Part shown: piece after piece, positions 1 to 64,000 of the stretch
Numbering within the stretch: the stretch's first letter is position 1
How the letters are laid out: each line of letters opens with the position of its first letter
IMG/VR virus record: IMGVR_UViG_3300009108_000480
Reading direction: 5' to 3' (one strand)
Length of the DNA stretch: 64,000 nt
DNA from: a virus
Taxonomy: Duplodnaviria; Caudoviricetes
Notes under the pieces: model-generated
What the model was told of the DNA's origin: nothing
What the model saw: the letters and a program-made list of their open reading frames with translations, nothing else
Database searches by the model: none
Program-made: the position numbers and the translations under genes

Positions 1-936
1 TTCACCTAAAGCGAAATGCACCACCTTTGTTGGTTTCAATCCAAGAGACCTACACCAATGTTTTTGTTCGTCGAAGTATTTTTCAACCATGTAATCTACA
101 TTATAATTTTTCATTAACTGTAAACCAAGACCCGAGGCAAGCCTGTTAGCAACGTTTTCATCATTGCTTATCTGCATTGGATCTTTTATTTTTTCCCTTG
201 TCATTCGTAATGCTATTCTGGCATTTCCTACTGGAAACGCTTTACTGAAACTAAAACTTAAAGACTTAATGCAAGTTGGTGTCAAATCAATTTGTAGAGT
301 ATCATACGTCGCGTTGGGTATGTATATGAAATCTAACATTACTGGTATGCCAATTCTTTCACACTGTTCCAACAAATCTTTTTGCTGTGGATGTTCGTCA
401 CCTAACCGTGCAAAAGGAAAACTTAATATTACAACGTCATCGGCACCCAAATCGTCATCTTCTATGTACGCCCATTTAAGTTCTAAATGTTTCCAAACCT
501 CCATGTGCCACCAGTACTCTCCTTTGAATACTCGAAATCTTTTATCCCGGTATTTCAAATAAAAATTTACAAAGTATTCTTGTGAACCTTGTGAGAAACA
601 ACTGTATTTGAAATCATTAATGCCTTTTAATTGATACCTTGGACATTGTTTCAACCACACCGGAAAATACTCCTCAAATTTTTTCACTACGTAAGGGTCT
701 CGTAAGGATTTGTTCAAATTGATACCTTGAATAAAATCTCTCAAGTGTTGATCCTTTATGCAGTTACCACTAGAATACACACTCCAAGATTTGGACCTTA
801 TCTCGTGGAATTCATCACTTACTGGAATATTCCATAGGTATTCACCCGGAACATCCAACTTCTTTTTTGCTGAGGCTGTCATTAGTGCCCAAGCAATCTT
901 TGTTATTTTATCTGTATTTTGTTTAATATCTGACAT
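1..936 (-). CDS. PLP-dependent aminotransferase-like enzyme (fold type I), 3'-truncated by the window edge
   Basis: Not in the ORF track. Manual translation from ATG at 936 (MSDIKQNTDK...) stays open for 312 codons to position 1. Contains VMLDFIYIP (PLP-binding Asp) and SFSFSKAFPVGNARIALR, matching the S-x-S-K...R motif of class I/II aminotransferases. Confidence 0.7.
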   Translation of the reverse strand, partial: MSDIKQNTDKITKIAWALMTASAKKKLDVPGEYLWNIPVSDEFHEIRSKSWSVYSSGNCIKDQHLRDFIQGINLNKSLRDPYVVKKFEEYFPVWLKQCPRYQLKGINDFKYSCFSQGSQEYFVNFYLKYRDKRFRVFKGEYWWHMEVWKHLELKWAYIEDDDLGADDVVILSFPFARLGDEHPQQKDLLEQCERIGIPVMLDFIYIPNATYDTLQIDLTPTCIKSLSFSFSKAFPVGNARIALRMTREKIKDPMQISNDENVANRLASGLGLQLMKNYNVDYMVEKYFDEQKHWCRSLGLKPTKVVHFALGE

Positions 937-1397
937 GATTCTTCGTAATATTTGTAATCTTCCTCCCAGGTAGGATCGTTGTTGTTCTTATTATGATTGG
1001 TCTTTAGAAACCATTTCAATACAGGTGTATCAAATTTTAATTCCCAATATCCTTTTGGCCCAAAAAACAAACAAGAATCAATCACAGAGTCTTTAGTAAC
1101 ATATCTGCTCTCCCATATCAAATGTTGCAAATCGATCCCGTCTATAGTTAATTTTTCTAATTCAAAATTTAGATCTTGTTTAATTTTATTGTTATCATCT
1201 AAAATAGTGTCCTTGTTCCCTTTGTTTTCAAAAAATATTCTTAAGACATTGTTCTCCTGCGTGTCTGCATCTAAAACTATTCTTCGCTCTACTTTACCAA
1301 CACAAATATCATTACTATTAAGTTCTATTCTGCAAATTGGATACTTGTTATTAACAGGATTAATATTTTTAAACTTAAATTCAAAATTTACTGACAT
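903..1397 (-). CDS. Hypothetical protein in the modification cluster
   Basis: 164-aa ORF overlapping both neighbours on the same strand; no motif recognised. Confidence 0.75.
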   Translation of the reverse strand: MSVNFEFKFKNINPVNNKYPICRIELNSNDICVGKVERRIVLDADTQENNVLRIFFENKGNKDTILDDNNKIKQDLNFELEKLTIDGIDLQHLIWESRYVTKDSVIDSCLFFGPKGYWELKFDTPVLKWFLKTNHNKNNNDPTWEEDYKYYEESCQILNKIQIK

Positions 1398-2842
1398 ACC
1401 TTTACTCCATATTTGTAGGTAAATGCATTGGCATCTTCGATGTCATTTACCATCGGTTGCCCCTTAATATTCAAACTAGTATTTAGAAGCATTGGGCACC
1501 CTGTCTTTTTTTTCCATGCTTTTAACAGCTCATAAAACCCTTCGTTATCGCTTTTAGACACGGTTTGCACACGGCTTGAGTTATCATAGTGTATAATGGC
1601 AGGACAGTCTTTACCATGCGTGTACGCCGCTGTAAACTGCATATAAGGGGTATTTTTTACGGGGGTTGGGAGAGCAAAATAGTCATTTACATCCTCTTCT
1701 AAAATAGCCGGAGCGAATGGTCTAAATTTCTGTCTTCTCTTAATTCGATTTACCATATCCTTAATCCCTGGACCTCTCGGATCAGCCAAAAGCGATCTAT
1801 TACCAAGTGCTCGTGGTCCGAACTCTGCTTTACCATTTGCAACTCCACAAATTTTACTTTCTGTTAATTCTTTTATAATTGCATCAACTGGATATTCACT
1901 TTTAATGTTATAACCTAAAAATGGATTTTTCCAATTTAAATGTTTTTGTTCTGAAGCCGCAATACATCCTATTGAAGATCCTGCATCACCCGGATTAGGA
2001 ATAATCCAAATATTATCAAACAATCCCATATTAGCAAGTCCTGAATTAGCTACACAATTTAATGCAACACCTCCTACATAAACTAAATTTTTACTACCAT
2101 ACTCAGATGCTCTTTGCCATAAATTTGCAAGACATTCTACAAGAACAGCTTGTACTGATGCGGCAAGATCAACTGGATCTGCGCCGGCGTGCCAATTACC
2201 TATACCTTGATGTAAGTTTTGTTTTAATTTAAAAGGACCTTGCTGAACAAAATCTTCATATATATCATCTTTATAATCTGGTTTTCCATATGCCGCCATT
2301 CCCATTAAAATATATTCTTCTTCTGCAGGTTTTAATCCACAACGTTGTGTAAATGCAGAATACAATATTCCTAATGAATGCGGATACCTTATAGTTTCTT
2401 TCCGTTCAATTTTATTTCCTTTTGCAACTGATATAGACACTGTATCCCATTCTCCAATTGCATCAACTGTAAGAATTACTGCTTCTTTAAATGGTGATGT
2501 AAAATATCCTGCCGCGGCGTGTGAATTATGATGATTTACATATTCATCAATTTTAATTCCAAACCTATCCAAATTCCATTGTGGCATTTCTGTATAACTT
2601 AAAGCATCACTATATTGTCCTGCATATAGTTGTCTAGTTTTCTTTAACAAAGGTTTTTCATAATAAACAACTTTATCAAACGGTCCATATGTTTTTGCTT
2701 CGTCAACAATTGCTTGATTTAAGAAATGATCATTTTTAATTCTTGAATAACGTTCTGAATGTGCGGCCCACAGAATTTCTCTGTCGTCTACTACTGCCAT
2801 TGCGGCGTCATGGTTCATGCAATTTATTCCTAATATCCTCAT
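1388..2842 (-). CDS. Carbamoyltransferase (NodU/CmcH/TobZ family)
   Basis: N-terminal HDAAMA...HSER, HHNSHAAAGYF, TVDAIGEW, GGVALNC, GDAG, EFGPRALGNRSLLA, KRRQKFRPFAP, SRVQTV and LLNTSLN motifs. Confidence 0.95.
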   Translation of the reverse strand: MRILGINCMNHDAAMAVVDDREILWAAHSERYSRIKNDHFLNQAIVDEAKTYGPFDKVVYYEKPLLKKTRQLYAGQYSDALSYTEMPQWNLDRFGIKIDEYVNHHNSHAAAGYFTSPFKEAVILTVDAIGEWDTVSISVAKGNKIERKETIRYPHSLGILYSAFTQRCGLKPAEEEYILMGMAAYGKPDYKDDIYEDFVQQGPFKLKQNLHQGIGNWHAGADPVDLAASVQAVLVECLANLWQRASEYGSKNLVYVGGVALNCVANSGLANMGLFDNIWIIPNPGDAGSSIGCIAASEQKHLNWKNPFLGYNIKSEYPVDAIIKELTESKICGVANGKAEFGPRALGNRSLLADPRGPGIKDMVNRIKRRQKFRPFAPAILEEDVNDYFALPTPVKNTPYMQFTAAYTHGKDCPAIIHYDNSSRVQTVSKSDNEGFYELLKAWKKKTGCPMLLNTSLNIKGQPMVNDIEDANAFTYKYGVKVCQ

Positions 2843-3276
2843 ATGCTATGACGTCCTATTAATTGAAATTTTTCTGTTATATCATTCTTAATCATAAATG
2901 CCCACATATCTGCATCATAGTGCGTTACTATAAAATCTGGATTTTTTGGTTCTTCAAACATTTGATTTGTGTCTTCAAATCTTCCTTTTTTAATCGTATC
3001 CATCCAAATTGTATAACTGGCATTAAAATCGTTTCTAGTACGTTCTGTTGGGCAAATAAAATCTGCTACAACAATTCTATTATCATTTGCGGCTTCTTGT
3101 GCTAATTGTTTCATTCTGTTTGCTTGTCTTACTCTACCTTCTGCAGAAAAATCAAAATCGTTTGCTTCTTTTCTTACCTCATCGGCATTTAAATGAACTG
3201 CCATTAGCATTGGTGCTAACTTTTTTGCTAATGTGGTTTTTCCTGATCCCGGTAATCCCATTATTAATATTTTCAT
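2839..3276 (-). CDS. Adenylylsulfate (APS) kinase-like P-loop kinase, short form
   Basis: GLPGSGKTT Walker A; LNADEVR, DFSAEGRVRQ, VADFICP and FEEP resemble CysC, but the protein is only 145 aa. Confidence 0.7.
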   Translation of the reverse strand: MKILIMGLPGSGKTTLAKKLAPMLMAVHLNADEVRKEANDFDFSAEGRVRQANRMKQLAQEAANDNRIVVADFICPTERTRNDFNASYTIWMDTIKKGRFEDTNQMFEEPKNPDFIVTHYDADMWAFMIKNDITEKFQLIGRHSI

Positions 3277-3381
3277 TTATTTGTATATAAAAGGGTCTTT
3301 TTTCTTTAGTTCTTTTAATCTTTTACGATAAGCAAATTCTTGCTTAATCTTTTTGATTAAATTTTTTAACCAACTAAACAT
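3277..3381 (-). CDS. 34-aa basic peptide MFSWLKNLIKKIKQEFAYRKRLKELKKKDPFIYK
   Basis: Manual translation. GGAGG Shine-Dalgarno upstream, start overlaps the end of the upstream gene, and the stop abuts the next ATG. Confidence 0.8.
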   Translation of the reverse strand: MFSWLKNLIKKIKQEFAYRKRLKELKKKDPFIYK

Positions 3382-4198
3382 TTTTTCCTCCTATTATTTC
3401 TTTAAACTTAGGTAACATTAATTTTACAGCATCTAGGTGTGCTTTGTCTAGCGGATGTGTTACCCCTTTTTCATATTCATTTAACGTTGCCCACTGGTTA
3501 AATCCCATCATTCTTTCACCAAAACTAAACCATTTGGTAAAATCTATTTCATTATATAATGCTTTCATAAACGAATCCTTCTCACTATGTAAAGTCATTT
3601 CATCATAAAACAAAGTATTATCTGCAAGTGTAAACATAAATGGAATTTTTTTCTTTTCCAATAAATTTTGCAACCAAATAATTGATTTCCAACTCAAATA
3701 TAATTCATGATATTCGTTAGCCGCATTTTTATATAACGAATTTGCAAAATCACTTACACCAGTATTTTTTAATAAATCTCTTCTATGTTTCCATACTTCT
3801 TGTTGTGGTTCCGATCCTGATAACTCTCTAAATGCTTCGGCTTCACCTTGTACTGTATCCCATGGTGTTATTGTTGCCCAACGAGTATTTTCTAAATTTT
3901 TATGCCTTGGCATTGCCCAATCATACCGTGATAAAAATGACCACATTACAGCAACTCCAGTAATATCTTTTAAATTTCCTACGGCGTTAAAAACTCTACG
4001 AGCAATTCCTGTATTACCAGAACCTGGCCTTGCTGTACAAACATAATCGTCAGGCTGACAAAGATTTAATTCTTGACTTAAAATGTATGCCCAACTTTGT
4101 TTAGATGGTGTTTTACCTTCGTTATCATCTGACAATTCATGTCCAAATGTAAAACTACAACCGCCTGCTATAAATTTTTTTACAACTTTTTTATTCAT
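3374..4198 (-). CDS. SGNH/GDSL-like hydrolase or acyltransferase (GCS variant)
   Basis: IAGGCSFTFG block I, ARPGSGN block II, and C-terminal THP. Confidence 0.6.
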   Translation of the reverse strand: MNKKVVKKFIAGGCSFTFGHELSDDNEGKTPSKQSWAYILSQELNLCQPDDYVCTARPGSGNTGIARRVFNAVGNLKDITGVAVMWSFLSRYDWAMPRHKNLENTRWATITPWDTVQGEAEAFRELSGSEPQQEVWKHRRDLLKNTGVSDFANSLYKNAANEYHELYLSWKSIIWLQNLLEKKKIPFMFTLADNTLFYDEMTLHSEKDSFMKALYNEIDFTKWFSFGERMMGFNQWATLNEYEKGVTHPLDKAHLDAVKLMLPKFKEIIGGKNV

Positions 4199-5357
4199 AA
4201 ATTTTTAATACTTTATTTAAAAGTGGAAAAACATCTCCAAAATTTTCTTCTCTATACTTGTCTGTTTGTAAAATACGTTCTTTTCTTTGTTTTTGTATTT
4301 CTCTAGAATCTCTATGTGCTGAATTCATAAATCTTAATGTAGGTTTAAAATCGTTTAAATCTGAATAACGTGAATTTACAATATTTTTTATTTGTTTTGG
4401 TAATGTTTGAATATTAAAATAATCCGGATCAAAACAAGTATTAACATAAAAAAATGTTGGTTCAAATTGTCTTACCCATAATGCAATTTTTGCCAAACTA
4501 AAAATGTTAAAAATACTAATTGTTGTACAAATTTGAAATTCCATATTTGCTAATTGATATACTTTAAATTGATTTAGATTATAATTTACTTCTTTCCAAT
4601 TTGCAGGATGTCTTTGGTATTGAAATTGTTCTCCTACATCATCAATACTAAACGCAATTTCAACTCTTTTAAAATGTTTCCACAAATCAAAAATTTCTCT
4701 ACCCGGGTAATGTGTTCCATTTGTATTATAATGTATATCTTGATTTTTAGCATACCCTTTTTCAACACAATGTTCTAATATTTTAAAATGATTATGTATC
4801 ATAAAAGGTTCTCCGCCTGTGAATTCAAAATATTCTACATCTTCTAATACTTCTTTTATATCATCAAAAAATTGTGGATTCTTTTTAGGCCATCCACCTT
4901 CTGTTAAGTGCTTTCTTGCAACTGGATTTTCTCCATAGTCTAATTCTTCCTGTGCCCATTTACTAGAACTCCAACTACCACATATTCTACATTTTAAATT
5001 ACATACATTTCCTAACTTAAAATCTATAAATTTTAAATTTGTTTCACTGTCTGGTGTCCAGTCTTTTAAACTATGTTTCATTTTGTAAAGTGAATTCATA
5101 CGTTTACTAATCTTTCCAGCACTTTCTTCTTGCCAACAACTTTGACATCCTATCGGTTTTTTACCGTCTTTAAATTGTTGTCTTAATTTTTCCATATACT
5201 CTGAATTCTGTATTGTTTTAAGATTTGTTTCATATACCTTATAATTTGGAATAGTACCTTTATACAAACAACAAGGCGATGCTGAGCCATTTACGTCAAT
5301 TTCTAAACTAGTCCACGGCAACGGGCAAATGTTTGATTTTATATACTTGTCCACCAT
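4191..5357 (-). CDS. Radical SAM enzyme 1 with N-terminal Twitch/SPASM-like domain
   Basis: CNLKCRIC (CxxxCxxC), TGGEP, YNTNG; N-terminal CPLPW...PCC...CQSC. Confidence 0.92.
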   Translation of the reverse strand: MVDKYIKSNICPLPWTSLEIDVNGSASPCCLYKGTIPNYKVYETNLKTIQNSEYMEKLRQQFKDGKKPIGCQSCWQEESAGKISKRMNSLYKMKHSLKDWTPDSETNLKFIDFKLGNVCNLKCRICGSWSSSKWAQEELDYGENPVARKHLTEGGWPKKNPQFFDDIKEVLEDVEYFEFTGGEPFMIHNHFKILEHCVEKGYAKNQDIHYNTNGTHYPGREIFDLWKHFKRVEIAFSIDDVGEQFQYQRHPANWKEVNYNLNQFKVYQLANMEFQICTTISIFNIFSLAKIALWVRQFEPTFFYVNTCFDPDYFNIQTLPKQIKNIVNSRYSDLNDFKPTLRFMNSAHRDSREIQKQRKERILQTDKYREENFGDVFPLLNKVLKIYE

Positions 5358-6700
5358 TCTAATACCTTTTTATTTTTACCTAATATTTTTTTAATATCTG
5401 TTCCTCTAATTCTATCTAAATATTCTAGATGTTTTTTTCCTTCTCTAAGACCTTCCCAATACAATTTTGTTGAATATTTTTCTTGATTGGTTGGGTGCGA
5501 TTTTAAATCTTTTAATCCTGCAAAAAAAGCCATATTAAAAACATTAGGCTTATCTGTAATTTTATTTTGCACTTCTGACACTATTTCTTCTAAAATATCT
5601 CTTGGCAAACACAAAGGACTTAACAAAAGATCATTAGTGAAACTAAAAACTTTTTTACACAATAATGGTACTTTTAATTCCTTACTTAATTTATACATAT
5701 TTTCTAAATCAAATAAACCCGGCAATGTAACAGTTAAATCTAATTGTAATTGCCGTGGATGCTTAACAAATTTTCTGGCATACTGCATATTTTTAAACCA
5801 TTGTTTATAATCTAATCCTGTTCTAATATATTCTCCAATTTCTCCTGTACCGTCTATTGATGCATTAATTTGCCAATCTTGAAAATGTATTAAACAATCA
5901 TCAAATAAATTTTTTCCATAAAAGTCTATTCTACTCATATTAGAATTATATCGTGCAAATACACTATTTGCATAACCTAACTCTACAACCCTCTGCATAG
6001 CTGTCCAATGTATCTTCCACATTAAAGGTTCACCACCACACCAATAAAATTCTTTAATTCTTTTTTCTTCTATTGCTTCTGTAAATTCTTTAACTACTTG
6101 TTGATCATGAAATTTTTGTAATCTTTCTTTAATATCTTTCCTTCCCCAAATTCTTTTGTTTTCATAATCTACTGTTCCGTGCTTTTTATTTTCTGCCTCC
6201 CACGTGCTTGATAACATATCACCACACATTCTACAACTAAAATTACATAAATTTGAAAATCTATAATCGAAACTAGTAACTTTCATTTGTGTATGCCCTG
6301 TTTCATCGGTTTTCTCAAATGCTTCATTTATTTGATTGGAATACATTCGATTAAAATGCTGTCTATATACGTTTGCATTTAAAAGTTTATAATTACAAGT
6401 TTCACACTGTGGTATTTCTTTTCCTGCCATTAAATCTTTTCTAACACCCTTCATATAATTAGAATTCCAATGTTCTTCAAGAGTAGGCAAATTTAATTTA
6501 ACACTACCGTCGGATTCTTGCTTATCAATATACTGCTTAAAGTTTGTAAATCCTTCCAAACTAGCACAACACAACCTTCTTTCCATTTGTGGTGACAAAT
6601 ACGTATGCACCCATGGTGCCATACAAAATGTTTTATTTCCTTCAGAAGGTTTATTTCTTTTCATACTTGTTAAATAACTCCTTCCATTCTGGAAATACAT
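5339..6700 (-). CDS. Radical SAM enzyme 2 with N-terminal Twitch/SPASM-like domain
   Basis: CNFSCRMC, CGGEP, ASIDG; N-terminal CMAPW...LCC...CETC. True start is probably ATG at 6664. Confidence 0.92.
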   Translation of the reverse strand: MYFQNGRSYLTSMKRNKPSEGNKTFCMAPWVHTYLSPQMERRLCCASLEGFTNFKQYIDKQESDGSVKLNLPTLEEHWNSNYMKGVRKDLMAGKEIPQCETCNYKLLNANVYRQHFNRMYSNQINEAFEKTDETGHTQMKVTSFDYRFSNLCNFSCRMCGDMLSSTWEAENKKHGTVDYENKRIWGRKDIKERLQKFHDQQVVKEFTEAIEEKRIKEFYWCGGEPLMWKIHWTAMQRVVELGYANSVFARYNSNMSRIDFYGKNLFDDCLIHFQDWQINASIDGTGEIGEYIRTGLDYKQWFKNMQYARKFVKHPRQLQLDLTVTLPGLFDLENMYKLSKELKVPLLCKKVFSFTNDLLLSPLCLPRDILEEIVSEVQNKITDKPNVFNMAFFAGLKDLKSHPTNQEKYSTKLYWEGLREGKKHLEYLDRIRGTDIKKILGKNKKVLEWWTSI

Positions 6701-7943
6701 CTAGTGTTTTTTCGTTCCTAATTTCATCATATTTTCGTGTTTGTGCAAAATGTAAATCCAAATGTTTTTGATTATCTGTTTTAAACATCCAATTTAATGC
6801 TGATTCAAACCCTTTAGTTGCCCTTGTTAATGGGTCTTTATCTTTTAACCATTTCATATGTGCATCATACTTTTCTTTTACTTGCTGTTTAAACTCAGGT
6901 GGAAGTAAATCTATTCTTTGCCAAGTAGGATGTTGTAATAAATTATAATTGAAATCTTGTGATTTAATTAATCCTTGTTCTACCCAACTTTTATGAAAAT
7001 CACAAACGTGTAAAGAATTAACTAAACCAACAGTAGAACTTATATAAAAATCTACTTTAGGACAAACTTCCATCATTCTTTTTCTATTAGCAACAATATC
7101 TTTCCATACAGTACCTTTACGCATTAATTCTCCACGTGGGCCTTCTGCATCTAAACTTGCACCAATTGAAACTGAATCAAATTTGTTCCATAGCTCAAAA
7201 ACATCTATGTCTTTAAATTTAGTTCTACTAAAATTAGTATTATAAATTAATCTTACGTGATACATTTTACGTTTATCTAATTCTTTTAATATTCTATAAT
7301 GTTCTTCCATAATAATTGGTTCACCTCCAGCAAAATAAAATTGTTCTGTGTGCTCAAATGATTCTAACATCTGTTCCCACAAATCGTTTGTATATCTACC
7401 AACTCTCATTATTTTTGCATGGGGAGGAGGACTACCTGTTAATTTTTTATGGTCTTCATACCAGTTAGAACTAAACCATGTACCACAACTTCTACAAGCC
7501 ATATTGCATAAGTTGGAAAAACGTATATCCCAATATTTCATTACAAAGTCAGCAGTACCGTCAGGTTGTGTTGAATCAACTAGTCCAATATTATGTCCAA
7601 AGTGCTTATTAGAACTTAAACGTAAACTAAAAAATCCTGATTTTTCTTGGTCATAACACTTTATACATTCACGTGATTTTTTATTATTCAACATTTTCAA
7701 ACGCATTTCTTTCATTTTATCATTATTAAAAACTTCTTTTAAACTTTGCTTGTTTAAATCACCTACTGGATAAGGATCAAAAGCAAAACAACAAGGATAT
7801 GCTCTACCATCTGGATATGCGTGAAGATGCATCCACGGTAACATACAAAATGATTCACTTTCTATTAACAACTCCTTTTGTTTAGGAGTCATATTTTTTA
7901 TTTTTAATTTCTCAGGCTCTTTTGCCCCGTACTCATATGCCAC
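6651..7943 (-). CDS. Radical SAM enzyme 3 with N-terminal Twitch/SPASM-like domain
   Basis: CNMACRSC, AGGEP, YNTN, ASLD; N-terminal CMLPW...PCC...CIKC. Confidence 0.92.
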   Translation of the reverse strand: MAYEYGAKEPEKLKIKNMTPKQKELLIESESFCMLPWMHLHAYPDGRAYPCCFAFDPYPVGDLNKQSLKEVFNNDKMKEMRLKMLNNKKSRECIKCYDQEKSGFFSLRLSSNKHFGHNIGLVDSTQPDGTADFVMKYWDIRFSNLCNMACRSCGTWFSSNWYEDHKKLTGSPPPHAKIMRVGRYTNDLWEQMLESFEHTEQFYFAGGEPIIMEEHYRILKELDKRKMYHVRLIYNTNFSRTKFKDIDVFELWNKFDSVSIGASLDAEGPRGELMRKGTVWKDIVANRKRMMEVCPKVDFYISSTVGLVNSLHVCDFHKSWVEQGLIKSQDFNYNLLQHPTWQRIDLLPPEFKQQVKEKYDAHMKWLKDKDPLTRATKGFESALNWMFKTDNQKHLDLHFAQTRKYDEIRNEKTLDVFPEWKELFNKYEKK

Positions 7944-9279
7944 GGTACCATTCTCCTATAATTGGGAAAGTTTTTTCAAAATTCTTTCCTCTTCTTTTAT
8001 CATATTGTGTATAAAATGTTTTAAAATCTTTTCTTAACTTATCAACTGATGCAGAATCCTTATGTGGAGTCTTCACAACATCCAAATAATCCACTAATCT
8101 TTGGACCTGATTAATTTCCATTTCCTCTAATAGCGAGCCAAATTGCCGTAAAAATTTTTCTAAATTCTGTTTAAACATATTACGCAAGTCGTCGGGTAGA
8201 ACTAAAGCACTTTGAAAGCTAGGAAATCTTAAAATATTTAAAGTAAAATTAAAAGGTATTCCATAATGCTTACAAGCACTTTCTTTTTGTTTAACAATTG
8301 TTTCTAAAAACTGTGGCAACGATTCTAAACATAAAGCATTAATGGTACACATATTATGAATTTGTGATGGCACACGATCTTGCATCATGTTAACAACTTC
8401 AACAAACCATTGTGAATAATTTAAACCATCTCTAATATATTCTGCTTGTTCGTTTGTTGCCTCCATTGATGTATATAAATGAAAGTTGTCAAAGTGTTTA
8501 AGTTTGGCTTTGAACTTTTCTATCATTTCACTTTTTGCCCCTAAATTGGAGTTTATAGCCAAACGCATATTTGGGTTAATTTTATCCTTTTGTGTCTCAA
8601 ACCAATCTAATAATCGCCATAAATTTGGTGACATCATTGGTTCTCCACCTGTAATTCTTAATTCATCTAAACTTTTATGCAAATCTGTCTCCCACCATTT
8701 GTAAAATGCTTCTACATATGGATTTGCTTCATCTTTTTTATATGGTTCTGCAGAATCGTGTGCATGAGTAAAGTGATTACGCCCATCTGTTGTTAAATTT
8801 TTATATGGACCTTTATATTTGATGTCATTTGCCCACGTTGTACTAAATGCAGGATTACAATATGAACAAGCAAAGTTGCAAGTTCTATCAAATGCAATTT
8901 CTAAAGTTTTTAAATTATAATCTGTTTTATAATCTGTTCTAAATGCATCATCTAATGCCATATCAGAATAAATTTTTGATTTATATACTCTATCTGATAT
9001 TGCATCTCGTCCTATGTCTTCAATTTTCCAACAATATTCACATCCTGCAGGTCGTTCTCCAACTTGCATTTGTCTTCGTTGTTCTTTTTTCTGTTTTGTA
9101 TTGTGTATTGCAGAAGGATTTGTTTTTATTTCTTCCAGATTAATTGCGTGTGGCAATGGATGGTGACAAGATGTTGTTTGTCCTGATCCTAACCATATAG
9201 TCGCATTGTACCATTTAGCCGCACAAAATGATGCTGACTTTGTATCTAGTTTTTCTTTTTTAAATTTAAGGTCTTCCAT
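7933..9279 (-). CDS. Radical SAM enzyme 4 with N-terminal Cys-rich domain
   Basis: CNFACSYC, TGGEP; N-terminal CAAKW...SCHH...CEYC. Confidence 0.92.
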   Translation of the reverse strand: MEDLKFKKEKLDTKSASFCAAKWYNATIWLGSGQTTSCHHPLPHAINLEEIKTNPSAIHNTKQKKEQRRQMQVGERPAGCEYCWKIEDIGRDAISDRVYKSKIYSDMALDDAFRTDYKTDYNLKTLEIAFDRTCNFACSYCNPAFSTTWANDIKYKGPYKNLTTDGRNHFTHAHDSAEPYKKDEANPYVEAFYKWWETDLHKSLDELRITGGEPMMSPNLWRLLDWFETQKDKINPNMRLAINSNLGAKSEMIEKFKAKLKHFDNFHLYTSMEATNEQAEYIRDGLNYSQWFVEVVNMMQDRVPSQIHNMCTINALCLESLPQFLETIVKQKESACKHYGIPFNFTLNILRFPSFQSALVLPDDLRNMFKQNLEKFLRQFGSLLEEMEINQVQRLVDYLDVVKTPHKDSASVDKLRKDFKTFYTQYDKRRGKNFEKTFPIIGEWYRGI

Positions 9280-10001
9280 TCTTTTAATTTCCTATATTCC
9301 TCTTCTGGTGGTTCTATGTCACTTTTAAAAATAATATCTTTAACCCATTTATAATGTGTAAATGGTAACGGATGTAGATCACTTTTTTCTGCAAATTGTT
9401 CAGGATATAATTCATAAGCAAAGTCATCTAATCCACCAAAGTCTTTATAAAATATAAACTTACTCCAATCAATTTTATTGTATAATGCCCTTTGTCCATT
9501 TGACATTTTATCTTTGTCGTGCATAATAATATGTCCTCGATAACACATCATTTTATATTCAATATTATGCTTTTCTAAATACATTTGTGTAAACAAAATC
9601 CTTTCAAGCATACGTACATCATTTTGCCTTTCGTTTTGAAACCAACGTACATAATATTCATGTTTGTCTTTAAAATAATGACCACCATAAAAAACATTCC
9701 AATTAAAGTCTGGATCCCAACGAGAATATGTAACAGTTTCATCTTTTTTCAAATCTTGGTCAATCTTATCGTGTACAATTTCATATCTATTTGTTCCTGA
9801 CCACATAATATAAACTTTCTCTGTACTACTCTTCCATTTATTAATAGCATTATAAACTGATCTCATTATAATTTCGTTAGAGTTACCTGCCGCTCCTAAA
9901 TTTTTTAAATCATACCCATTTTCAAACCATGATAAAAAGTTTGGCCAACATGGCCATTTATATTTTGTATAACTACAACCTGTTGTTATTATTTTTTTCA
10001 T
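9246..10001 (-). CDS. SGNH/GDSL-like hydrolase or acyltransferase (GCS variant)
   Basis: ITTGCSYT, NLGAAGNSN and DLHP motifs. Confidence 0.6.
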   Translation of the reverse strand: MKKIITTGCSYTKYKWPCWPNFLSWFENGYDLKNLGAAGNSNEIIMRSVYNAINKWKSSTEKVYIMWSGTNRYEIVHDKIDQDLKKDETVTYSRWDPDFNWNVFYGGHYFKDKHEYYVRWFQNERQNDVRMLERILFTQMYLEKHNIEYKMMCYRGHIIMHDKDKMSNGQRALYNKIDWSKFIFYKDFGGLDDFAYELYPEQFAEKSDLHPLPFTHYKWVKDIIFKSDIEPPEEEYRKLKEWKTLNLKKKN

Positions 10002-11368
10002 AAGTTTTTACACTCCGTCCAAAATTCCGCCATTTCTGGAAACGTATTTTCAAAATGCGTTCCACGTCTGCGATCATGTTCGTTAAAAAATGCGTAAAAG
10101 TTCTTTTTATTTTGCGTATTATCGTTTTTATTATTGCGCCAATAAGCTAAATTGCGTAACATTTTTTGAATTTCAAAATCTTTGAATCCTCCAAACCCTT
10201 CATCTTCGCCAGAAAATTCTCTCATATATTCTATATTCGCTTTGTGTATCTCTTGATACGATTCTGGCAATAAAGTTATCTGTTGCCATGCTGGTTGTCT
10301 TAATAATGGTATGTCAAACCATACTCTTTGATACGTTTTTGAATGCTTTTCTCTTAACAAACGTATATCTCTTAATAAATCATTTAAACTAGTAACACTT
10401 AAATTATTATAGGTAATAATAAACGTTATAGAATTACGCACTGGTATACGTTCCAAAAATTCATCCACATTATCCAACATACGATTAAAATCTAATCCAT
10501 AACGTATGTATTCTGCTTTTTTGCCATATGCATCTACTGATACGAATTGCATCATATGTTCTACTGCTTCATTTAAACATATTCTTTTAACCATATCAAA
10601 ATACTTGTTTTTTAATTTTTCATCTGGTGGACAGAAATTTGACGTTACGTTTAAATGTAAATCGGGTTTAGGGTGATATGTAATGTATTCAAGTACTTCA
10701 TATGTATTTTTATCCATTAAAGGTTCACCCCCTGTCATTCTGAAATGTTTTAAATTTTTATATAACGTAGGCCACCATCTCCAAAATGCATCAACATATG
10801 GATTATGTTCTCTATGAGGAATAGGTCTACGTCTGCCAGTAAAATGTTCTGGAGCGTTGTGGGGAGGAGACGTTGGATATTGGCCATATACAGCAATCTC
10901 CTGTCCCCACGTGGTCGAGAATTGAGGTGAACAATAAGAACACTTGAGGTTACAAGCATTATTAAAATTAACTTCTACGTATCTCGGCGTCCATCCTGAG
11001 TCAATTGGTTTATTTTTAATCGACTCAAAATCTTGTATAGCCCATGGTTCACCTGAACGATACTGTCTATCTGACATTTGTCCAGTATCTTCTATATTCC
11101 AGCAATAAGAACATCCTTCAGGACGTTCACCATTGAGCATTTGTTGTCTTTGTTTTAATTTCTCCGGTGTATTATGTAATTCAGCAGGGTTACTATCTAA
11201 ATTTGTAGAATCTATTTGGTGCAAAGGTGGATGATAACAGCTATTTGTTAATCCTGTAGGCAGATGTAATGAAACTTGATTCCATTTAGCCAAACACATA
11301 GTAGGAGAAATTGTTTCTAATTTCTTTGCGGCAACTAGAGCATCTGATTTATAATCACTTTGTTTCAC
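9998..11368 (-). CDS. Radical SAM enzyme 5 with N-terminal Cys-rich domain
   Basis: CNLKCSYC, TGGEP; N-terminal CLAKW...SCYH...CSYC. Start revised from 11437 to GTG at 11368, which follows an AAGGAG Shine-Dalgarno. Confidence 0.9.
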   Translation of the reverse strand: MKQSDYKSDALVAAKKLETISPTMCLAKWNQVSLHLPTGLTNSCYHPPLHQIDSTNLDSNPAELHNTPEKLKQRQQMLNGERPEGCSYCWNIEDTGQMSDRQYRSGEPWAIQDFESIKNKPIDSGWTPRYVEVNFNNACNLKCSYCSPQFSTTWGQEIAVYGQYPTSPPHNAPEHFTGRRRPIPHREHNPYVDAFWRWWPTLYKNLKHFRMTGGEPLMDKNTYEVLEYITYHPKPDLHLNVTSNFCPPDEKLKNKYFDMVKRICLNEAVEHMMQFVSVDAYGKKAEYIRYGLDFNRMLDNVDEFLERIPVRNSITFIITYNNLSVTSLNDLLRDIRLLREKHSKTYQRVWFDIPLLRQPAWQQITLLPESYQEIHKANIEYMREFSGEDEGFGGFKDFEIQKMLRNLAYWRNNKNDNTQNKKNFYAFFNEHDRRRGTHFENTFPEMAEFWTECKNL

Positions 11369-12248
11369 GATCTTGTACTCCTTTATTAATATGTTGTGGC
11401 ATACAGAATTTAAACAATTTACTTTCGTCGGCATCATAGTCTGCTACTGGCAAATCCAATCTTCGTCTTACTGATTCTCCATATGCTTGTAAATCCGTTC
11501 CAATATCTTCAACAGTTTTAGTAAATACACTGGCCATTTGTTCCATATCTCTTACTTCAAGAATATTTGCTCCTCTAACAGTTGTTGCATAACAACCCAT
11601 TCTTGCACCTAACATAGCAAATCGACCATATTCCATATCAGCACCTACACTCATCCATGTTATTAACACCCGCAAGTTCGAAGGCTGAATTAATTTTTTA
11701 AAATGCATTGGTGCAACAGGTAATCCTTGTTCTAAACTCATTTTAGTACCTTCTCGATATCCTGCAATAAAAGCCTGTTGTGGATCTACATTTATAATTG
11801 TTGTTGAATAACAATTATGCAAATTTTCATGAGGTACTGTCCAACAAAAATCAATTTGTGCTTTTTCACTATCTGCATTTTCATGAGTTTTCATTTGTAA
11901 ACACGTTTCTTTATCCCAACCTACTAACCCACCATTGCCATATACTAAACCATTTACATTATTTTTTGCTCTCCAACGATGTACAGCTTTTGGATTTGTT
12001 TTTGTCCAATCTAATGATTCTAATAAAAATGCTTCATCTATAATATTATCACCATCAACTGATATGAAAAAATCTGTTTCTGCTTTTTCTGCCGCGGCTT
12101 TGTGTGCATTGTCAAATCCTACAACACCATCTATTCTTTTTGCCCAAGGTACTTTGCTTAATAAGTCTGCCCAATTTTCTTCCTTATTGGGTTCCTTATA
12201 GCTGATATAAACAAAGTCTAAATCTGATATTCTTATTCTATCCGCCAT
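11355..12248 (-). CDS. Glycosyltransferase-like protein (GT-A fold)
   Basis: FVYISYKEP N-terminal strand, AHKAAA...TDFFISVDGDN (DxD motif). Confidence 0.6.
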   Translation of the reverse strand: MADRIRISDLDFVYISYKEPNKEENWADLLSKVPWAKRIDGVVGFDNAHKAAAEKAETDFFISVDGDNIIDEAFLLESLDWTKTNPKAVHRWRAKNNVNGLVYGNGGLVGWDKETCLQMKTHENADSEKAQIDFCWTVPHENLHNCYSTTIINVDPQQAFIAGYREGTKMSLEQGLPVAPMHFKKLIQPSNLRVLITWMSVGADMEYGRFAMLGARMGCYATTVRGANILEVRDMEQMASVFTKTVEDIGTDLQAYGESVRRRLDLPVADYDADESKLFKFCMPQHINKGVQDRETK

Positions 12249-12529
12249 TCAAATCCTTCTCTATTATGTCCTATTACCCAATATGGATCCCCATTATAAA
12301 AATGATAACCTACCTCTGCTAAATGTAGTGTTGGTTGTAATTGTTCTGCAGGAATACGCTTTTTTCTTGTAATTTTTTTGTCTTTATATTCAAAGTTTTC
12401 TATTCCTGCATTAATAACTTGTAAATATTGTTCTAAAGTCACTTCTATTTTTTCTTTATTAAAAGTAAGATAATGTTTTTTAGGTGGAGTAGGCTTAAAC
12501 TCTTCTAATGCTTTCCAAAAATTAGTCAT
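12233..12529 (-). CDS. Hypothetical protein
   Basis: 98-aa ORF overlapping both neighbours in the operon. Confidence 0.7.
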   Translation of the reverse strand: MTNFWKALEEFKPTPPKKHYLTFNKEKIEVTLEQYLQVINAGIENFEYKDKKITRKKRIPAEQLQPTLHLAEVGYHFYNGDPYWVIGHNREGFEWRIE

Positions 12530-13334
12530 AAAATTCCTTTATTAATTTTTTATTATGATAATGAAATATTCTTGATTGTTTATAACCACCTGAATATATG
12601 TATTCTCCAACTAAAGGATGACCTACCATCATTGTATATAGATATTGATCATTAATATATGCACGACTTAATCCATTTACTCCACTTTTATTATGCATAA
12701 AATTAAACCATTCAAATTTGATTTGTTTTTCACACAATGGATCTTGAATTTTTAGTGCAAGAGCATAAACAACATCTGTTGTTGAGTGTTTATCATGACA
12801 ATTTATTAAAAATGTATCTCTAACTGTATTCCAATTTAACATAATATCTTTACAAATATTATAAAATGATTGTGCTTGTTTACTTTTTCTAAAATAAGTT
12901 AATCCATTGTATACATCTGGCAAATTATTTGTTTTAAAAAGTTTTCTATAAGGTGTATTAGTAATAATTGTATCTCTATAACATCTAACATGATACGAAA
13001 ACACCATATTATGCTGATGCAAATAATTCCACCACCAGTCTGTATTTGATGTGAACAACATATCTGCTTCTAATTTAATTGTATGTTTAAAAGGTGTTAA
13101 ATTAAAAATTTGCCACTCATTATTCATCTTCCATTCTTGATCTTTACTATAATCATTTTTTAATACAATAACTTTATCAATTTCTTCTTTATGTTCTACA
13201 GGTTTATCAGTAATAACACATACTTGATTATGCTTGTTATGTTTTTTAATAGAACTTGCAAGTTTTTTGCTTAATTCTACATAGTCAGTTGTAGAATTGT
13301 TCAATGCAAACCAAACATATCCTCTATCAGACAT
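12522..13334 (-). CDS. Glycosyltransferase-like protein (GT8-like)
   Basis: RGYVWFA...LASSIKK...VCVITD, TPFKHTIKLEADMLF (DxD-type motif), YNGLTYF. Confidence 0.65.
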   Translation of the reverse strand: MSDRGYVWFALNNSTTDYVELSKKLASSIKKHNKHNQVCVITDKPVEHKEEIDKVIVLKNDYSKDQEWKMNNEWQIFNLTPFKHTIKLEADMLFTSNTDWWWNYLHQHNMVFSYHVRCYRDTIITNTPYRKLFKTNNLPDVYNGLTYFRKSKQAQSFYNICKDIMLNWNTVRDTFLINCHDKHSTTDVVYALALKIQDPLCEKQIKFEWFNFMHNKSGVNGLSRAYINDQYLYTMMVGHPLVGEYIYSGGYKQSRIFHYHNKKLIKEFYD

Positions 13335-14091
13335 TTACAAACTCCTTATCCATTACATGAACATCTTGTAATTCTGTTATACCAACTTTTTTGCCATATT
13401 TAAATGTGACTCCTGTATCTGACATATCTAACACATCAACTTCGTGTGCTAACATTGCCATTGGAGTAGGAATAAAGTTTTTATGAGAAATCATTCCATT
13501 AAGTTGATGTAGTGCAATTGCAAATGCAAAATCATTTCTATAATTTCTATATTTGATCCGATATAAATTTCTATAATGCTCATAACGTTTTTGTATTAAC
13601 TGAATTAAATCAAACATCTGCTTTGCAAAAGTTGATTTACGAAATATTGTTACTGTTGCCCAAACTATTGGTACAGTTGATTCATTTTTTCCTTCAATCA
13701 TATCTTCACCAGTTAAATCGTGTACTTTATTATGAAGTAAAAAATCATAATCTGTGTTTGTGTATGTTAAAAGATTATCTGTAAACACAAAATAATCACA
13801 ATCCATAAGAATAGTAGTATCATAAGGTGAATGTTCGTATGCTAAACTTCTTTCTAAATTATGCCAAGCAATATTTTTTCCACGATAACTTCGTCTATTA
13901 CCGACTGCATTGTCTACTAGTTTATAATTTATAAACCCTAACGGTTTGAATTGTTTATAAGTTTCAATATTAGTGACTACTGTTATTTCTAATTTTAAAT
14001 GTTTTTGTATTTGTGCGATACATCGTTCTGCTAACAAATGATAGTTAACTTCCGGTGTATTGAAACAGTACATTAATACACCTGTAGTCAT
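13327..14091 (-). CDS. Glycosyltransferase-like protein (GT8-like)
   Basis: SPYDTTILMDCDYFVF (DxD) and RNDFAFAIAL; appears paralogous to 12522-13334. Confidence 0.65.
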   Translation of the reverse strand: MTTGVLMYCFNTPEVNYHLLAERCIAQIQKHLKLEITVVTNIETYKQFKPLGFINYKLVDNAVGNRRSYRGKNIAWHNLERSLAYEHSPYDTTILMDCDYFVFTDNLLTYTNTDYDFLLHNKVHDLTGEDMIEGKNESTVPIVWATVTIFRKSTFAKQMFDLIQLIQKRYEHYRNLYRIKYRNYRNDFAFAIALHQLNGMISHKNFIPTPMAMLAHEVDVLDMSDTGVTFKYGKKVGITELQDVHVMDKEFVNV

Positions 14092-14408
14092 TTGAGCCTT
14101 TTGTTTTTCAGATCCTCGTGTAATTGATGATAGGTATTAAGTGTTTCTTGATTTCTTTCAATTAATATTCTCAAAAATTCATCTGGATCTGTTATGTGAC
14201 AAGGATTATCGTTAGTGTCCAACATATAAAAATCTTTAGAATGTGCTTTAAATGTTTGAACTACATTTATGGTTTCAGCATTGGCTTGAAAAAGCCTGCC
14301 ATTATATGCCACAATCTGCCTGCTCCGCATTTTTTCCAGAGCATTCTTTTTAATTTGTGCTAGATCATGTGCTAGATCAGAATAGTCTTTAAGGGTGCCA
14401 ATATCCAT
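14088..14408 (-). CDS. Hypothetical protein
   Basis: 106-aa ORF coupled to the downstream glycosyltransferase gene. Confidence 0.7.
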   Translation of the reverse strand: MDIGTLKDYSDLAHDLAQIKKNALEKMRSRQIVAYNGRLFQANAETINVVQTFKAHSKDFYMLDTNDNPCHITDPDEFLRILIERNQETLNTYHQLHEDLKNKRLK

Positions 14409-14469
14409 AACTGTATTATACAGTTAATTATTAACATAGTCAATATGGTAAAATGTTTTTGATTAATTA

Positions 14470-15450
14470 TTACGTTGTGGTATTACTTACAACTGCACTT
14501 GAGGCAATCGACGCTACTGACGCCAACCCTTGTGCTGTCGTTGGATTCATTGTATGAGTAGCAAAATCTGTTATACCAATAAATTCTGCATTTACATCAA
14601 CTGAACTTAAATTACCAGAAGTGTAAGCCGCATCTGTGGTATCTACATCATTTAATGTGTATTTCATTGTTACTGTAACTGCTGTACCAATTGCCGCATC
14701 TAATTTTGCTTCTACTTGAACAAACATTGTAGTATACGTACCTGAACTTTGTGTAAGTTTTATTAATGTTGCATAACTCGTACTTAAATCTCTAACACCA
14801 GTTGTAGAACCGTCTGTTGTTAACGTTTCTCCAGATCCTGATCTACTTGATGTTGTTTGTTTTAAATCAAAGTTACCAATTGCTGTAATTAATTCATCGA
14901 CTGAACTATCTTTTGATGTTGCAGTTGAACCACCTGCTGTTCCACCACTATTTCTAGTAAATTTCATTCTCATTTTTCCGCCTGAATTAAAAAAGTGTCT
15001 TAAATCTGTGTTATTTGAAAATGTAATTGAATGTTCTACTACGTGTGTACCATTCCATCTTGTACTTGAAACTGAACTTTGTAATTCTGCTGATTCCGAT
15101 ACGGCTGTTGCATTTGGACATCCTGCCGCAACTGATGCCGCTAGTGTATTTAAATCTGTTTGTATTGCCGCCACTGCCGCAATTGTATTACCAGCTGATC
15201 TTTGTGTTGTTGATGTTATTGAATCATTTGTGTGATTTGCAATATTATCCATCTGTGTAAATAATGAATTCCATTGTGCCGCTGTAATTGTTTGACCTGC
15301 GGCTACTGATACTAAATGAGTTTGCCCTGTGCCGTACTCACCTGCTCCTGTTCCACCTATGTGGTTAATTCCGTATGCTCCTGCTGAACTACCGTTTAAA
15401 AAACTTTCATAGTGATCGTCTAAAATTGAATCCCCTGTTGCGTATGCCAT
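14470..15450 (-). CDS. Virion structural or fibre-associated protein (Ser/Thr-rich)
   Basis: MAYATGD start; S/T/G/A-rich composition; lies within the fibre gene block. Confidence 0.65.
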   Translation of the reverse strand: MAYATGDSILDDHYESFLNGSSAGAYGINHIGGTGAGEYGTGQTHLVSVAAGQTITAAQWNSLFTQMDNIANHTNDSITSTTQRSAGNTIAAVAAIQTDLNTLAASVAAGCPNATAVSESAELQSSVSSTRWNGTHVVEHSITFSNNTDLRHFFNSGGKMRMKFTRNSGGTAGGSTATSKDSSVDELITAIGNFDLKQTTSSRSGSGETLTTDGSTTGVRDLSTSYATLIKLTQSSGTYTTMFVQVEAKLDAAIGTAVTVTMKYTLNDVDTTDAAYTSGNLSSVDVNAEFIGITDFATHTMNPTTAQGLASVASIASSAVVSNTTT

Positions 15451-15454
15451 ATTG

Positions 15455-17104
15455 CTATTTAACTCCTATTACACATTCCGTTAATATTGTATCTACTGAA
15501 TATTTATCCTTTATTAGTCTTCCTAGCACATTAAAAGCCGTACATTCATCAATTGATGCTACTTTTCCTATACCATTTCCTGCTGAAACGATACGATCTC
15601 CAGCATTTCCTTTTCCTTTAATTTTAACAAGTACTCTTCCTTTAAGTGCTATCATTGGATGAGAATCATTATTTCCTGCTTGAGAATTCATTAAAAATGC
15701 CGGAGAATTACTTACAACTCCAAAAACTTTGTCACATAATTCTTTGTTACATTTAGTAACTTCTGCTTCTCCACCTAACATAACAACATCTCCAACTTCC
15801 AATTGCATATCTGACTCATATCTTTCTGCCAAATCCGCATACATGGCACTTGTTGTTTGTGCGTGTACTACATTTGCTCGTATATCAACCAATGTTGCCG
15901 CTGATAATTCAGCTCCATCTCCACCACCTGATTTAAATGCTGTCCAGGCTCCTCCTGCATTTCCGTATAGTGTTGTGCCATCATCTGCAAATGTTTCATC
16001 CCAAACCCAAAATAAATCTTGCTCAGTTGCAACTGACGTTTCACCTCTGTTTACTTTCAAACCTGTGTAGTTTGGCATTCCTGCATTTGAAGAAATATTT
16101 CTGTTTAATTCTATAATATTGTCTTCAACTCTTAATGTTGATGTATTCACCGTAGTTGTTACACCATCAACTGTTAAATTCCCTTTAATTCTTATATCTC
16201 CAACAGTAGGGAGTTCTAATCTTCCTGTTGACCCATCCATTGTCATTATAGTAGTTGTGTCACCACCTTGATTAACTGTAAAAATAATATCTTTATTAAT
16301 AGTAGTTTGTGCGATTGTAAAGTTATCACTGCTCATAGACATTGTAATATCTGAACCTGCACCTAAAATTATTCCTGTATCATTTGCAATAGTAAATGAA
16401 CCAGTAGTACTATCATTTTGATCTGATCTCAAATAATTTGCCGCCGCAACTCCGCCTAATTTATCTGAATCTGTTGCAAGTCCTCTAAATTTTACATTTG
16501 CAACTGACGATGATAATTGAATACCTTGTGATATTGTAGAAAATCCTGCTGTAATTAAAGCCGCAGAATTTGTTTCAGTTGCGTGTGGAGTAAATGCTTC
16601 TCCTGATACTACAAACACTACTGTATCTTCCTGTACACCTTTTAATATTGATTTGTTTACTCCTGCATTATCTTGTATGGTTTCACCAATCATTGCTGTT
16701 ACGCCTGATCCTGCAATTGTTGTTGGTCCAATTAATGACCATCCTGTACCTGTATAAACATATAATTGTGTGTTACCTGTATCAAACCATAAATCACCTT
16801 GTGATGCATTAGTAGGTGATGACGTTGAGTTAGTTGTTGATCCTACTGGTTTCCATTTTGTACCAGTATAGATATTAATTTGTTTATTTGTTTGATCGTA
16901 CCACAGCTGACCTGTTATTTTATTTGACGGTGCCGATGTATTATTAAAATTTTCAAGAAGTTTTACGAAATTTTCATTTAATTTCTCACCAAATCCTGCA
17001 TAACCTTTTCCAAAGAGTGCAAGATCCGTAGTAGTGGTATCTAACGTACCGTCTGCTAATGAAACTATTTTAGTTCCAAATGTGTTGTTTATTTCGTAAG
17101 CCAT
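15455..17104 (-). CDS. Tail fibre/appendage protein with C-terminal Peptidase_G2-like autocleaving chaperone
   Basis: N-terminal LFGKGYAGFGE...NENF...GQLWYD domain shared with two paralogs; C-terminal SAMYADLAERY...VFGVVSNSPAFLMN...IALKGRV. Confidence 0.75.
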   Translation of the reverse strand: MAYEINNTFGTKIVSLADGTLDTTTTDLALFGKGYAGFGEKLNENFVKLLENFNNTSAPSNKITGQLWYDQTNKQINIYTGTKWKPVGSTTNSTSSPTNASQGDLWFDTGNTQLYVYTGTGWSLIGPTTIAGSGVTAMIGETIQDNAGVNKSILKGVQEDTVVFVVSGEAFTPHATETNSAALITAGFSTISQGIQLSSSVANVKFRGLATDSDKLGGVAAANYLRSDQNDSTTGSFTIANDTGIILGAGSDITMSMSSDNFTIAQTTINKDIIFTVNQGGDTTTIMTMDGSTGRLELPTVGDIRIKGNLTVDGVTTTVNTSTLRVEDNIIELNRNISSNAGMPNYTGLKVNRGETSVATEQDLFWVWDETFADDGTTLYGNAGGAWTAFKSGGGDGAELSAATLVDIRANVVHAQTTSAMYADLAERYESDMQLEVGDVVMLGGEAEVTKCNKELCDKVFGVVSNSPAFLMNSQAGNNDSHPMIALKGRVLVKIKGKGNAGDRIVSAGNGIGKVASIDECTAFNVLGRLIKDKYSVDTILTECVIGVK

Positions 17105-17289
17105 TATTCTGCGTCCCTTATGTCAACTAACATTGTAACATCACCGAATACTTCAATTAATATTTCAGATAAAAATATTGGAACTTTACTATTGACTATT
17201 GAATTTCTAAGCGTATCTCTTTCTTCAGGAGTTAATGCTACTGACATATTTGCATTAATATAATCTGCACATTCTTGTTTAGTTATCAT
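17104..17289 (-). CDS. Small hypothetical protein (paralog of 17286-17525)
   Basis: GGAG Shine-Dalgarno; MITKQECADYINA; stop overlaps the next ATG. Confidence 0.7.
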   Translation of the reverse strand: MITKQECADYINANMSVALTPEERDTLRNSIVNSKVPIFLSEILIEVFGDVTMLVDIRDAE

Positions 17290-17525
17290 GAACTATTACT
17301 CCTATTCTTTGCAATTTTTTTCACCATTGAAGCTTCACCAATTAATTTCTGTAATATTGTTGCAACTTCTGGTGACATCCATTCCTGAATTACAGAAAGT
17401 CTATTACCTACATAAAATTTTTCAACAAAATGCTGTTGTTCCCGCCAAAAAATGTGATTTGCGTCACCTTCTTCACCAACAAATTGTGCATCAATATATT
17501 CTGTAACTTCTGCTTTTGTTACCAT
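17286..17525 (-). CDS. Small hypothetical protein
   Basis: AAGGAG Shine-Dalgarno; MVTKAEVTEYIDA. Confidence 0.7.
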   Translation of the reverse strand: MVTKAEVTEYIDAQFVGEEGDANHIFWREQQHFVEKFYVGNRLSVIQEWMSPEVATILQKLIGEASMVKKIAKNRSNSS

Positions 17526-17547
17526 TTAGATGTCTCCTTATGCATAT

Positions 17548-19629
17548 TTATTTTCCTTTTATTCCTGCTAGAATGTACAATATTCCAAATACTGTCCACA
17601 TACTATATCCAAGTGTTACCGATTTTGTATCTGTTGTAGTATTTGTAGTTTTACCAATTAAACGGCTTAACCATAGTCCAAATTTCATTATCATTCTACC
17701 TGCTTTGCTATCTTCTGGTAATGTTCCCATTCTATAAGCCATATGTTGTGCCCATGGAGTAGCAATTCTCTTTGCCCAACTTATAGCAAGAGCTTTTTGC
17801 TTCTCACCTCGTGCTTTTTTGTCTCTAATCCAAAACATACATTGTGGACCTTCTTTATCCATCCATTCAACTACAACACTTGCCCATTTGACATAACCAA
17901 AATATGCATAAGGATCGTTCTCACGTAACCACTCTCCAAATTTTTGATCTGCTGTGTATACTTCTTGTGGTAGATAACCTAGCTCGAATAATTTTGTACA
18001 AATAATTTTTGGTTTATTGTGAACACAATATCTATCTGCAAAGTAAGAATGATCTCCTGACACTTCAAAATTATACAATGATAAATCTTTATTTTCAGTC
18101 TCTTTTGATTCTATTGATTTTATTCTTATCATTCCATCTAATGTTTGTATATAATCTCCAATGCTTAATGCACCACTTTCCAATTCATTATATAATTTTG
18201 TTGCTTTTGGATTAATTGATTTCCATCCTTCTTTTGTCCAAAATGGGTGTTCATCAGTAACAAAGAAATTATTACTTCCATTAAAAGCATATAATCGTTG
18301 ATTACCTAAAGTACTAGGTTTTAAAGCGATAACTTCATTATCACTAGTTTTTCCTTTTAGCATATCACCAACTATTACATCTTCAATTTTTATATCTGTG
18401 CCATCTGCCATACGAACCATGGTACCTGCAATGAAACAAGAGTCAGATTTTGTTTCCTTGCAATAACCTTTTACTACTTGCCCATTTGGATCGTTAAGAT
18501 TGTAATCAGCTGGCCAACTACCAGTTTGACATTTATGGGGTGGAACTGGTCTTGATTCTCCACCGCCTCCGGGTGGATTAGCCACTTCTGCTGGAGTGGC
18601 TGGTATAGAACCTCTAACTCCTACCGTACCTGACGTTGTTGAGCCAGTGTCGTCACCAAATCCTGCATAGTTTATAGAAAAATTTACATCGTTAGCAAAT
18701 AAGGCTTTCCATACTCCTGAAACTTTTGTGTATCCTGCAACAAGTGATTTCCATGTTCCTGAAACTTTTTTATGTATTCCTGTAATTTTTTTCCATACAC
18801 CACCAACTTTATAATGTGCTTCTGCTGGTATTGTAAAAATTAAAACTGCTTTTCCGTTTCCACCTGTTTGGGCATGAGCTCCACCTTCTGCTATACCTGA
18901 TGCATAATAACTTACTGCGGTTCCGCCTGGTGTTACACCTGAACCATTAGCTTGAGATCCACCTGCTGGTACAGTATTTGATCCTGCTCTTCCACCAAAT
19001 GCTCCTATATCTCCTGTATCAGCTGATCCGCCTTTTCCGCCATCGGCTCCACCGCCTCCAGCACCTGCACCACCACCTTCTGCACTATGATGGGCACCAT
19101 TTTCTCCTAATGTTCCTGTTGCGTTTGCTGTGGCACTATTTGTATTAGATCCAGCGGCTCCACCTGACTTGGCACCGCCACCGCCACCGCCAGCACCACC
19201 CCCAGCTATGGCTACTATTGTATTGTCAATTGCTTGTCCATTTGTGAATACTGTTACAACTGTGGCTCCGCCACCGCCACCTCCTGATCCTGAGGGATTG
19301 TTTGGCCCTGCCGCACCACCTACACCACCTGAATAGGCTGATAAACTTTTTCCATTTTCTCCACCTTCAGCTCCAGCACCACTTGATCCACCAGCACCAC
19401 CTCCACCTACTGTAACGCTAATATTTTTGACGCCTGCATATGAAGATATATCTAAATTTGTTACTGTAACATATTGGCCAGATGATCCCGGTCCACCATC
19501 TCCAACATCATCACCTCCGCCACCTCCGGCACCACCCCATAAATGTAATGTAAGTGTTGTCGTTCCATGCGGGACTTCGGCTATATGAACTCCACCTGTG
19601 TATATGAATTCTTTGATTATAGTGCTCAT
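17548..19629 (-). CDS. Glycine-rich fibre/adhesin-like protein with Hint domain and hydrophobic C-terminus
   Basis: Poly-Gly GGGGG/GAGGG tracts, three KVxGxWK repeats, CFIAGT...VHNK Hint domain, and a terminal hydrophobic helix. Confidence 0.8.
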   Translation of the reverse strand: MSTIIKEFIYTGGVHIAEVPHGTTTLTLHLWGGAGGGGGDDVGDGGPGSSGQYVTVTNLDISSYAGVKNISVTVGGGGAGGSSGAGAEGGENGKSLSAYSGGVGGAAGPNNPSGSGGGGGGATVVTVFTNGQAIDNTIVAIAGGGAGGGGGGAKSGGAAGSNTNSATANATGTLGENGAHHSAEGGGAGAGGGGADGGKGGSADTGDIGAFGGRAGSNTVPAGGSQANGSGVTPGGTAVSYYASGIAEGGAHAQTGGNGKAVLIFTIPAEAHYKVGGVWKKITGIHKKVSGTWKSLVAGYTKVSGVWKALFANDVNFSINYAGFGDDTGSTTSGTVGVRGSIPATPAEVANPPGGGGESRPVPPHKCQTGSWPADYNLNDPNGQVVKGYCKETKSDSCFIAGTMVRMADGTDIKIEDVIVGDMLKGKTSDNEVIALKPSTLGNQRLYAFNGSNNFFVTDEHPFWTKEGWKSINPKATKLYNELESGALSIGDYIQTLDGMIRIKSIESKETENKDLSLYNFEVSGDHSYFADRYCVHNKPKIICTKLFELGYLPQEVYTADQKFGEWLRENDPYAYFGYVKWASVVVEWMDKEGPQCMFWIRDKKARGEKQKALAISWAKRIATPWAQHMAYRMGTLPEDSKAGRMIMKFGLWLSRLIGKTTNTTTDTKSVTLGYSMWTVFGILYILAGIKGK
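18016..18438 (-). other. Hint (intein-like) autoproteolytic domain, 141 aa, no endonuclease
   Basis: Block A CFIAGTMVRMADG, block B VTDEHPFWT, block F YNFEV...HSYFAD, block G VHN; the +1 residue is Lys. Confidence 0.88.
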
Positions 19630-19638
19630 AAAGGATTA

Positions 19639-21042
19639 TTAAGTCTCCCTTACAAACCAAAAGTCTCCGTCGTTACCATCACCTGATGTTGGATTAGAGG
19701 TTGAAACAGTTTTTGCTGAACCGCCCCATAAGTCACCAAATGTAACCACGGCACCAATGGTTGGTACGTTTAAATTAGATGTATCACCCTCAGCAATTGT
19801 TCCTACTGCCGCCAATGTTGCTGTTGTAACTTTAACGTTACCTGCCGCAGTAGTTTTTAAAACTTTTTCTTTTGCCGCATTACCATCAGCTGTGGCATCT
19901 GCTAATCTAATTACTTGTGAATATGATCCTGTTACTCCAGCACTCCAAAATGTTTCTGATGTATCCCAAAACATTCTTGCTTCAGAGCCTGATCCTCTTT
20001 CAACAATTAATCCACCATCAACGTTTGTTGCATTTCCTTCATTTAATCCGATAAATGCATCTACATATGTAGATACATCAACTGATGCTTTATCGTAAGA
20101 TCCAGTAATTGTTAAATTTCCTGTAATTGTTGTATTACCTGTTAAAGTAATATCACCACTTGAACCTGTAAATACTAAAGGAGTTTTTGTTACTCCTCCA
20201 TCATTAATTGTAAATGACAAATCTTTATTATTTGATGTTTGAGCAATTGTAACGTTATTACTTGCAACTGTTATTGATAATTCTTGTGCATCACCAACAA
20301 TTAATCCTGTATCTGCATCAATTGTTATTGCGCCAGTTGTTGTATCTGCCGCATTTGATCTTAAAAAGTGAGCACCTCCTTGTACAGCCGCACTTGGATC
20401 ACCAGAATTGGTAGTGTCAGTTGAATCAAGTGCCGTTGCCGACGTAGTTGTTCCTGAAAATACAGCACCTAATGTAGAATTTAATGTAATTCCTACATAT
20501 ATTACAGCAAATCCAGTTTGAGTTATTGTTGGTGTAAATGTTTCTTTAGATAAAATTGCAACTCTAGTATTTCCTACGTACATAGAAGAAACAACTTTGT
20601 TTCCGCCTGAACTTCCAAGTGTTTCAATATACCATCCTGATAATGTTTGTCCTGACGTGTAAACTGGTCCTAATAATGTCCAAGCACTACCAGTATAAAA
20701 ATATATTTGATCATCGTCAGTATCATGATAAAAATCTCCTGCTGATGCAGTAACTGGTGCGGTAGCTTGTGATTTTGCACCACCTGTTGGTTTAAATGAT
20801 GTACCATCATAAACTTTTAATTGTGCTGTTGTAGTATCAAAAAATAATTCACCTGTTATCGGTGCTGTTGGTTGTGCCGTTGAGGCTGAATTCTCTAATA
20901 ATTTTAAAAGATTTTCATTTAATAATTCACCAAATCCTGAATAACTTTTTCCAAAAAGCGTTAATGATGTTGAATTATCAATTGTACCATCTGTTATTGT
21001 AGCTACTACTGAGCCGTCTGTTTTGTTTATTGTATAAGCCAT
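19639..21042 (-). CDS. Tail fibre/appendage protein (paralogous N-terminal domain)
   Basis: MAYTINKTDG...LFGKSYSGFGE...ENLLKLLEN; ends in GNDGDFWF. Confidence 0.72.
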   Translation of the reverse strand: MAYTINKTDGSVVATITDGTIDNSTSLTLFGKSYSGFGELLNENLLKLLENSASTAQPTAPITGELFFDTTTAQLKVYDGTSFKPTGGAKSQATAPVTASAGDFYHDTDDDQIYFYTGSAWTLLGPVYTSGQTLSGWYIETLGSSGGNKVVSSMYVGNTRVAILSKETFTPTITQTGFAVIYVGITLNSTLGAVFSGTTTSATALDSTDTTNSGDPSAAVQGGAHFLRSNAADTTTGAITIDADTGLIVGDAQELSITVASNNVTIAQTSNNKDLSFTINDGGVTKTPLVFTGSSGDITLTGNTTITGNLTITGSYDKASVDVSTYVDAFIGLNEGNATNVDGGLIVERGSGSEARMFWDTSETFWSAGVTGSYSQVIRLADATADGNAAKEKVLKTTAAGNVKVTTATLAAVGTIAEGDTSNLNVPTIGAVVTFGDLWGGSAKTVSTSNPTSGDGNDGDFWFVRET

Positions 21043-21057
21043 AATTTATACCCGTAT

Positions 21058-22545
21058 TTATTGTCTCCCTACACTTATTAAAATGACGCTTTCTTCTGCT
21101 CCAACATAGTCTTCCATTGCTTTTCCTATAATAGATCCAATTTTTGGAGAGAATGCTTTTTTGGCACATCCTGGATGTTGTCCACACGTTGTTAAAAGAT
21201 CACCTTTATTAATAGTGCCATGTACTTTACATTTAACTTTTCCTACAAGTGCAACTGCCTGTCCTTCTGACTCGTCATTCATTAAGTAAGCAGGATTTTC
21301 ACTTATTACTCCTGCTACTCTTGTATCTTCTGCTATTGTTGATTGTGTAATTTCTTTATCTCCTCCAAATATAACAACTGTACCTATGTCATACTCAGAA
21401 TCTGATGTATATTTTTCTGCCAAGTCAGCGTATTGAGCCGATGTTGCTTTGGCGTAAACTGTATTATATCCTAATAATGATGTTCCAATATCATATGTAG
21501 CATCAGCTGATGGTGTTATTGCTTGAGATATTAATGTACCTGTCATAGTACCACCTGCTAATGGCATATCTAAACTTGCTGTACCTGTTATGTTTCCTGT
21601 AATTGCTCCTACAAATTCTGTGGCTGTAACTGTACCCGAAACTTCTAATTTTGTTGATGGTGTTAATGTACCAATTCCTACTCTTGATTCAGAACCATCA
21701 ATAGTCATTACAGGAGTTGTTACTCCGCCATCATTAACTTTAAATGTGATATCTGTATCTTGTATTGTATTTGAAATAATTGCTCCACTACTATCAACTG
21801 TAAGAGATAAATCACTATCTATTCCTACTGTCATTCCTGAATCTGTTACAATTCCTAATGTACCAGTTGTTGTATCGTTTGCATTTGATCTCAAATAATT
21901 TACCGCCGTAACTCCGCCTAATTTATCTGAGTCAGTTGATGTACCTGCAAATTTGATATCTGTAATTGCTGTTGAAAGTGTTATACCTTTTGTAACTGTT
22001 GCAAATCCTGATATGGCCGCTTTTGGTGTAAAACTATCTTCTGAAATAATTGCAATTAAATTTCCGTCATTATACCATTTAGTAATATTTTGATTAGCAT
22101 CTGTTGAATCTAAAATTGTATCATATGTAAATCCATTTGTAGTACCCGTACCTGCAGGTGGGCCTACTAATATATTTGTTGTTCCGTTATAAAAATACAT
22201 TTGGCCAGTATCTGAATCTATCCAAATATCTCCTGACACTTGTGCCGACGGTGCTGTTGATTGATACGATGCTCCACCTAATGGTCCCCAACTAGTTCCG
22301 TTATAAACTTTTAATCTTGAATTTGTTGAATCATACCAAAGTTGTCCTATAATTGGTTTTGTTGGTGCACTTGTATTTGAAAAATTTTCTAATAAATGTA
22401 AAAAGTTTTCAGCAATATTTTCTCCATATCCTGCATATCCTTTTCCAATTAAACTTAAATCAGTTTGTGTATTAACTACACCATCCTGAACTGTGTAAGC
22501 ATTTGGTGATGCTGAACTATTAGTTTTGTTTACAGTATAAGGCAT
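21058..22545 (-). CDS. Tail fibre/appendage protein with C-terminal Peptidase_G2-like chaperone
   Basis: Same N-terminal domain as its paralogs; C-terminal SAQYADLAEKY...VAGVISENPAYLMN...VALVGKV. Confidence 0.75.
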   Translation of the reverse strand: MPYTVNKTNSSASPNAYTVQDGVVNTQTDLSLIGKGYAGYGENIAENFLHLLENFSNTSAPTKPIIGQLWYDSTNSRLKVYNGTSWGPLGGASYQSTAPSAQVSGDIWIDSDTGQMYFYNGTTNILVGPPAGTGTTNGFTYDTILDSTDANQNITKWYNDGNLIAIISEDSFTPKAAISGFATVTKGITLSTAITDIKFAGTSTDSDKLGGVTAVNYLRSNANDTTTGTLGIVTDSGMTVGIDSDLSLTVDSSGAIISNTIQDTDITFKVNDGGVTTPVMTIDGSESRVGIGTLTPSTKLEVSGTVTATEFVGAITGNITGTASLDMPLAGGTMTGTLISQAITPSADATYDIGTSLLGYNTVYAKATSAQYADLAEKYTSDSEYDIGTVVIFGGDKEITQSTIAEDTRVAGVISENPAYLMNDESEGQAVALVGKVKCKVHGTINKGDLLTTCGQHPGCAKKAFSPKIGSIIGKAMEDYVGAEESVILISVGRQ

Positions 22546-22547
22546 CC

Positions 22548-23297
22548 TTAATATCCTGTGTTGCTACCTGCCGTTGTTCCACTTACAGTATTTGATGTGC
22601 TTATTGCAGTTGAACTCGTTTCAGTAAATGTTGTTAATGATTGTATTCTTAAAGTATAATCAATTTGAATTAATCTGTTTAATGATTTTTGTACTGGGTG
22701 AAATATAACGTGTGTTAATAATTTATTTGTTGAACCATTTTCTGTTCCTTCCCAACTTTTTAATCCTAATTCATCAAACACATAATCGCCATTAAAATTT
22801 GTTGTATTGTCAAATGCTGATTGCCCTGTTGGCTCTCCATAATCTAACGTGCAAGTACAAACTATATCAGTATATTTGTTTCCTGCTGTGTGTCGTACTT
22901 CCATTTTATTTCTTGTTGTATCTTTATTAGTAGATGAATTATCATCTACTACTTTATAATATGTTTGATTATATAATGTTGCACTTGTACCTGTGCTATT
23001 TGGCGTTAAGTAAGTTATAATTCCTGTTGGATCTACTGAAGTACCCCCATTACCAAAAGCCATTTCATGTACAAATCCTGTTGTTTTATTTGCTAATGAA
23101 TTTGCTAATGCCTGAGACATATTTTCATAATGAATAGCATTACTTTTATCCACTATTACTTCACCGGTTTCTGGATCAAATATTTTAATATGTCCAGTCA
23201 TCATGACTCCGCTATGATCTTGTGGCTTTTTATTTTCTTCTATATGCTCGTTTTGTTTAGATTCTTCAGTCATCTTATTGTATTTATTCAGGTGCAT
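22548..23297 (-). CDS. Baseplate/virion structural protein
   Basis: GHIKIFD...NAIHYENMS...FDELGL...THVIFHPVQKSLNR; directly follows the giant wedge gene. Confidence 0.65.
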   Translation of the reverse strand: MHLNKYNKMTEESKQNEHIEENKKPQDHSGVMMTGHIKIFDPETGEVIVDKSNAIHYENMSQALANSLANKTTGFVHEMAFGNGGTSVDPTGIITYLTPNSTGTSATLYNQTYYKVVDDNSSTNKDTTRNKMEVRHTAGNKYTDIVCTCTLDYGEPTGQSAFDNTTNFNGDYVFDELGLKSWEGTENGSTNKLLTHVIFHPVQKSLNRLIQIDYTLRIQSLTTFTETSSTAISTSNTVSGTTAGSNTGY

Positions 23298-26200
23298 TTG
23301 TTGGTTCTCCTGCTATGAAATTAGCCTGTTGAGTTGTAGAAGCCTGCAATCCTTGTCCATTTGACGGATTACCGTCTGCCCCTGTATACCAGACCTGTCC
23401 TTTCTTATGTAATATTTTAACTTGCGTTCCATCTGCTGGTGGAGAACTTAATATTATTCCAGCATTACAAGTATATTCATTAATGTCATCTCCGGTAAAC
23501 CCGCAAACAAACAGTTGGCTACCGTCATTGTTAAAACAGAAGCCTCTTGGGTTTGCTTCTTCAGTAAGTGTACTAAAAGACGTATTTTCGTAAGATGCTG
23601 TTGAAATATCAAATGCTGTTATTAATGTATATTGAAATATTGTTGGAGCACCAGTTCCATTTAAAACATACATTTTAGTTCCAGTATTATTAAATTGTAC
23701 TGCTGATGGTTTTCCGGCTTGAGCACTGACACTGAAATTTTGAGAATATGTTGCTGTCGAAACATCAAAACCTGTACTTAATGTATATTCATTTATATCA
23801 TCACCTGCCCAACCAGTAACAAACATCTTAGTTCCGTCATTATTAAATGCTAGACCATACGGTAGAAGTTCTTGAGACGCTACACTAAAACTATGTGTAA
23901 AGGAAGCCGTTGAAAGATCGAAGCTTGTACTTAATGCATATTCATCAACTTTATCTTGTCCTTGACCTAACACAAACAGTTTTGTTCCGTCTGTATTAAA
24001 TTCTATACTATTGGCCGCATCATCTCCTTGCGTAGCAGATACAACACCAATATCTAAAAGACGAACATAAGTTATTGTTGAAACGTCAAAGGCCGTTGAT
24101 GCTGAATATTCATAAACACTATCGTTTGCTCTACCTAACATAAACATTTTAGTTCCGTCATTGTTCCACTTAACATCTCTTACATCGTTATCAGTAGAAT
24201 TTAAAGAAGTTGAGGCTCTAACAAAAGTTGCTGATGAAATATTTGTAAATCCACCTATTGAATAGTTAATAGTTGAGCCGTCCTCGCTAGTCAACAACAA
24301 TCGTTGGCCACCAATGAATATGTCTAATTGACTAGCTGAGGTTAAGGCTTGTGTTGTCGTAAAACCGACTGTACTACCGTCACCTGTGTGGGTATCAGTA
24401 TATACTGTGTCAGCATAAGGGATAGTTTGAATTCCAGAGGCGTCTACGACTTCCACTCCTGAACTATGCTCCTTAATTCCTGTTCCTAAAGTACCTCTTC
24501 TTAATTGAGATAATGTATCTCCATTTTTAACAAAGTATTCTATTCTTTCTTTGTCAACAAAGATAACTCCTGGCGTTGTTCCAGTTACTTCAGGTAATTT
24601 TGTTCCATCTTTAACTTGAATAGTTGATGATTCTGGTGTGATATCATTTGCTATTTCAGTTGTACTTGTTTTTGAAATACGTTTATAGAATGTTCTATTC
24701 AACATATCTTTAAATATTCTAAATCCTGTTGCTCCAACAGCCGATCCTAATGCAAAATATAATACATCTAATCTATCAGATGCTGTTATTGTTTTGCCTA
24801 CTACTGTAACTATATTTCCTGTTAATGTATAATCATGATCTTTTATTAATTGTGTTCCATTTAACCAAACAGTTGTATATCCAGCATTTAATGGATCAAA
24901 TCTTAATGCAAATATTCCAGTTGATCTTCCTTCTAAAACTTCTCTTCTTAGTTTTGTACCAAGTGCATTATTAAATGTTGTAACTGTTATAACATCACTT
25001 GATGACAAACTGTAAGGACTTGTTATTCTACTTGGAATTAAAATTATATCATTTCCTTCATTGTAATAATGATTATCAACTAATGTTGATATTGCAATTA
25101 CATCTGTTACTGTTGGTGCTGTTACCATTGAAATTGTTTGTGCACCAATGTTAACTGTGTAATCAGTGTTTAATAATTTTTGTACTCCATTTACAAATAC
25201 TTGTACATCTGATTCAGCTGAAATTGTTTTTGACGGATCAACTGTTGAATCATCTTCTAAACCTGTTACTACACCGTAGTTGTATGTACTACCGTCACCT
25301 AAATAATATGTATTGTCGGGACCTCTTAACATTTTTCCATTAACTTCAACTAGTGTTAATCCTGAATATGGACCAATTGCTCCTGGTGGATATGTTAAAG
25401 TATGCCTAGTTGTTGATCCATCATATGTAATTGTACCTGACATAATTTGAGCATACGCTCTTGTTGCTGATGTTTGATTAAATCCTGCAACTTGAACATA
25501 AGCATTTGCCGCCGGAGCAGAATCAAATGTAACAATAATTGATTTTGCTAATGATGTTGTTGTGTATGCTGTTGTTGGTACACCATTAATTGTAATATAA
25601 ATTTGTGAATTACTAGAATCTAAATTAAAGTTTTCTCTTGTTGATGTTGTGTATGCAACTGTACTACCATCTCCTGTGTACGTATCTAATACTCTATAAT
25701 TTTCTCCTGATATTGCAAACGTCCTAATTGAAATAATAGAATTATTTGCTGGTGCTGAACCAAATGTAACTGTTTTATTTGCTACATTAATTGTATAATC
25801 TGTTGTAATTTTTTTAGTTACTCCATCAACTGATACAATAACTGATGCTAATGTTCCTGGATACTCTCCTGTTGAAAACGCTGTTGTTGATCCGTTACCT
25901 GTATAATTTTTTGTTGTAATAAATGGCGCACCTGATTCTGGTGATGTATAAACTTTTATATCTACTGTATCAAACATTTGTCCAGGTACTGCTTCTTCTG
26001 GAGCATAACTTGTATCTGGTGAAACAAATTCATCTCCTTCTAATAAAATATCTGATGGTGATGTACCTAATGCTGAATTAAACAATCCACCTTTAACAAT
26101 TGAATCTAATGTTCTATCATCAGTTGGTGTTAATACACCATCGTCATCAAATAGTATAAATTTAATCACAGCTCCGTCGGCTGGAGCAGAACTTAATGTA

Positions 26201-29200
26201 AATGTTGTTGTTGACCCATCCCCTCTGAAAACATCTGTTGTTAATGTTCCTGCAACATATATTTGATAAACTTCAGTTGTTGCTGGTGCTGTTGTAAATG
26301 TAAATGCAACTGTACTACCATCTCCATAAAATGTTTTAATTTTTGATGTACCATAATGATCCCACGCATAATCATACCAACCCGATTTATCCCATCCTTG
26401 ACCTTGTGTAAACAATAAGCCTGTAACCATTGTGCCACCATAATCTACTCCAGTCATTAATTGTGATAATTCATTTCCTGGCATTCCTGACGCTGGTGTA
26501 TAAAACCCTTTTGTTCTATCCGCCGCACTTAATCCTGTTTCGTCTCCATATACTTTGTATACATTTCCATCGTTGTCATCAAAATCTGTTGTTGCAGTAA
26601 AAGCCGATGTTGCTTTATACAATTGATTTTTATATCTAATTAAATCTCCATATGCATAACTGGATAATGCTGTCCAATCTTGTACTCGTGATGTAGATGA
26701 TATTCTATCAAATTTAACTGTTGTACTAAAATCTCTTACAAGATCATTTCCTAAATTTGCATATGCTTTAGCTTGATCTGTAGGATTTGTACCATCCACT
26801 AAACCACCTGAAATTATTACTGTTGGTGTTGATGTATAATTTGCTCCAATTCCGGTTACTGTAATTGCTGACACCGACCCATTCTTAACAATTGCCGTGG
26901 CAGTTGCCGCAGTTGTGTCGGGTGTTGTATACATTTTATACGTTGCTGATTTTATTAATTGTGCATATGTTACATACGAAGTTGGTTGATAAAACGTGCC
27001 CGAATAACTGTCAAATGTAAATTGTCTTGACGTTCCTGTTCCACCATTTTGTGTATCAGCAATATTAGATTGTAATTCTGTTGTATAAAGTGGATAATAA
27101 TATCCCAATGATCCTGCACTTGCACCTGATGCCGCTGTATCATAAATTTGGAACGGTCCTGTACTGCCTGTGGTTCCACCTAATATTGTTACTGTTGGAA
27201 CTGCTGTATATCCTGAACCTCCGTTAGTTACAGTAATTGAAGCAACGTGTTTTTTATAATATTCACTCCAAAATTTATGAGGATATTCAGTTTGTTTAGT
27301 AGCATCACCTAGTACATTTAAATTTCTTATTGTTCCGGTTGTTGCATCATAAAAAGGAGGATTATCAAAATCAGTATTAATTCCATCTTCAGTATCTGTA
27401 CCTGTATAACCTAATTTGTATTCTCTCAATTTTGTATGGAAAGGTTTAACTTCATTTATATAAGATTCAATCCAAGCATCTGTTCCTGTTGTATAAGTTT
27501 TTCGTTGATCTAAAGTTCTTACAGAATTTCTTGCATTAATAAAAGATGTTTTAAACATCCAATCTACATAAGTTTGTTCTGACAATACTCGTTTTAATCC
27601 AATAAAAAATAATGTATTGTATTCTACTGCTAATTCATTTATAAACAAATCATCTCTTAATGCTGTTAATATTTTTCTAGTTTCTATTGCAGGTTCTTGA
27701 TCAAAGAAGTTATCATCAAAATTATCTGCATCTGCAAATCCTGTTGCATCTTGCGTATAATCATAAAGTTTTGTTGATAATCTAAGTGTACCATTTTCTG
27801 TTGCAACATTTTCCCACCCAGTACTGGTTTTCATGAATATTTTCCAACCACCGGTATCTGCGGATGTAACTTTTACGTGTTTACCTGTTGCTAAAGTTAA
27901 TGCGTCTAATTCATATTGATACGTTACTTGCTTATCTATTGATGTATTTTCATCATGAACCATAGTGCCTGTCGTTTTATACCAATCAATGTAAGACCAA
28001 TAATTTTTTGTATTAAATGTTTGTACTTTGGTTCGTGACCATGTTGATCCATCCCATTTATATATTGACCAATAGCCATTTACTGTTTCGTCTGCTTCAA
28101 CAAGATAATTTAAAGTACCACTTAAATCTCTTGTATCAATATATGTTAGTTCAGCATATGTGGCAACTTTAGCGTCCCATTCTAAACTTTCAGCTGTTGG
28201 TTCTGGATCTTCTGAATTTAAATTATCTAAATTTATTGTTCCCGAAAGTTCATTAACTTTTAAAATTGAATTAGCATAATCTATTATTTCTTTTAATGCA
28301 TTAAATCTATTAACATACCAAGATTGTCGTGGTCTTATATTATTTCCATATTTTTCATTTACAGGTAAATTTATATCCGGTACAATATCTCCTATTAAAT
28401 TTGAACCTATTAATGAATCCCACCAACGTGTTTCTATTTGTGTTCCTGGACGATAAAATTTATCTCCTTCACGTACTAATTTCCATATTGAATGTGCTCC
28501 TCCTTCAAATGTATTTGTTCTTGTGTCAACATTTAAAATAACTTCATCATTTGAAAGATCTTGTTTTGCACCAAATACTAACATTTTGTTTACATCAGTA
28601 ATTGAATAATGTCTAATATCTGAATTTAAAGGATTCAAAATTATATTGCTTATATAAGAAGCAGTATTTTTTCTTACAACTACTGAATTTGTTGGCATTG
28701 ATTGTTTATTTCTTACCCAATAATAATAATAATTTACAAAACCATCGAGTGCTGAATTATATATTTGTTTAACGGTGTAATGTGAATTGTCTGGATGTAA
28801 CGGTATTCCTGATATACCTTGTGAGGATCCTGGTGTTGTTCCTGCTAAATCATTCCACTCATGTGGCAACATTGTTGATTCGGTCCATTCATAAATGTCA
28901 ATCGAAGATCCCGGAAATACTTTACCCCAGTTATTAATTTTAAATTCTTGATCTCCTTGTTCATACCATAACCATTTAACTTTAGATAAATCCCACCATA
29001 TTTCTCCAATATGGTCTTCGGCCCATGCAACTTTTTCTTTAGGATTTGTACCAGCATTATATGACGCTGGATCCCAAGTAGTTTTAATATTAATTTCTCT
29101 ATCTGCTATTCCTAAAATTCTTCCTTTAACTGGATCATATAAATCAAAATAATTTAAAATTTGTTTACTATTTTTATTAAAATGAAAAACCTGTCCTAAT

Positions 29201-32200
29201 TTATTAATGTCTATTAATGCAGTTTCTGATGAAATTTCTTTCCAAGCGTATGTGTCATTAGTTGTTAAGTCAAAACAAGTAACTGTTCCGTCATTACTAA
29301 CCATTGAACTTCCGTCTGCAGATGTGTTACCTTCATCTTCTGGTGCACCAACAAAAACTGTTTGATCAATAACACAAACACCTCTACCAAAATCATCATT
29401 TGCTGATACACTTGTTGTAACTAATATATCATCTATTACAAATTTTGTATTATACATAGTAGCGGTATATGCCGCACCTGATCCTAAATTTTCATCAATA
29501 AATCTTGTATCTTGTAAATCAAATGTTGTTTCTCCCAAATCAAATTTTTGTTCTCTATGATTTGACATTTTTTCTGCACCAATTACTAATCTTGTTCCTG
29601 TATCGTTTATATCTACTGTACTACCAAATTTTGAATTAGTTTGTTCGTCTGGTGCTTTTATAGTTTGTTGCAAAGTATATGTGTTTGTAGATCCGTCTGC
29701 ATTCCATTTATAATAATAGATAGCACCTACATCTGCTTGGCTACTATCATCAAATCCTGGAGCACCAACTACTAAAACTGTGCCATCTTTAGTCATTGTT
29801 AATGACTCTCCAAATTGAGTATTCAACGAAGAACCGTCTGCTGTTGTACCTGTCAATGTTTGTGCAAGAGCAAATGAATGACTTGTACTATCATCACTTG
29901 ATTGTGATATTCTTGTATAAATTTCTACTTTTCCTGCCTGCCCTGGTGCTTTAGAACTAACAGCAAGTATATCACCATTATCATTTGCTTGTAGTCGATG
30001 ACCAAATCTTTTATTCTCACCTGGGTCAGAAGATGTTATTGTTAAATTTTGTGTCCATGTATCATATGTTGATAAATCTTCTCCTATACCCCATTCATAC
30101 ATATAAACTGCACCTGCATTTGTACCTACTCCTGGTGCTGAAACAAATAGATATTTTACTGGTGTGCTTCTTACTGAACTTGCTCCTGGTTCACAAATTT
30201 TATGTGCCCAGCCAAAGTTTTGCGATGCCGCATCAGTTGGTGGTAATTTTGTAACTAATGGATCATATTTGAAGGTTGATGTATTCCATAAAAATATTTT
30301 AATTAAACCTGCATCTGAAAATCTTGTACTTCCGTCTGAACCAAGAGAATTGGCATAAGGTCCACCTGCTACAACAAAGTTTTCGTCGGTACTCATTGAT
30401 AATGAACTACCTAATCTACTTGTATTATCACTACCAGAAGTTGTTGTTACAGCTGATTGTGTTAAAAATGTTGTTCCTGCTGTACTTTCTCTTCTAAATA
30501 AAAAGTGTACTGTACCTTGGCCTTTTGTTGGCGATGATATAATAACTGATCGACCATCATTCCTTGCTACTATTTGATATCCAAAATCTTGTTCTGCTGT
30601 TGTGTCTGGTGAAAGCATTCTAATTTGCGTGTATGGATCTTGCTTTTCATAAACACGCCACAATCCAGATGCATCTGCATCTGCAAAAACTTTATCACCT
30701 TCTTTTGATATACTATCATTTAAATCATTATAAACATTATAAGATAACACATCATTAACATTGTCCATTGATGCTAATCTTACAGATATAAATTTGTAAA
30801 TATTACCATATGAATCTGCTGTTGACCCATCTTCTAATGGTGTGAAGGTTGAAATTTCAGAAATAGTGTCTGTATAATCTACAATCACAGTTTTATGAGT
30901 TGGTGCCGACTGAACAGTATAAACTCCATTTAATTCTACAGTTTTAGAATTTGTTATTGCAAAATAATCTGCCATTGTTGTTGAACTGCCTGCTACTAGA
31001 TCATGTGAACTGGTAAATGTAATTTCTAATTGTGTATTACCATTAATTGGTTTTAATTGTGCAATTTTATATCCTGACAACGTTAAACGAAATACGTCCC
31101 AATCGTTATTAGTTTTATTTGCTACCCAAATTAAATCATTTGAGCTAGTTAAGGTAAGATCCAACTCTAAAAGATCTTCTATGTTATATGCTGTACGTTG
31201 TACTTGATTTAATTGTGGATAACCTGCATTTGGAAGAACTTGTACTGTATCTCTATCTACCCCTTCTGTAGCATAACTATATCTTGAAAACGTTGTACTG
31301 GCTATATATTCAACTGGCTTACTATATAAATTATTTTTATCAACATAAACAGATCTAGCATACTGTTGTGTCTCATTTGACGTATCAAATAATTCAATAC
31401 TTTGTGAATTCGCTGTAAACTCGTCATCATCTAACACAATTTGAATACTTTCTTTTAAATCTGTGTTTCCAATTTTACCTGTACGAATCATCCATTCTGG
31501 ATATAAATCTAAAGATATATTTTGTCCTTCGTATTTTGCTTTTAATAACTTATCAATAGCATTTTGCGTACCTTTTTCTTGAATATATCCTTGATAAAAT
31601 TTATATTGTGAAATATCATTAACAAAAAGATTTTCTAAGTAATCTCTTGATTGGTATCCAATTAAATGTTGTGCCAATCCTTGCTGTGATTCATCAAAAT
31701 TATTTGATTCTAAACTATAAAAATCATTAAACCGTGAAATTTTATAATCAAAATTTGGAATTAATTGTAATTTAGGCTTTTCCGATTTTTGTATCCAACT
31801 TTCATTAACAAAAGTCGTGCTTGAATTATGATTTATTTTTGCAACATAAAATTTTCCTTGATACTCTACTGTGTCACCAATTTTATAATCTGTATTTTTT
31901 AACCAATATGTTACCTGTGCCGCATCAAACATAAACCCTGGAGCATGATAATCACCAGTCCAGTTGCTTGTTTTCCATCCTACTAATTTTAATCTTGCTT
32001 GACGATATCCAGTATATGGTTCATATATAATATCAGAGAACACTGTTGTATTATCAAACAATAATATATGTTCTTTTTGAACTGTGTTTAATGCTATATT
32101 ATAAAGTCCAATATCAGGATCTTTAATCGAAATTTCAAAATTCTTCCCTAACCTTTTAGTACTAACATTTACAATATCAATTTTTCTTCCACCTGCATCT

Positions 32201-35200
32201 AACAAAGAATAATCTCCTGCTAGGTTTTTTAATTTTCCAACAATTGAATTCTCTGTGTTAAGCTGAAATCCGTTTGCTCCTGGAGATATTGTAATTGCTG
32301 AACCCGGTGCCCAAGGTTGCGTTGTCCAAAATAAAAATTCTTTAACTGACAATCTCCAATTTAATACTTCTTTTATTTCATTTGAAAATTTATCATAAAC
32401 AAAACCTTTAGATTCTAACCATTTTCCATATCCCATTAAAAAATCTACAACTTGTTGAATTGTATCAAATACATGACCATATGGAATAACTTGTGTTGTT
32501 GTTTGATAATTCTGATAAATTATTGCTTCTGCATCTGATACAATAACTTTTTGACCTGTTATGCTTTTTATAGGATAATAAAAATTAAAATATGGTTTTG
32601 TAGTAGAATATCCTAATACTTTCCACCCACCTAATAATGTTGATCCATCAATTGATGTGTCTGTATTCTTTTCAATTAACACTCCTGAATAATTAAAACT
32701 GTTTACAGGATTTGACGTTCTAAATAATATTTTATAGTTTTCATCTGGTATAAATTTAGAACCTGATGTTGATCCTGGTGAAACTGAATCAGTTAAAACT
32801 TTTATATTTTCTTTATCAGTAAAGCCACCTAACTTATAAGCTAATTGAATATCTAATTGTTTTAATTTATTATAAAAGAAAGTTAATGGATCTAGATTTT
32901 TAAATATTAAATAATTTACTACAAATGGTTGATATCCCGCTGTTGTATATCTTGTTACAACTCCTGTTTGAATATTTGTAGAAGTTTCTAAATGATAGTT
33001 TGCTGTACTTAATTGTTGTATAATATTTGTATCTTTACTAATTAAATTATTTGAAATATTTTTAGTTAATCTACTATTATCAAAAAATAAATTAAAAAAT
33101 TTCGCTGGTTTAGTAAGAGCCAATGTTTTTATTACAGAAAAAGGATATGCACTTGATCTTCTCCAACTAGTTTCTGCTGGACCTTGGTCTCCAAACTTCC
33201 ATGCTTGGTTTCTGTTTGGCACATCAAATGTATTAATTAATTTTGCGGCGATCGGATCTAATAAATTTCCTGACGTATCTACTGGAATATATGATGCAAT
33301 ACTTGATTTACCATATCTACCTAAATGCCCTGCAACTGCGTCCCATAGTATTGTGTTACCTGATGTATATGGTGCCAAACCATATGTACTTTCCCAAGTA
33401 CTAGGTTTTTCTGAATATCCTAATATCTCCCACGGTCTTATATGTGGACTATCTGTATCATAAAAATATTTGTATATGCCTCTCCAGTGGCCTGGCAATT
33501 TAGCATCGTTTATTCTATCTGTTGATGCTGAATAATTATATGTAAACGGTGATCCTTCAACAAACGTTGTATTATTAATATATTGCACACCATTTCTGCC
33601 TGCCCATATATAAAAATCCGAACCCATTACATCATTTATTTCTGTTAATGTATATTCTGTTGACTTAAATGCTGACGGAACAACATCACCTATATCTAAT
33701 AATGTAGAATCATATTGTGTTTTAATATTATTATAAATTCTTTTTTCAAGTTCTAATATTAAATTGTCTCTTTCGTCTCCGTATGCTTTAATAAATGAAC
33801 CGTCGTGTTTTCTAATCATAGTTTGACTTATAAGATAAGTGTCGTCTGTAAATAATTCGGGTTTAAATTTTGGATACAATCCTAATTTAGTTGGTGTTGG
33901 AGGAATAAAACTTCCAGTTGTATCACTGTAATCTCTAATTTTAATAATATCTCCTGCAACAAGTGTAGATATGATATTAATACTATCATCGGTTGTACTA
34001 ACAGTATATTCTGTACCTAAAATCAACTGTACATCATTTTTATAAACATATACCGCTCTATTATTTGTTTCAGTCATTGTATGCACTGAATCAATTGCAT
34101 ATTCAGTTTCAGATGCATCTTGTACAGTATAAGTTCTTAATGAATAATTTTCTCCTACTCCAATCATATCTTCATAAAAGAAAGGAAATGTTGACCCACG
34201 TCCTTGATTTATTGCTATAATGATTTCATCAACTCTATCCGCGGCAATCCCTTCATATGCTGTACCAAGTCCATATGTTAAAAATGAATTATAAAATTTT
34301 TCATACTCTTGATTACAATAATCTATTGCAATTAATACATTTGCTTCTTGGTCTATTAATCCAAATACAGCAGGTAATAATGTTCCTTCGTGCTGAACTA
34401 TTAATCCTCCATTCAACGTTGCATCAGGATTATCTCTGAGCGATGAAGAACCTGGTATACTTCCTGTTATATCTGTATTCTTATCAAAAATATCTTTTAC
34501 GTGTCCAAGTATCTGTCCATATGTAAATGTACCTTTTTGTATATTCAATGGATTAACAGATAAATTTTCTGGTATTTGGTATATACCTTTATTTGAAACT
34601 TTTTTAGTTGCTGAATATCCTACTAATTTAATTTGATCATCTACTTTTAATTCTTTTACAAATTGAATATATTTGTTTACTGTTCCATTAACTATTGTAT
34701 AATCTGTTGTTAAATTTTTTCTTATACCATTTACAGTTACTGAAATTTCTAAATCAGTAAGAGAAATAGAATTTTTATAAAAATCAATTTGAAACAATTG
34801 TTTTTCTGTTTTGTCTACTATAAATGTTCTAACTACTCGTTGTTTACTTTCGTTGGTTCTTTTTACCCAAGCACTTTTTGAATTATGTGTTGTTAGACTA
34901 GTAGTATAATGCAAATGACCTTCAGAAAGATTTTTAGTTATAATATTATTATCCGTTCTATATGTAAATGTTCCTGCTGTATGATCTGATTCAAAAACTA
35001 TATCACCAATATTATTAATTGTATTATATTTTACTTTTATACCTAATACTGTATCTGTAGTTGCTGTTGTTGACGTTTTATAAGCAAAAACATTTGCTCC
35101 ACTAAAAGTCGAATTTGGATACGTTGTTGTATCATCAAATGATATATGATCATTATCCCACATACCAAACAGCGGTGCTTGATTTACTTTAATTTTTGTC

Positions 35201-36897
35201 TGCCCTGTTTTCCAAGTAGTTGTTGACTTATCATAATAATAAGTTTTACCTTGGTTTGCTGTTCCAAATTCAATAAAAATTGATTCGTTATCTGCAGGTA
35301 CGGCATCTGTAGCTTCGGTAAGATTAATTACTGACGTTGAGTCTCCGGCTTGTACAAAATTAATTACGTAAATTTTATTTTTTACAAGTGTATCGGTGTC
35401 TGCAGAAAATACTACTCTCATTCCATCTGCTACTGCTAATCCATCTATAATATAACCTGTTTGTGCAACTACATTAGAAAATGCATCAGTTGTAACTGTG
35501 TCAAATAATGTTACAGATGTTTTTGCCACAGTACCATGATTATATAAAGCAAGTCCCGAATCAAATTCTATAATTGGCCTTTTAGCTCTATCAGTTTCTA
35601 ATAAATTAGGTGTATAACCATTAGCATCTGCTGTTTCGTCAATTACAGATTTATGAAACCATCTATTATATCTTGACCAAGCATTTTGGTCTCTTGAATC
35701 TCTTTTAATTGTAATATAATCTTTTGTTTCCGGACGATAAAATGCTTTTGCATAAGGTCTAGAATCATACGCAATACTATCAAATAAAATAGTTGTTTCT
35801 GTAGCATATGATTCGGGAGTTATTAAATCTTCTATATTTGTAAATGTAATTGAATCTCCAACTCCTTCAACATAATATTCTTTACCTGCATATGTGCTAT
35901 CAGTAACATTAGATTCAAATTTAATTTTCATTCCATTTGATAAATTTAATGTTCTTAACGCATAATTTTTTGTACCTAAAATATCATTAGCAACGTCAAT
36001 TTTTGTTGTTGAACTTATCGTTCCAACAGTAAAAATTCCATACATACTATCATGATTGCCACATTGATAATAAAGTACATCTGGTGCCGTAGTTGGTACT
36101 GTAAAAGTAACTATACCCGAATCTGTTGCTGGGTTTATTACACCTGTTGTATATAAAGTAGAAGTTGATCCATCTTCTGCAACACCTTGACGATATGGTT
36201 CTGTCATTATATGGAATGGATGGCCTTTTGCGTCTACTTTAAATTTATAAGTATTACCTCTATATAATTTTATTTGAGGATTTCTTTCACTTTCTTTTGT
36301 TCCAAACTTCCATGCTCTTGTCGTACTTCCATCATCTGGCCATGCTGTTACATCAATTTCAACTAACGCCGTTGGTCCTACTGAATCTAATGTTATAGAA
36401 TTTGGACCTTCGGGCAACCAATAATATTCTCTATAATTGATTAACTTATCTAAATCAATGGCCGGGTTCCAAGAGTATATAACTTCTTTGTTTAGTCTAT
36501 CATGATTATCTACATTACCTCCAAAATATTTTATTTGATTAATATAATCATCATAGGTACCTGAAAATTTTACTTGGTCTTCTGGATTAACTGATGTTGT
36601 GTCTTTATCTGTGTAAGTTACTGCAGGCTCTAATTGATATGCCATTCTATCTCTATTAGTTGCAGACAGATATGTGTCAGTTATTTGTCTTGTATAAGCA
36701 TCTTGTCTACCAATATATCCATCTAATCTTTGTAATGCACCTTTTTGAATTAATGGATCAATAGTACTTGATAAAAATCTTGTGTTGCTATCTGTTCTAT
36801 AGAATACAGGTAAGTGTGCGATTGATCTGCGTAACTCAATTCCATCTTGAGTTACAACTTCTTGAACTGATTGTGAATTGGTTGCTTTATCTACCAT
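23284..36897 (-). CDS. Giant (4537 aa) baseplate wedge/fibre scaffold protein
   Basis: Directly downstream of the gp6-like gene; YINEVKPFHTKLRE wedge-type motif; carries cupredoxin-like, FG-GAP propeller, GDGST repeat and NNDGTK propeller modules. Confidence 0.8.
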   Translation of the reverse strand: MVDKATNSQSVQEVVTQDGIELRRSIAHLPVFYRTDSNTRFLSSTIDPLIQKGALQRLDGYIGRQDAYTRQITDTYLSATNRDRMAYQLEPAVTYTDKDTTSVNPEDQVKFSGTYDDYINQIKYFGGNVDNHDRLNKEVIYSWNPAIDLDKLINYREYYWLPEGPNSITLDSVGPTALVEIDVTAWPDDGSTTRAWKFGTKESERNPQIKLYRGNTYKFKVDAKGHPFHIMTEPYRQGVAEDGSTSTLYTTGVINPATDSGIVTFTVPTTAPDVLYYQCGNHDSMYGIFTVGTISSTTKIDVANDILGTKNYALRTLNLSNGMKIKFESNVTDSTYAGKEYYVEGVGDSITFTNIEDLITPESYATETTILFDSIAYDSRPYAKAFYRPETKDYITIKRDSRDQNAWSRYNRWFHKSVIDETADANGYTPNLLETDRAKRPIIEFDSGLALYNHGTVAKTSVTLFDTVTTDAFSNVVAQTGYIIDGLAVADGMRVVFSADTDTLVKNKIYVINFVQAGDSTSVINLTEATDAVPADNESIFIEFGTANQGKTYYYDKSTTTWKTGQTKIKVNQAPLFGMWDNDHISFDDTTTYPNSTFSGANVFAYKTSTTATTDTVLGIKVKYNTINNIGDIVFESDHTAGTFTYRTDNNIITKNLSEGHLHYTTSLTTHNSKSAWVKRTNESKQRVVRTFIVDKTEKQLFQIDFYKNSISLTDLEISVTVNGIRKNLTTDYTIVNGTVNKYIQFVKELKVDDQIKLVGYSATKKVSNKGIYQIPENLSVNPLNIQKGTFTYGQILGHVKDIFDKNTDITGSIPGSSSLRDNPDATLNGGLIVQHEGTLLPAVFGLIDQEANVLIAIDYCNQEYEKFYNSFLTYGLGTAYEGIAADRVDEIIIAINQGRGSTFPFFYEDMIGVGENYSLRTYTVQDASETEYAIDSVHTMTETNNRAVYVYKNDVQLILGTEYTVSTTDDSINIISTLVAGDIIKIRDYSDTTGSFIPPTPTKLGLYPKFKPELFTDDTYLISQTMIRKHDGSFIKAYGDERDNLILELEKRIYNNIKTQYDSTLLDIGDVVPSAFKSTEYTLTEINDVMGSDFYIWAGRNGVQYINNTTFVEGSPFTYNYSASTDRINDAKLPGHWRGIYKYFYDTDSPHIRPWEILGYSEKPSTWESTYGLAPYTSGNTILWDAVAGHLGRYGKSSIASYIPVDTSGNLLDPIAAKLINTFDVPNRNQAWKFGDQGPAETSWRRSSAYPFSVIKTLALTKPAKFFNLFFDNSRLTKNISNNLISKDTNIIQQLSTANYHLETSTNIQTGVVTRYTTAGYQPFVVNYLIFKNLDPLTFFYNKLKQLDIQLAYKLGGFTDKENIKVLTDSVSPGSTSGSKFIPDENYKILFRTSNPVNSFNYSGVLIEKNTDTSIDGSTLLGGWKVLGYSTTKPYFNFYYPIKSITGQKVIVSDAEAIIYQNYQTTTQVIPYGHVFDTIQQVVDFLMGYGKWLESKGFVYDKFSNEIKEVLNWRLSVKEFLFWTTQPWAPGSAITISPGANGFQLNTENSIVGKLKNLAGDYSLLDAGGRKIDIVNVSTKRLGKNFEISIKDPDIGLYNIALNTVQKEHILLFDNTTVFSDIIYEPYTGYRQARLKLVGWKTSNWTGDYHAPGFMFDAAQVTYWLKNTDYKIGDTVEYQGKFYVAKINHNSSTTFVNESWIQKSEKPKLQLIPNFDYKISRFNDFYSLESNNFDESQQGLAQHLIGYQSRDYLENLFVNDISQYKFYQGYIQEKGTQNAIDKLLKAKYEGQNISLDLYPEWMIRTGKIGNTDLKESIQIVLDDDEFTANSQSIELFDTSNETQQYARSVYVDKNNLYSKPVEYIASTTFSRYSYATEGVDRDTVQVLPNAGYPQLNQVQRTAYNIEDLLELDLTLTSSNDLIWVANKTNNDWDVFRLTLSGYKIAQLKPINGNTQLEITFTSSHDLVAGSSTTMADYFAITNSKTVELNGVYTVQSAPTHKTVIVDYTDTISEISTFTPLEDGSTADSYGNIYKFISVRLASMDNVNDVLSYNVYNDLNDSISKEGDKVFADADASGLWRVYEKQDPYTQIRMLSPDTTAEQDFGYQIVARNDGRSVIISSPTKGQGTVHFLFRRESTAGTTFLTQSAVTTTSGSDNTSRLGSSLSMSTDENFVVAGGPYANSLGSDGSTRFSDAGLIKIFLWNTSTFKYDPLVTKLPPTDAASQNFGWAHKICEPGASSVRSTPVKYLFVSAPGVGTNAGAVYMYEWGIGEDLSTYDTWTQNLTITSSDPGENKRFGHRLQANDNGDILAVSSKAPGQAGKVEIYTRISQSSDDSTSHSFALAQTLTGTTADGSSLNTQFGESLTMTKDGTVLVVGAPGFDDSSQADVGAIYYYKWNADGSTNTYTLQQTIKAPDEQTNSKFGSTVDINDTGTRLVIGAEKMSNHREQKFDLGETTFDLQDTRFIDENLGSGAAYTATMYNTKFVIDDILVTTSVSANDDFGRGVCVIDQTVFVGAPEDEGNTSADGSSMVSNDGTVTCFDLTTNDTYAWKEISSETALIDINKLGQVFHFNKNSKQILNYFDLYDPVKGRILGIADREINIKTTWDPASYNAGTNPKEKVAWAEDHIGEIWWDLSKVKWLWYEQGDQEFKINNWGKVFPGSSIDIYEWTESTMLPHEWNDLAGTTPGSSQGISGIPLHPDNSHYTVKQIYNSALDGFVNYYYYWVRNKQSMPTNSVVVRKNTASYISNIILNPLNSDIRHYSITDVNKMLVFGAKQDLSNDEVILNVDTRTNTFEGGAHSIWKLVREGDKFYRPGTQIETRWWDSLIGSNLIGDIVPDINLPVNEKYGNNIRPRQSWYVNRFNALKEIIDYANSILKVNELSGTINLDNLNSEDPEPTAESLEWDAKVATYAELTYIDTRDLSGTLNYLVEADETVNGYWSIYKWDGSTWSRTKVQTFNTKNYWSYIDWYKTTGTMVHDENTSIDKQVTYQYELDALTLATGKHVKVTSADTGGWKIFMKTSTGWENVATENGTLRLSTKLYDYTQDATGFADADNFDDNFFDQEPAIETRKILTALRDDLFINELAVEYNTLFFIGLKRVLSEQTYVDWMFKTSFINARNSVRTLDQRKTYTTGTDAWIESYINEVKPFHTKLREYKLGYTGTDTEDGINTDFDNPPFYDATTGTIRNLNVLGDATKQTEYPHKFWSEYYKKHVASITVTNGGSGYTAVPTVTILGGTTGSTGPFQIYDTAASGASAGSLGYYYPLYTTELQSNIADTQNGGTGTSRQFTFDSYSGTFYQPTSYVTYAQLIKSATYKMYTTPDTTAATATAIVKNGSVSAITVTGIGANYTSTPTVIISGGLVDGTNPTDQAKAYANLGNDLVRDFSTTVKFDRISSTSRVQDWTALSSYAYGDLIRYKNQLYKATSAFTATTDFDDNDGNVYKVYGDETGLSAADRTKGFYTPASGMPGNELSQLMTGVDYGGTMVTGLLFTQGQGWDKSGWYDYAWDHYGTSKIKTFYGDGSTVAFTFTTAPATTEVYQIYVAGTLTTDVFRGDGSTTTFTLSSAPADGAVIKFILFDDDGVLTPTDDRTLDSIVKGGLFNSALGTSPSDILLEGDEFVSPDTSYAPEEAVPGQMFDTVDIKVYTSPESGAPFITTKNYTGNGSTTAFSTGEYPGTLASVIVSVDGVTKKITTDYTINVANKTVTFGSAPANNSIISIRTFAISGENYRVLDTYTGDGSTVAYTTSTRENFNLDSSNSQIYITINGVPTTAYTTTSLAKSIIVTFDSAPAANAYVQVAGFNQTSATRAYAQIMSGTITYDGSTTRHTLTYPPGAIGPYSGLTLVEVNGKMLRGPDNTYYLGDGSTYNYGVVTGLEDDSTVDPSKTISAESDVQVFVNGVQKLLNTDYTVNIGAQTISMVTAPTVTDVIAISTLVDNHYYNEGNDIILIPSRITSPYSLSSSDVITVTTFNNALGTKLRREVLEGRSTGIFALRFDPLNAGYTTVWLNGTQLIKDHDYTLTGNIVTVVGKTITASDRLDVLYFALGSAVGATGFRIFKDMLNRTFYKRISKTSTTEIANDITPESSTIQVKDGTKLPEVTGTTPGVIFVDKERIEYFVKNGDTLSQLRRGTLGTGIKEHSSGVEVVDASGIQTIPYADTVYTDTHTGDGSTVGFTTTQALTSASQLDIFIGGQRLLLTSEDGSTINYSIGGFTNISSATFVRASTSLNSTDNDVRDVKWNNDGTKMFMLGRANDSVYEYSASTAFDVSTITYVRLLDIGVVSATQGDDAANSIEFNTDGTKLFVLGQGQDKVDEYALSTSFDLSTASFTHSFSVASQELLPYGLAFNNDGTKMFVTGWAGDDINEYTLSTGFDVSTATYSQNFSVSAQAGKPSAVQFNNTGTKMYVLNGTGAPTIFQYTLITAFDISTASYENTSFSTLTEEANPRGFCFNNDGSQLFVCGFTGDDINEYTCNAGIILSSPPADGTQVKILHKKGQVWYTGADGNPSNGQGLQASTTQQANFIAGEPTNAPE

Positions 36898-39800
36898 TAG
36901 TATCCTGCTCCACTACTGCCGGTGGATGCTCCCGATCCTGCTGTTGTAGTGGTGCCTGATACTGCTGAAGATGTTGATGTTGTAGTTGTTGTGGAAGTTG
37001 ACGTTACTACTGTACCCGATGCTAATAACTGATTGGCACCTAATGCACTTATAATTGTAACATCATCAACGGTGGCCCCACTGATAAAAATTTCGTCTGC
37101 CGCACAAGCAACCTGGAACAACGATCCAAAAACTTGTCCTGATTGATTTGGCACAATGACTACTGTTAATAAGTCTGGTGCTAGTTCATTATGTATATAA
37201 GCGGCTAATTCTGTAAAATAAAATGTGTCTCCAAAATCCCAATTGTCTAATGCAAAAAATTCATTTATTGCTAATATTACTCTCGTTTGGATAACTGCAT
37301 TTGTAACATTGGTATTTTGATTTTTTACAACTTTAAATGTTGCTTGTAATTCTTCATCTGCACTTGTACCAAATAATATTTTATATTTTACAGGATGATA
37401 TATTATTTGATCGGACATTGATTTTAATGGGTTAAGTATACCTGAATAATTTATTCTTAATTGATCTGAAGTACTTGCCACTGGTCTAGCTCCGCCATCT
37501 TGTAACCATATTCTATACAAGTTATCATACGATCTTTCTAACATATACACATCAACAATATTTGATACTGAAGGATCTATTCTAGTTTCTTGTCCTGCAT
37601 TATGCTTATATTGAAAGGTTAAAGACGATCTTCCACGTCTTCCATAATAATCTGTTGTTGTTGTTAATGTATTTGTTGAAGAACTATATTTTTTAACTAC
37701 GTTTTCTGCATCATCATAAAAATAAAATAATTGTTCATCAGCATATGTTGTACTTGATAATGTTATATCTGTTTCATTTTTTGACACAACAAAATTTGTT
37801 GCGGCATAAGGTTTATATCTTGAAATATTATCATATGAAATGTATTTTTGATAAAATATAAATTTAGCTGTTGGATTTGTATCTGGTTCTACTACTATAT
37901 CAAATATATCTGGATTATCTACAATACCATCATCATCGTCGTCATAAAAACCAACTTTTACTTTTCGATTATCTTGAAATCCATCTGCTTCAGTTACTGT
38001 ATCAACCACTTGCCAATTAATCGGATATCCAATTGAATTTCCTGTTGAAACAATTGAATTTGTTTTTAAAATTTTAATTGTATCTTTTACAGATTTTCCT
38101 GTTTTATAATCATAAATTTTTTCTTGTACATCATAGTGAAATTTGTTTTGTCCTTCTGATTCAAAAATATAATCTAAACTTCTGTACGTTACTGTATAAG
38201 TGTTACCATCGTTTGTAAATTTAAACCACCAACTTGCATCTAAATTTGTACCTGTAGTTGATCCTGTATTAGATAAACTGAATACTGAACTTGCAGATAT
38301 ATTTGTTGACGTTATTACTTTCCATACCTCATTATCAACATCATATCTCAATCCAAATTCTTCATATGCTTCAGTTCGATCAATTATATCAGTTTTTAAT
38401 GTGTTACTAAATGTTGTAGTAAATGCAGGAATTATAGCATTTAATACAGAACCATTAGGAATAATATCATTAAGTGTGATTGGTCCTACTCCTGTTTCTA
38501 AATTACCTAATCCTCCATTAGCACCATCACCTTCAACTGCACCAAGTTTTACCCAACTTCTATCTTCGGCATTATCGGTTCCTGCTGTTACTAAAGAATT
38601 GTTTAAAAATTCTCTTGTATCTGGGGATGTAAATTTTATTATTGACCCAACTGTTGCATATTTTAAATTAGACGTTGCATATGTTCCAGTAACTAAAGGT
38701 CCTACACCGTTAAAATATCCTGTATTAGTATTAGTTCCAGTTGTAGTTGAAACCCATGTTGCTGTTAAAGAACTTAAATCTTTTGTTCCATATTTCAAAT
38801 AATAAAAATGTCTTGCATATGCATTTTTTAATTTTGCTTCTACAAATGAATTTATTGTACTTAAAATTGTTTGACGATTTGTAAAAGTAAAAGTAAAAGT
38901 GTTTATTTTTTCTTCTCTATAAAGTATTCCGTCATCTGCAAATACAGATACATTTGAATACGCTCCGGTAGGATCTAAAATTTCTTTTGCTCTGGATATT
39001 CCTGATGCCGCTCTATTTACTGATCTTACTTTTATAATTTCTTGTGATGCTGACAAAGGCATAACTTGATAATCTTCTGCTGTTATCATTCTATTTTGTG
39101 CATAATAAACCTGTGGTGCTTTTTCTCTAATTGATGCATTTGATTCAGTTGCTGATGCATTATACACACTTGCTTTTAAACTCATTGTTAATGTAAGAGT
39201 TTGCTGTGCTCCGTTGGCATCTACATAAGGAATTCCTACTTGAATATTTTGCATTTCGGTTGGTTGAATAGAAAAGGTAGCATTATCACTAACTCTAAAA
39301 TATGTTCTAAATGCTCCTATTGGTAAGTTAGAAAAATTTCCATCGCCAAATACAAGATCTATTGCGTCATTATTTTTTGTTACTACATTGTAAATATTTC
39401 TTTCTGCTTTTGATAACGAATTATATATTGCATTATTTCCTGTTAATGACGGAACTTTTTTCCATTCTTCAAAAATTTGACCGAACTGATCTAATTTATA
39501 CAACCAAACATCACTATTATTAATGTTAGCAGTGTTAATTGATTGCACATAATTTGTAGTACTTTGACTTACTGTAAATTCAGTTTGGTGCATTAATCCT
39601 TGTTTAAATAAAAGAAAAAATCCTGTATTATTAGATGTGTCACCTGATCCATCTGTTCTGTATGTAAAAGTAAGACCTGATCCTGGAAGAGGATCTTGTT
39701 CGTATATTGATTCTGAATTTTCTATTGTTGATGGTACTATCTCAAACCCTCGACTTACTCCTCCTATACTTTTTCTAAAAGTAAAAATTGGTAAGTCTAA

Positions 39801-40379
39801 TTGATTTGTACTTAAAGTGTAAACTTCTGTTTTAATTCCGCCAACTGTTCCGGACTCTCTTGGTTTTCCAATACGTTGTCCTGCTGTATTGGCCGCATTA
39901 AGTATAGAAGTAAATTGTTCTCTATAATTTGAATTGGCACTATCATTCCATATTACAGTTGCATTTGCAAGATTTGATCCTGTTGAATCAATAACATCTT
40001 GCGTTGTTGATATTGAATCAACTTTAAGTAATCCTGTAGCTGGTTTATTTCTTTTAGCATTATAATTAATTAATCTTGCTAGTGTTAATACCGAATTTCG
40101 TCTTTCTGCTGTTTCTAAAAAATTTTCTCTGGCATTTAAATCAACTCTAAAAGATAAAGCCTGAGCAATATAGGCAATTAAATCAATAAGTGCTACATAC
40201 TCTGAACTTTCTACAAAGTCATTAAAGTCATCTGGATAATTTTCTCGTAGATATGCCACCATTGTTCTACGAAGTGTTTCGAAATCATATGATTTAAAGT
40301 CTGCTTGTTGGAAAGATTGATAGATCTTTCTCCAATCTTCTGCAACTAATAATCTATTTTGTCGTTCTGTTGTGGCCAT
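36897..40379 (-). CDS. gp6: Baseplate wedge subunit, T4 gp6-like
   Basis: DFETLR...DDFNDFVESSEY..LIDL.AY...ENFLETAERRNSV..LA..INY N-terminus; RMITAEDY motif. Confidence 0.85.
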   Translation of the reverse strand: MATTERQNRLLVAEDWRKIYQSFQQADFKSYDFETLRRTMVAYLRENYPDDFNDFVESSEYVALIDLIAYIAQALSFRVDLNARENFLETAERRNSVLTLARLINYNAKRNKPATGLLKVDSISTTQDVIDSTGSNLANATVIWNDSANSNYREQFTSILNAANTAGQRIGKPRESGTVGGIKTEVYTLSTNQLDLPIFTFRKSIGGVSRGFEIVPSTIENSESIYEQDPLPGSGLTFTYRTDGSGDTSNNTGFFLLFKQGLMHQTEFTVSQSTTNYVQSINTANINNSDVWLYKLDQFGQIFEEWKKVPSLTGNNAIYNSLSKAERNIYNVVTKNNDAIDLVFGDGNFSNLPIGAFRTYFRVSDNATFSIQPTEMQNIQVGIPYVDANGAQQTLTLTMSLKASVYNASATESNASIREKAPQVYYAQNRMITAEDYQVMPLSASQEIIKVRSVNRAASGISRAKEILDPTGAYSNVSVFADDGILYREEKINTFTFTFTNRQTILSTINSFVEAKLKNAYARHFYYLKYGTKDLSSLTATWVSTTTGTNTNTGYFNGVGPLVTGTYATSNLKYATVGSIIKFTSPDTREFLNNSLVTAGTDNAEDRSWVKLGAVEGDGANGGLGNLETGVGPITLNDIIPNGSVLNAIIPAFTTTFSNTLKTDIIDRTEAYEEFGLRYDVDNEVWKVITSTNISASSVFSLSNTGSTTGTNLDASWWFKFTNDGNTYTVTYRSLDYIFESEGQNKFHYDVQEKIYDYKTGKSVKDTIKILKTNSIVSTGNSIGYPINWQVVDTVTEADGFQDNRKVKVGFYDDDDDGIVDNPDIFDIVVEPDTNPTAKFIFYQKYISYDNISRYKPYAATNFVVSKNETDITLSSTTYADEQLFYFYDDAENVVKKYSSSTNTLTTTTDYYGRRGRSSLTFQYKHNAGQETRIDPSVSNIVDVYMLERSYDNLYRIWLQDGGARPVASTSDQLRINYSGILNPLKSMSDQIIYHPVKYKILFGTSADEELQATFKVVKNQNTNVTNAVIQTRVILAINEFFALDNWDFGDTFYFTELAAYIHNELAPDLLTVVIVPNQSGQVFGSLFQVACAADEIFISGATVDDVTIISALGANQLLASGTVVTSTSTTTTTSTSSAVSGTTTTAGSGASTGSSGAGY

Positions 40380-40395
40380 AATGCGTTTACTTCAA

Positions 40396-40403
40396 TATTT
40401 ATA
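40396..40403 (-). promoter_or_regulatory. T4-type late promoter TATAAATA
   Basis: Exact TATAAATA on the minus strand, 17 nt upstream of the gp6-like start; gp55 is encoded in this window. Confidence 0.7.
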
Positions 40404-40423
40404 GCATTAATTATATGCATATA

Positions 40424-40813
40424 TTAAGATAAGCGTAATAATGAATTTTCATCGAATTCGAATCTTAATTTTTCAGTAATGTTTAATGGTACGTATGTAA
40501 TTGTAGCCTGTATAGCAATACCATGTTCTGCTTCAGCTAACAATATTTCTTCAGTGCTTATACGTGGATCAGCATTTAAATTTGCTGTTACATCATCTAC
40601 TATTGCTTTTTTAAGCGGTTCTGTTAACGGTTCAAATATACAATCATAGATTATTGTACCAAATTCTGGATTTTCTACTCTTTCACCTTTTCTTACAGAT
40701 AAACGATTAATTAAATCTTGTTTTGCACATTCAAAATCATAAAGTTTAAAGTTCTTTTTATCTGCACGAGAACTAAAACCTTTAAATGTTATACTTTTAT
40801 CTCCATATGCCAT
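40424..40813 (-). CDS. gp25: Baseplate wedge subunit, gp25/GPW-like
   Basis: KQDLINRLSVRKGERVENPEFGT..YD..FEP...DPRI motif. Confidence 0.9.
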   Translation of the reverse strand: MAYGDKSITFKGFSSRADKKNFKLYDFECAKQDLINRLSVRKGERVENPEFGTIIYDCIFEPLTEPLKKAIVDDVTANLNADPRISTEEILLAEAEHGIAIQATITYVPLNITEKLRFEFDENSLLRLS

Positions 40814-43461
40814 TAATGTAATCTCCTAAATTCTACGTCTACTTTACTATAATCTACTATATAAAAACCTGTATCTGTCATTTCTTTTGCCCATGGAACT
40901 TCTTGTGCTATTACACCTTGATACATTCCATCTAAGTGTTTATATTTAAATGAATAAATGTTGGTACCTAACTGTGACTTACCAATTAATTGTATATCTT
41001 CTTTTAACCGTACATCACTAAAAAATTTCGTTATATGACCTATACCTGCTGATGCCCAATTTCCTACTTTAGCAAAATTAGTCGCTATCTTAGCCATAAA
41101 AGCTCCTTGTACAGGAGTTCCGGTACCATGTAACGATTTTCCTATATAACCTGATCTTCCTATTCCAAATTTTTGAGCTAACGAAGTTATTTGTGTTACT
41201 CCTGTAATATTTCCTGCCATAACATTTTTATAAACGTTTGTCACAGCACCAGCATCTTTGAAAATTGAACCAACTGATGACGCTGAAATTACTCCTGTTA
41301 TTTTGTCATTAACTATATTAGTCACGTATGATGTAGCTAAAGATTTTGCATTATCTTTTACGTATTGTAGCTCGTTTATTTTGCCGTGTACTGATTGTCC
41401 TATTGAAAACAATTGTCCAGTTTGATTAACAAATATATTATCTTTAAATAAATTTGTTGCTTTACCAGATACTGATTCAATAACTTGATTTGTTAAAGTA
41501 TTTGTAAAATTATTTTTAATAGTATTTTTAGTATCACTTAATGAGAAATTTTGAATTTTATTAGATATACTTTTTGCCGTGTCCCAACGATCTCCAGTTT
41601 GACTTACAACATTAAAAGTTTTGTCATATTTTGTTCCGTAAGTTTCTAATAATTGTTTAGCTTTTTTAACACTAGTTGAATTTCCCATTTCTTTTTTTAA
41701 ATATCTTTCTGCGTCTGCCTGCCATTGTCCTAATCTAATAGATTCTATACTTGAAGTTCTATTTCTTTGTTCTACAAATTCTACTGTTCCTGGTGTTGAA
41801 CTTAATCTAGACCACATTTTTGTATCCATTTTGTCATCATCTATTTGAGACGGTACTACTCCTTGACTTGAAAATCCAGAAAATCTTGGCATTGGTTCAT
41901 GTGTAACAAGTCTATGTACAGTGGTTTTTGTTTTTCTTGTAAAAGATTGTAAAGGTTCTAAACCTTTCTTAGACAATTCAACATCACCTTCTTCTCTTGG
42001 CAACATTCCTGTTTGTTCTTTACTCAACCAAGTTGGTCCCCAAGATGAACTTGCACCTATTGAATTAAGGTGTACTTGTGATCCTGCTAAATGAACTGGG
42101 CCGCCTGCGCCATGTAATTGCTGATTGTCTGAATATGATAGAATTCCTGACTTACCATATGTCATAACAGGACCTTGTTGTGAAGATGTAAAAACTCCTT
42201 TATCTCCCATATGCATCTGATAATCTGCAGATGTAATAATTTGTCCAGGAGATGCTGGAATTTTTACATCACCTTTGGCTTTATGTCCTTTTGTAACTGC
42301 AATATCGGTATCTTTATAAAGTACTTCATCCGTTCCTGTGGCCGCCATTCTAATTTCATTTCCAGCACTCATATTAATATTTGCATCACTATGTAAATTA
42401 AAATCACCTTCTGTTCTTAAATTAATTCCTCCAACACCAGAATAAACGTCAATTCTACCTTCTTTGTTCATTTCAATCCAAGCATTACCTGAACCATTAG
42501 CAATATAAACAACACCATCGGTGTCGTGCATTAAAAGTTGATGTCCTGATGCTGTTCTTAATCTTACTAATTGATTATCTCCGGCGGCATCTCCGTCATC
42601 CATTGTAAAAACATGACCGGGATCTCTATCTGTTGGAATATATGCAGACCGACTTTCTTCAGTAACTAATATTGGTAATTTCCTACTGTCTGCTCTAATT
42701 CTACCTGGTGTGTTTATTCCAAATACTGCACTAGGAGCCTCTCTTTGTGCTGATGATGATGTTGTACCTCTAATACTATCTTGTACTAAACCTTGTTTCT
42801 TTAATAGTTCTGCACTTCTATCATTGACTGGTAATGTATAAGTGCTATAAGTTCCAATTTTTGCATTTGTATACATTACTCTATTAACTTCTCCGGCTGG
42901 TACATAATTTGTACCATAATCTTGTTTGGCTTCTTTTTTTGTTATTATATTTCGTCCTGCAGTTTTTTCTTGTACTCCTGTTTCAGGATTCAATATAAGA
43001 CCACTCCCTGTTTCTTCTGCTCCTGATTGTTCTGATGCCGCTAAACCCGGAACTTGATGGTTTGTTTGTGGTTGTTGTACACACCCTATCCAATATGCAT
43101 TTTCTTCTGTTTGGATTCCTTGTGCAAATATCACCATTACTGCTGTATCAATATCAGGTGGTACTGCCCACATACCATAAGAGTGAGAATTTGTTTTATA
43201 ATCATATGCATTTGTTGAACTAACTGCCTGTGGACTTTTAGAACCATAAAAAGGTGAAAGATAGCTACACCACATTAACTGACTAAAAATTGGATCGTCT
43301 GTACCAGTTCTTGCAGGAATATTCACACCTAATCTACCCATTTTTAATGGATCGTCGTTGCTTTTTACTATCCCTATATACGGTCCAGGACTTCGTTCGA
43401 CATATGACTTTAAGTCAGTTTTTTGATTTATACTAGATACGTCACCTCTATGATCTGTCAT
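40813..43461 (-). CDS. Baseplate hub/central spike (gp5/VgrG-like) with C-terminal Peptidase_S74-like chaperone
   Basis: OB-fold GIVK..DDPLKMGRL.V, RLRTASGHQLLMHD beta-helix, HEP motif, and C-terminal FSDVRLKEDI...GVIAQEV...VDY. Confidence 0.82.
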   Translation of the reverse strand: MTDHRGDVSSINQKTDLKSYVERSPGPYIGIVKSNDDPLKMGRLGVNIPARTGTDDPIFSQLMWCSYLSPFYGSKSPQAVSSTNAYDYKTNSHSYGMWAVPPDIDTAVMVIFAQGIQTEENAYWIGCVQQPQTNHQVPGLAASEQSGAEETGSGLILNPETGVQEKTAGRNIITKKEAKQDYGTNYVPAGEVNRVMYTNAKIGTYSTYTLPVNDRSAELLKKQGLVQDSIRGTTSSSAQREAPSAVFGINTPGRIRADSRKLPILVTEESRSAYIPTDRDPGHVFTMDDGDAAGDNQLVRLRTASGHQLLMHDTDGVVYIANGSGNAWIEMNKEGRIDVYSGVGGINLRTEGDFNLHSDANINMSAGNEIRMAATGTDEVLYKDTDIAVTKGHKAKGDVKIPASPGQIITSADYQMHMGDKGVFTSSQQGPVMTYGKSGILSYSDNQQLHGAGGPVHLAGSQVHLNSIGASSSWGPTWLSKEQTGMLPREEGDVELSKKGLEPLQSFTRKTKTTVHRLVTHEPMPRFSGFSSQGVVPSQIDDDKMDTKMWSRLSSTPGTVEFVEQRNRTSSIESIRLGQWQADAERYLKKEMGNSTSVKKAKQLLETYGTKYDKTFNVVSQTGDRWDTAKSISNKIQNFSLSDTKNTIKNNFTNTLTNQVIESVSGKATNLFKDNIFVNQTGQLFSIGQSVHGKINELQYVKDNAKSLATSYVTNIVNDKITGVISASSVGSIFKDAGAVTNVYKNVMAGNITGVTQITSLAQKFGIGRSGYIGKSLHGTGTPVQGAFMAKIATNFAKVGNWASAGIGHITKFFSDVRLKEDIQLIGKSQLGTNIYSFKYKHLDGMYQGVIAQEVPWAKEMTDTGFYIVDYSKVDVEFRRLH

Positions 43462-43464
43462 TTT

Positions 43465-45792
43465 CTATGGCACAGCGATTGCATCACTATGAACACCTCC
43501 TTGATTATTATCGTCTCTCTCAAGAAGAGATCCGTCTTTACCTATATCAAACTGTTTCGGAGGAGAACCAATTCCTTGTTGATTATTCAACCTTACAAGA
43601 TATAATACTTGTGTAAATTTTCCTGAATCCATTTTACTTTCTACTTTAGCAATTTGATACACTCCAGAAAACCATAAATTTGAATCTGCTGATAATTTTC
43701 CGTCCATTGTATCAAACATAGTACCTTGCTGTTCAATTATATCAGCTGGCATTCTATAATTAAGATGTAACAATGGCATTGCATTATCTAAATTAAAACA
43801 ATTTAATGTGTGATTCCATGCACCATCTGCCATCTGGCCTGGTTTTCTTGTTTCAACTGTTCCGTCAATAGTAACATACATATCTTGTGCAATATAACTA
43901 GGATCTCCTAAAATTTCCATTTCTATTTTCATCATATCTGCATTTGGATTTATAAGATAATCAAAAAATTCAGTTACCTTTATCTTTTCTGGATCTTCTA
44001 TATCCACTTGACTTTTTGAACCTATTATTGATGGATACGATCTTAATTGTGCAATTTCTGGTTGTGGTTCTGTTCCTATAATTTTTCTAAATATTTTCGT
44101 CCATTTTTTTATTATTTCCTGTGCTTTGTTCCCGGTGTTTCCAGCTATTACTGTATTTCTATGATAATATCCAACTTTGTAATTAAGCCGTAAATTCATT
44201 ATATCAATATTTTCTCCAGTATAGATATAATTGTATCGTTTTTTAACTTGCTTTATCCAATCAACTTTTCCTATACTCATACCTGGTACTAATAATTTTA
44301 AAATATGAAATTTGTATGGAATAACTTTGAATATAATAATTTTAGGATACATTTTAGTTATTGGGTCTACACCTTTTCCTTTTTCCAAATCTGTATGTAC
44401 ACTGGTTATTATTTTAAACCAAGGAATCATATGATTACGTTCAATTATTTCATTTAACTCTTCTTCATTCTCTTTATTCCAAGGTACATTAGATTGAACT
44501 TCCGATTTACTCCATCTACCTCTATCATTTTCGTTTAATATCTGGGAGCCTGTTAAAAATTCTAACCAAAAATCTTTTATTAAATCTTTAAAATAAGGAG
44601 TTGCCATCATTGCATCTTCAATAATTTTCATTATTGATGTATTAGCATTTACTGATGTTTTTGGAATTTTTCCTCCTATGCTTACCATTCTTTGGAAACC
44701 GGTTTCTTGCTTGTTACCTCGATTAACGCCTACTGGATGTGATGATTTTTTTGTAACCATTGTTGATAATGATGCCACATCTGCATCTAAAGCCAACGCG
44801 GCTAATTTTTCATCAAATACTATTTTATATTTGTCTTCATATCCTTTTGTTCTAGCTCCTTGTTTGACTTCGTCTTCCATTTGTTTTTCCATTTTTTCTG
44901 AAAACTCGTCTCCCCATTCTTTTAAAGTACCTTTTTGTAATGTAAATGATGTTCTTACAAATTGAAATCTATCCATCATGGCAAATTCTGCATGAGTTGC
45001 CGCTAATACTTGATATACTGCTCCGCCTTCGTTTACTTCAAATTCTACACGTGTAATTACTATTGGAATTTTTCTTACTAAACTATCCTCTTTATTTTCT
45101 ATTTCACCATTCTCAGTAAATCCTCTCCATTCTATCGTTAATAAAAAAGGTGCATCTTGATAATCCATATATCCACTTTCATATGCGGCCGCCCGAACTT
45201 TTTCTATAAATGTCACACTGTAAGGTTCATGCAATTCAAGATCCATTTTTGTAAAACTCATTGTATTTCTTTCTGCATTGGGAGAAACTGTAGAAGTAAT
45301 GTTAACGTTCTCAAAAAATATATCATGATTTCTATACAATATAGATTGTGATCCGGCGATATCACCAAACCCTTTTTTCTCCTTTTCCATAGTAGTTGCA
45401 TATATGTCAATACCTTTTTTTCCTTTTGTAGAAAACGGGTCTAATCCTGCTGTAGGATTATCTGGACCGATACCTGAACTACGTGCAATTATATTATGCA
45501 CAGGTTTAGTAAGATATTCTATTGGATTTCTTAATTCGTGTTCTGTTAATGCTGAAAGTGTAAACAAAGTACTATAACTAGCAAATTTATGTAAAGGATT
45601 TATATCATCAAAATTTGTTTTTCGATTAATATGTTTTTCTATAGTTTTTCCTTTTGATGGCGATGCTCCATTTACGTTATTTGAAAATTTATAATTCTTC
45701 CACCATTTTCGTGCTCTATCTATTTTTTGTTTGTATGCTAATGCATTTGATTTCTTTTTAAGTATGTTATGAGCTTTTTTTTGAATAGCCAT
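43465..45792 (-). CDS. Baseplate hub protein (gp27/gpD-like)
   Basis: NPLHKFASY, EPYSVTF.E, MEILGDPSYI and FSGVYQIAKVESK...FTQVLYLVR; adjacent to the spike gene. Confidence 0.7.
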   Translation of the reverse strand: MAIQKKAHNILKKKSNALAYKQKIDRARKWWKNYKFSNNVNGASPSKGKTIEKHINRKTNFDDINPLHKFASYSTLFTLSALTEHELRNPIEYLTKPVHNIIARSSGIGPDNPTAGLDPFSTKGKKGIDIYATTMEKEKKGFGDIAGSQSILYRNHDIFFENVNITSTVSPNAERNTMSFTKMDLELHEPYSVTFIEKVRAAAYESGYMDYQDAPFLLTIEWRGFTENGEIENKEDSLVRKIPIVITRVEFEVNEGGAVYQVLAATHAEFAMMDRFQFVRTSFTLQKGTLKEWGDEFSEKMEKQMEDEVKQGARTKGYEDKYKIVFDEKLAALALDADVASLSTMVTKKSSHPVGVNRGNKQETGFQRMVSIGGKIPKTSVNANTSIMKIIEDAMMATPYFKDLIKDFWLEFLTGSQILNENDRGRWSKSEVQSNVPWNKENEEELNEIIERNHMIPWFKIITSVHTDLEKGKGVDPITKMYPKIIIFKVIPYKFHILKLLVPGMSIGKVDWIKQVKKRYNYIYTGENIDIMNLRLNYKVGYYHRNTVIAGNTGNKAQEIIKKWTKIFRKIIGTEPQPEIAQLRSYPSIIGSKSQVDIEDPEKIKVTEFFDYLINPNADMMKIEMEILGDPSYIAQDMYVTIDGTVETRKPGQMADGAWNHTLNCFNLDNAMPLLHLNYRMPADIIEQQGTMFDTMDGKLSADSNLWFSGVYQIAKVESKMDSGKFTQVLYLVRLNNQQGIGSPPKQFDIGKDGSLLERDDNNQGGVHSDAIAVP

Positions 45793-45795
45793 GTA

Positions 45796-46095
45796 TTAAA
45801 CTCCTAAATCAGTTTGTACATTAGACTTTTTAGGTAACTGTATCGTAACTCCTGGCTTAAAATCATATATAGGATCTTCTATTTCATTAGGATTTCTTTG
45901 TGCAAATACCCACCATAGTCGAGGTGATCCATACAAATCAAATGCTAACAAATCTGGACGATATGCATAAGTTCTTTCTATTGTATAAGATTCATCATCT
46001 AATTCTGCTGTTATTGGTCTTGGTACTAAAATATCAAGTGCTGTATTGCTTTGTGTTGTAGCAAAATATGGTGACGTAGATGAATATTTGGTCAT
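45796..46095 (-). CDS. LysM-like baseplate wedge protein (gp53-like)
   Basis: YRPDLLAFDLYGSPRLWWVFAQRN...DPIYDF..G..I.LP motif. Confidence 0.8.
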   Translation of the reverse strand: MTKYSSTSPYFATTQSNTALDILVPRPITAELDDESYTIERTYAYRPDLLAFDLYGSPRLWWVFAQRNPNEIEDPIYDFKPGVTIQLPKKSNVQTDLGV

Positions 46096-46946
46096 TAAAT
46101 AAATCCTATTTGATTTTTGCCTCTCAACTTACCGGCCGCAAAATCTTTAAGTGAAAAGTTTTTAATACTTTCTCTAGAGTAAACTGGTGTTACTAATACT
46201 GAAATATTAGATATTGTTGGTGCCCACGTTTGATCTAATTTATTAGGATCAAATACTTTTTCGTCAGTATGTATATTTGTTGATTTTGAATATAGTGGAC
46301 TATGTGGTTGAAATTTTTGATCTTGTTGTGTTGAAATATAATCTATACCTGATCTTAATTCAACGTTAAATGTGTTCACAATAACTGGTGTATTTTGAAA
46401 CATATGATCACCATATCCATTTAAATGTAATATTGGTGGTGGATTACCTTTTAAACTTGATGTATCTTCTTTTCCAAAAAACATTTTAGTCACGGTTCTT
46501 AAAAAATTAACTACTGCTACCCAATATAAAGCATCTTGTTGATTCTGTACAGGAAACTCACCAATAATGTTCATTTGATCTACTTGTGAATTTTGGTATG
46601 CTTGAAATGGATAATTGCTATGTGTTTGTGCTAATGCGTTATAACTTGCAGTATGCTGTATCATCATTGATGGTGTAAGTGGCCAAAAAAATCCACCTAA
46701 ATCATGTAATGGTGCAAGTCGATTATTACCTAACTTTTGTTCATTGAAAAAAAAGTCTTTTAGTGGACCTGTTTGTGGTATTGTAAGACGAACTCTCCAG
46801 TCTCTTTCATCTTGTCTACCTGACCATGCGGCAGTGGCTCGTCTGATATGATCATGTCTTCCAATCCCAGAACCAAATAATCTACCTAATGTTCTATTCC
46901 AGACTGTTCCGCCTGCTTTACCCAATGCTTCTATAACTTTTGCCAT
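46095..46946 (-). CDS. Baseplate tail-tube initiator/cap (gp48/gp54-like)
   Basis: WPLTP, HSNYPF..YQNS, FLRTVTKMFFG...GNPPP..HLNGYG...PV.V..F motif. Confidence 0.65.
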   Translation of the reverse strand: MAKVIEALGKAGGTVWNRTLGRLFGSGIGRHDHIRRATAAWSGRQDERDWRVRLTIPQTGPLKDFFFNEQKLGNNRLAPLHDLGGFFWPLTPSMMIQHTASYNALAQTHSNYPFQAYQNSQVDQMNIIGEFPVQNQQDALYWVAVVNFLRTVTKMFFGKEDTSSLKGNPPPILHLNGYGDHMFQNTPVIVNTFNVELRSGIDYISTQQDQKFQPHSPLYSKSTNIHTDEKVFDPNKLDQTWAPTISNISVLVTPVYSRESIKNFSLKDFAAGKLRGKNQIGFI

Positions 46947-46953
46947 TTTTCCG

Positions 46954-46982
46954 TTGTGTTTCCTTGTTAAATTTCGTATACT
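46954..46982 (+). promoter_or_regulatory. Candidate sigma70-type promoter for gp55-gp47-gp46
   Basis: TTGTGT-N17-TATACT. Confidence 0.4.
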
Positions 46983-46989
46983 AAAACAA

Positions 46990-46997
46990 TATTTATA
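46990..46997 (-). promoter_or_regulatory. T4-type late promoter TATAAATA for the baseplate operon
   Basis: Exact match upstream of the 46946 start. Confidence 0.7.
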
Positions 46998-47079
46998 GGC
47001 ATCATTAAAGGCGCACTTAACTACTCATACGGCACACTTCAACAGACCTGTTTGTGGTCATCAGCAAAGATAAATTATT

Positions 47080-48060
47080 ATGAAACGAGTGAAATATTTA
47101 AATAACCGAGATCTGTTGGCCCAAATACACGCCAGCAAAAATACATTTTGTTCTTATGTTACAGATGAGGACTCACAATACGATATAATTGTACCTGATC
47201 TTAAAAAAATTAATTCTATCGCAATAGCAAAAGCAAGAAAAAACAAAAGTAAAAGATTAACACAAGAAGCATGGCAACAAGCTAAAGATAGCGGACTTAA
47301 AAAAATTAAATTAAGTGACTACACTGTAAACACTCGTAAAATTGATAAAACTAGTTTAGTATTTAGAGTTATGACATTTGGTCATGTTCCTTTAGATCCT
47401 ACTAGAAAGAAAAATCCTAAACAAGAATCTGATCATCATCAAAAAGTAAATTTTCCTCCGTTCCTTCATTATCGTCTTGATAATAAAGGTAAACCAAAAT
47501 GCGTAGGTAAATCACATTGGATTGGTGGATTAGAAAACGGACATTTTGATTGCAATCATGGAAAAATTACAAACAGTCTAGCAATGATGTTTATGAAACT
47601 TTGCGAAAGATATGGTACTAGAGCAAACTGGAGAGGATATACCTACAATGATGAAATGCAATCACAAGCATTGATGCAATTATCACAAATTGGTTTACAG
47701 TTTGATGAAAGCAAATCAGAAAATCCATTTGCATATTATACAGCGGCAATTACAAATTCATTTACAAGAATATTAAACATTGAAAAGAAAAACCAAAATA
47801 TACGTGACGACATTCTTGAGCAACATCATATGACGCCTTCGTCTACTCGACAAAATATTAATACATCTAATACAATGGCTTATAAAAAACATATAACAAC
47901 TGCACACGGACCGGTTAAAACTGTAAACAAAACTGGAATAATGAAATTAAACAAATTAATGCGTAAAAAAGGAGAATTAACACTTAAAGATTTTGATTCA
48001 GTAGGATACAAAAAAATAGATATGAGTAAACATAAACCACCAATAAAGAAAAAATACTAA
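47080..48060 (+). CDS. gp55: Late-transcription sigma factor, T4 gp55-like
   Basis: YLNNRDLL N-terminus; NWRGYTYNDEM...FDESKSENPFAYYT..I.NSF.R.LN.EKK motif. Confidence 0.88.
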   Translation: MKRVKYLNNRDLLAQIHASKNTFCSYVTDEDSQYDIIVPDLKKINSIAIAKARKNKSKRLTQEAWQQAKDSGLKKIKLSDYTVNTRKIDKTSLVFRVMTFGHVPLDPTRKKNPKQESDHHQKVNFPPFLHYRLDNKGKPKCVGKSHWIGGLENGHFDCNHGKITNSLAMMFMKLCERYGTRANWRGYTYNDEMQSQALMQLSQIGLQFDESKSENPFAYYTAAITNSFTRILNIEKKNQNIRDDILEQHHMTPSSTRQNINTSNTMAYKKHITTAHGPVKTVNKTGIMKLNKLMRKKGELTLKDFDSVGYKKIDMSKHKPPIKKKY

Positions 48061-48155
48061 TGAAATTTTTTAAAAAAATAAAAGAATATCTATGTAAAAT
48101 ATACAATAAATGTATCGATTGGTATTATTTAAAAATTTGGAGTAAATTTAAATGA
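48060..48155 (+). CDS. 31-aa peptide MKFFKKIKEYLCKIYNKCIDWYYLKIWSKFK
   Basis: Manual translation. TAATG overlap with the gp55 stop and ATGA overlap with the gp47 start; fills the intergenic gap exactly. Confidence 0.65.
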   Translation: MKFFKKIKEYLCKIYNKCIDWYYLKIWSKFK

Positions 48156-49174
48156 CATTTTTTAATAAGGTGGCTTGTTTTACAGATATACACTTTGGAT
48201 TAAAAGGTAATTCACGTGTACACAATGATGATTGTGAAGCATTTATTTATTGGTTTATTCAACAAGCTAAAGCACACAATTGTGAAACGTGTATATTTCT
48301 AGGTGACTGGCATCATCATAGATCTGCAACTAACGTTTCAACAATGAATTATACAGTATCTAATGTTGAACGATTAGCAAAAGCATTTAAAAACTTTTAT
48401 TTTATAAATGGTAATCATGATTTATTTTATAGAGATAAAAGAGAAATTAATTCAGTAGAATATATTAGAAATATTCCTAATGTCCATATAGTAAACGAAT
48501 GGATTGTAAAAGAAGATATTGCAATTATTCCATGGATAGTACAAGACGAATGGAAAAAAATTCAAACAATGCAAAAAAAATATATATTTGGACACTTTGA
48601 ACTTCCATATTTTAAAATGAACGCAATGGTAGATATGCCCGACATTGGCACAATTAAAACCGAACACTTTGCTAATTGTGAAAAAGTATTTTCAGGACAC
48701 TTCCATAAAAGACAGTACAACAAAAATGTAACTTACATTGGTAATACGTTTCCACACAATTACGCAGATGCTTGGGATGATGAACGTGGTATGATGATAC
48801 TAGAATGGGGTGGAGAACCAAAATATATTAATTGGCCAGATATGCCAAGATATAGAACAATTAAAATATCTGAACTCCTTGCTGATCCTGACACTGTATT
48901 AAAACCAAAAATGTATGTAAGAGTTACATTAGATATTAAAATATCTTACGAAGAAGCAAACTTTATACGAGAAACGTTTATAGACAAGTATGAATTAAGA
49001 GAATTACAATTAATACCAGAACAAATCGACAGGGCACAACAACCTTTGGTACAAGTACAAAAATTTGATTCAGTTGATCAAATTGTGTTAAAACAATTAG
49101 AAGGTGTTGATTCCGAAACATATGACAAATCAATTTTAATGGCAATTTATAATAATTTAGATGTTAATAATTAA
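48152..49174 (+). CDS. gp47: Recombination endonuclease subunit, Mre11/SbcD-like
   Basis: FTDIHFG, LGDWHH, GNHD, GHFE and SGHFH metallophosphoesterase motifs. Confidence 0.95.
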   Translation: MTFFNKVACFTDIHFGLKGNSRVHNDDCEAFIYWFIQQAKAHNCETCIFLGDWHHHRSATNVSTMNYTVSNVERLAKAFKNFYFINGNHDLFYRDKREINSVEYIRNIPNVHIVNEWIVKEDIAIIPWIVQDEWKKIQTMQKKYIFGHFELPYFKMNAMVDMPDIGTIKTEHFANCEKVFSGHFHKRQYNKNVTYIGNTFPHNYADAWDDERGMMILEWGGEPKYINWPDMPRYRTIKISELLADPDTVLKPKMYVRVTLDIKISYEEANFIRETFIDKYELRELQLIPEQIDRAQQPLVQVQKFDSVDQIVLKQLEGVDSETYDKSILMAIYNNLDVNN

Positions 49175-50936
49175 AGATCTTACAGTAAAAAATTTCATGA
49201 GCGTGGGTAATGCTATCCAGGCAATAAAATTTGATAACAAACACTTGATTCTAGTACTTGGTGAAAACATGGATTTGGGTGGCGACGATGCTGGTGCAAG
49301 AAACGGTACTGGTAAAACTACAATTATTAATGCATTATCTTATGTATTTTTTGGTGAAGCACTAACTCATATTAAAAGAGACAATCTTGTTAATAAAACC
49401 AATAACAAAGATATGATGGTTTCTATAAACTTTGTAAAAAATAATGTAACCTATACAATTGAACGTGGACGAAAACCTCAAATATTAAAATTTTATGCAA
49501 ATAATATTGAACAAAATGTAGATTCAAACGAGGCACAAGGAGAAAATAAAGAAACACAAAAAGAAATAAACAGATTACTTGGTATGACTCATGCTATGTT
49601 TAAAAACATAATTGCGTTAAACACATATACACAACCATTTCTTGCAACTAAACAAGCAGAACAAAGAGAAATTATTGAACAATTGCTTGGTATAACTTTA
49701 TTAAGTCAAAAAGCTGACTTACTTAAAGAACAACAAAAAGCAACTAAAACAGAATTATCCGAAGAAAAAATTAAAATTGATTCGCAAATTGCATCTAATG
49801 AAAAAATACAAGAATCAATTGAATCATTAAAAATAAGAAGTAATGCTTGGCAAACACAAAAAGAGGAAGATAAAACAGGTTTTTCAAAAGCAATTGCAGA
49901 ACTTGAAAAAGTTGATATTAATAAAGAACTAAATGCACACAAAAAACTTGCAAAACATACTGATGATGTAAAAACACTAAGAAGTTTGGAAAAAGAAAAA
50001 GCATATCATGAAGATTCTTTAACTAAAGCACAAACACAAGTTGAAAAAACTGAAAAGGACATTGAATTTGCCAACGATGCTAAATGTCCAACGTGTGGAC
50101 AAGATCTACGTGATGACAAACACAAACATTTAGTAAATGAACTAAATTCTACACTAACTGAATCAAAACAATATGCGGAAAAACTAAAAAGTGATCTTGT
50201 AAATGTGCAACAAAATGTTACTGCAATAGGAGATCTTGGTATTATACCTGACACATATTACGACACCATTGATGAAGCATATAATCATAAAAGTTCTTTA
50301 TCAGATTTAAAAAGACAACTAAAACAAACAGAAACTAAACACGATCCTTACGAAGAACAAATTATTGAATTAAACAAAAGTGCTATTCAGAAAATTAGTT
50401 ATGTAAAAGTAAACGAAATGGAAGACTTATATAAACACCAAGACTTTTTATATAAATTGTTAACTGCAAAAGATTCGTTTATAAGAACAAGAATTATTGA
50501 ACAAAACTTAACTTATTTGAACCAACGATTAGCATATTATTTAGGACAGGTAAGATTACCACATACAGTTACTTTCCAAAGTGACTTAACTGTACAAATA
50601 GAAGAATTAGGTAGAGAATTAGACTTTGACAATTTAAGTAGAGGCGAAAGAAACAGATTAATATTAAGTTTAAGTTGGGCATTTAGAGATGTTTGGGAAA
50701 GCCTTTATCAACAGATCAACTTATTGTTTATTGACGAACTTGTAGACGCCGGTATGGATATATCTGGTGTTGAATCAGCCATGGCAGTATTAAAAGACAT
50801 GAGCAGAACACAACAAAAGAATATTTTCTTAATATCTCATAAAGATGAACTGATTTCTAGGGTAGATTCAGTACTAAAAGTGGTAAAAGAAAATGGTTTT
50901 ACCAGTTATGCTAATGATGTTGAAATAATTGTTTAG
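49161..50936 (+). CDS. gp46: Recombination ATPase, Rad50/SbcC-like
   Basis: NGTGKTT Walker A, CPTC zinc hook, LSRGE signature, FIDE Walker B, ISH. Confidence 0.95.
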   Translation: MLIIKDLTVKNFMSVGNAIQAIKFDNKHLILVLGENMDLGGDDAGARNGTGKTTIINALSYVFFGEALTHIKRDNLVNKTNNKDMMVSINFVKNNVTYTIERGRKPQILKFYANNIEQNVDSNEAQGENKETQKEINRLLGMTHAMFKNIIALNTYTQPFLATKQAEQREIIEQLLGITLLSQKADLLKEQQKATKTELSEEKIKIDSQIASNEKIQESIESLKIRSNAWQTQKEEDKTGFSKAIAELEKVDINKELNAHKKLAKHTDDVKTLRSLEKEKAYHEDSLTKAQTQVEKTEKDIEFANDAKCPTCGQDLRDDKHKHLVNELNSTLTESKQYAEKLKSDLVNVQQNVTAIGDLGIIPDTYYDTIDEAYNHKSSLSDLKRQLKQTETKHDPYEEQIIELNKSAIQKISYVKVNEMEDLYKHQDFLYKLLTAKDSFIRTRIIEQNLTYLNQRLAYYLGQVRLPHTVTFQSDLTVQIEELGRELDFDNLSRGERNRLILSLSWAFRDVWESLYQQINLLFIDELVDAGMDISGVESAMAVLKDMSRTQQKNIFLISHKDELISRVDSVLKVVKENGFTSYANDVEIIV

Positions 50937-50943
50937 ATTTTAC

Positions 50944-50973
50944 TTGACAAACTCATATCATACGTGCTTTAAT
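50944..50973 (+). promoter_or_regulatory. Sigma70-type promoter for the histone-like gene
   Basis: TTGACA-N18-TTTAAT with an extended -10 TGn. Confidence 0.6.
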
Positions 50974-51013
50974 TACAGATATGTTAATTAACTATACAAA
51001 AGGACAATAAATT

Positions 51014-51205
51014 ATGTCACAAACACACGAATCAATAATGGCGGAGATTCAAAACTACTCTGAGGAGAACCAAAAGTTCACAGAGAAAGGTGTTAAGGCA
51101 AGTGCCACTAGAGCTCGTAAAGCATTAGCGGCTTTGTCAAAACTAATCAAAGCTAGAAGAAAAGAAATTCAAGAGGCAAAGAACGCGGCAAAAAAAGCGG
51201 CGTAA
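51014..51205 (+). CDS. Histone H1/Hc1-like basic DNA-binding protein
   Basis: KFTEKGVKASATRARKAL..L.KLIK.RRKEIQE motif; Lys/Ala-rich tail. Confidence 0.75.
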   Translation: MSQTHESIMAEIQNYSEENQKFTEKGVKASATRARKALAALSKLIKARRKEIQEAKNAAKKAA

Positions 51206-51229
51206 TTTACTAATTGGATCCAATTAAGG

Positions 51230-51260
51230 AAGCCTCTGCTTTTTAAGTGGAGGCTTTTTC
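51230..51260 (+). terminator. Intrinsic terminator between convergent genes
   Basis: AAGCCTC...GAGGCTT stem followed by a T-tract. Confidence 0.7.
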
Positions 51261-51695
51261 TTTTAATATACCTTTGGTTGTTTTTTCTCGAAGTATTCCA
51301 GACCCGTGTATTCTTACACGAATATGACCATTATAGTAATCATCTGATTCTAAAACTTTACGTGCAAATTGTTCTCTGGCTTCTATGTATGAAAGTTCTG
51401 CTTTTGATTTACAATAAAAAAGTATTTCTCTTTTAAAATTATGTTTACCAAGTCTTTTAATATCAATAGTTAAGTTATCACTACTACCATAGTAATCTTC
51501 CCAATCACTATTAACCTTGTACCTACGTTTATTTCTTCTACCTTTTAATGGCGGACGTGATCTTTTAAACTTTGCTAATTTTTTGCCTATGTACATCCTA
51601 CCATTAGTTGTATTTGTTATTTGATAAACAAACCCAACACAGTCTTCTGGTAATTTTTTAACAGGGTTTTCTTGGTACATCCAATTCATAAACAT
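51243..51695 (-). CDS. GIY-YIG (Seg-like) nuclease-domain protein
   Basis: GFVYQITN..NGRMYIGKK, YYGSS, FKREIL...ELSYIEA...YYNG motifs. Confidence 0.85.
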   Translation of the reverse strand: MFMNWMYQENPVKKLPEDCVGFVYQITNTTNGRMYIGKKLAKFKRSRPPLKGRRNKRRYKVNSDWEDYYGSSDNLTIDIKRLGKHNFKREILFYCKSKAELSYIEAREQFARKVLESDDYYNGHIRVRIHGSGILREKTTKGILKEKAST

Positions 51696-51739
51696 ATTTA
51701 AAACTCGTAAAGATTGACAAGATTTTTATTTCTATGCTA

Positions 51740-52225
51740 TATAGTAGTGATGGGCAACAGCATCCATCCACTAGGCAAATCATATCTACTTTATATAAAA
51801 CAGCATTGAGGTCGCATCTTGCGATCAGATCTTGCTTGTAGAAAAAGGCAATGATGGGGCTATGAGAAAAAGCACCCCCAGGTTTGTGTGAGATTATCGT
51901 ATAAAGATTACACAAATTCGCGTTGGAAAGAACGAGCTAATGGGTACAGCACAACCGCCCAGTTACGACAGCGATATACGGTGACTATAAACTCAGCACA
52001 TGGGTAAGTCGTTCTGCTAGAGATAGCAGAACTATGACTAACATCTAGCACATAGGACGCATATTGCGTTTATTTTTAGAGCATAGCGTAAATTAGAAAT
52101 AAACTGAGCGTAGCGAAAGTTTAGATGGCTGTAAGCCATCTTTAATGAATGGAATCGCCGGGAACAATGATTACAGCTGAAAAGCCAACCCCCGGCTCTA
52201 TACTTTTTGCCTGCGAATTCCATTG
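51740..52225 (+). ncRNA. Candidate large structured non-coding element (ncRNA or ssDNA-structured origin)
   Basis: No credible ORF; GC-richer than its flanks; at least 8 stems including GTTCTGCTA-GAGA-TAGCAGAAC, AGATGGCT-GTA-AGCCATCT and GCT-GAAA-AGC. Confidence 0.55.
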
Positions 52226-52242
52226 TAGATACTTATTGTGAA

Positions 52243-52569
52243 TTATTCTTCGTCTTCTTCTTTAGACTCGTCTTTAGTTTCTTCTATTGTACCGTGAGTT
52301 GTAATATACTTTTCTATTTCTTCATCAATTTCTTTTTTAACAACTTTATTTTTATCTTTAAGTTTTTCTTTTAATATTGTAATTTCTTTATTTTGTTCTT
52401 CTATTTTTTTTCCTATACTACTAACATCTGACGTTGCGTGTTCTAATTTAATCATAACAGTTTTAATTCGAGACTCTTTTTGTTTAATAGTCTTAAGGAG
52501 GTCCTCTTTCTCATCAGAGAGGTCCTTAATTGTAGATTTGAGCTCTTGAATAAGATCTCGTTCAGACAT
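52243..52569 (-). CDS. Coiled-coil hypothetical protein
   Basis: 108 aa, K/E-rich heptad pattern. Confidence 0.75.
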   Translation of the reverse strand: MSERDLIQELKSTIKDLSDEKEDLLKTIKQKESRIKTVMIKLEHATSDVSSIGKKIEEQNKEITILKEKLKDKNKVVKKEIDEEIEKYITTHGTIEETKDESKEEDEE

Positions 52570-52622
52570 ATATCGTATAATTATCCTGATTTTTTAGTAC
52601 CATTATAGTATAATATAATATT

Positions 52623-52841
52623 CTAGAAAAAAGGTTGACCGGTTTTTTTGGTAGTTTCCATGTTTTCTTTTACCAATTGAGCCACTATTTGCCGTTCTGT
52701 GGGGGACATTGCCGCGGCTTCTGAATACGTAACTCCTCCACGCATAAACCAACATACTTTAAAAAGATCATGTCGTAATGCTTTAGTTTCATCTTCCATC
52801 TTTTTTAATGTGATAATAATGTCAGATTCCGATTGTGACAA
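52623..52841 (-). CDS. Tail chaperone C-terminal (GT/E'-like) domain, probably expressed by -1 frameshift
   Basis: Only a TTG start with no clear Shine-Dalgarno; open in the -1 frame of the upstream gene; GGVTYSEAAAMSPTER motif. Confidence 0.7.
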   Translation of the reverse strand: MSQSESDIIITLKKMEDETKALRHDLFKVCWFMRGGVTYSEAAAMSPTERQIVAQLVKENMETTKKTGQPFF

Positions 52842-52846
52842 TAATG

Positions 52847-53701
52847 TTATACGAAAAAATTTGCAGTATCAAATGTTACCGGCACTTCATAAGTGACAGG
52901 AGCGCCTTTTTTGATCTGCTCATCGGTTGCTTTCAATTTAATAGGTTTAACTGCACCTTGAGATCTTAATTCAATCAATTTATCTTGTAATTCTTTTATT
53001 AGTACTGCATTTGCGTTTTCTACAAACTCTTTTATTTGTGCCGGATCTGTAACTTCAGCACCTTCAGTTGTTGTTATTTTAGAAATATTTTTTAATAATA
53101 TGGTATGGCTTAATTCTGTTAATGCTTTGAAACTTTCATTAAATCTTTTTACTTTCTCTTCCGGTGCCATGTCTGTATTTTGTACTGTTGAATATAATTT
53201 TTGTTGAGTAAATGTTTTAAGAGCAGTAGTAGTCATGTCTTTATATGTTAAAGGCCTTACTGCAATTTTTAATCCATCTTTTAATTCAATATCATTGTTT
53301 ACCTCCGTAGTTTTAATTTGCTCTAACAATGCTGGTAAGTTTAATGTATGCGATGCTTTTTCGGTTGTTCCAGGAACATTAAAATTAATATCCATAGTTT
53401 CACCATATGTGGCAATACGTATTGCTATTAATATTGTATCTAAATCATAATTGCTTATTTGCCATGCATCTTTAATTTCTGGAATACAACTCTGGATTAC
53501 ATCTACCATGCCTTGACCATTCATTAATGCATCTGGTGTTTTAAATATAATTTCATCGCGAGCAGTCATTGGTTGTACACCTACCTCTCCTGTTTGAGAT
53601 GGTATTAATATGTGTGGAGGATAATTTCCACCCGAAGGTAACGTAACAAATACAGCAGGCTGTCTAAAATACTTGTTTAATGGGTTTGCGTTTTCTGGCA
53701 T
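52847..53701 (-). CDS. Baseplate hub/tail assembly chaperone (gp26-like)
   Basis: NPL.KYFRQP...LPSGG, PMTARDEI..KTPDALMNG, D.D.ILIAIRIATYGE motifs. Confidence 0.8.
   Translation of the reverse strand: MPENANPLNKYFRQPAVFVTLPSGGNYPPHILIPSQTGEVGVQPMTARDEIIFKTPDALMNGQGMVDVIQSCIPEIKDAWQISNYDLDTILIAIRIATYGETMDINFNVPGTTEKASHTLNLPALLEQIKTTEVNNDIELKDGLKIAVRPLTYKDMTTTALKTFTQQKLYSTVQNTDMAPEEKVKRFNESFKALTELSHTILLKNISKITTTEGAEVTDPAQIKEFVENANAVLIKELQDKLIELRSQGAVKPIKLKATDEQIKKGAPVTYEVPVTFDTANFFV
52853..52859 (-). promoter_or_regulatory. -1 ribosomal frameshift slippery site U_UUU_UUC
   Basis: In-frame X_XXY_YYZ heptamer two codons before the stop of 52847-53701. Confidence 0.7.
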
Positions 53702-53711
53702 TTTTTATATC

Positions 53712-53719
53712 TATAAATA
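53712..53719 (+). promoter_or_regulatory. T4-type late promoter for the tape measure gene
   Basis: Exact TATAAATA. Confidence 0.7.
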
Positions 53720-53744
53720 TACATTAATTGCGTATATATGTCTA

Positions 53745-53752
53745 TATTTATA
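53745..53752 (-). promoter_or_regulatory. T4-type late promoter for the chaperone genes
   Basis: Exact TATAAATA on the minus strand. Confidence 0.7.
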
Positions 53753-53782
53753 TGCGTACATAATGATAGGAATTAAAACCAT

Positions 53783-55921
53783 ATGGCGGAATTTAGTACA
53801 GATGAAATAGGCAAATTAGCCGAGGCAATGGCGAAGGCCGTTGAAGGTAAAACAACCCGTGAAGAAAAACGAGCGGCTATAGAAGAACTTGCCCAAACAA
53901 AAGAAGGTAATAAATTACATCGGTTGAGTAATAAAGAACAACAAACTCTTTTAAAACAACTTAAAGCATTAATAAAAACTTATCCTGAATTAGCTAAAGA
54001 TACAAAAGCAATTTCTGAAAGATTTTCTGATCTTGAAGACAATTTAAGAGCAGTTAGATCTAGTTTAAGAGGATTTGGTTCAGCCGCATATACAGGTACA
54101 GGATCAATAAGTGAATTTACTGAAAATTTACGAGGTAGCAGTGAAGTTTTAAATTTTGTTGCAGACCTTGGTAAAACATTTGACATTAATGCTGAAACAT
54201 TTCGAGGATTAGCTGAAGTTGGTGGTAACTTTAATCAATCTATTGTAGAAATGAGAAGAGCCGCGGCATCTGCCGCTTTGCCACTGGACGATTTTGCCGC
54301 CCTAGTTAGAGATAATGCAACAACACTAGCCGCTCTGTATGGTTCAACTACAAGAGGTGCTATGGGTATTGCTGGATTGTCAGAAGCATTAAGAACTGAA
54401 GCTACACCAGAATTAGCTAGTTTAGGTTTTACAGTTGATGAAATAAACGAAACACTATTAGCAAATTTAGATAGACAAAGAAGAACAGGTATTTTTGATA
54501 GATTAACTGACAAGCAAAGAATTGAAAGTGCTGGACAGTTTGCAAAAGAACTTGATAGATTAGCAAAACTTACAGGTCAACAAAGAGCAGAACTTCGTGC
54601 TCAACTTGACCAACAAGCCGCTAATGCTAGATTTGCCGCTTTTATAAGAACACAAGACGATGACACTCAAAGAAGGTTGTCAGGATTTGCCGCAACAATA
54701 GGAGCAGTGTCTCCAATGTTAAGTGAAGGTATGCAAGACATAATTGCTAATGCCGGAGTACCTGTAACTGAAGCTGGTATGCAACTTGTACAGAACTTTC
54801 CAGAAATGCAAAGTGTTGTTAGGTCATTAATTGCTGGAACAATAAACTCTGAGCAGGCTTTAATGCAAATGAGAGACCTTTCAGTTAAATCATTAGATAG
54901 ATTTAGTGCGGCGGCGGCGACAGGACAAGTAGAATTCTTAAATTTAACACCTGGTATTGTTAACTTGGCTGGATTAACATTAGAATATGGCAAAGTACTT
55001 GATGAACAAGGTAACGTTGTAGCAGGTGGTACATCTGCATTAATGCAATTTCAAGAAAATGCAAAAAGATTATCAGCGGCAACACAAAGTTTAGAAACAG
55101 GATTTTATAGTATGTTAGGTTCGTTGGGTGGAGAAGGAACTACTAGTGTAGTAGGTGCTATAGGAAAAATGTCTGACAATTTTGTTAAAGGTACATCAGA
55201 TTTTACAAAAGCATTATTATATGGTACAAAAACTCTTACAGGAATGGGATTAAATTTATTAAAAAATACACTACCAACATATATGGCAGTTTATAAAGGA
55301 ACTAGAGATGCAAATCTAGTATCTGGTGGTGGTGGAATGTTTGGTGGCTTTGGAAAAAAAGCAGGCGGATTTGCAAAAGGTGTTGGAAGAAAACTTCCTA
55401 TGCTTGGAGCAATTGGAACAGCAGGCATGAGCATCCATGGAATAGTTGATGATGACCCAACAAACGATAAGTCATCATGGGCAGGTATAGCCGGATCAGT
55501 ACTTGGAGGAATAGCTGGAGCTATGTTAGGTGGACCAATGGGAGCAATGGTTGGTGCAACATTAGGAAACATGGCTGGATCAACTGTTGGTGGAATGTTT
55601 AGTGGTGATGGTAAAGCAATCGGTGGGGATATGACTGCTGGAAAATCATACATAGTAGGTGAAGGTGGACCAGAATTGGTAGAACCATCTGTGGCAAGTA
55701 CGGTTACATCAAACGCAAACCTATCTAACGCATTAGACTTTACACCATTAGATAATAAACTAGCCAGCGTGGTAACAGAATTAATCACTACAAATAAAAG
55801 TCTCAAAGAAATGGGAGAAGGCGTAAATATGCTTGTAGGCGTTAATAGCAAGATTTTGCGATCTAGCGAAGGTCAGTTAAGAGTACAAAGAAATGTGACT
55901 GGCAATGTTCTTTCAGCATAA
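53783..55921 (+). CDS. Tape measure protein
   Basis: Long helical Ala/Leu-rich protein, Gly-zipper hydrophobic segment, G.S.YIVGEGGPEL..P motif; adjacent to the chaperone genes. Confidence 0.75.
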   Translation: MAEFSTDEIGKLAEAMAKAVEGKTTREEKRAAIEELAQTKEGNKLHRLSNKEQQTLLKQLKALIKTYPELAKDTKAISERFSDLEDNLRAVRSSLRGFGSAAYTGTGSISEFTENLRGSSEVLNFVADLGKTFDINAETFRGLAEVGGNFNQSIVEMRRAAASAALPLDDFAALVRDNATTLAALYGSTTRGAMGIAGLSEALRTEATPELASLGFTVDEINETLLANLDRQRRTGIFDRLTDKQRIESAGQFAKELDRLAKLTGQQRAELRAQLDQQAANARFAAFIRTQDDDTQRRLSGFAATIGAVSPMLSEGMQDIIANAGVPVTEAGMQLVQNFPEMQSVVRSLIAGTINSEQALMQMRDLSVKSLDRFSAAAATGQVEFLNLTPGIVNLAGLTLEYGKVLDEQGNVVAGGTSALMQFQENAKRLSAATQSLETGFYSMLGSLGGEGTTSVVGAIGKMSDNFVKGTSDFTKALLYGTKTLTGMGLNLLKNTLPTYMAVYKGTRDANLVSGGGGMFGGFGKKAGGFAKGVGRKLPMLGAIGTAGMSIHGIVDDDPTNDKSSWAGIAGSVLGGIAGAMLGGPMGAMVGATLGNMAGSTVGGMFSGDGKAIGGDMTAGKSYIVGEGGPELVEPSVASTVTSNANLSNALDFTPLDNKLASVVTELITTNKSLKEMGEGVNMLVGVNSKILRSSEGQLRVQRNVTGNVLSA

Positions 55922-55960
55922 ATGTCTTGCTGTTTACCTTAAAAAAGTGTAATATAAACT

Positions 55961-57691
55961 ATGGCTTGGAAAAAATATTTTAAAGATGCGAACTTATCTC
56001 CAATTTCTGGAGAAAGAGTGCCTAACTTTGCAAAAAGAAACTATTCATCATATCTACCTGATGTTTATACAGGACATCCAAATAGAATACAAAGATATTT
56101 TCAATATGACCAAATGGATTCAGATAGTGAAATTAATGCGGCACTAGATATCCTAGCAGAATTTTCAACACAACAAAATAAAGAAAACGAAACACCATTT
56201 GATATAGTGTTTAAAGATGAAACAACTGAACACGAAGTTAAACTTTTAAAGAAAGCACTTCAACAATGGACTTTAGCAAACAAATTTAATAAAAGAATTT
56301 TTAGAATATTTAGAAATGCTCTAAAATATGGAGATTGTTTCTTTGTAAGAGACCCAGAAACACACAAATGGTTATATATGGATCCATCAAAAATTGACAG
56401 AATTATTGTTAATGAATCTGAAGGCAAAAAACCCGAACAATATGTTATAAGAGATATTAATCCAAACTTACAAAAACTATCTGTAACATCAATAACACCA
56501 AATCAAACTTATGGAGGTGGTGGAACCACTGGTGGTGGTACTGCAGGATACTCACAAAGTTATGCAGGTGCTGGCAGAGGTTCTGATATGTCGGGTTTTG
56601 CTGGAGCAACAGGTGGACGTTTCTACAGAACAATGAATCAATATGCCATTAATTCTGAACACGTTATTCATATGTCAATGTCAGATGGCTTAGACAACTT
56701 ATTTCCTTTTGGACAATCAGTTTTAGAACAAGTTTTCAAAGTTTACAAACAAAAAGAATTATTAGAAGACGCAATTATCATTTACAGGGTTCAAAGAGCA
56801 CCTGAAAGAAGAGTATTTTATATTGACGTAGGTAATATGCCAACACACTTGGCCATGCAATTCGTTGAAAGAGTTAAAAATGAAATTAATCAAAGAAGAA
56901 TTCCAAGCACATCAGGTGGTGTCAACTATATTGATGCAACATATAATCCTATGAGCATTAATGAAGATTATTTCTTTCCGCAAACAGCAGAAGGAAGAGG
57001 ATCTAAAGTTGATACACTACCGGGTGGTACTAATTTAGGTGAGATAGACGATTTAAGATTTTTTACAAACAAATTGTTTAGAGGATTAAGAATTCCAAGT
57101 TCTTATTTGCCAACTGGACCAGATGATTCACAACAACAATACAATGACGGTAGAGTGGGTACTGCGTACATACAAGAATTAAGATTTAACAAATATTGTG
57201 CTAGACTACAAGCACTTTTAAACACATCATTTGATTTAGAATTCAAATATTGGATAAAAGGTAAAGGATATAACATTGACAATGGAATGTTTGAACTTAA
57301 ATTAAATCCACCACAAAACTTTGCGGCATATAGACAAACTGAAATGGATCAATCACGTGTACAAACATTTACACAGATAGCAGAACTACCTTATATGTCT
57401 AAAAGATTTGCGTTAAGCAGATATTTGGGATTAAGTGAAGAAGAAATGGCAAGAAATGCTGATCTTTGGGCAGAAGAAAATGCTGTACCTAAGAAAAAAC
57501 AAAGTAAACAAACACAATTACGATCAGGCGGAGTAACTCAAGCAGGTGTTACATCAGATTTAGACCAGTTTGAAGAACCAACAGCTGAACCCGAAGTACC
57601 AGGACCGGGACAACCAGGACCAGGAGCACCAGGAACAGTACCTGGCGGTGGCGGAACAGTACCTGGAGGTACCGGAGGTGGAACCGTTTAA
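55961..57691 (+). CDS. gp20: Portal protein
   Basis: EDAIIIYRVQRAPERRVFYIDVGNMP...EDYFFP...GRGSKVDTLPGG motif. Confidence 0.97.
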   Translation: MAWKKYFKDANLSPISGERVPNFAKRNYSSYLPDVYTGHPNRIQRYFQYDQMDSDSEINAALDILAEFSTQQNKENETPFDIVFKDETTEHEVKLLKKALQQWTLANKFNKRIFRIFRNALKYGDCFFVRDPETHKWLYMDPSKIDRIIVNESEGKKPEQYVIRDINPNLQKLSVTSITPNQTYGGGGTTGGGTAGYSQSYAGAGRGSDMSGFAGATGGRFYRTMNQYAINSEHVIHMSMSDGLDNLFPFGQSVLEQVFKVYKQKELLEDAIIIYRVQRAPERRVFYIDVGNMPTHLAMQFVERVKNEINQRRIPSTSGGVNYIDATYNPMSINEDYFFPQTAEGRGSKVDTLPGGTNLGEIDDLRFFTNKLFRGLRIPSSYLPTGPDDSQQQYNDGRVGTAYIQELRFNKYCARLQALLNTSFDLEFKYWIKGKGYNIDNGMFELKLNPPQNFAAYRQTEMDQSRVQTFTQIAELPYMSKRFALSRYLGLSEEEMARNADLWAEENAVPKKKQSKQTQLRSGGVTQAGVTSDLDQFEEPTAEPEVPGPGQPGPGAPGTVPGGGGTVPGGTGGGTV

Positions 57692-57706
57692 AGGTTAAAT
57701 ACTGAT

Positions 57707-57946
57707 ATGAAACTATTAGAATTCTTTACATATACAGGAGACGGGTTTGAACAAGATGCAACATACGAACCTGAAAACGATATTTCTGTATTAGATAAAG
57801 ATGATACTAGAAAAACACGACTTTCTCTTAAAGATATCAATTCTATGAGATTAGCATCTGAAGAACACGACGAACAACAAAAAGATGAAGCAGAATTTGT
57901 TCAAAAAATGTATGCTCAACCACAAGCAGACGATTTAGCAATCTAA
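57707..57946 (+). CDS. Small head-cluster protein
   Basis: Preceded by a TAAATA core; RKTRLSLKDIN..R...MY motif. Confidence 0.75.
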   Translation: MKLLEFFTYTGDGFEQDATYEPENDISVLDKDDTRKTRLSLKDINSMRLASEEHDEQQKDEAEFVQKMYAQPQADDLAI

Positions 57947-57988
57947 TTTAACACATCCTTTAGTAAAACAGAATAATTAATATAAATC

Positions 57989-58615
57989 ATGAGTGATATA
58001 GCATTTGTATTAGGTAATGGAGAGTCTCGAAAAGGAATCCAAATAGAAGATTTAAAAAAACACGGTACGGTGTTTGCCTGTAATGCTGTATATCGTACTG
58101 ATCGTCCAGACTTTTTGGTTGCAGTAGATCCTAAAATGTTATTAGAAATAGGTGAGACCGACTATGTTAAAAATAATCAAGTATGGTCTAATTATAATGT
58201 ACAATATGAAAAAAATCAAAAAATATTAGATCATGTAAAATGGTTTCAACCAAGTCTAGGATGGAGTTCTGGGCCAACAACATTAAGATTAGCTTGTGAA
58301 AAAAAATTTAAAACAATATATTTGTTAGGATTTGACTATGCAGGATTTAATGACGATAAAAAAGGAGCAAGTAAACGATTTAATAACTTGTTTAAAGACA
58401 CTCGTAACTATAAAAAAAGCACAGACGAAGCTACATTTTATGGCAATTGGATGAGTCAAACGAAAAGGTGCCTACAAGATTATAAAGATACGAAATTCCT
58501 CCGTGTGATACCTAGAGACTGGTTTTCTCCTAAGGATTTAACCTGGAATGAGAATTTAAGTAACGTTATAATCACTGATTTTTTAGCTAATTTTAACCTT
58601 AAACTAAAAAACTAA
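57989..58615 (+). CDS. Maf/DUF115/sialyltransferase-like Rossmann-fold protein
   Basis: AFVLGNGESR, VFACNAVYR, PDFLVAVD, WSSG, IYLLGFDY motifs. Confidence 0.6.
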   Translation: MSDIAFVLGNGESRKGIQIEDLKKHGTVFACNAVYRTDRPDFLVAVDPKMLLEIGETDYVKNNQVWSNYNVQYEKNQKILDHVKWFQPSLGWSSGPTTLRLACEKKFKTIYLLGFDYAGFNDDKKGASKRFNNLFKDTRNYKKSTDEATFYGNWMSQTKRCLQDYKDTKFLRVIPRDWFSPKDLTWNENLSNVIITDFLANFNLKLKN

Positions 58616-58721
58616 TCAAAATAGCGGTTTTTGTCAAATATAGGTACCTTTTTTCCATTGTTGAAGTAAATACAAACACTTATAAGCAAAAACTTGCCAA
58701 TTAACAAGGAGCACGTGTAAT

Positions 58722-59762
58722 ATGACACAACCAACGAATAAGTTTGAACAGTTGTTAGAGCTTTTAATTAATGAAGAAAATGATAAAGCGGAACAACTAT
58801 TTCATGAAATAGTAGTAGAAAAGTCTAGAGACATCTACGAAGGTTTAGCAGATGAACAAACTGCTACAACAGAAACTAAAGACGAAGCTAAAGACGAAGC
58901 TAAAGAAGACGACAAGAAAGACGAATCAGTAGTTAAAGAAACTGAAAAGTCTGACGAAAAAGCAGAAGACAAAAAAGAAGAAGCGGTTAAAGAAACTGAA
59001 GGCGAAACAGTTGAAGATAAAGACATAAAAGACGAAGGTGTCTTTACTAAACCAGCACCAACACAAGTTGCACCTCAAAAGTCTGACGAAGAATCAATTG
59101 AAGAAATTGGTGGCGATGCTACTGACGAATTAATTAAAGATATCACAGGCGATGAAGAAGGTGAAGCAGATGCGGCGGCTGACGAATTAGGTCAGGACAT
59201 GGGCGCGGATGCTGAAAACGGTGAAAACGGTGAAGATGGATCTGTAGAAGACAGAGTTGTCGATTTAGAAGATGCTTTAGATGAACTAAAAGCGGAATTT
59301 GAAGCGATGCTGGCGGCACAAAATGGAGATGGAGAAGCAGAAGAAGAATCTGCAGTACCATCAACAGCGGCACCAGTTATTCCAGCAGAAACAAAACCAG
59401 AATTGTCTAGATTTGAAGGCAAAGACGCTAAAGAAGATAAGAAAGACGCTAAAGAAGAAAAGAAAGAAACTGTGAAAGAATATAAAAATCCAGTTAAAGC
59501 GGATATGAGCGGCGGAGACGACAAATCAGCAAAATCACCAGTAAACACAAAAGTTAAAAGTGCAGGTGGCACAACGGCTAATATAGCAAAAGGTGGAGGA
59601 GACGAAAAAGGTCGTCCGGCACCAACTGCAGAAAAAATAGCTAGTAGCTTTGAGAATACTGGAGGAAAAGCAAAATCAACTTCTTTCAAAAAGAAAGAAA
59701 CAGCTGATCTTAAAGATGGTTCTGACAAATCTGCAAAATCTCCAGTTAACACAAAAGCGTAA
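58722..59762 (+). CDS. Acidic prohead core/internal scaffold protein
   Basis: Highly D/E-rich; lies between portal and protease; DLEDALDELKAEF helix. Confidence 0.7.
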   Translation: MTQPTNKFEQLLELLINEENDKAEQLFHEIVVEKSRDIYEGLADEQTATTETKDEAKDEAKEDDKKDESVVKETEKSDEKAEDKKEEAVKETEGETVEDKDIKDEGVFTKPAPTQVAPQKSDEESIEEIGGDATDELIKDITGDEEGEADAAADELGQDMGADAENGENGEDGSVEDRVVDLEDALDELKAEFEAMLAAQNGDGEAEEESAVPSTAAPVIPAETKPELSRFEGKDAKEDKKDAKEEKKETVKEYKNPVKADMSGGDDKSAKSPVNTKVKSAGGTTANIAKGGGDEKGRPAPTAEKIASSFENTGGKAKSTSFKKKETADLKDGSDKSAKSPVNTKA

Positions 59763-59787
59763 CTGTTAGATTTAAGGAATTATCAGT

Positions 59788-60417
59788 ATGTCACTTTATC
59801 TTAGAGAACATTTAACCTATGATCAGGCTCGAATACAGGTCTTGCACGAAGGCAACCAAGGCAAGGATTTATTCATGAAGGGAATCTGTATTCAAGGCGG
59901 CATTAAAAATGCCAATGAAAGAGTTTATCCTGTGCAAGAAATTGCAAAGGCAACTAAAACTCTTAATGATCAGATTAGTTCAGGTTATAGTGTACTTGGA
60001 GAAGTAGATCATCCAGATGATTTAAAAATTAATTTGGACCGTGTGTCCCATATGTTAACAGAAATGTGGATGGACGGACCAAATGGATATGGTAAAATGA
60101 AAATTTTACCGACACCGATGGGCCAACTTGTCAAAACTATGTTGGAATCAGGAGTAAAACTAGGCGTCAGTTCTCGTGGCTCTGGTAATATATCAGAGTA
60201 CGGTAACGGCGAAGTTTCAGACTTCGAAATCATAACAGTTGATGTTGTGGCCCAACCTTCGGCACCGGGTGCTTACCCAACGCCAATATATGAACATCTT
60301 TTGAATACAAAAGGTGGATTAAAGGCGAAAGGTCTGGCCGCTGAAGTTAGAAATGACACAAGAGCACAAAAATACCTAAATGAGGTATTAACTAACATAA
60401 TAAAGGACCTAAAATAA
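59788..60417 (+). CDS. gp21: Prohead maturation protease
   Basis: NANERVYP, LGEVDHP, GVSSRGSG, DVVAQPSAPGAYP motifs. Confidence 0.95.
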   Translation: MSLYLREHLTYDQARIQVLHEGNQGKDLFMKGICIQGGIKNANERVYPVQEIAKATKTLNDQISSGYSVLGEVDHPDDLKINLDRVSHMLTEMWMDGPNGYGKMKILPTPMGQLVKTMLESGVKLGVSSRGSGNISEYGNGEVSDFEIITVDVVAQPSAPGAYPTPIYEHLLNTKGGLKAKGLAAEVRNDTRAQKYLNEVLTNIIKDLK

Positions 60418-61484
60418 TGTTTGATATATCAAAACTAGCTGAATCAGGAGCAATTTCGGAAGATGTGCAAAAAAGCATCCAAGAAGCTTGGGATTCAAAA
60501 GTTAAAGAAAACAAAGAAACTGTAGGTGCTGAGTTAAGAGAAGAATTTGCTAAAAGATACGAGCATGACAAAGGAAACATGATCGAAGCAATCGATAAAA
60601 TGATGACTGAAAAGTTATCTGAAGAAATTAGCAAATTTATCGAAGATAGAAAAGCACTAGCACAGGAAAAAATATCCTACAAAGAAAACGTAGGCAAACA
60701 TTCAGCGAAACTTCAAGAATTTATAATGAAGAAACTTGCTGAAGAGTTAAAAGAACTACATAGCGACCGTAAAGGTGTTCATGAAAACTTTAGTAAATTA
60801 GAAGAGTTCGTTGTAAACGCACTTGCTAAGGAAATTAAAGAATTCCATGAAGACAAGAAAGGCGTTGTGGAAACGAAAGTTAAATTAGTAGCCGAAGCTA
60901 AAGCACAAATGGCTAAACTAAAAGAAGCTTTCATACAAAAATCTGCTAAAGTTGTAGAATCTGCAGTTAATAAAAAACTTGCTGAAGAATTAAGCACGTT
61001 GAAAGACGATATTACTACTGCAAGAACTGTAAACTTTGGCAAAAAAATATTCGAAGCGTTTGCTTCTGAGTATCAGAACTCATATTTAAATGAGAAATCT
61101 GAAACTGCGAAGCTATTAAAGATAGTTGATGAAACTACTCTTAAGTTAAAAGACGCTGAGAAGGCCGTCAATGAAAAAGACGCGGTGATTGAGTCGAAGA
61201 ATGCTGAGTCCAAAAGACAAGCAGACTTGATGGAACGCAAGGAAACGATGGCTGAATTGCTCAAACCATTGAGCAAACAAAAGGGTGAAGTAATGAGTCA
61301 ACTGTTAGAATCAGTTCAAACAGCGAACCTTCAAACTTCATTCGACAAGTATCTACCTCACGTGATGAACGATAAACCAATAGCGACTATCAAAACTGCA
61401 AAAGTTATGACAGAAGCAAAAGGTGAAAGATCACAAAGGGAAGATGCAGACTTAACAGATATTCGTAAATTAGCGGGTATTTAA
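60417..61484 (+). CDS. gp22: Major prohead scaffolding protein
   Basis: Coiled coil between the protease and the major capsid protein. Confidence 0.85.
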   Translation: MFDISKLAESGAISEDVQKSIQEAWDSKVKENKETVGAELREEFAKRYEHDKGNMIEAIDKMMTEKLSEEISKFIEDRKALAQEKISYKENVGKHSAKLQEFIMKKLAEELKELHSDRKGVHENFSKLEEFVVNALAKEIKEFHEDKKGVVETKVKLVAEAKAQMAKLKEAFIQKSAKVVESAVNKKLAEELSTLKDDITTARTVNFGKKIFEAFASEYQNSYLNEKSETAKLLKIVDETTLKLKDAEKAVNEKDAVIESKNAESKRQADLMERKETMAELLKPLSKQKGEVMSQLLESVQTANLQTSFDKYLPHVMNDKPIATIKTAKVMTEAKGERSQREDADLTDIRKLAGI

Positions 61485-61511
61485 CTATAAACTAAAAGGG
61501 GAAAGATACAA

Positions 61512-62681
61512 ATGTCAGAAATATTTGAATCTAAATGGGGTGAAACTAAATCAGCCCTAACTGAAGGTTTAGAAGGCAACAAGAAAAAAGTGATGGGTGT
61601 CATTTTAGAAAATACTAAAAGATACTTGTCAGAACAAGCTACTGCAGGTGCTACATCTGCCGGTAACGTTGCTACACTAAACAGAGTGATTCTTCCAGTA
61701 ATTAGACGGGTTATGCCGACTGTTATAGCTAACGAAATCGTTGGTGTACAGCCGATGACTGGTCCAGTTGGACAGATTCACACCTTGAGAATAAGATATG
61801 CAGATGCGGCAGGCGGAACAACGGCTGGCGAAGAAGCATTATCACCTTTCAAAATTGCGAGAGCATACTCTGGTAATGAAACTGAAGCTACACCTAAAGC
61901 GGCAACAACAGCGTCGAAAGAAGGTACAGCTGGTAACAGACTATCAATCCAGATCTTGAAACAACCGGTTGAAGCTAAATCTAGAAAACTATCAGCTAGA
62001 TGGACGTTTGAAGCGGCTCAAGATGCTCAAGCACAACAAGGTATAGACGTAGAAGCAGAAATAATGGCGGCTTTGGCTCAAGAAATTACAGCTGAAATCG
62101 ACCAAGAAGTTATTGGATCATTAAGAACATTGGCTGGAACAGCCGCTGAAACTTATGACCAATCAGCTGTTTCTGGTACTGCAACTTTTGTTGGTGACGA
62201 ACACGCGGCTTTGGCTGTGTTAATCAACAGAGTGGCAAACTTAATTGCAACAAGAACACGTAGAGGAGCTGGAAACTGGTCAGTAGTTTCTCCAACTGCT
62301 TTAACGATTCTTCAATCTGCAACAACATCAGCATTTGCTAGATCAACTGAAGGTACTTTCGAAGCACCTACTAACACAAAATTTGTTGGTACGTTAAACG
62401 CTTCAATGAGAGTATACGTTGACGCATATGCAGTTGATGGTACATCAGTACTAGTTGGCTATAAAGGAGCAAGTGAGGCAGACGCACCAGCGTTCTATTG
62501 TCCTTACATTCCTTTAATGTCTTCAGGAGTTGTACTTGATCCAGCTACTTTCGAACCAGTTGTTGGCTTTTTAACAAGATATGGATATGTAGAGTTAACA
62601 AACACTGCATCTTCACTTGGTAATGCGGCTGACTACGTAGGTTTAGTAGCGATCACTTCAGCAAACTTAAAATTTAAGTAA
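61512..62681 (+). CDS. gp23: Major capsid protein
   Basis: GVQPMTGPVGQI, SRKLSARWTFEAAQD, PAFYCPYIPL, TRYG motifs. Confidence 0.97.
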   Translation: MSEIFESKWGETKSALTEGLEGNKKKVMGVILENTKRYLSEQATAGATSAGNVATLNRVILPVIRRVMPTVIANEIVGVQPMTGPVGQIHTLRIRYADAAGGTTAGEEALSPFKIARAYSGNETEATPKAATTASKEGTAGNRLSIQILKQPVEAKSRKLSARWTFEAAQDAQAQQGIDVEAEIMAALAQEITAEIDQEVIGSLRTLAGTAAETYDQSAVSGTATFVGDEHAALAVLINRVANLIATRTRRGAGNWSVVSPTALTILQSATTSAFARSTEGTFEAPTNTKFVGTLNASMRVYVDAYAVDGTSVLVGYKGASEADAPAFYCPYIPLMSSGVVLDPATFEPVVGFLTRYGYVELTNTASSLGNAADYVGLVAITSANLKFK

Positions 62682-62711
62682 TCTTTTTATAGATTATTTT
62701 GAATCTTAGAG

Positions 62712-62736
62712 AAAGGCGGCTTCGGTCGCCTTTTTC
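62712..62736 (+). terminator. Intrinsic terminator after the major capsid gene
   Basis: AAAGGCGGC-TTCG-GTCGCCTTTTT (UUCG tetraloop). Confidence 0.88.
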
Positions 62737-62762
62737 TTTGGCCGAATTTTCAGACTTTAAAT

Positions 62763-63344
62763 ATGAATATGCGATATTGTTTTCATCATATACCAAAAAC
62801 AGGTGGCAGTACATTAAAAGCAAGATTAAATCATCGAGCATCAATTGGACAAATAGATAAATTTTCATATGCAATAGGACATAATATAAGTGTATCCACA
62901 CCTGGTAAGCACTATACATTATTAAGAAATCCTTTACACAGAGATATATCACATTTCAATTATGATTTTAATAAAAAAGAAAGCATAGCAAACACATTTG
63001 AAGAAAGTTGTAATAAAATGCATGGCAATTTTATGGTACTTTGGTTATATTCAAACTATCTAAAACAGTCAACTAACATACCAATTGAAGAAAAATATAA
63101 ACAAGTACAAACAATACTAAAAAATAATTTTTTAAAAATTTTTAATGCTGATAAATTTGAAAACTCATGGAAAGAAATTACAAAAATATTAAACATCGAT
63201 GTTGAACCAAGACTAAATTCCAATATATCTAATATAGATTATAACAAAATTGCAAAATATGAAAATTTATCTAACAAATTTAAAAAATGGCACAAACAAT
63301 ATAACCAGTATGATTATCTTCTTCATGAAGAATTTTGTATGTAG
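62763..63344 (+). CDS. Sulfotransferase-family protein
   Basis: FHHIPKTGGST (5'-phosphosulfate loop) and LLRNPLHRDISHFNY (3'-phosphate-binding motif). Confidence 0.75.
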   Translation: MNMRYCFHHIPKTGGSTLKARLNHRASIGQIDKFSYAIGHNISVSTPGKHYTLLRNPLHRDISHFNYDFNKKESIANTFEESCNKMHGNFMVLWLYSNYLKQSTNIPIEEKYKQVQTILKNNFLKIFNADKFENSWKEITKILNIDVEPRLNSNISNIDYNKIAKYENLSNKFKKWHKQYNQYDYLLHEEFCM

Positions 63345-63463
63345 TTAAAGATTTTTTTCACTTCGAACGACTTACAATCCAAATAGCGTAATATAACTTT
63401 AACAATTGTCTTTCTAAATAATTCTAAGATTCGATAGAATCTTATTATCAAGGGAGGTCCAAT

Positions 63464-63697
63464 ATGGATATCATGGTAAAGGTAAAAGGATGGGCAAAAG
63501 GATTAGCTGATGTAGGCGTAAGTCTAATAGCATTAGGAATCGTTTTAGAAATTCTTTTTAATGGTCAAGGTGTTCCGTTCTGGCCACATATTTCTGTAAT
63601 AGGAAATGTTCAGGGCGTACTTGCTGGCTTTTCAGATCAAGGTTTGGTCGGATTAGTAGCAATTTGGATTTTATATCATATCTACAATCGAAAATAA
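63464..63697 (+). CDS. Small membrane protein
   Basis: AGGGAGG Shine-Dalgarno; two hydrophobic segments; followed by its own terminator. Confidence 0.8.
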   Translation: MDIMVKVKGWAKGLADVGVSLIALGIVLEILFNGQGVPFWPHISVIGNVQGVLAGFSDQGLVGLVAIWILYHIYNRK

Positions 63698-63727
63698 TAT
63701 AATAATCTAGAAATACGTTAACCTCAG

Positions 63728-63770
63728 AGAGTGGTGTAACTACTTTTAATTTTACACCACTCTTTTTTTA
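63728..63770 (+). terminator. Intrinsic terminator
   Basis: AGAGTGGTGTAA / TTACACCACTCT 12-bp stem followed by a T-tract. Confidence 0.85.
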
Positions 63771-63790
63771 TTTTTTTTCATAAATATATA

Positions 63791-63872
63791 CAGTTCAAAC
63801 AGAGCTCCACTCAAGTGGAGACTTATGCGGAATTAACCGCGTAGCGAGTAGAACTCGCATTAGGCTCTGAAC
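63791..63872 (+). ncRNA. Candidate structured 5' leader (multi-stem junction)
   Basis: Three hairpins closed by CAGAGC/GCTCTG immediately before an AGGAG Shine-Dalgarno. Confidence 0.5.
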
Positions 63873-63884
63873 AGGAGAAAACAA

Positions 63885-64000
63885 ATGGGAAGACCAATCA
63901 AAAAAAGTAAATTTGTATCAAGTTTTGGTGGCACAACAGCGGCTAAAATTGCAGTAACTGGATATCGACCAAGTGGTGGATCTTTAGTTAGCTCATCTAT
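63885..64000 (+). CDS. Virion protein, 3'-truncated (MGRPIKKSKFVS...)
   Basis: AGGAG Shine-Dalgarno; ORF open to the window end. Confidence 0.65.
   Translation, partial: MGRPIKKSKFVSSFGGTTAAKIAVTGYRPSGGSLVSSS

Follow-up and report, generated by a model that had tools for sequence, protein, structure and literature searches.

A densely packed operon in a T4-like jumbo phage, marine and uncultured, raises the question of what such a set of genes would build and to which acceptor the product would be attached. The operon occupies positions 1-14408 of the window, the 64-kb stretch of DNA analyzed here, and consists of 17 minus-strand ORFs that run from 14408 to 1, with overlaps of 4-50 nt between nearly all of them (Table 1). 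The fibre-like genes at 14470-22545, directly upstream, match PHROG tail-fibre and virion-protein families, in agreement with a first-pass annotation that had described an overlapping same-strand operon behind tail-fibre genes. Past the window start, the cluster continues with DegT, a 442-aa protein without an assigned family, and then convergent SDR and PIG-L genes.

Table 1. Features of the operon and its upstream border, listed from the 5′ end of the operon.
Feature	Coordinates	Strand	Length	Remarks
Ser/Thr-rich (29%) fibre-like protein	14470..15450	-	326 aa	adjoins operon; 36-65% conserved
Sigma-70-like promoter TTGACT-17-TATAAT	14415..14443	-		top site of scan, 11/12
First operon gene, no family name	14088..14408	-	106 aa	41-89% conserved in relatives
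GT8-like GT-A-fold transferase	13327..14091	-	254 aa	invariant D97-x-D99
GT8-like GT-A-fold transferase	12522..13334	-	270 aa	E-A-D motif, invariant D91
Protein without family name	12233..12529	-	98 aa	poorly conserved, 25-46% identity in relatives
Candidate GT-A-like transferase, conserved	11355..12248	-	297 aa	invariant D65-G66-D67
rSAM E, N-terminal-twitch, SC[H/Y]HP subtype	9998..11437	-	479 aa	NF033640 337 bits
Second SGNH-like protein (DUF6071)	9246..10001	-	251 aa	PF19547 31.4 bits
rSAM D, N-terminal-twitch, SC[H/Y]HP subtype	7933..9279	-	448 aa	NF033640 304 bits; alignment
rSAM C, N-terminal-twitch, CC subtype	6651..7943	-	430 aa	NF033640 397 bits
rSAM B, N-terminal-twitch, CC subtype	5339..6700	-	453 aa	NF033640 307 bits
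rSAM A, N-terminal-twitch, CC subtype	4191..5357	-	388 aa	NF033640 366 bits
SGNH/GDSL-fold protein	3374..4198	-	274 aa	GCS block I, Asn62, His248
Basic micro-protein, invariant C-terminus ...YRKRLKELKKKDPFIYK	3277..3381	-	34 aa	own AGGAGG RBS
Short P-loop kinase, APS-kinase-like	2839..3276	-	145 aa	APS_kinase PF01583 45.8 bits
NodU/TobZ-type (Nol-like) carbamoyltransferase	1388..2842	-	484 aa	phrog_1601 332 bits
Lineage-specific protein	903..1397	-	164 aa	missing from all related loci compared
Possible divergent fold-type I PLP-like enzyme	1..936	-	312 N-terminal aa of 356	C-terminus past window start

Exactly five ORFs across the window carry a CxxxCxxC motif and all lie in the operon, as many radical SAM (rSAM) enzymes as had been counted before. 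Each matches the NCBIfam family NF033640 (N_Twi_rSAM) at 304-397 bits, above the cut-off of 170 bits, and retains intact CxxxCxxC and GGEP motifs as well as an N-terminal 4-Cys module. The SPASM domain spans residues 11-75 of rSAM A, followed by Radical_SAM at 115-257, and residues 33-97 of rSAM C. Pairwise identity among the five is 22-27%; orthologues of each are 47-88% identical and keep a fixed order in ~70 contigs. For rSAM C, orthologues at 47-88% identity occur in 80 viral loci, and an identical 264-nt contig is present in one metatranscriptome library. In public gene calls, rSAM E starts at 11368 and has 456 aa. The enzymes had earlier been likened to BtrN, as part of an analogy with BtrR and TobZ, but their twitch domain is N-terminal and a comparison with BtrN and all solved twitch enzymes gave no significant match, leaving a resemblance only. 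To our knowledge, NF033640 has no experimentally tested member and none with a known substrate, and the assignment of these enzymes to sugars is therefore drawn from gene context only. Twitch/SPASM enzymes act on peptides more often; this preference, together with a conserved micro-protein within the operon, counts against a sugar substrate, as do the 4-8 extra N_Twi_rSAM genes that relatives carry elsewhere in the genome, distant from GT8-like/SGNH-like genes. A natural rSAM-GT2 fusion, a new observation here, was found in an array that interleaves 9 rSAM genes with 5 GT2 genes, and further NF033640 members adjoin a GT2 or UDP-sugar dehydrogenase gene.

Two of the three glycosyltransferases (GTs) proposed in the first-pass annotation are confirmed by modeling as predicted GT8-like GT-A transferases. 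The AF2 model of the 254-aa protein (pLDDT 92.6) matched the UGGT catalytic domain, GlyE, LgtC, glycogenin, and LARGE1 (GT8/GT24) in Foldseek (E 4e-7 to 1e-5, TM 0.45-0.58), and the 270-aa protein is paralogous to its family (hhalign 98.5%). The third, for which HMM and PDB searches returned no match, is a lead only: its alignment has 69 invariant columns and its Atlas neighbour cluster is auto-named ‘Glycosyltransferase 2-like’ (0.99). Model-based comparison likewise confirmed the two predicted SGNH-fold proteins noted before. The AF2 model of the 274-aa protein (pLDDT 90.3) matched acetyl-xylan esterase Est2A and GDSL proteins (Foldseek E 1e-5 to 1e-3), with G13 and N62 invariant and S15 and H248 nearly so in its family; the other was identified through its paralogy to the first (BLASTP E 2e-7) and its DUF6071 match. 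This second protein is variably present, and a sixth rSAM occupies its slot in some relatives.

The carbamoyltransferase and kinase calls were also borne out. The carbamoyltransferase matches Carbam_trans_C (PF16861, 180.5 bits) and Carbam_trans_N (PF02543, 160 bits), its translation shows an HHNSH metal-site-like motif, and it is 46% identical to the copy of Ralstonia phage RsoM2USA and ~30% to cyanophage/pelagiphage copies. The kinase, though short, has the Walker A motif GLPGSGKTT and matches phrog_10255 (119.8 bits), but it falls far short of the apsK equivalog cut-off; it is found in a minority of related loci and follows the carbamoyltransferase in the 50% identity tier. Overlooked at first pass is a constant companion of the carbamoyltransferase, a micro-protein that is present in 127 of the 139 loci and ends in an invariant ...DPFIYK. 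Its gene lies between the SGNH-like gene and the carbamoyltransferase; the 17 C-terminal residues are invariant despite abundant synonymous codons, and all three stop codons are used. A peptide-seeded scan of GTDB genomes returned 17 true copies, each adjoining carbamoyltransferase and/or SGNH-like/rSAM genes, and the cultured phage RsoM2USA has an unannotated copy with its carbamoyltransferase.

At the window start, the PLP enzyme proposed earlier fared less well. The truncated protein gave no match in Pfam, NCBIfam, or PHROG, PF00155 appears in just 13-27% of the members of its Atlas neighbour clusters, and it is lineage-unique, being missing from 80 related loci with only 25-27% matches in 3 loci. 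Its PLP identity is a lead only; the genuine PLP aminotransferase is DegT (245 bits), outside the window start. Profile searches with the neighboring 164-aa protein found no family match, and family and homology searches with the 98-aa protein found none either. The expectation that the cluster would co-occur across related genomes holds for its core, which is syntenic in ~70 viral contigs of two identity tiers, and independent gene shuffling is therefore largely not what we see. The parts that do shift are the kinase, DUF6071, the carbamoyltransferase-peptide module, and the distal sugar genes. Nucleotide-sugar genes at the distal end differ among relatives, as in O-antigen/glycan loci.

The GT-A and SGNH folds, the carbamoyltransferase, the adjacent DegT, SDR, and PIG-L genes, and the variable nucleotide-sugar end all point to the sugar-handling locus suggested at first pass, and we consider it probable that its substrate is a sugar or glycan. 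A TM-helix check across the cluster proteins found zero membrane helices, all proteins being soluble, and no flippase, polymerase, or polyprenyl-P transferase is among the cluster genes, which indicates a soluble acceptor; this solubility and the adjacent fibre genes favour attachment to a virion protein. Our preferred reading, to which we give an about even chance, is a phage-encoded, entirely cytoplasmic operon that builds and tailors sugars, most likely for a virion protein. A virion acceptor, for example the Ser/Thr-rich fibre proteins encoded alongside, is, taken by itself, a tentative proposal, and the choice of the protein next to the operon, whose gene has an identical 708-nt contig in metatranscriptome data, is speculative. 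For mycobacteriophages, glycosylation of the virion by phage GTs is established (PMC12363180, citing Freeman et al. 2023).

In the scheme we favour, the variable module (SDR dehydratase/epimerase, DegT aminotransferase, PIG-L deacetylase) would supply an amino- or deoxy-sugar donor, and the two GT8-like and probably the third GT-A-like transferases would put sugars on the soluble acceptor. Each of the five non-redundant N-terminal-twitch rSAMs may abstract H from a specific sugar C-H, with keto-sugar oxidation, epimerisation, deoxygenation, or C-C/C-X bond formation as possible outcomes. The product of the transferases would then receive its decoration from the NodU/TobZ-type carbamoyltransferase, working with its obligatory partner, the DPFIYK micro-protein; from SGNH-fold proteins acting as esterases or acyl-transferases; and, in some cases, from the P-loop kinase. 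Transcription would start from the operon's own sigma-70-like promoter.

This promoter, reported here for the first time, occupies the region's only sizeable gap. Its -10 ends 6 nt 5′ of the ATG at 14408, and this spacing together with the lack of an RBS implies that the operon mRNA is leaderless; TTGn...TATAAT...ATG is conserved in 33 of 39 distinct relatives, in keeping with a conserved, apparently leaderless promoter. No T4-type late motif, (T)ATAAATA, was found in 1-15450, and an ATAAATA late-type motif lies at 15501-15507, 51 nt upstream of the fibre-like gene adjoining the operon. With a sigma-70-like promoter of its own and without a T4-type late motif, the operon thus does not suggest the late expression anticipated earlier and appears to fit early expression better, a timing that one would not most simply expect of virion decoration. 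No terminator was found between the fibre genes and the operon, so transcription from the former could read through into the latter.

The conserved promoter and absent late motif also speak for an early operon that alters or supplies the sugars of host envelope glycans (LPS, capsule, S-layer glycan), which could bring about superinfection exclusion or block progeny re-adsorption to infected cells. The micro-protein, whose N-half is amphipathic and whose middle is poly-basic, would then tether the carbamoyltransferase to the membrane. The PHROG category ‘moron, auxiliary metabolic gene’, the usual reading of such cyanophage sugar genes as host-surface auxiliary genes, and the O-antigen-like variable end agree with this. 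We nevertheless regard a host target as unlikely, as the cluster has no membrane protein, flippase, polymerase, or lipid-carrier transferase, and the position behind the fibre genes, fixed in several lineages, would go unexplained.

Were the product a peptide, the micro-protein would be a precursor or scaffold whose C-terminus is rSAM-modified, carbamoylated, and glycosylated into something RiPP- or cofactor-like, perhaps released by the SGNH-fold hydrolase, in the manner of MftA/MftC/MftF (mycofactocin) or PqqA/PqqE. Its invariant C-terminus, its place in the operon, the peptide habit of Twitch/SPASM enzymes, and secondary NCBIfam matches of the rSAMs to PapB, StsB, DynA, and WgkB would suit such a product. 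This is still improbable: in the peptide-seeded search the constant partner is the carbamoyltransferase, several loci with both (L152, L153, and L162) lack rSAM genes across the 7-8 kb retrieved, rSAM arrays without the peptide motif exist (no match in L142), there is no RRE domain, and a single peptide for at least five rSAMs and a variable sugar module is a poorer fit. Highly improbable, too, is the decoration of a phage DNA base by the kinase, PLP enzyme(s), rSAMs, GTs, and carbamoyltransferase, akin to thymidine hypermodification or glucosyl-/arabinosyl-hmC systems. Every protein is soluble, and phage thymidine hypermodification pathways reportedly comprise kinase, PLP, rSAM, and GT sets (Lee et al. 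2018 PNAS), but profile searches of the operon found no DNA-binding, glycosylase, TGT, or hydroxymethylase-type gene, most relatives dispense with the kinase, and no known DNA pathway uses as many as five conserved rSAMs. Least probable of all is a diffusible aminoglycoside- or pseudo-oligosaccharide-like metabolite made by BtrN/BtrR/TobZ logic and released unattached in infection, for although rSAM, DegT-type aminotransferase, TobZ-type carbamoyltransferase, and GTs also occur in aminoglycoside pathways and the carbamoyltransferase, small ORF, GDSL, and APS-kinase recall the accessory genes sxtI-J-K-L/O (PMC2885083), the operon lacks a cyclitol synthase, an exporter, and a resistance gene, the rSAM sequences are not BtrN-like, and the fibre-gene position and synteny are left unexplained.

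As the first-pass annotation had stated, no characterized phage pathway of this kind came to light: our literature search found no paper on such a pathway or cassette. For a sugar-tailoring operon with a virion acceptor, as we propose, comparison can be made with cyanophage S-CAM1 and pelagiphage HTVC008M, in which the carbamoyltransferase lies amid heptose, GT, and UDP-Glc dehydrogenase genes, and in S-CAM1 these carbamoyltransferase/sugar genes adjoin tail-fibre genes.

Exactly five ORFs of the 64-kb window carry a CxxxCxxC motif, and all five belong to one catalogued family of radical SAM (rSAM) proteins, NF033640 (N_Twi_rSAM, "twitch domain-containing radical SAM protein"). Their scores of 366, 307, 397, 304 and 337 bits, covering model positions 1-398, lie well over the curated NCBIfam cut-off of 170 bits and confirm the five radical SAM enzymes reported by the first-pass annotation. 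The proteins match the model end to end and, as in the family, a four-cysteine auxiliary module precedes the CxxxCxxC core: an alignment of the five shows four invariant N-terminal cysteines in a SPASM/twitch-like module, followed by CxxxCxxC and GGEP, and in two of them Pfam finds SPASM (residues 11-75 in one, 33-97 in the other) before Radical_SAM. Pairwise identity is only 22-27%, and there are two subtypes, with C..PW..CC..CxxC in rSAM A, B and C and C.AKW..SC[H/Y]HP..CxYC in rSAM D and E. The family is only catalogued, and in this phage it is present as a fixed set of five old paralogues. A tblastn search with rSAM C gave three weak matches only, at 21-22% identity (Vibrio phages K566 and K567; RsoM2USA). 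NF033640 is large (6,052 clusters at 50% identity, E <= 1e-30), and neither a tested member nor a paper on it was found in the literature searched. In the PDB, the rSAM profile found only an unnamed rSAM protein (8vpo) and viperin at E 1e-4 (best match, E 1.7e-4), and neither BtrN nor a solved NF033640 structure.

Whole related IMG/VR records (354 kb, 98% complete; 289 kb; 197 kb) hold 9-13 N_Twi_rSAM genes each, five of them in the cluster and the remaining 4-8 scattered elsewhere. In these records the SGNH-like copies are concentrated at the cluster, and the GT8-like pair is found only there. Extra N_Twi_rSAM genes of the 354-kb record (G001, from which locus L074 comes) lie, for example, at 102850, 123754, 243523, 265897, 290561 and 310436. 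A sugar context recurs among other family members. At positions 10001-12385 of a 29-kb contig (L142), an N-twitch rSAM is naturally fused to a GT2 domain (62.6 bits), and this contig interleaves nine rSAM genes with five GT2 genes and also carries an amine oxidase. Two further sampled members adjoin a GT2 gene in one case and a UDP-sugar dehydrogenase in the other. Further representatives combine two rSAMs in one protein of 800-1200 aa or have TPR tails.

The window contains T4-type structural and replication genes, including those for a gp23 capsid protein (PF07068, 329 bits), a gp20 portal (359 bits), a prohead protease, baseplate wedge and hub proteins, a gp55-like late sigma factor and gp46/47-like nuclease subunits. 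Its capsid protein shares 68-74% identity with the counterparts in the jumbo myoviruses Sinorhizobium phage Phosso, Vibrio 2.275.O, Pseudomonas PA5oct and Cronobacter GAP32. Metagenomes of marine, seawater and vent origin, from about ten studies besides the probable source study, contain window DNA, and a megablast search of positions 1-14500 against 50,697 phage records gave zero matches. The window therefore belongs to an uncultured marine T4-like jumbo phage. The same-strand block of overlapping genes described behind the tail fibre genes is borne out by the ORF layout, as every ORF from 14408 to 1 is on the minus strand and either overlaps or abuts its neighbour, with fibre-like genes upstream of the operon. 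Identical metagenome contigs show that the operon extends past the window start.

Features of the cluster and its surroundings (coordinates in the window)
Feature	Coordinates	Strand	Remarks
SDR epimerase/dehydratase and PIG-L-family deacetylase	beyond window start		convergent; follow the 442-aa protein
442-aa protein	beyond window start		follows the DegT gene; without family match
DegT/DnrJ/EryC1 aminotransferase	beyond window start		follows 1-936; PF01041, 245.3 bits, full length, over gathering score
1-936 protein	1-936	-	claimed PLP enzyme
Carbamoyltransferase	1388-2842	-	
P-loop kinase	2839-3276	-	
DPFIYK micro-protein	3277-3381	-	34-aa basic ORF between SGNH-like gene and kinase; own AGGAGG site
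SGNH-like protein 1	3374-4198	-	
rSAM A	4191-5357	-	
rSAM B	5339-6700	-	
rSAM C	6651-7943	-	
rSAM D	7933-9279	-	
SGNH-like protein 2	9246-10001	-	DUF6071
rSAM E	9998-11437	-	
297-aa protein	11355-12248	-	candidate third glycosyltransferase
98-aa ORF	12233-12529	-	
GT8-like protein 1	12522-13334	-	
GT8-like protein 2	13327-14091	-	
106-aa protein	14088-14408	-	first operon gene
Sigma-70-like site	14415-14443	-	TTGACT-17-TATAAT
326-aa protein	14470-15450		Ser/Thr-rich, fibre-like
Fibre-like genes	14470-22545		
693-aa Gly-rich protein	17548-19629	-	among fibre genes, in some relatives only; Hint/intein-like domain (weak Pfam matches, residues 397-494)
4537-aa ORF	23284-36897	-	between gp6-like wedge gene and fibre genes

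Of the other enzymes claimed for the cluster, the carbamoyltransferase holds up, with both of its domains above the gathering score (Carbam_trans_N, Kae1-like, 160 bits with a cut-off of 24; Carbam_trans_C, YrdC-like, 180.5 bits with a cut-off of 27). It scores 158 bits against the NodU equivalog NF041651, whose cut-off is 1000, and by its domains it is a member of the NodU/CmcH/TobZ family, not NodU itself. A short kinase is also present as claimed. It matches PF01583 at 45.8 bits over profile positions 5-92 of 152 only, and reaches 36 bits against the APS kinase (CysC) equivalog TIGR00455, where the cut-off is 138.7. With a partial profile match and the equivalog cut-off not reached, an APS kinase was rejected, and judged from its profile matches the protein is a generic P-loop kinase.

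Both SGNH proteins were substantiated, the first by its fold and the second by paralogy and DUF6071 membership. The model of SGNH-like protein 1 (pLDDT 90.3) matches Est2A, GDSL proteins and TesA (E 1e-5 to 5e-3, prob 1.00). Its candidate catalytic blocks comprise G-C-S with a nearly invariant S15, an invariant N62 and a nearly invariant H248, with no Asp three residues ahead of H248 (the Asp-x-x-His of SGNH block V). SGNH-like protein 2 is its paralogue (BLASTP E 2e-7). HMM searches gave no decisive match for these proteins, and the family profile found nothing meaningful in the PDB. Two of the three proposed glycosyltransferases stand. GT8-like protein 2 is modelled (pLDDT 92.6) as a GT-A fold closest to GT8/GT24 enzymes, with Foldseek matches to the UGGT catalytic domain, GlyE, LgtC and glycogenin (E 4e-7 to 1e-5) and invariant D97 and D99 (DxD), and GT8-like protein 1 is paralogous to it (hhalign 98.5%); the profile of this family found nothing meaningful in the PDB. 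For the third, the 297-aa protein, the indications are an invariant D-G-D and a neighbour cluster auto-named "GT2-like" in the Atlas protein-cluster neighbour search; it has no Pfam, NCBIfam, PHROG or PDB-profile match and is unrelated to the GT8-like pair by hhalign.

The PLP enzyme had been placed at 1-936. The full-length protein there (356 aa in identical metagenome contigs) has no Pfam match even at E 5, and its profile found nothing in the PDB. PF00155 (Aminotran_1_2) occurs in 13-27% of the proteins in its Atlas neighbour clusters and in 100% of those in one cluster lower in the ranking (rank 35, score 0.92), and the 1-936 protein contains an S-F-S-K motif. A PLP sugar aminotransferase does belong to the pathway, namely the DegT protein beyond the window start, outside the place given for it; the 1-936 protein, which has no HMM support, is a tentative candidate for a PLP enzyme. 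The 1-936 gene and its neighbour, both within 1-1397, are unique to this lineage. For the 442-aa protein the Atlas search returned viral hypothetical clusters only, and lenient Pfam scans of the family-less cluster proteins gave only noise.

IMG/VR searches seeded with rSAM C and with the carbamoyltransferase provided 134 loci for comparison. The kept gene order is fibre, 326-aa protein, 106-aa protein, two GT8-like proteins, 297-aa protein, rSAM E, D, C and B/A, SGNH-like protein and carbamoyltransferase. Each rSAM has its own orthologue in syntenic relatives. Co-occurrence of the cluster across relatives, a check proposed by the first-pass annotation, holds for this syntenic core, which is kept at two identity tiers (70-88% and ~50%), but not for the kinase, the DUF6071 gene (in whose place some relatives have a sixth rSAM), the 98-aa ORF and all genes between the carbamoyltransferase and the convergent backbone genes, a stretch where DegT, SDR and PIG-L types differ between relatives. 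Glycan loci show just this pattern, a constant core next to a nucleotide-sugar end that varies.

The micro-protein was found in 127 of 139 loci. Its N-terminal half is variable and amphipathic, while its last 17 residues, ending in DPFIYK, are essentially invariant in all tiers. The codons vary freely (six codons for Leu, four for Pro, and all three stop codons are used), and free synonymous change with invariant residues implies that selection acts on the micro-protein at the protein level. A scan of 185,579 GTDB genomes seeded on the peptide tail alone gave 50 matches, 17 of them true micro-proteins. A carbamoyltransferase lies within ~2 kb in 12 of these 17, and the remaining three distinct loci, which are short or come from contig ends, have SGNH-like and/or rSAM genes. 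In several GTDB loci a carbamoyltransferase is present with no rSAM within the 7-8 kb examined. The scan therefore ties the micro-protein to the carbamoyltransferase as a companion rather than to the rSAMs as a precursor. Most of these loci are MAG contigs, which may be mis-binned phage. On large contigs, the DPFIYK peptide and carbamoyltransferase occur together in a Haliscomenobacter MAG (L146/L159, 148- and 183-kb contigs) and a Neomarinimicrobiota MAG (L153/L162, 335- and 153-kb contigs), each maybe a mis-binned jumbo phage. Some relatives (L015, 14525-14632; L052, 15167-15262) encode a second, diverged micro-protein ending in DPYLYR or DPYVYK, directly after the SGNH-like gene and upstream of the canonical copy. 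A predicted complex of carbamoyltransferase and micro-protein (score 0.08, mark 0.34) speaks neither way, and a protein homology search with a 42-aa variant returned unnamed metagenome peptides only.

The promoter signals set the cluster apart from the structural genes. The late-promoter motif TATAAATA occurs 4 times in the window against 13 expected, always intergenic and before structural genes outside the cluster. ATAAATA, with 10 copies where 48 are expected, is down five-fold and marks the fibre genes and the 326-aa protein; positions 1-15450 contain no (T)ATAAATA. Late-motif sites lie at 40396, 46990, 53712 and 53745, and also at 15501, 17545, 21055 and 23281; three surviving copies run across the end of a fibre gene, covering its stop codon, and leave only 13-20 nt to the ATG that follows. 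By its motifs the cluster does not qualify as a T4-type late operon: there is no TATAAATA late promoter upstream, and a sigma-70-like site is found there instead. This site, the best of its kind in the region, falls within a 61-nt gap ahead of the first operon gene. Just 6 nt separate the end of its TATAAT (-10) from the ATG and an RBS is missing, an arrangement that implies a leaderless mRNA and is conserved in 33 of 39 distinct relatives. The sequence around the site includes an AT-rich palindrome (ATAATTAT). From these signals, early or constitutive expression of the operon is predicted. As the fibre genes and the operon have no terminator between them, read-through late in infection is possible. 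Contigs from RNA libraries include pieces identical to the 326-aa protein gene (14821-15527), rSAM C (7075-7336) and fibre genes, the first two from a metatranscriptome library of the probable source study; strand, ends and level are not readable from such contigs and DNA carry-over is possible, so they were counted neither for nor against expression, and stretches that they leave bare carry no meaning. RNA runs X23 and X24 yield the same pieces and probably represent a single data set that was filed twice. No RNA data set was listed as matching a 9.7-kb stretch, and single-gene searches gave small shares.

The extended cluster encodes 22 proteins, and all of them lack a membrane helix. This speaks for a soluble acceptor and against a lipid-linked polysaccharide pathway that is complete in itself; a classical Und-P-linked locus was rejected for the lack of membrane proteins. 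The all-soluble set, the sugar context and the adjacency to fibre genes are best read as a cytoplasmic glycan-building and tailoring line. We consider it probable that the cluster tailors a sugar or glycan, in which case each of the five rSAMs would make one distinct radical edit. Placement of this glycan on virion proteins is a more tentative proposal. A first rival to the tailoring line is remodelling of the host envelope, which the sigma-70-like promoter favours. A second is a peptide-based product; here, the DPFIYK peptide was rejected as primarily an rSAM precursor, the genome scan showing the carbamoyltransferase as its partner. DNA hypermodification and a free metabolite are the remaining rivals. 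A wider form of the tailoring reading, which we hold to be rather unlikely, is that N-terminal-twitch rSAMs perform undescribed radical carbohydrate or peptide-anchored chemistry, and that fixed sets of 5-13 of them in abundant marine jumbo phages, with a carbamoyltransferase needing the DPFIYK micro-protein as carrier or adaptor, would produce a hyper-modified fibre glycoconjugate. If true, it would amount to an oxygen-independent "glycan editing line" made by a virus, for which no cellular counterpart has been characterised.

Few radical SAM enzymes act on sugars, and new chemistry came to light with each one. In the present case, the large NF033640 family forms conserved, non-redundant sets in phages of marine metagenomes from at least ten studies. 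Virion decoration, if true, would exceed in elaboration any phage-encoded glycosylation known so far and would matter for host recognition, grazing or immune evasion; action at the host surface would be a new form of infection-time envelope remodelling. Our literature searches found no publication on the cassette or on any NF033640 member, and nothing relevant on N-terminal twitch rSAMs, on radical SAM in jumbo phages or on carbamoyltransferases and fibres in cyanophages. New in this analysis are the fold-level evidence for the SGNH and GT8-like proteins, the linkage of micro-protein and carbamoyltransferase, the minimal cassette of RsoM2USA, the rSAM-GT2 fusion, the all-soluble protein set and the conserved, predicted leaderless sigma-70-like promoter. 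The cultured RsoM2USA, the fusion and the previously unannotated micro-protein, a constant companion of the carbamoyltransferase, offer experimental handles.

The analogy drawn by the first-pass annotation to the BtrN/BtrR/TobZ logic of aminoglycoside pathways stands for enzyme classes (twitch-type rSAM, DegT-type PLP sugar aminotransferase, two-domain Kae1/YrdC-type carbamoyltransferase) but fails for membership. BtrN-type membership was ruled out, since the twitch domain is N-terminal here and C-terminal in BtrN and there is no significant sequence match; the BtrN model is absent from the NCBIfam matches of the five rSAMs. The cluster further differs in its five rSAMs to one or two aminotransferases, its lack of cyclitol genes and its viral setting. 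Mycofactocin (MftA/MftC/MftF) and PQQ (PqqA/PqqE) likewise have, within one operon, SPASM/twitch rSAM(s), a GT2-type transferase and a small peptide whose C-terminal aromatic residue is invariant. In contrast to them, the window operon has no RRE/PqqD domain, its rSAM auxiliary domain is N-terminal and its peptide tracks the carbamoyltransferase, not the rSAMs.

The tail of the DPFIYK micro-protein may resemble SxtK, a parallel that we offer as an analogy only. SxtK belongs to DUF5989, whereas the micro-protein has no TM segment and goes unrecognised by the DUF5989 model (PF19451), both for five variants at E 10 and at the peptide loci of three phage records. In bacteria, the genes for O-carbamoyltransferases such as SxtI have a GDSL-type gene and short, uncharacterised ORFs (sxtJ, sxtK) on their flanks, and the sxt cluster also has an APS kinase (PMC2885083). 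The sxtI-sxtJ-sxtK-sxtL set is thus alike in joining an O-carbamoyltransferase with short ORFs, a GDSL-type hydrolase and an APS kinase.

For the proposed target, the best precedent is given by mycobacteriophages Che8, Corndog and Myrna, whose phage glycosyltransferases decorate capsid and tail proteins, according to the passage of PMC12363180 citing Freeman et al. 2023. Those systems use one or two glycosyltransferases and host sugars, with no rSAM, carbamoyl or SGNH tailoring, and their acceptor is proven, whereas ours is inferred. The cyanophages S-CAM1, S-SSM7 and P-RSM6 and the pelagiphage HTVC008M (phrog_1601) share with the window a Nol-like carbamoyltransferase among sugar genes, which in these phages are glycosyltransferase, heptose, UDP-Glc dehydrogenase and nucleotide-sugar epimerase genes, and the S-CAM1 copy lies directly beside tail-fibre genes. 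These S-CAM1/HTVC008M-type enzymes show ~30% identity to the window copy, and their loci, in the stretches examined, differ in having no N-twitch rSAM, SGNH-like gene or DPFIYK peptide. The Ralstonia jumbo phage RsoM2USA (MG752970, ORFs 199-203) encodes an SGNH-like protein, an N-twitch rSAM, a second SGNH-like protein, the DPFIYK micro-protein, a third SGNH-like protein and a carbamoyltransferase 46% identical to the window copy. It differs in having one rSAM instead of five and no GT8-like gene within the 13.5 kb examined. Its peptide is an unannotated 36-aa ORF between ORF201 and ORF200 (L139, 5026-5136; MG752970, approx. 125891-126001); ORFs 199-203 are all annotated "hypothetical" and the genome paper is silent on them. 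RsoM2USA is the only cultured system found with this cassette.

Follow-up and report, generated by a model that had tools for sequence, protein, structure and literature searches.

Divergent from a gene for a small GIY-YIG protein and preceded by a promoter-like signal, the segment at 51746-52143 (+) of the 64,000-nt stretch of phage DNA analysed here (the window) is shown by the evidence below to be a single-copy gene for a structured noncoding RNA (ncRNA) of ∼400 nt (Table 1). A first-pass annotation of the same DNA had described a densely folded element of ∼480 nt; a conserved RNA does lie there, and the conserved unit is the shorter, ∼400-nt segment. The 77 nt that follow it (52148-52224), which that annotation had included as a set of nested stems, are present in the window (folding z = −2.2 on the + strand and −0.9 on the − strand), have no counterpart in relatives, and probably constitute a terminator region outside the conserved RNA. 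A simple promoter scan missed the signal in front of the gene because its −10 hexamer ends in A; in relatives, the block AAAGATTGAC(A/C) and a TATA-rich −10 are conserved. Within the gene, H7 is terminator-like in the window, but its counterpart in clades B-D, a hairpin frequently capped by UUCG, lacks a U tract, and H7 is therefore probably not a full stop.

Table 1. Features of the RNA gene and its surroundings, in window coordinates.
Feature	Positions	Strand	Elements and basis
SegE-type GIY-YIG protein gene (150 aa)	51243-51695	−	Pfam PF19835, E = 5e-36; divergent from RNA gene
Promoter-like signal	51714-51743	+	TTGACA 51714-51719, 18-nt spacer, TATATA 51738-51743; read from sequence
RNA gene	51746-52143	+	Structured ncRNA, ∼400 nt
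5′ hairpin, GGCAAC loop	51746-51772	+	RNAfold; GAUGG/CCAUC versus GAAGG/CCUUC in a subset of relatives
Second AGGCAAA motif	51773-51779	+	Directly 3′ of 5′ hairpin
5′ domain	51784-51842	+	Putative outer helix UCUAC 51785-89 / GUAGA 51838-42, drawn by eye
Inner hairpin of 5′ domain	51810-51826	+	GGTCGCA(TCT)TGCGATC; local fold
Invariant AAUGAUG, then helix H2	51850-51880	+	51855-59/51876-80; inner 51863-64/51873-74
Long hairpin H3	51881-51918	+	51881-91/51908-18; 51894-95/51904-05; both-side changes in 12 of 13 pairs
Pseudoknot PK1	51898-51980	+	Loop 51898-51902 pairs with 51976-51980
Pseudoknot PK2	51922-51955	+	GUUGG 51922-26 / H5 loop ACAAC 51951-55
H5 junction	51936-51972	+	51936-37/51971-72; hairpin 51941-45/51957-61; mini-hairpin 51962-63/51968-69
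Module 1	51981-52005	+	Handle GTGACTA 51981-87, flank CTC, box AGCACAT 51995-52001
Hairpin H6	52007-52039	+	AGUC/GACU lower stem, 9-bp upper stem, GAGA (GNRA) loop
Module 2	52035-52053	+	Handle TGACTA 52035-40, flank TCT, box AGCACAT 52047-53
Hairpin H7, U-rich tail	52055-52077	+	Terminator-like in the window
H8	52101-05 / 52118-22	+	Near-invariant GAGCG-loop-GCGAA inside; covaries across all clades
H9	52123-30 / 52134-41	+	Covaries across all clades
Nested hairpin	52148-52224		Not conserved; between RNA gene and 108-aa gene
108-aa protein gene	52243-52569	−	Convergent with RNA gene

The element folds as a + strand RNA. Its + strand has a folding z of −3.3, with 0 of 100 shuffles as good, versus −0.8 for the − strand, which is no better than shuffles; its G+C content is 0.40-0.45 versus 0.25-0.33 in the flanks; and GNRA loops and G·U pairs are confined to the + strand, where many of the G·U pairs are conserved and the opposite strand would have C·A. 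No + strand reading frame of at least 40 aa lies between the GIY-YIG gene and 52207. None of the 4227 models of Rfam 15 (among them RNase P, tmRNA, 6S, group I and II introns, T-box, GOLLD, ROOL, HEARO, and OLE) matched 51700-52250 at the gathering score, relaxation to an E value of 10 added just two hits no better than chance, scoring 15.4 and 12 bits where 35 and 50 are required, and ARAGORN found no tRNA or tmRNA in the whole window. These empty searches agree with the earlier statement that no tRNA, tmRNA, RNase P, or group I core was recognisable. Compensatory changes beyond controls, strand specificity, and the lack of coding, all of which are seen here, are the general marks of a structured ncRNA, and the first-pass proposal of a novel, large + strand RNA belonging to no known family is supported by strong covariation, by a fold signal on the + strand only, and by the strand restriction of GNRA loops and G·U pairs. 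Of the checks advanced with that proposal, the Rfam search matched no family, and syntenic relatives showed strong covariation. The searchable literature yielded no account of this RNA. Short metatranscriptome contigs from three studies at ≥95% identity (and from a fourth at lower identity) cover the RNA core at low depth, which hints at transcription, although carried-over DNA could also explain them.

Two other identities were considered and rejected. A short coding frame opening with AUG-AUG at 51852 ends after four codons in the window and after ∼33 codons in one relative, and is not conserved. A group I intron with a homing endonuclease is contradicted by the absence of exon context and of any Rfam group I match, and the GIY-YIG gene lies outside the RNA and, in the window, on the opposite strand.

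Homologues were found in 133 marine phage loci of four clades, all at the same genomic place (gp46 ... baseplate hub), 118 of them by nhmmer and 15 more distant ones by a covariance model restricted to core 1 (139 positions); the 133 include repeat fetches of single contigs, and distinct module regions number 71. The carriers are many uncultured marine T4-like phages. The window has one match, as does each of the three large related phage records with any match. BLASTN with the element as query found nothing in 50,697 phage records. When 185,579 prokaryote genomes were scanned for the invariant loop motif, the matches listed (at least 120) included no real homologue and are chance occurrences in G+C-rich genomes; nhmmer gave one marginal match (13.8 bits, E = 0.003). 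The closest cultured relative by gp46 is PA5oct (48% identity), whose syntenic 1.5 kb is gene-poor, has raised G+C content, and matches the H2 motif only weakly (14.4 bits, E = 0.015; nhmmer E = 0.0012). Four ncRNAs have been annotated in PA5oct from RNA-seq, and the H2-matching place is not among them (PMC7318152).

Comparison of the relatives shows a fold in which eight or nine helices covary and at least two pseudoknots form; it also has a 5′ domain, and many of its unpaired bases are invariant. Compensatory changes occur in 34 of 74 predicted pairs. For the core, pairing holds in 97.6% of alignment cells, and both partners have changed in 18 of 24 pairs; 0 of 500 shuffles do as well, and slid controls are only 30-57% paired. 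Seven of the eight stem sets listed in the first-pass annotation are present in the sequence and are kept by compensatory changes in relatives, the eighth being the nonconserved 3′ hairpin. Thus, TGGGG/CCCCA of H2 shows GC/AU/UA exchanges with 99-100% of cells paired; the TTTGTGT/ACACAAA hairpin belongs to H3; AGTC-GTTCTGCTA(GAGA)TAGCAGAAC-GACT is H6, in which exchanges are UA/AU and GC/UA, with a CAUA/UAUG lower stem in clade D; and AAACT/AGTTT and AGATGGCT(GTA)AGCCATCT are the covarying H8 and H9, both of which are kept also in lineages without a downstream gene on the RNA strand. Two of the seven held in part. Of a stem placed at ∼51938-51965, GGGU/GCCC (51941-51961) stands, but its wider TAAT/GTTA extension is unsupported and other pairings take its place; and the stem at 51745-51773 is a real hairpin (51746-51772) that only a subset of relatives possesses. 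AGGCA/AGGCU motifs are repeated in the 5′ region of all clades. The 5′ domain of relatives is branched and closed by GCAUC/GAUGC, with covarying inner pairs, and the window version is divergent.

Both pseudoknots involve hairpin loops. PK1, one strand of which is CGUAU in the H3 loop, is paired in 97.5% of cells and has both-side changes in 78 cells, with 0 of 500 shuffles as good and slid controls at 7-66% of cells paired. PK2 occurs in three compensated variants (GUUGU/ACAAC, GUCAG/CUGAC, and GUUUG/CAAAC) and is paired in 94.7% of cells, again with 0 of 500 shuffles as good, in a comparison of few sequences; the window has a G·A mismatch at 51926-51951. The H5 hairpin loop, UACAGCACAACCG, is near-invariant.

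The unexpected feature of this RNA is a pair of direct-repeat modules, each a handle plus a box of 7-10 nt, that stand on either side of the GNRA-capped H6. In local folds, module 1 forms a hairpin in which ACUC and GGGU enclose the box, and GACU of the module 2 handle doubles as a strand of the H6 lower stem. The boxes lie 52 nt apart in the window and 50-61 nt apart in relatives (in rows where the boxes were caught), with 54-61 nt in clade A. The modules are identical within every genome and different between genomes. All clade-A boxes contain an invariant ACA, and the box triplet, on which the two copies agree in 50 of 50 clade-A sequences, has undergone at least eight state changes on the tree, both copies changing together. 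Boxes of clades B-D are wholly different (AACGUGAUG, ACAUGAU, AGAUGAU, GGAUAAUG, and GGUGAAG) and once more the same in both copies, and the handles also vary in concert (GTGACTGC, ATGACTAC, GTGACTGT, and GTGACTA). Because the 4-5 nt between handle and box always differ between the two copies in all clades, it is unlikely that gene conversion between modules keeps the copies alike. The same middle 4-5 nt speak against a CRISPR mini-array, in which, moreover, the “spacer” would be a conserved hairpin with compensatory changes. Nor are the boxes codons or T-box specifiers (NNY followed by A fits clade A and fails in clades B-D), box C/D or K-turn motifs (UGAUGA is restricted to clades B-D), or a ribosome hop of the T4 gene-60 type, for which there is no reading frame. 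A complement of the box is absent from the RNA itself, even with G·U allowed; occurs at no consistent place in local DNA (4-14 kb, about 10 kb); and is not above chance in the 64-kb window.

Our best guess, drawn from these sequence patterns, is that the RNA acts in trans and that a single external partner would dock equivalently at either module; the simplest candidate is a nucleic acid bound through base pairing, a dimeric protein being less likely. AGUC 5′ of H6 could pair with GACU of either handle, and local minimum-energy folds suggest that the RNA may toggle between two near-equal states, each of which would expose one module. Taken as a whole, the account of a single-copy gene for a ∼400-nt ncRNA that works as free RNA or a ribonucleoprotein and offers two equivalent docking sites to one outside partner is one we regard as probable, though well short of certain.

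Whether the RNA is free or part of an mRNA turns on the gene that follows it. That gene is ATE_C-like and on the same strand in most relatives, beginning 18-25 nt past H9 in roughly 40 of the 62 loci examined, a gap that leaves no space for a separate promoter; in the window and several other lineages, the gene that follows is on the opposite strand. The assignment to ATE_C comes from 3 of 14 family members (best E = 2.6e-11) and from related Atlas clusters that carry ATE_C. The RNA could hence be read as a cis-acting riboswitch or T-box-type leader of this aminoacyl-tRNA transferase homologue, with H7 and its U tract as a regulated terminator. As in T-box and other terminator-coupled leaders, a long structured RNA stands upstream of an aminoacyl-tRNA-linked gene in most relatives, and the window contains a terminator-like hairpin; the link to the ATE_C-like gene survives rearrangements in clades B and C and in one further lineage (L106); and RNAalifold pairs GCGU at 51920-23 with ACGC in the 5′ arm of H7 in the manner of an anti-terminator. 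However, that pairing is invariant, never covaries, and overlaps the covarying PK2; the missing U tract of clades B-D, the conservation of H8 and H9 beyond the supposed terminator, and the lack of a match to the Rfam T-box model are likewise at odds with such a leader. A co-oriented gene is absent or flipped in the window and several lineages, yet all helices are kept there, and in clade B2 the ATE_C-like gene is upstream and divergent. We consider a leader unlikely, although the RNA may act as one in the many relatives where the gene is co-oriented, and, because the downstream gene varies while the whole fold is kept, we infer from the sequences that the RNA acts as free RNA or as a ribonucleoprotein rather than as the leader of a single gene.

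If the RNA acts in trans, the adjacent nuclease gene is a candidate partner, the RNA being its guide or regulator and the twin boxes supplying target specificity. The GIY-YIG protein is a bare catalytic domain without its own DNA-binding domain, it is conserved like core genes (57-81% identity versus 50-81% for gp46), its gene adjoins the RNA in clades A, B, C, and D and in the lineage L120 despite orientation flips (divergent to co-directional), and the boxes behave like programmable segments. A conserved scaffold with freely varying short segments beside a nuclease gene is also the arrangement of HEARO (the omega RNA of IscB) and of the IS110 bridge RNA. In contrast to those systems, no IscB, TnpB, or IS110 gene and no Rfam HEARO match are found here, the neighbour is a 150-aa GIY-YIG domain, and the two variable segments share one sequence, unlike those of bridge RNAs; two identical guides could not address both strands of one DNA site. 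Furthermore, a 57%-identical homologue of the nuclease lies among small early genes of phage Melnitz, across whose whole genome the RNA core model finds nothing; homologues occur in >500 phage records, mostly of cyanophages; and in eight lineages (L023, L173, L027, L004, L048, L084, L098, and L106) genes intervene or the nuclease is not nearby. The whole region is syntenic, so the adjacency of nuclease and RNA is weak evidence. We therefore hold a nuclease partnership to be quite improbable.

Self-processing is another reading, in which the RNA would be cut or ligated at each module so that the H6 segment is released or rearranged. Ribozymes are typically of this size and likewise have pseudoknots and many invariant unpaired positions, and the identical modules, 50-61 nt apart, are placed symmetrically about a stable hairpin; however, no Rfam ribozyme or intron family matched, the RNA contains no internal guide complementary to the boxes, and the metatranscriptome contigs, which have low power in this respect, include no joined or shortened forms, leaving a ribozyme about as improbable as a nuclease guide. 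Identity rather than complementarity is the signature expected of nascent-copy re-annealing, and a template RNA, with a polymerase jumping between the identical modules and yielding tandem repeats, would resemble the rolling-circle reverse transcription of DRT2. In the DRT2 ncRNA, re-annealing of the nascent cDNA is made possible by ACA-1 and ACA-2, a matched pair of ACA motifs that adjoin a stem-loop (PMC11100668). The RNA described here is likewise pseudoknotted and has two short identical motifs by a stem-loop, with selection keeping their identity and not complementarity, and clade-A boxes even hold the invariant ACA. The differences are nonetheless considerable: the essential identical motifs of DRT2 are 3 nt long, whereas the segments here are 7-10 nt plus a handle; DRT2 is a bacterial defence locus, whereas this RNA is phage-borne; and no reverse transcriptase (PF00078) is found nearby or in five large related phage records (73-197 kb, incomplete genomes). 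The repeats enclose only a 50-61 nt segment that is just a structured hairpin, with TAG and TGA in different frames by reading of the sequence, and since the spacing varies modulo 3, a repeat ORF could not form. Tandem-repeat joints are absent from the metatranscriptome contigs, and we judge a template role very unlikely.

The first-pass annotation had also raised a DNA-level replication origin built of stable d(GNA) hairpins. The GTA triloops of the window are closed by G-C pairs and the element lies at a gene-orientation switch, but in relatives these triloops give way to GNRA tetraloops (GUAA, GCAA, and GAAG), of which they are local variants; G·U pairs are conserved on one strand only; two pseudoknots covary; a conserved promoter-like signal precedes the element; and the − strand fold is no better than shuffles. 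An origin of this kind is disfavoured and, in our judgement, most improbable. R-loop origins of the T4 type (oriF and oriG) consist of a promoter followed by a DNA-unwinding element and need no conserved RNA fold. Compared with them, the locus has a promoter-like signal, but the region is G+C-rich rather than an A+T-rich unwinding element, and selection acts on RNA pairing.

In overall character, the RNA is closest in kind to GOLLD and ROOL, which are also several hundred nucleotides long, multi-domain with pseudoknots, phage-carried, G+C-rich islands in A+T-rich DNA, and discoveries of comparative analysis whose function is unknown. It differs in matching neither Rfam model and in being smaller (∼400 nt), and, to our knowledge, twin concerted modules have not been described for either.

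Large, intricately folded, and deeply conserved RNAs are rare, and almost every such class known to us whose function has been solved is a ribozyme, the core of a ribonucleoprotein, or a guide. The present RNA is backed by covariation, contains two pseudoknots, is widespread in marine phages, and is not in Rfam. Its alignments and covariance model suffice to begin probing, cryo-EM, and binding work without a cultured host. Modules that are identical within a genome and change freely between genomes are an unusual evolutionary signature, one that suggests either that an outside partner is recognised by sequence or that a copy is made and re-annealed, and swapping of boxes is a direct experimental handle on either. 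A bolder extension of the docking-site reading, which we put forward as a doubtful one, is that the modules are the programmable specificity elements of a new RNA machine, either a two-state RNA that would offer one guide twice and work with the GIY-YIG nuclease or a device for strand transfer, in which a bound strand would be handed from module to module as in a programmed template jump or strand transfer. If true, either version would be a phage-borne RNA-directed system without a described counterpart.

The element lying between the GIY-YIG and coiled-coil genes is, with very high confidence, a conserved, strand-specific, non-coding and highly structured RNA gene without a known family. The stems named in the first-pass annotation were found in the sequence, and the + strand of 51730-52235 folded to -139.8 kcal/mol (z = -3.3; 0 of 100 shuffles as good), as compared to z = -0.8 for the - strand. 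Its G+C content is 0.40-0.45 versus 0.25-0.33 in the flanks, and it has no + strand ORF of at least 40 aa. Rfam yielded no match at the gathering score and no more than two chance-level matches once E was relaxed to 10, and ARAGORN identified no tRNA or tmRNA. The original reading of a novel + strand ncRNA thus holds, on its strand-specific fold, compensatory changes and lack of an Rfam family. In every clade, the unpaired 5' part carries two to three copies of an AGGCA/AGGCU motif (51752-51779 in the window), which could be a protein-binding repeat.

Features of the RNA and of its gene neighborhood (window coordinates unless a locus is named)
Feature	Position	Strand	Remarks
Late sigma factor gp55 gene	47080-48060
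gp47 and gp46 genes	48152-50936
Hc1-like basic protein gene	51014-51205	+	63 aa; PF07432, E = 4e-12
SegE-type GIY-YIG protein gene	51243-51695	-	150 aa; element comes next
Promoter-like signal	51714-19, 51738-43	+	5' of the RNA; TTGACA, 18-nt spacer, TATATA
PK1 (pseudoknot)	51898-51902 with 51976-51980	+	H3 loop; all-column-pair covariation scan
PK2 (pseudoknot)	51922-26 with 51951-55	+	GUUGG with near-invariant H5 loop; covariation
Module 1	51981-87, 51995-52001	+	handle GTGACTA, flank CTC, box AGCACAT
Module 2	52035-40, 52047-53	+	handle TGACTA, flank TCT, box AGCACAT
H7	52055-52071	+	terminator-like hairpin and U tail, inside the RNA
108-aa coiled-coil gene	beyond element	-
Baseplate hub gene	beyond element, past coiled-coil gene	-
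Portal and major capsid genes	beyond baseplate hub gene
ATE_C-like gene (example)	L020:7027-7797	+	homologue of aminoacyl-tRNA-protein transferases
196-aa gene (example)	L020:7739-8329	-	weak DUF6875 match

A simple promoter scan omitted the TTGACA/TATATA signal because the last -10 base is A; the block AAAGATTGAC(A/C) is kept across clade A. Four marine metatranscriptome studies (three at ≥95% identity) contributed contigs of 162-259 nt that cover 51773-52049. They give a weak hint of transcription, but show neither strand nor ends and could reflect DNA carry-over.

The window derives from an uncultured marine T4-like phage; the DNA runs containing it are marine metagenomes, and the nearest cultured relatives are PA5oct-type jumbo phages (gp46 48% identity). 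In clades A and B, a 63-aa homologue of chlamydial histone H1-like Hc1 separates gp46 from the GIY-YIG gene. A full-length match to freshwater-2 RNA (RF02980; 63805-63887, +; 74 bits, cut-off 49.9) sits 3' of the major capsid gene region, and a - strand run of large ORFs covering most of 1-46946 includes one of 4537 aa (23284-36897), after which comes another of 1160 aa.

Among 80 related IMG/VR loci retrieved with gp46, BLASTN showed 51850-52143 to be kept at 68-87% identity in ∼35, with the promoter block 51709-51779 likewise conserved. Searching for the invariant loop motif enlarged the set, nhmmer then gave 118 hits, and R1, a covariance model of the RNA core (139 positions), matched 81 loci strongly along with 18 others. 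Of these 18, 16 were more distant (26-48 bits), and they included a clade with gp46 identity of just 55-58%. One match each was seen in the window and in the three large related phage records with any match, and the RNA invariably falls in the interval from gp46 to the baseplate hub gene; a broad clade of marine phages thus carries it in single copy. No true prokaryotic homologue appeared among the 120 matches listed from 185,579 genomes. In PA5oct (NC_071039, ∼75.8-76.9 kb; L321 8190-9230), the syntenic stretch from the gp46 region to the baseplate hub is gene-poor, with ORFs of 117-153 nt only and a G+C of 0.38-0.41 versus 0.25-0.32, and contains AAGGAUGUUGCUCUGGUAGAAAAAGAUCAAC, which resembles the invariant motif of helix H2; this stretch is possibly a very remote homologue from a cultured phage.

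Compensatory changes among relatives exceeded both shuffle and slide controls. RNAalifold predicted 74 pairs from 26 sequences, 34 with compensatory changes. In a model-based core alignment (76 distinct sequences), 97.6% of cells held standard pairs, 18 of 24 pairs changed on both sides, and the covariation score was 0.606 versus 0.235 after shuffling (0/500 as high); sliding the partners reduced pairing to 30-57%. A covariation scan over all column pairs revealed two pseudoknots, PK1 (97.5% paired, both-side changes in 78 cells, 0/500 shuffles as good) and PK2 (three compensated variants in few sequences). On the + strand, G.U accounts for many of the conserved pairs (e.g., 51945-51957 in all sequences), which could not form on the - strand. 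The alternative of a DNA origin built on GTA-triloop hairpins is highly improbable, as these triloops are local variants of loops that are GNRA in most relatives. The 480-nt extent first proposed stands as far as the end of H9 (52141), but the nested hairpin at 52148-52224 has no counterpart elsewhere; its position is the start of a + strand gene in most relatives, and we read it as a putative terminator region between convergent units. Hairpin H7 also resembles a terminator, but H8 and H9, 3' of it, covary in every clade and are retained in lineages without a downstream gene, and its U tract is absent in clades B-D, which suggests that H7 would be an incomplete stop.

Some column pairs changed identically rather than complementarily, and these define two modules, direct repeats on either side of hairpin H6. 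In clade A, a variable triplet (ACC, AGC, AGU, GCC, ACU, or GGU) is equal in both boxes in 50/50 sequences; on a tree built without these columns it shows at least 8 changes, each of them shared by the two copies, with no intermediate state seen. Boxes in clades B-D are wholly unlike those of clade A and likewise the same in both copies (AACGUGAUG, AACAUGAUG, ACAUGAU, GAAUGAU, AGAUGAU, AGAUAAU, AGAUGAG, GGAUAAUG, GGUGAAG), and the two handles vary together as well (GTGACTGC, ATGACTGC, ATGACTAC, GTGACTGT, GTGACTA). Because the 4-5 nt handle-to-box segment differs between the copies in all clades, selection is favored over gene conversion. Within the RNA no box complement was found, even with G.U pairs permitted, and local DNA had none at a consistent position. 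The 5' strand of H6 holds AGUC, which is able to pair with GACU of either handle, and local folds place the window in one state and locus L020 in the other; in clade D the lower stem of H6 covaries to CAUA/UAUG. Since the fold persists whatever gene lies 3' of it, the RNA would act free or as a ribonucleoprotein. We tentatively propose that the modules serve a single outside partner, in the simplest case a nucleic acid, as two equivalent docking sites; this reading and the RNA gene, taken as one statement, are held with moderate confidence. Matched motifs recall DRT2 RNA, whose matched ACA motifs beside a stem-loop permit re-annealing (PMC11100668), but a template with a DRT2-like programmed jump is very improbable here, as no reverse transcriptase was found in five incomplete related phage records and the segment between the modules cannot encode a repeat ORF.

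The neighboring genes offer other candidate roles. In ∼40 of 62 loci examined, the RNA's strand carries a gene of 241-281 aa that begins 18-25 nt past H9, and a 196-aa gene comes after it. With ATE_C matches in 3 of 14 members (best E = 2.6e-11) and ATE_C or FemAB-like GNAT domains in related Atlas clusters, the product of the 241-281 aa gene is a homologue of aminoacyl-tRNA-dependent transferases. That the RNA is a leader of this gene is unlikely: the pair is absent in the window and several other lineages, and in clade B2 it is found on the opposite side of the RNA, upstream and in divergent orientation. A partnership with the GIY-YIG nuclease, which adjoins the RNA in almost all clades (divergent in A and B, co-directional in C, D, and L120), is less probable still. 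A 57%-identical homologue lies among small early genes of Methylophilales phage Melnitz, where R1 found no match; judged by this one scanned genome, dependence of the nuclease on this RNA is not general. Homologues are also common in cyanophages. The protein comprises the catalytic domain only, equals core genes in conservation, and matches no solved structure by sequence; its cyanophage homologues are often annotated, apparently wrongly, as 'NAD synthetase'.

The RNA failed the membership tests of every family considered, and a self-processing ribozyme is about as improbable as the nuclease partnership. GOLLD and ROOL are similar only as large ornate phage RNAs, and omega and bridge RNAs only in carrying programmable segments within a fixed scaffold; these, like DRT2 RNA, are analogues. 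No description of it was found in the searchable literature. We rate this RNA as a new class of structured RNA, defined by sequence and fold.
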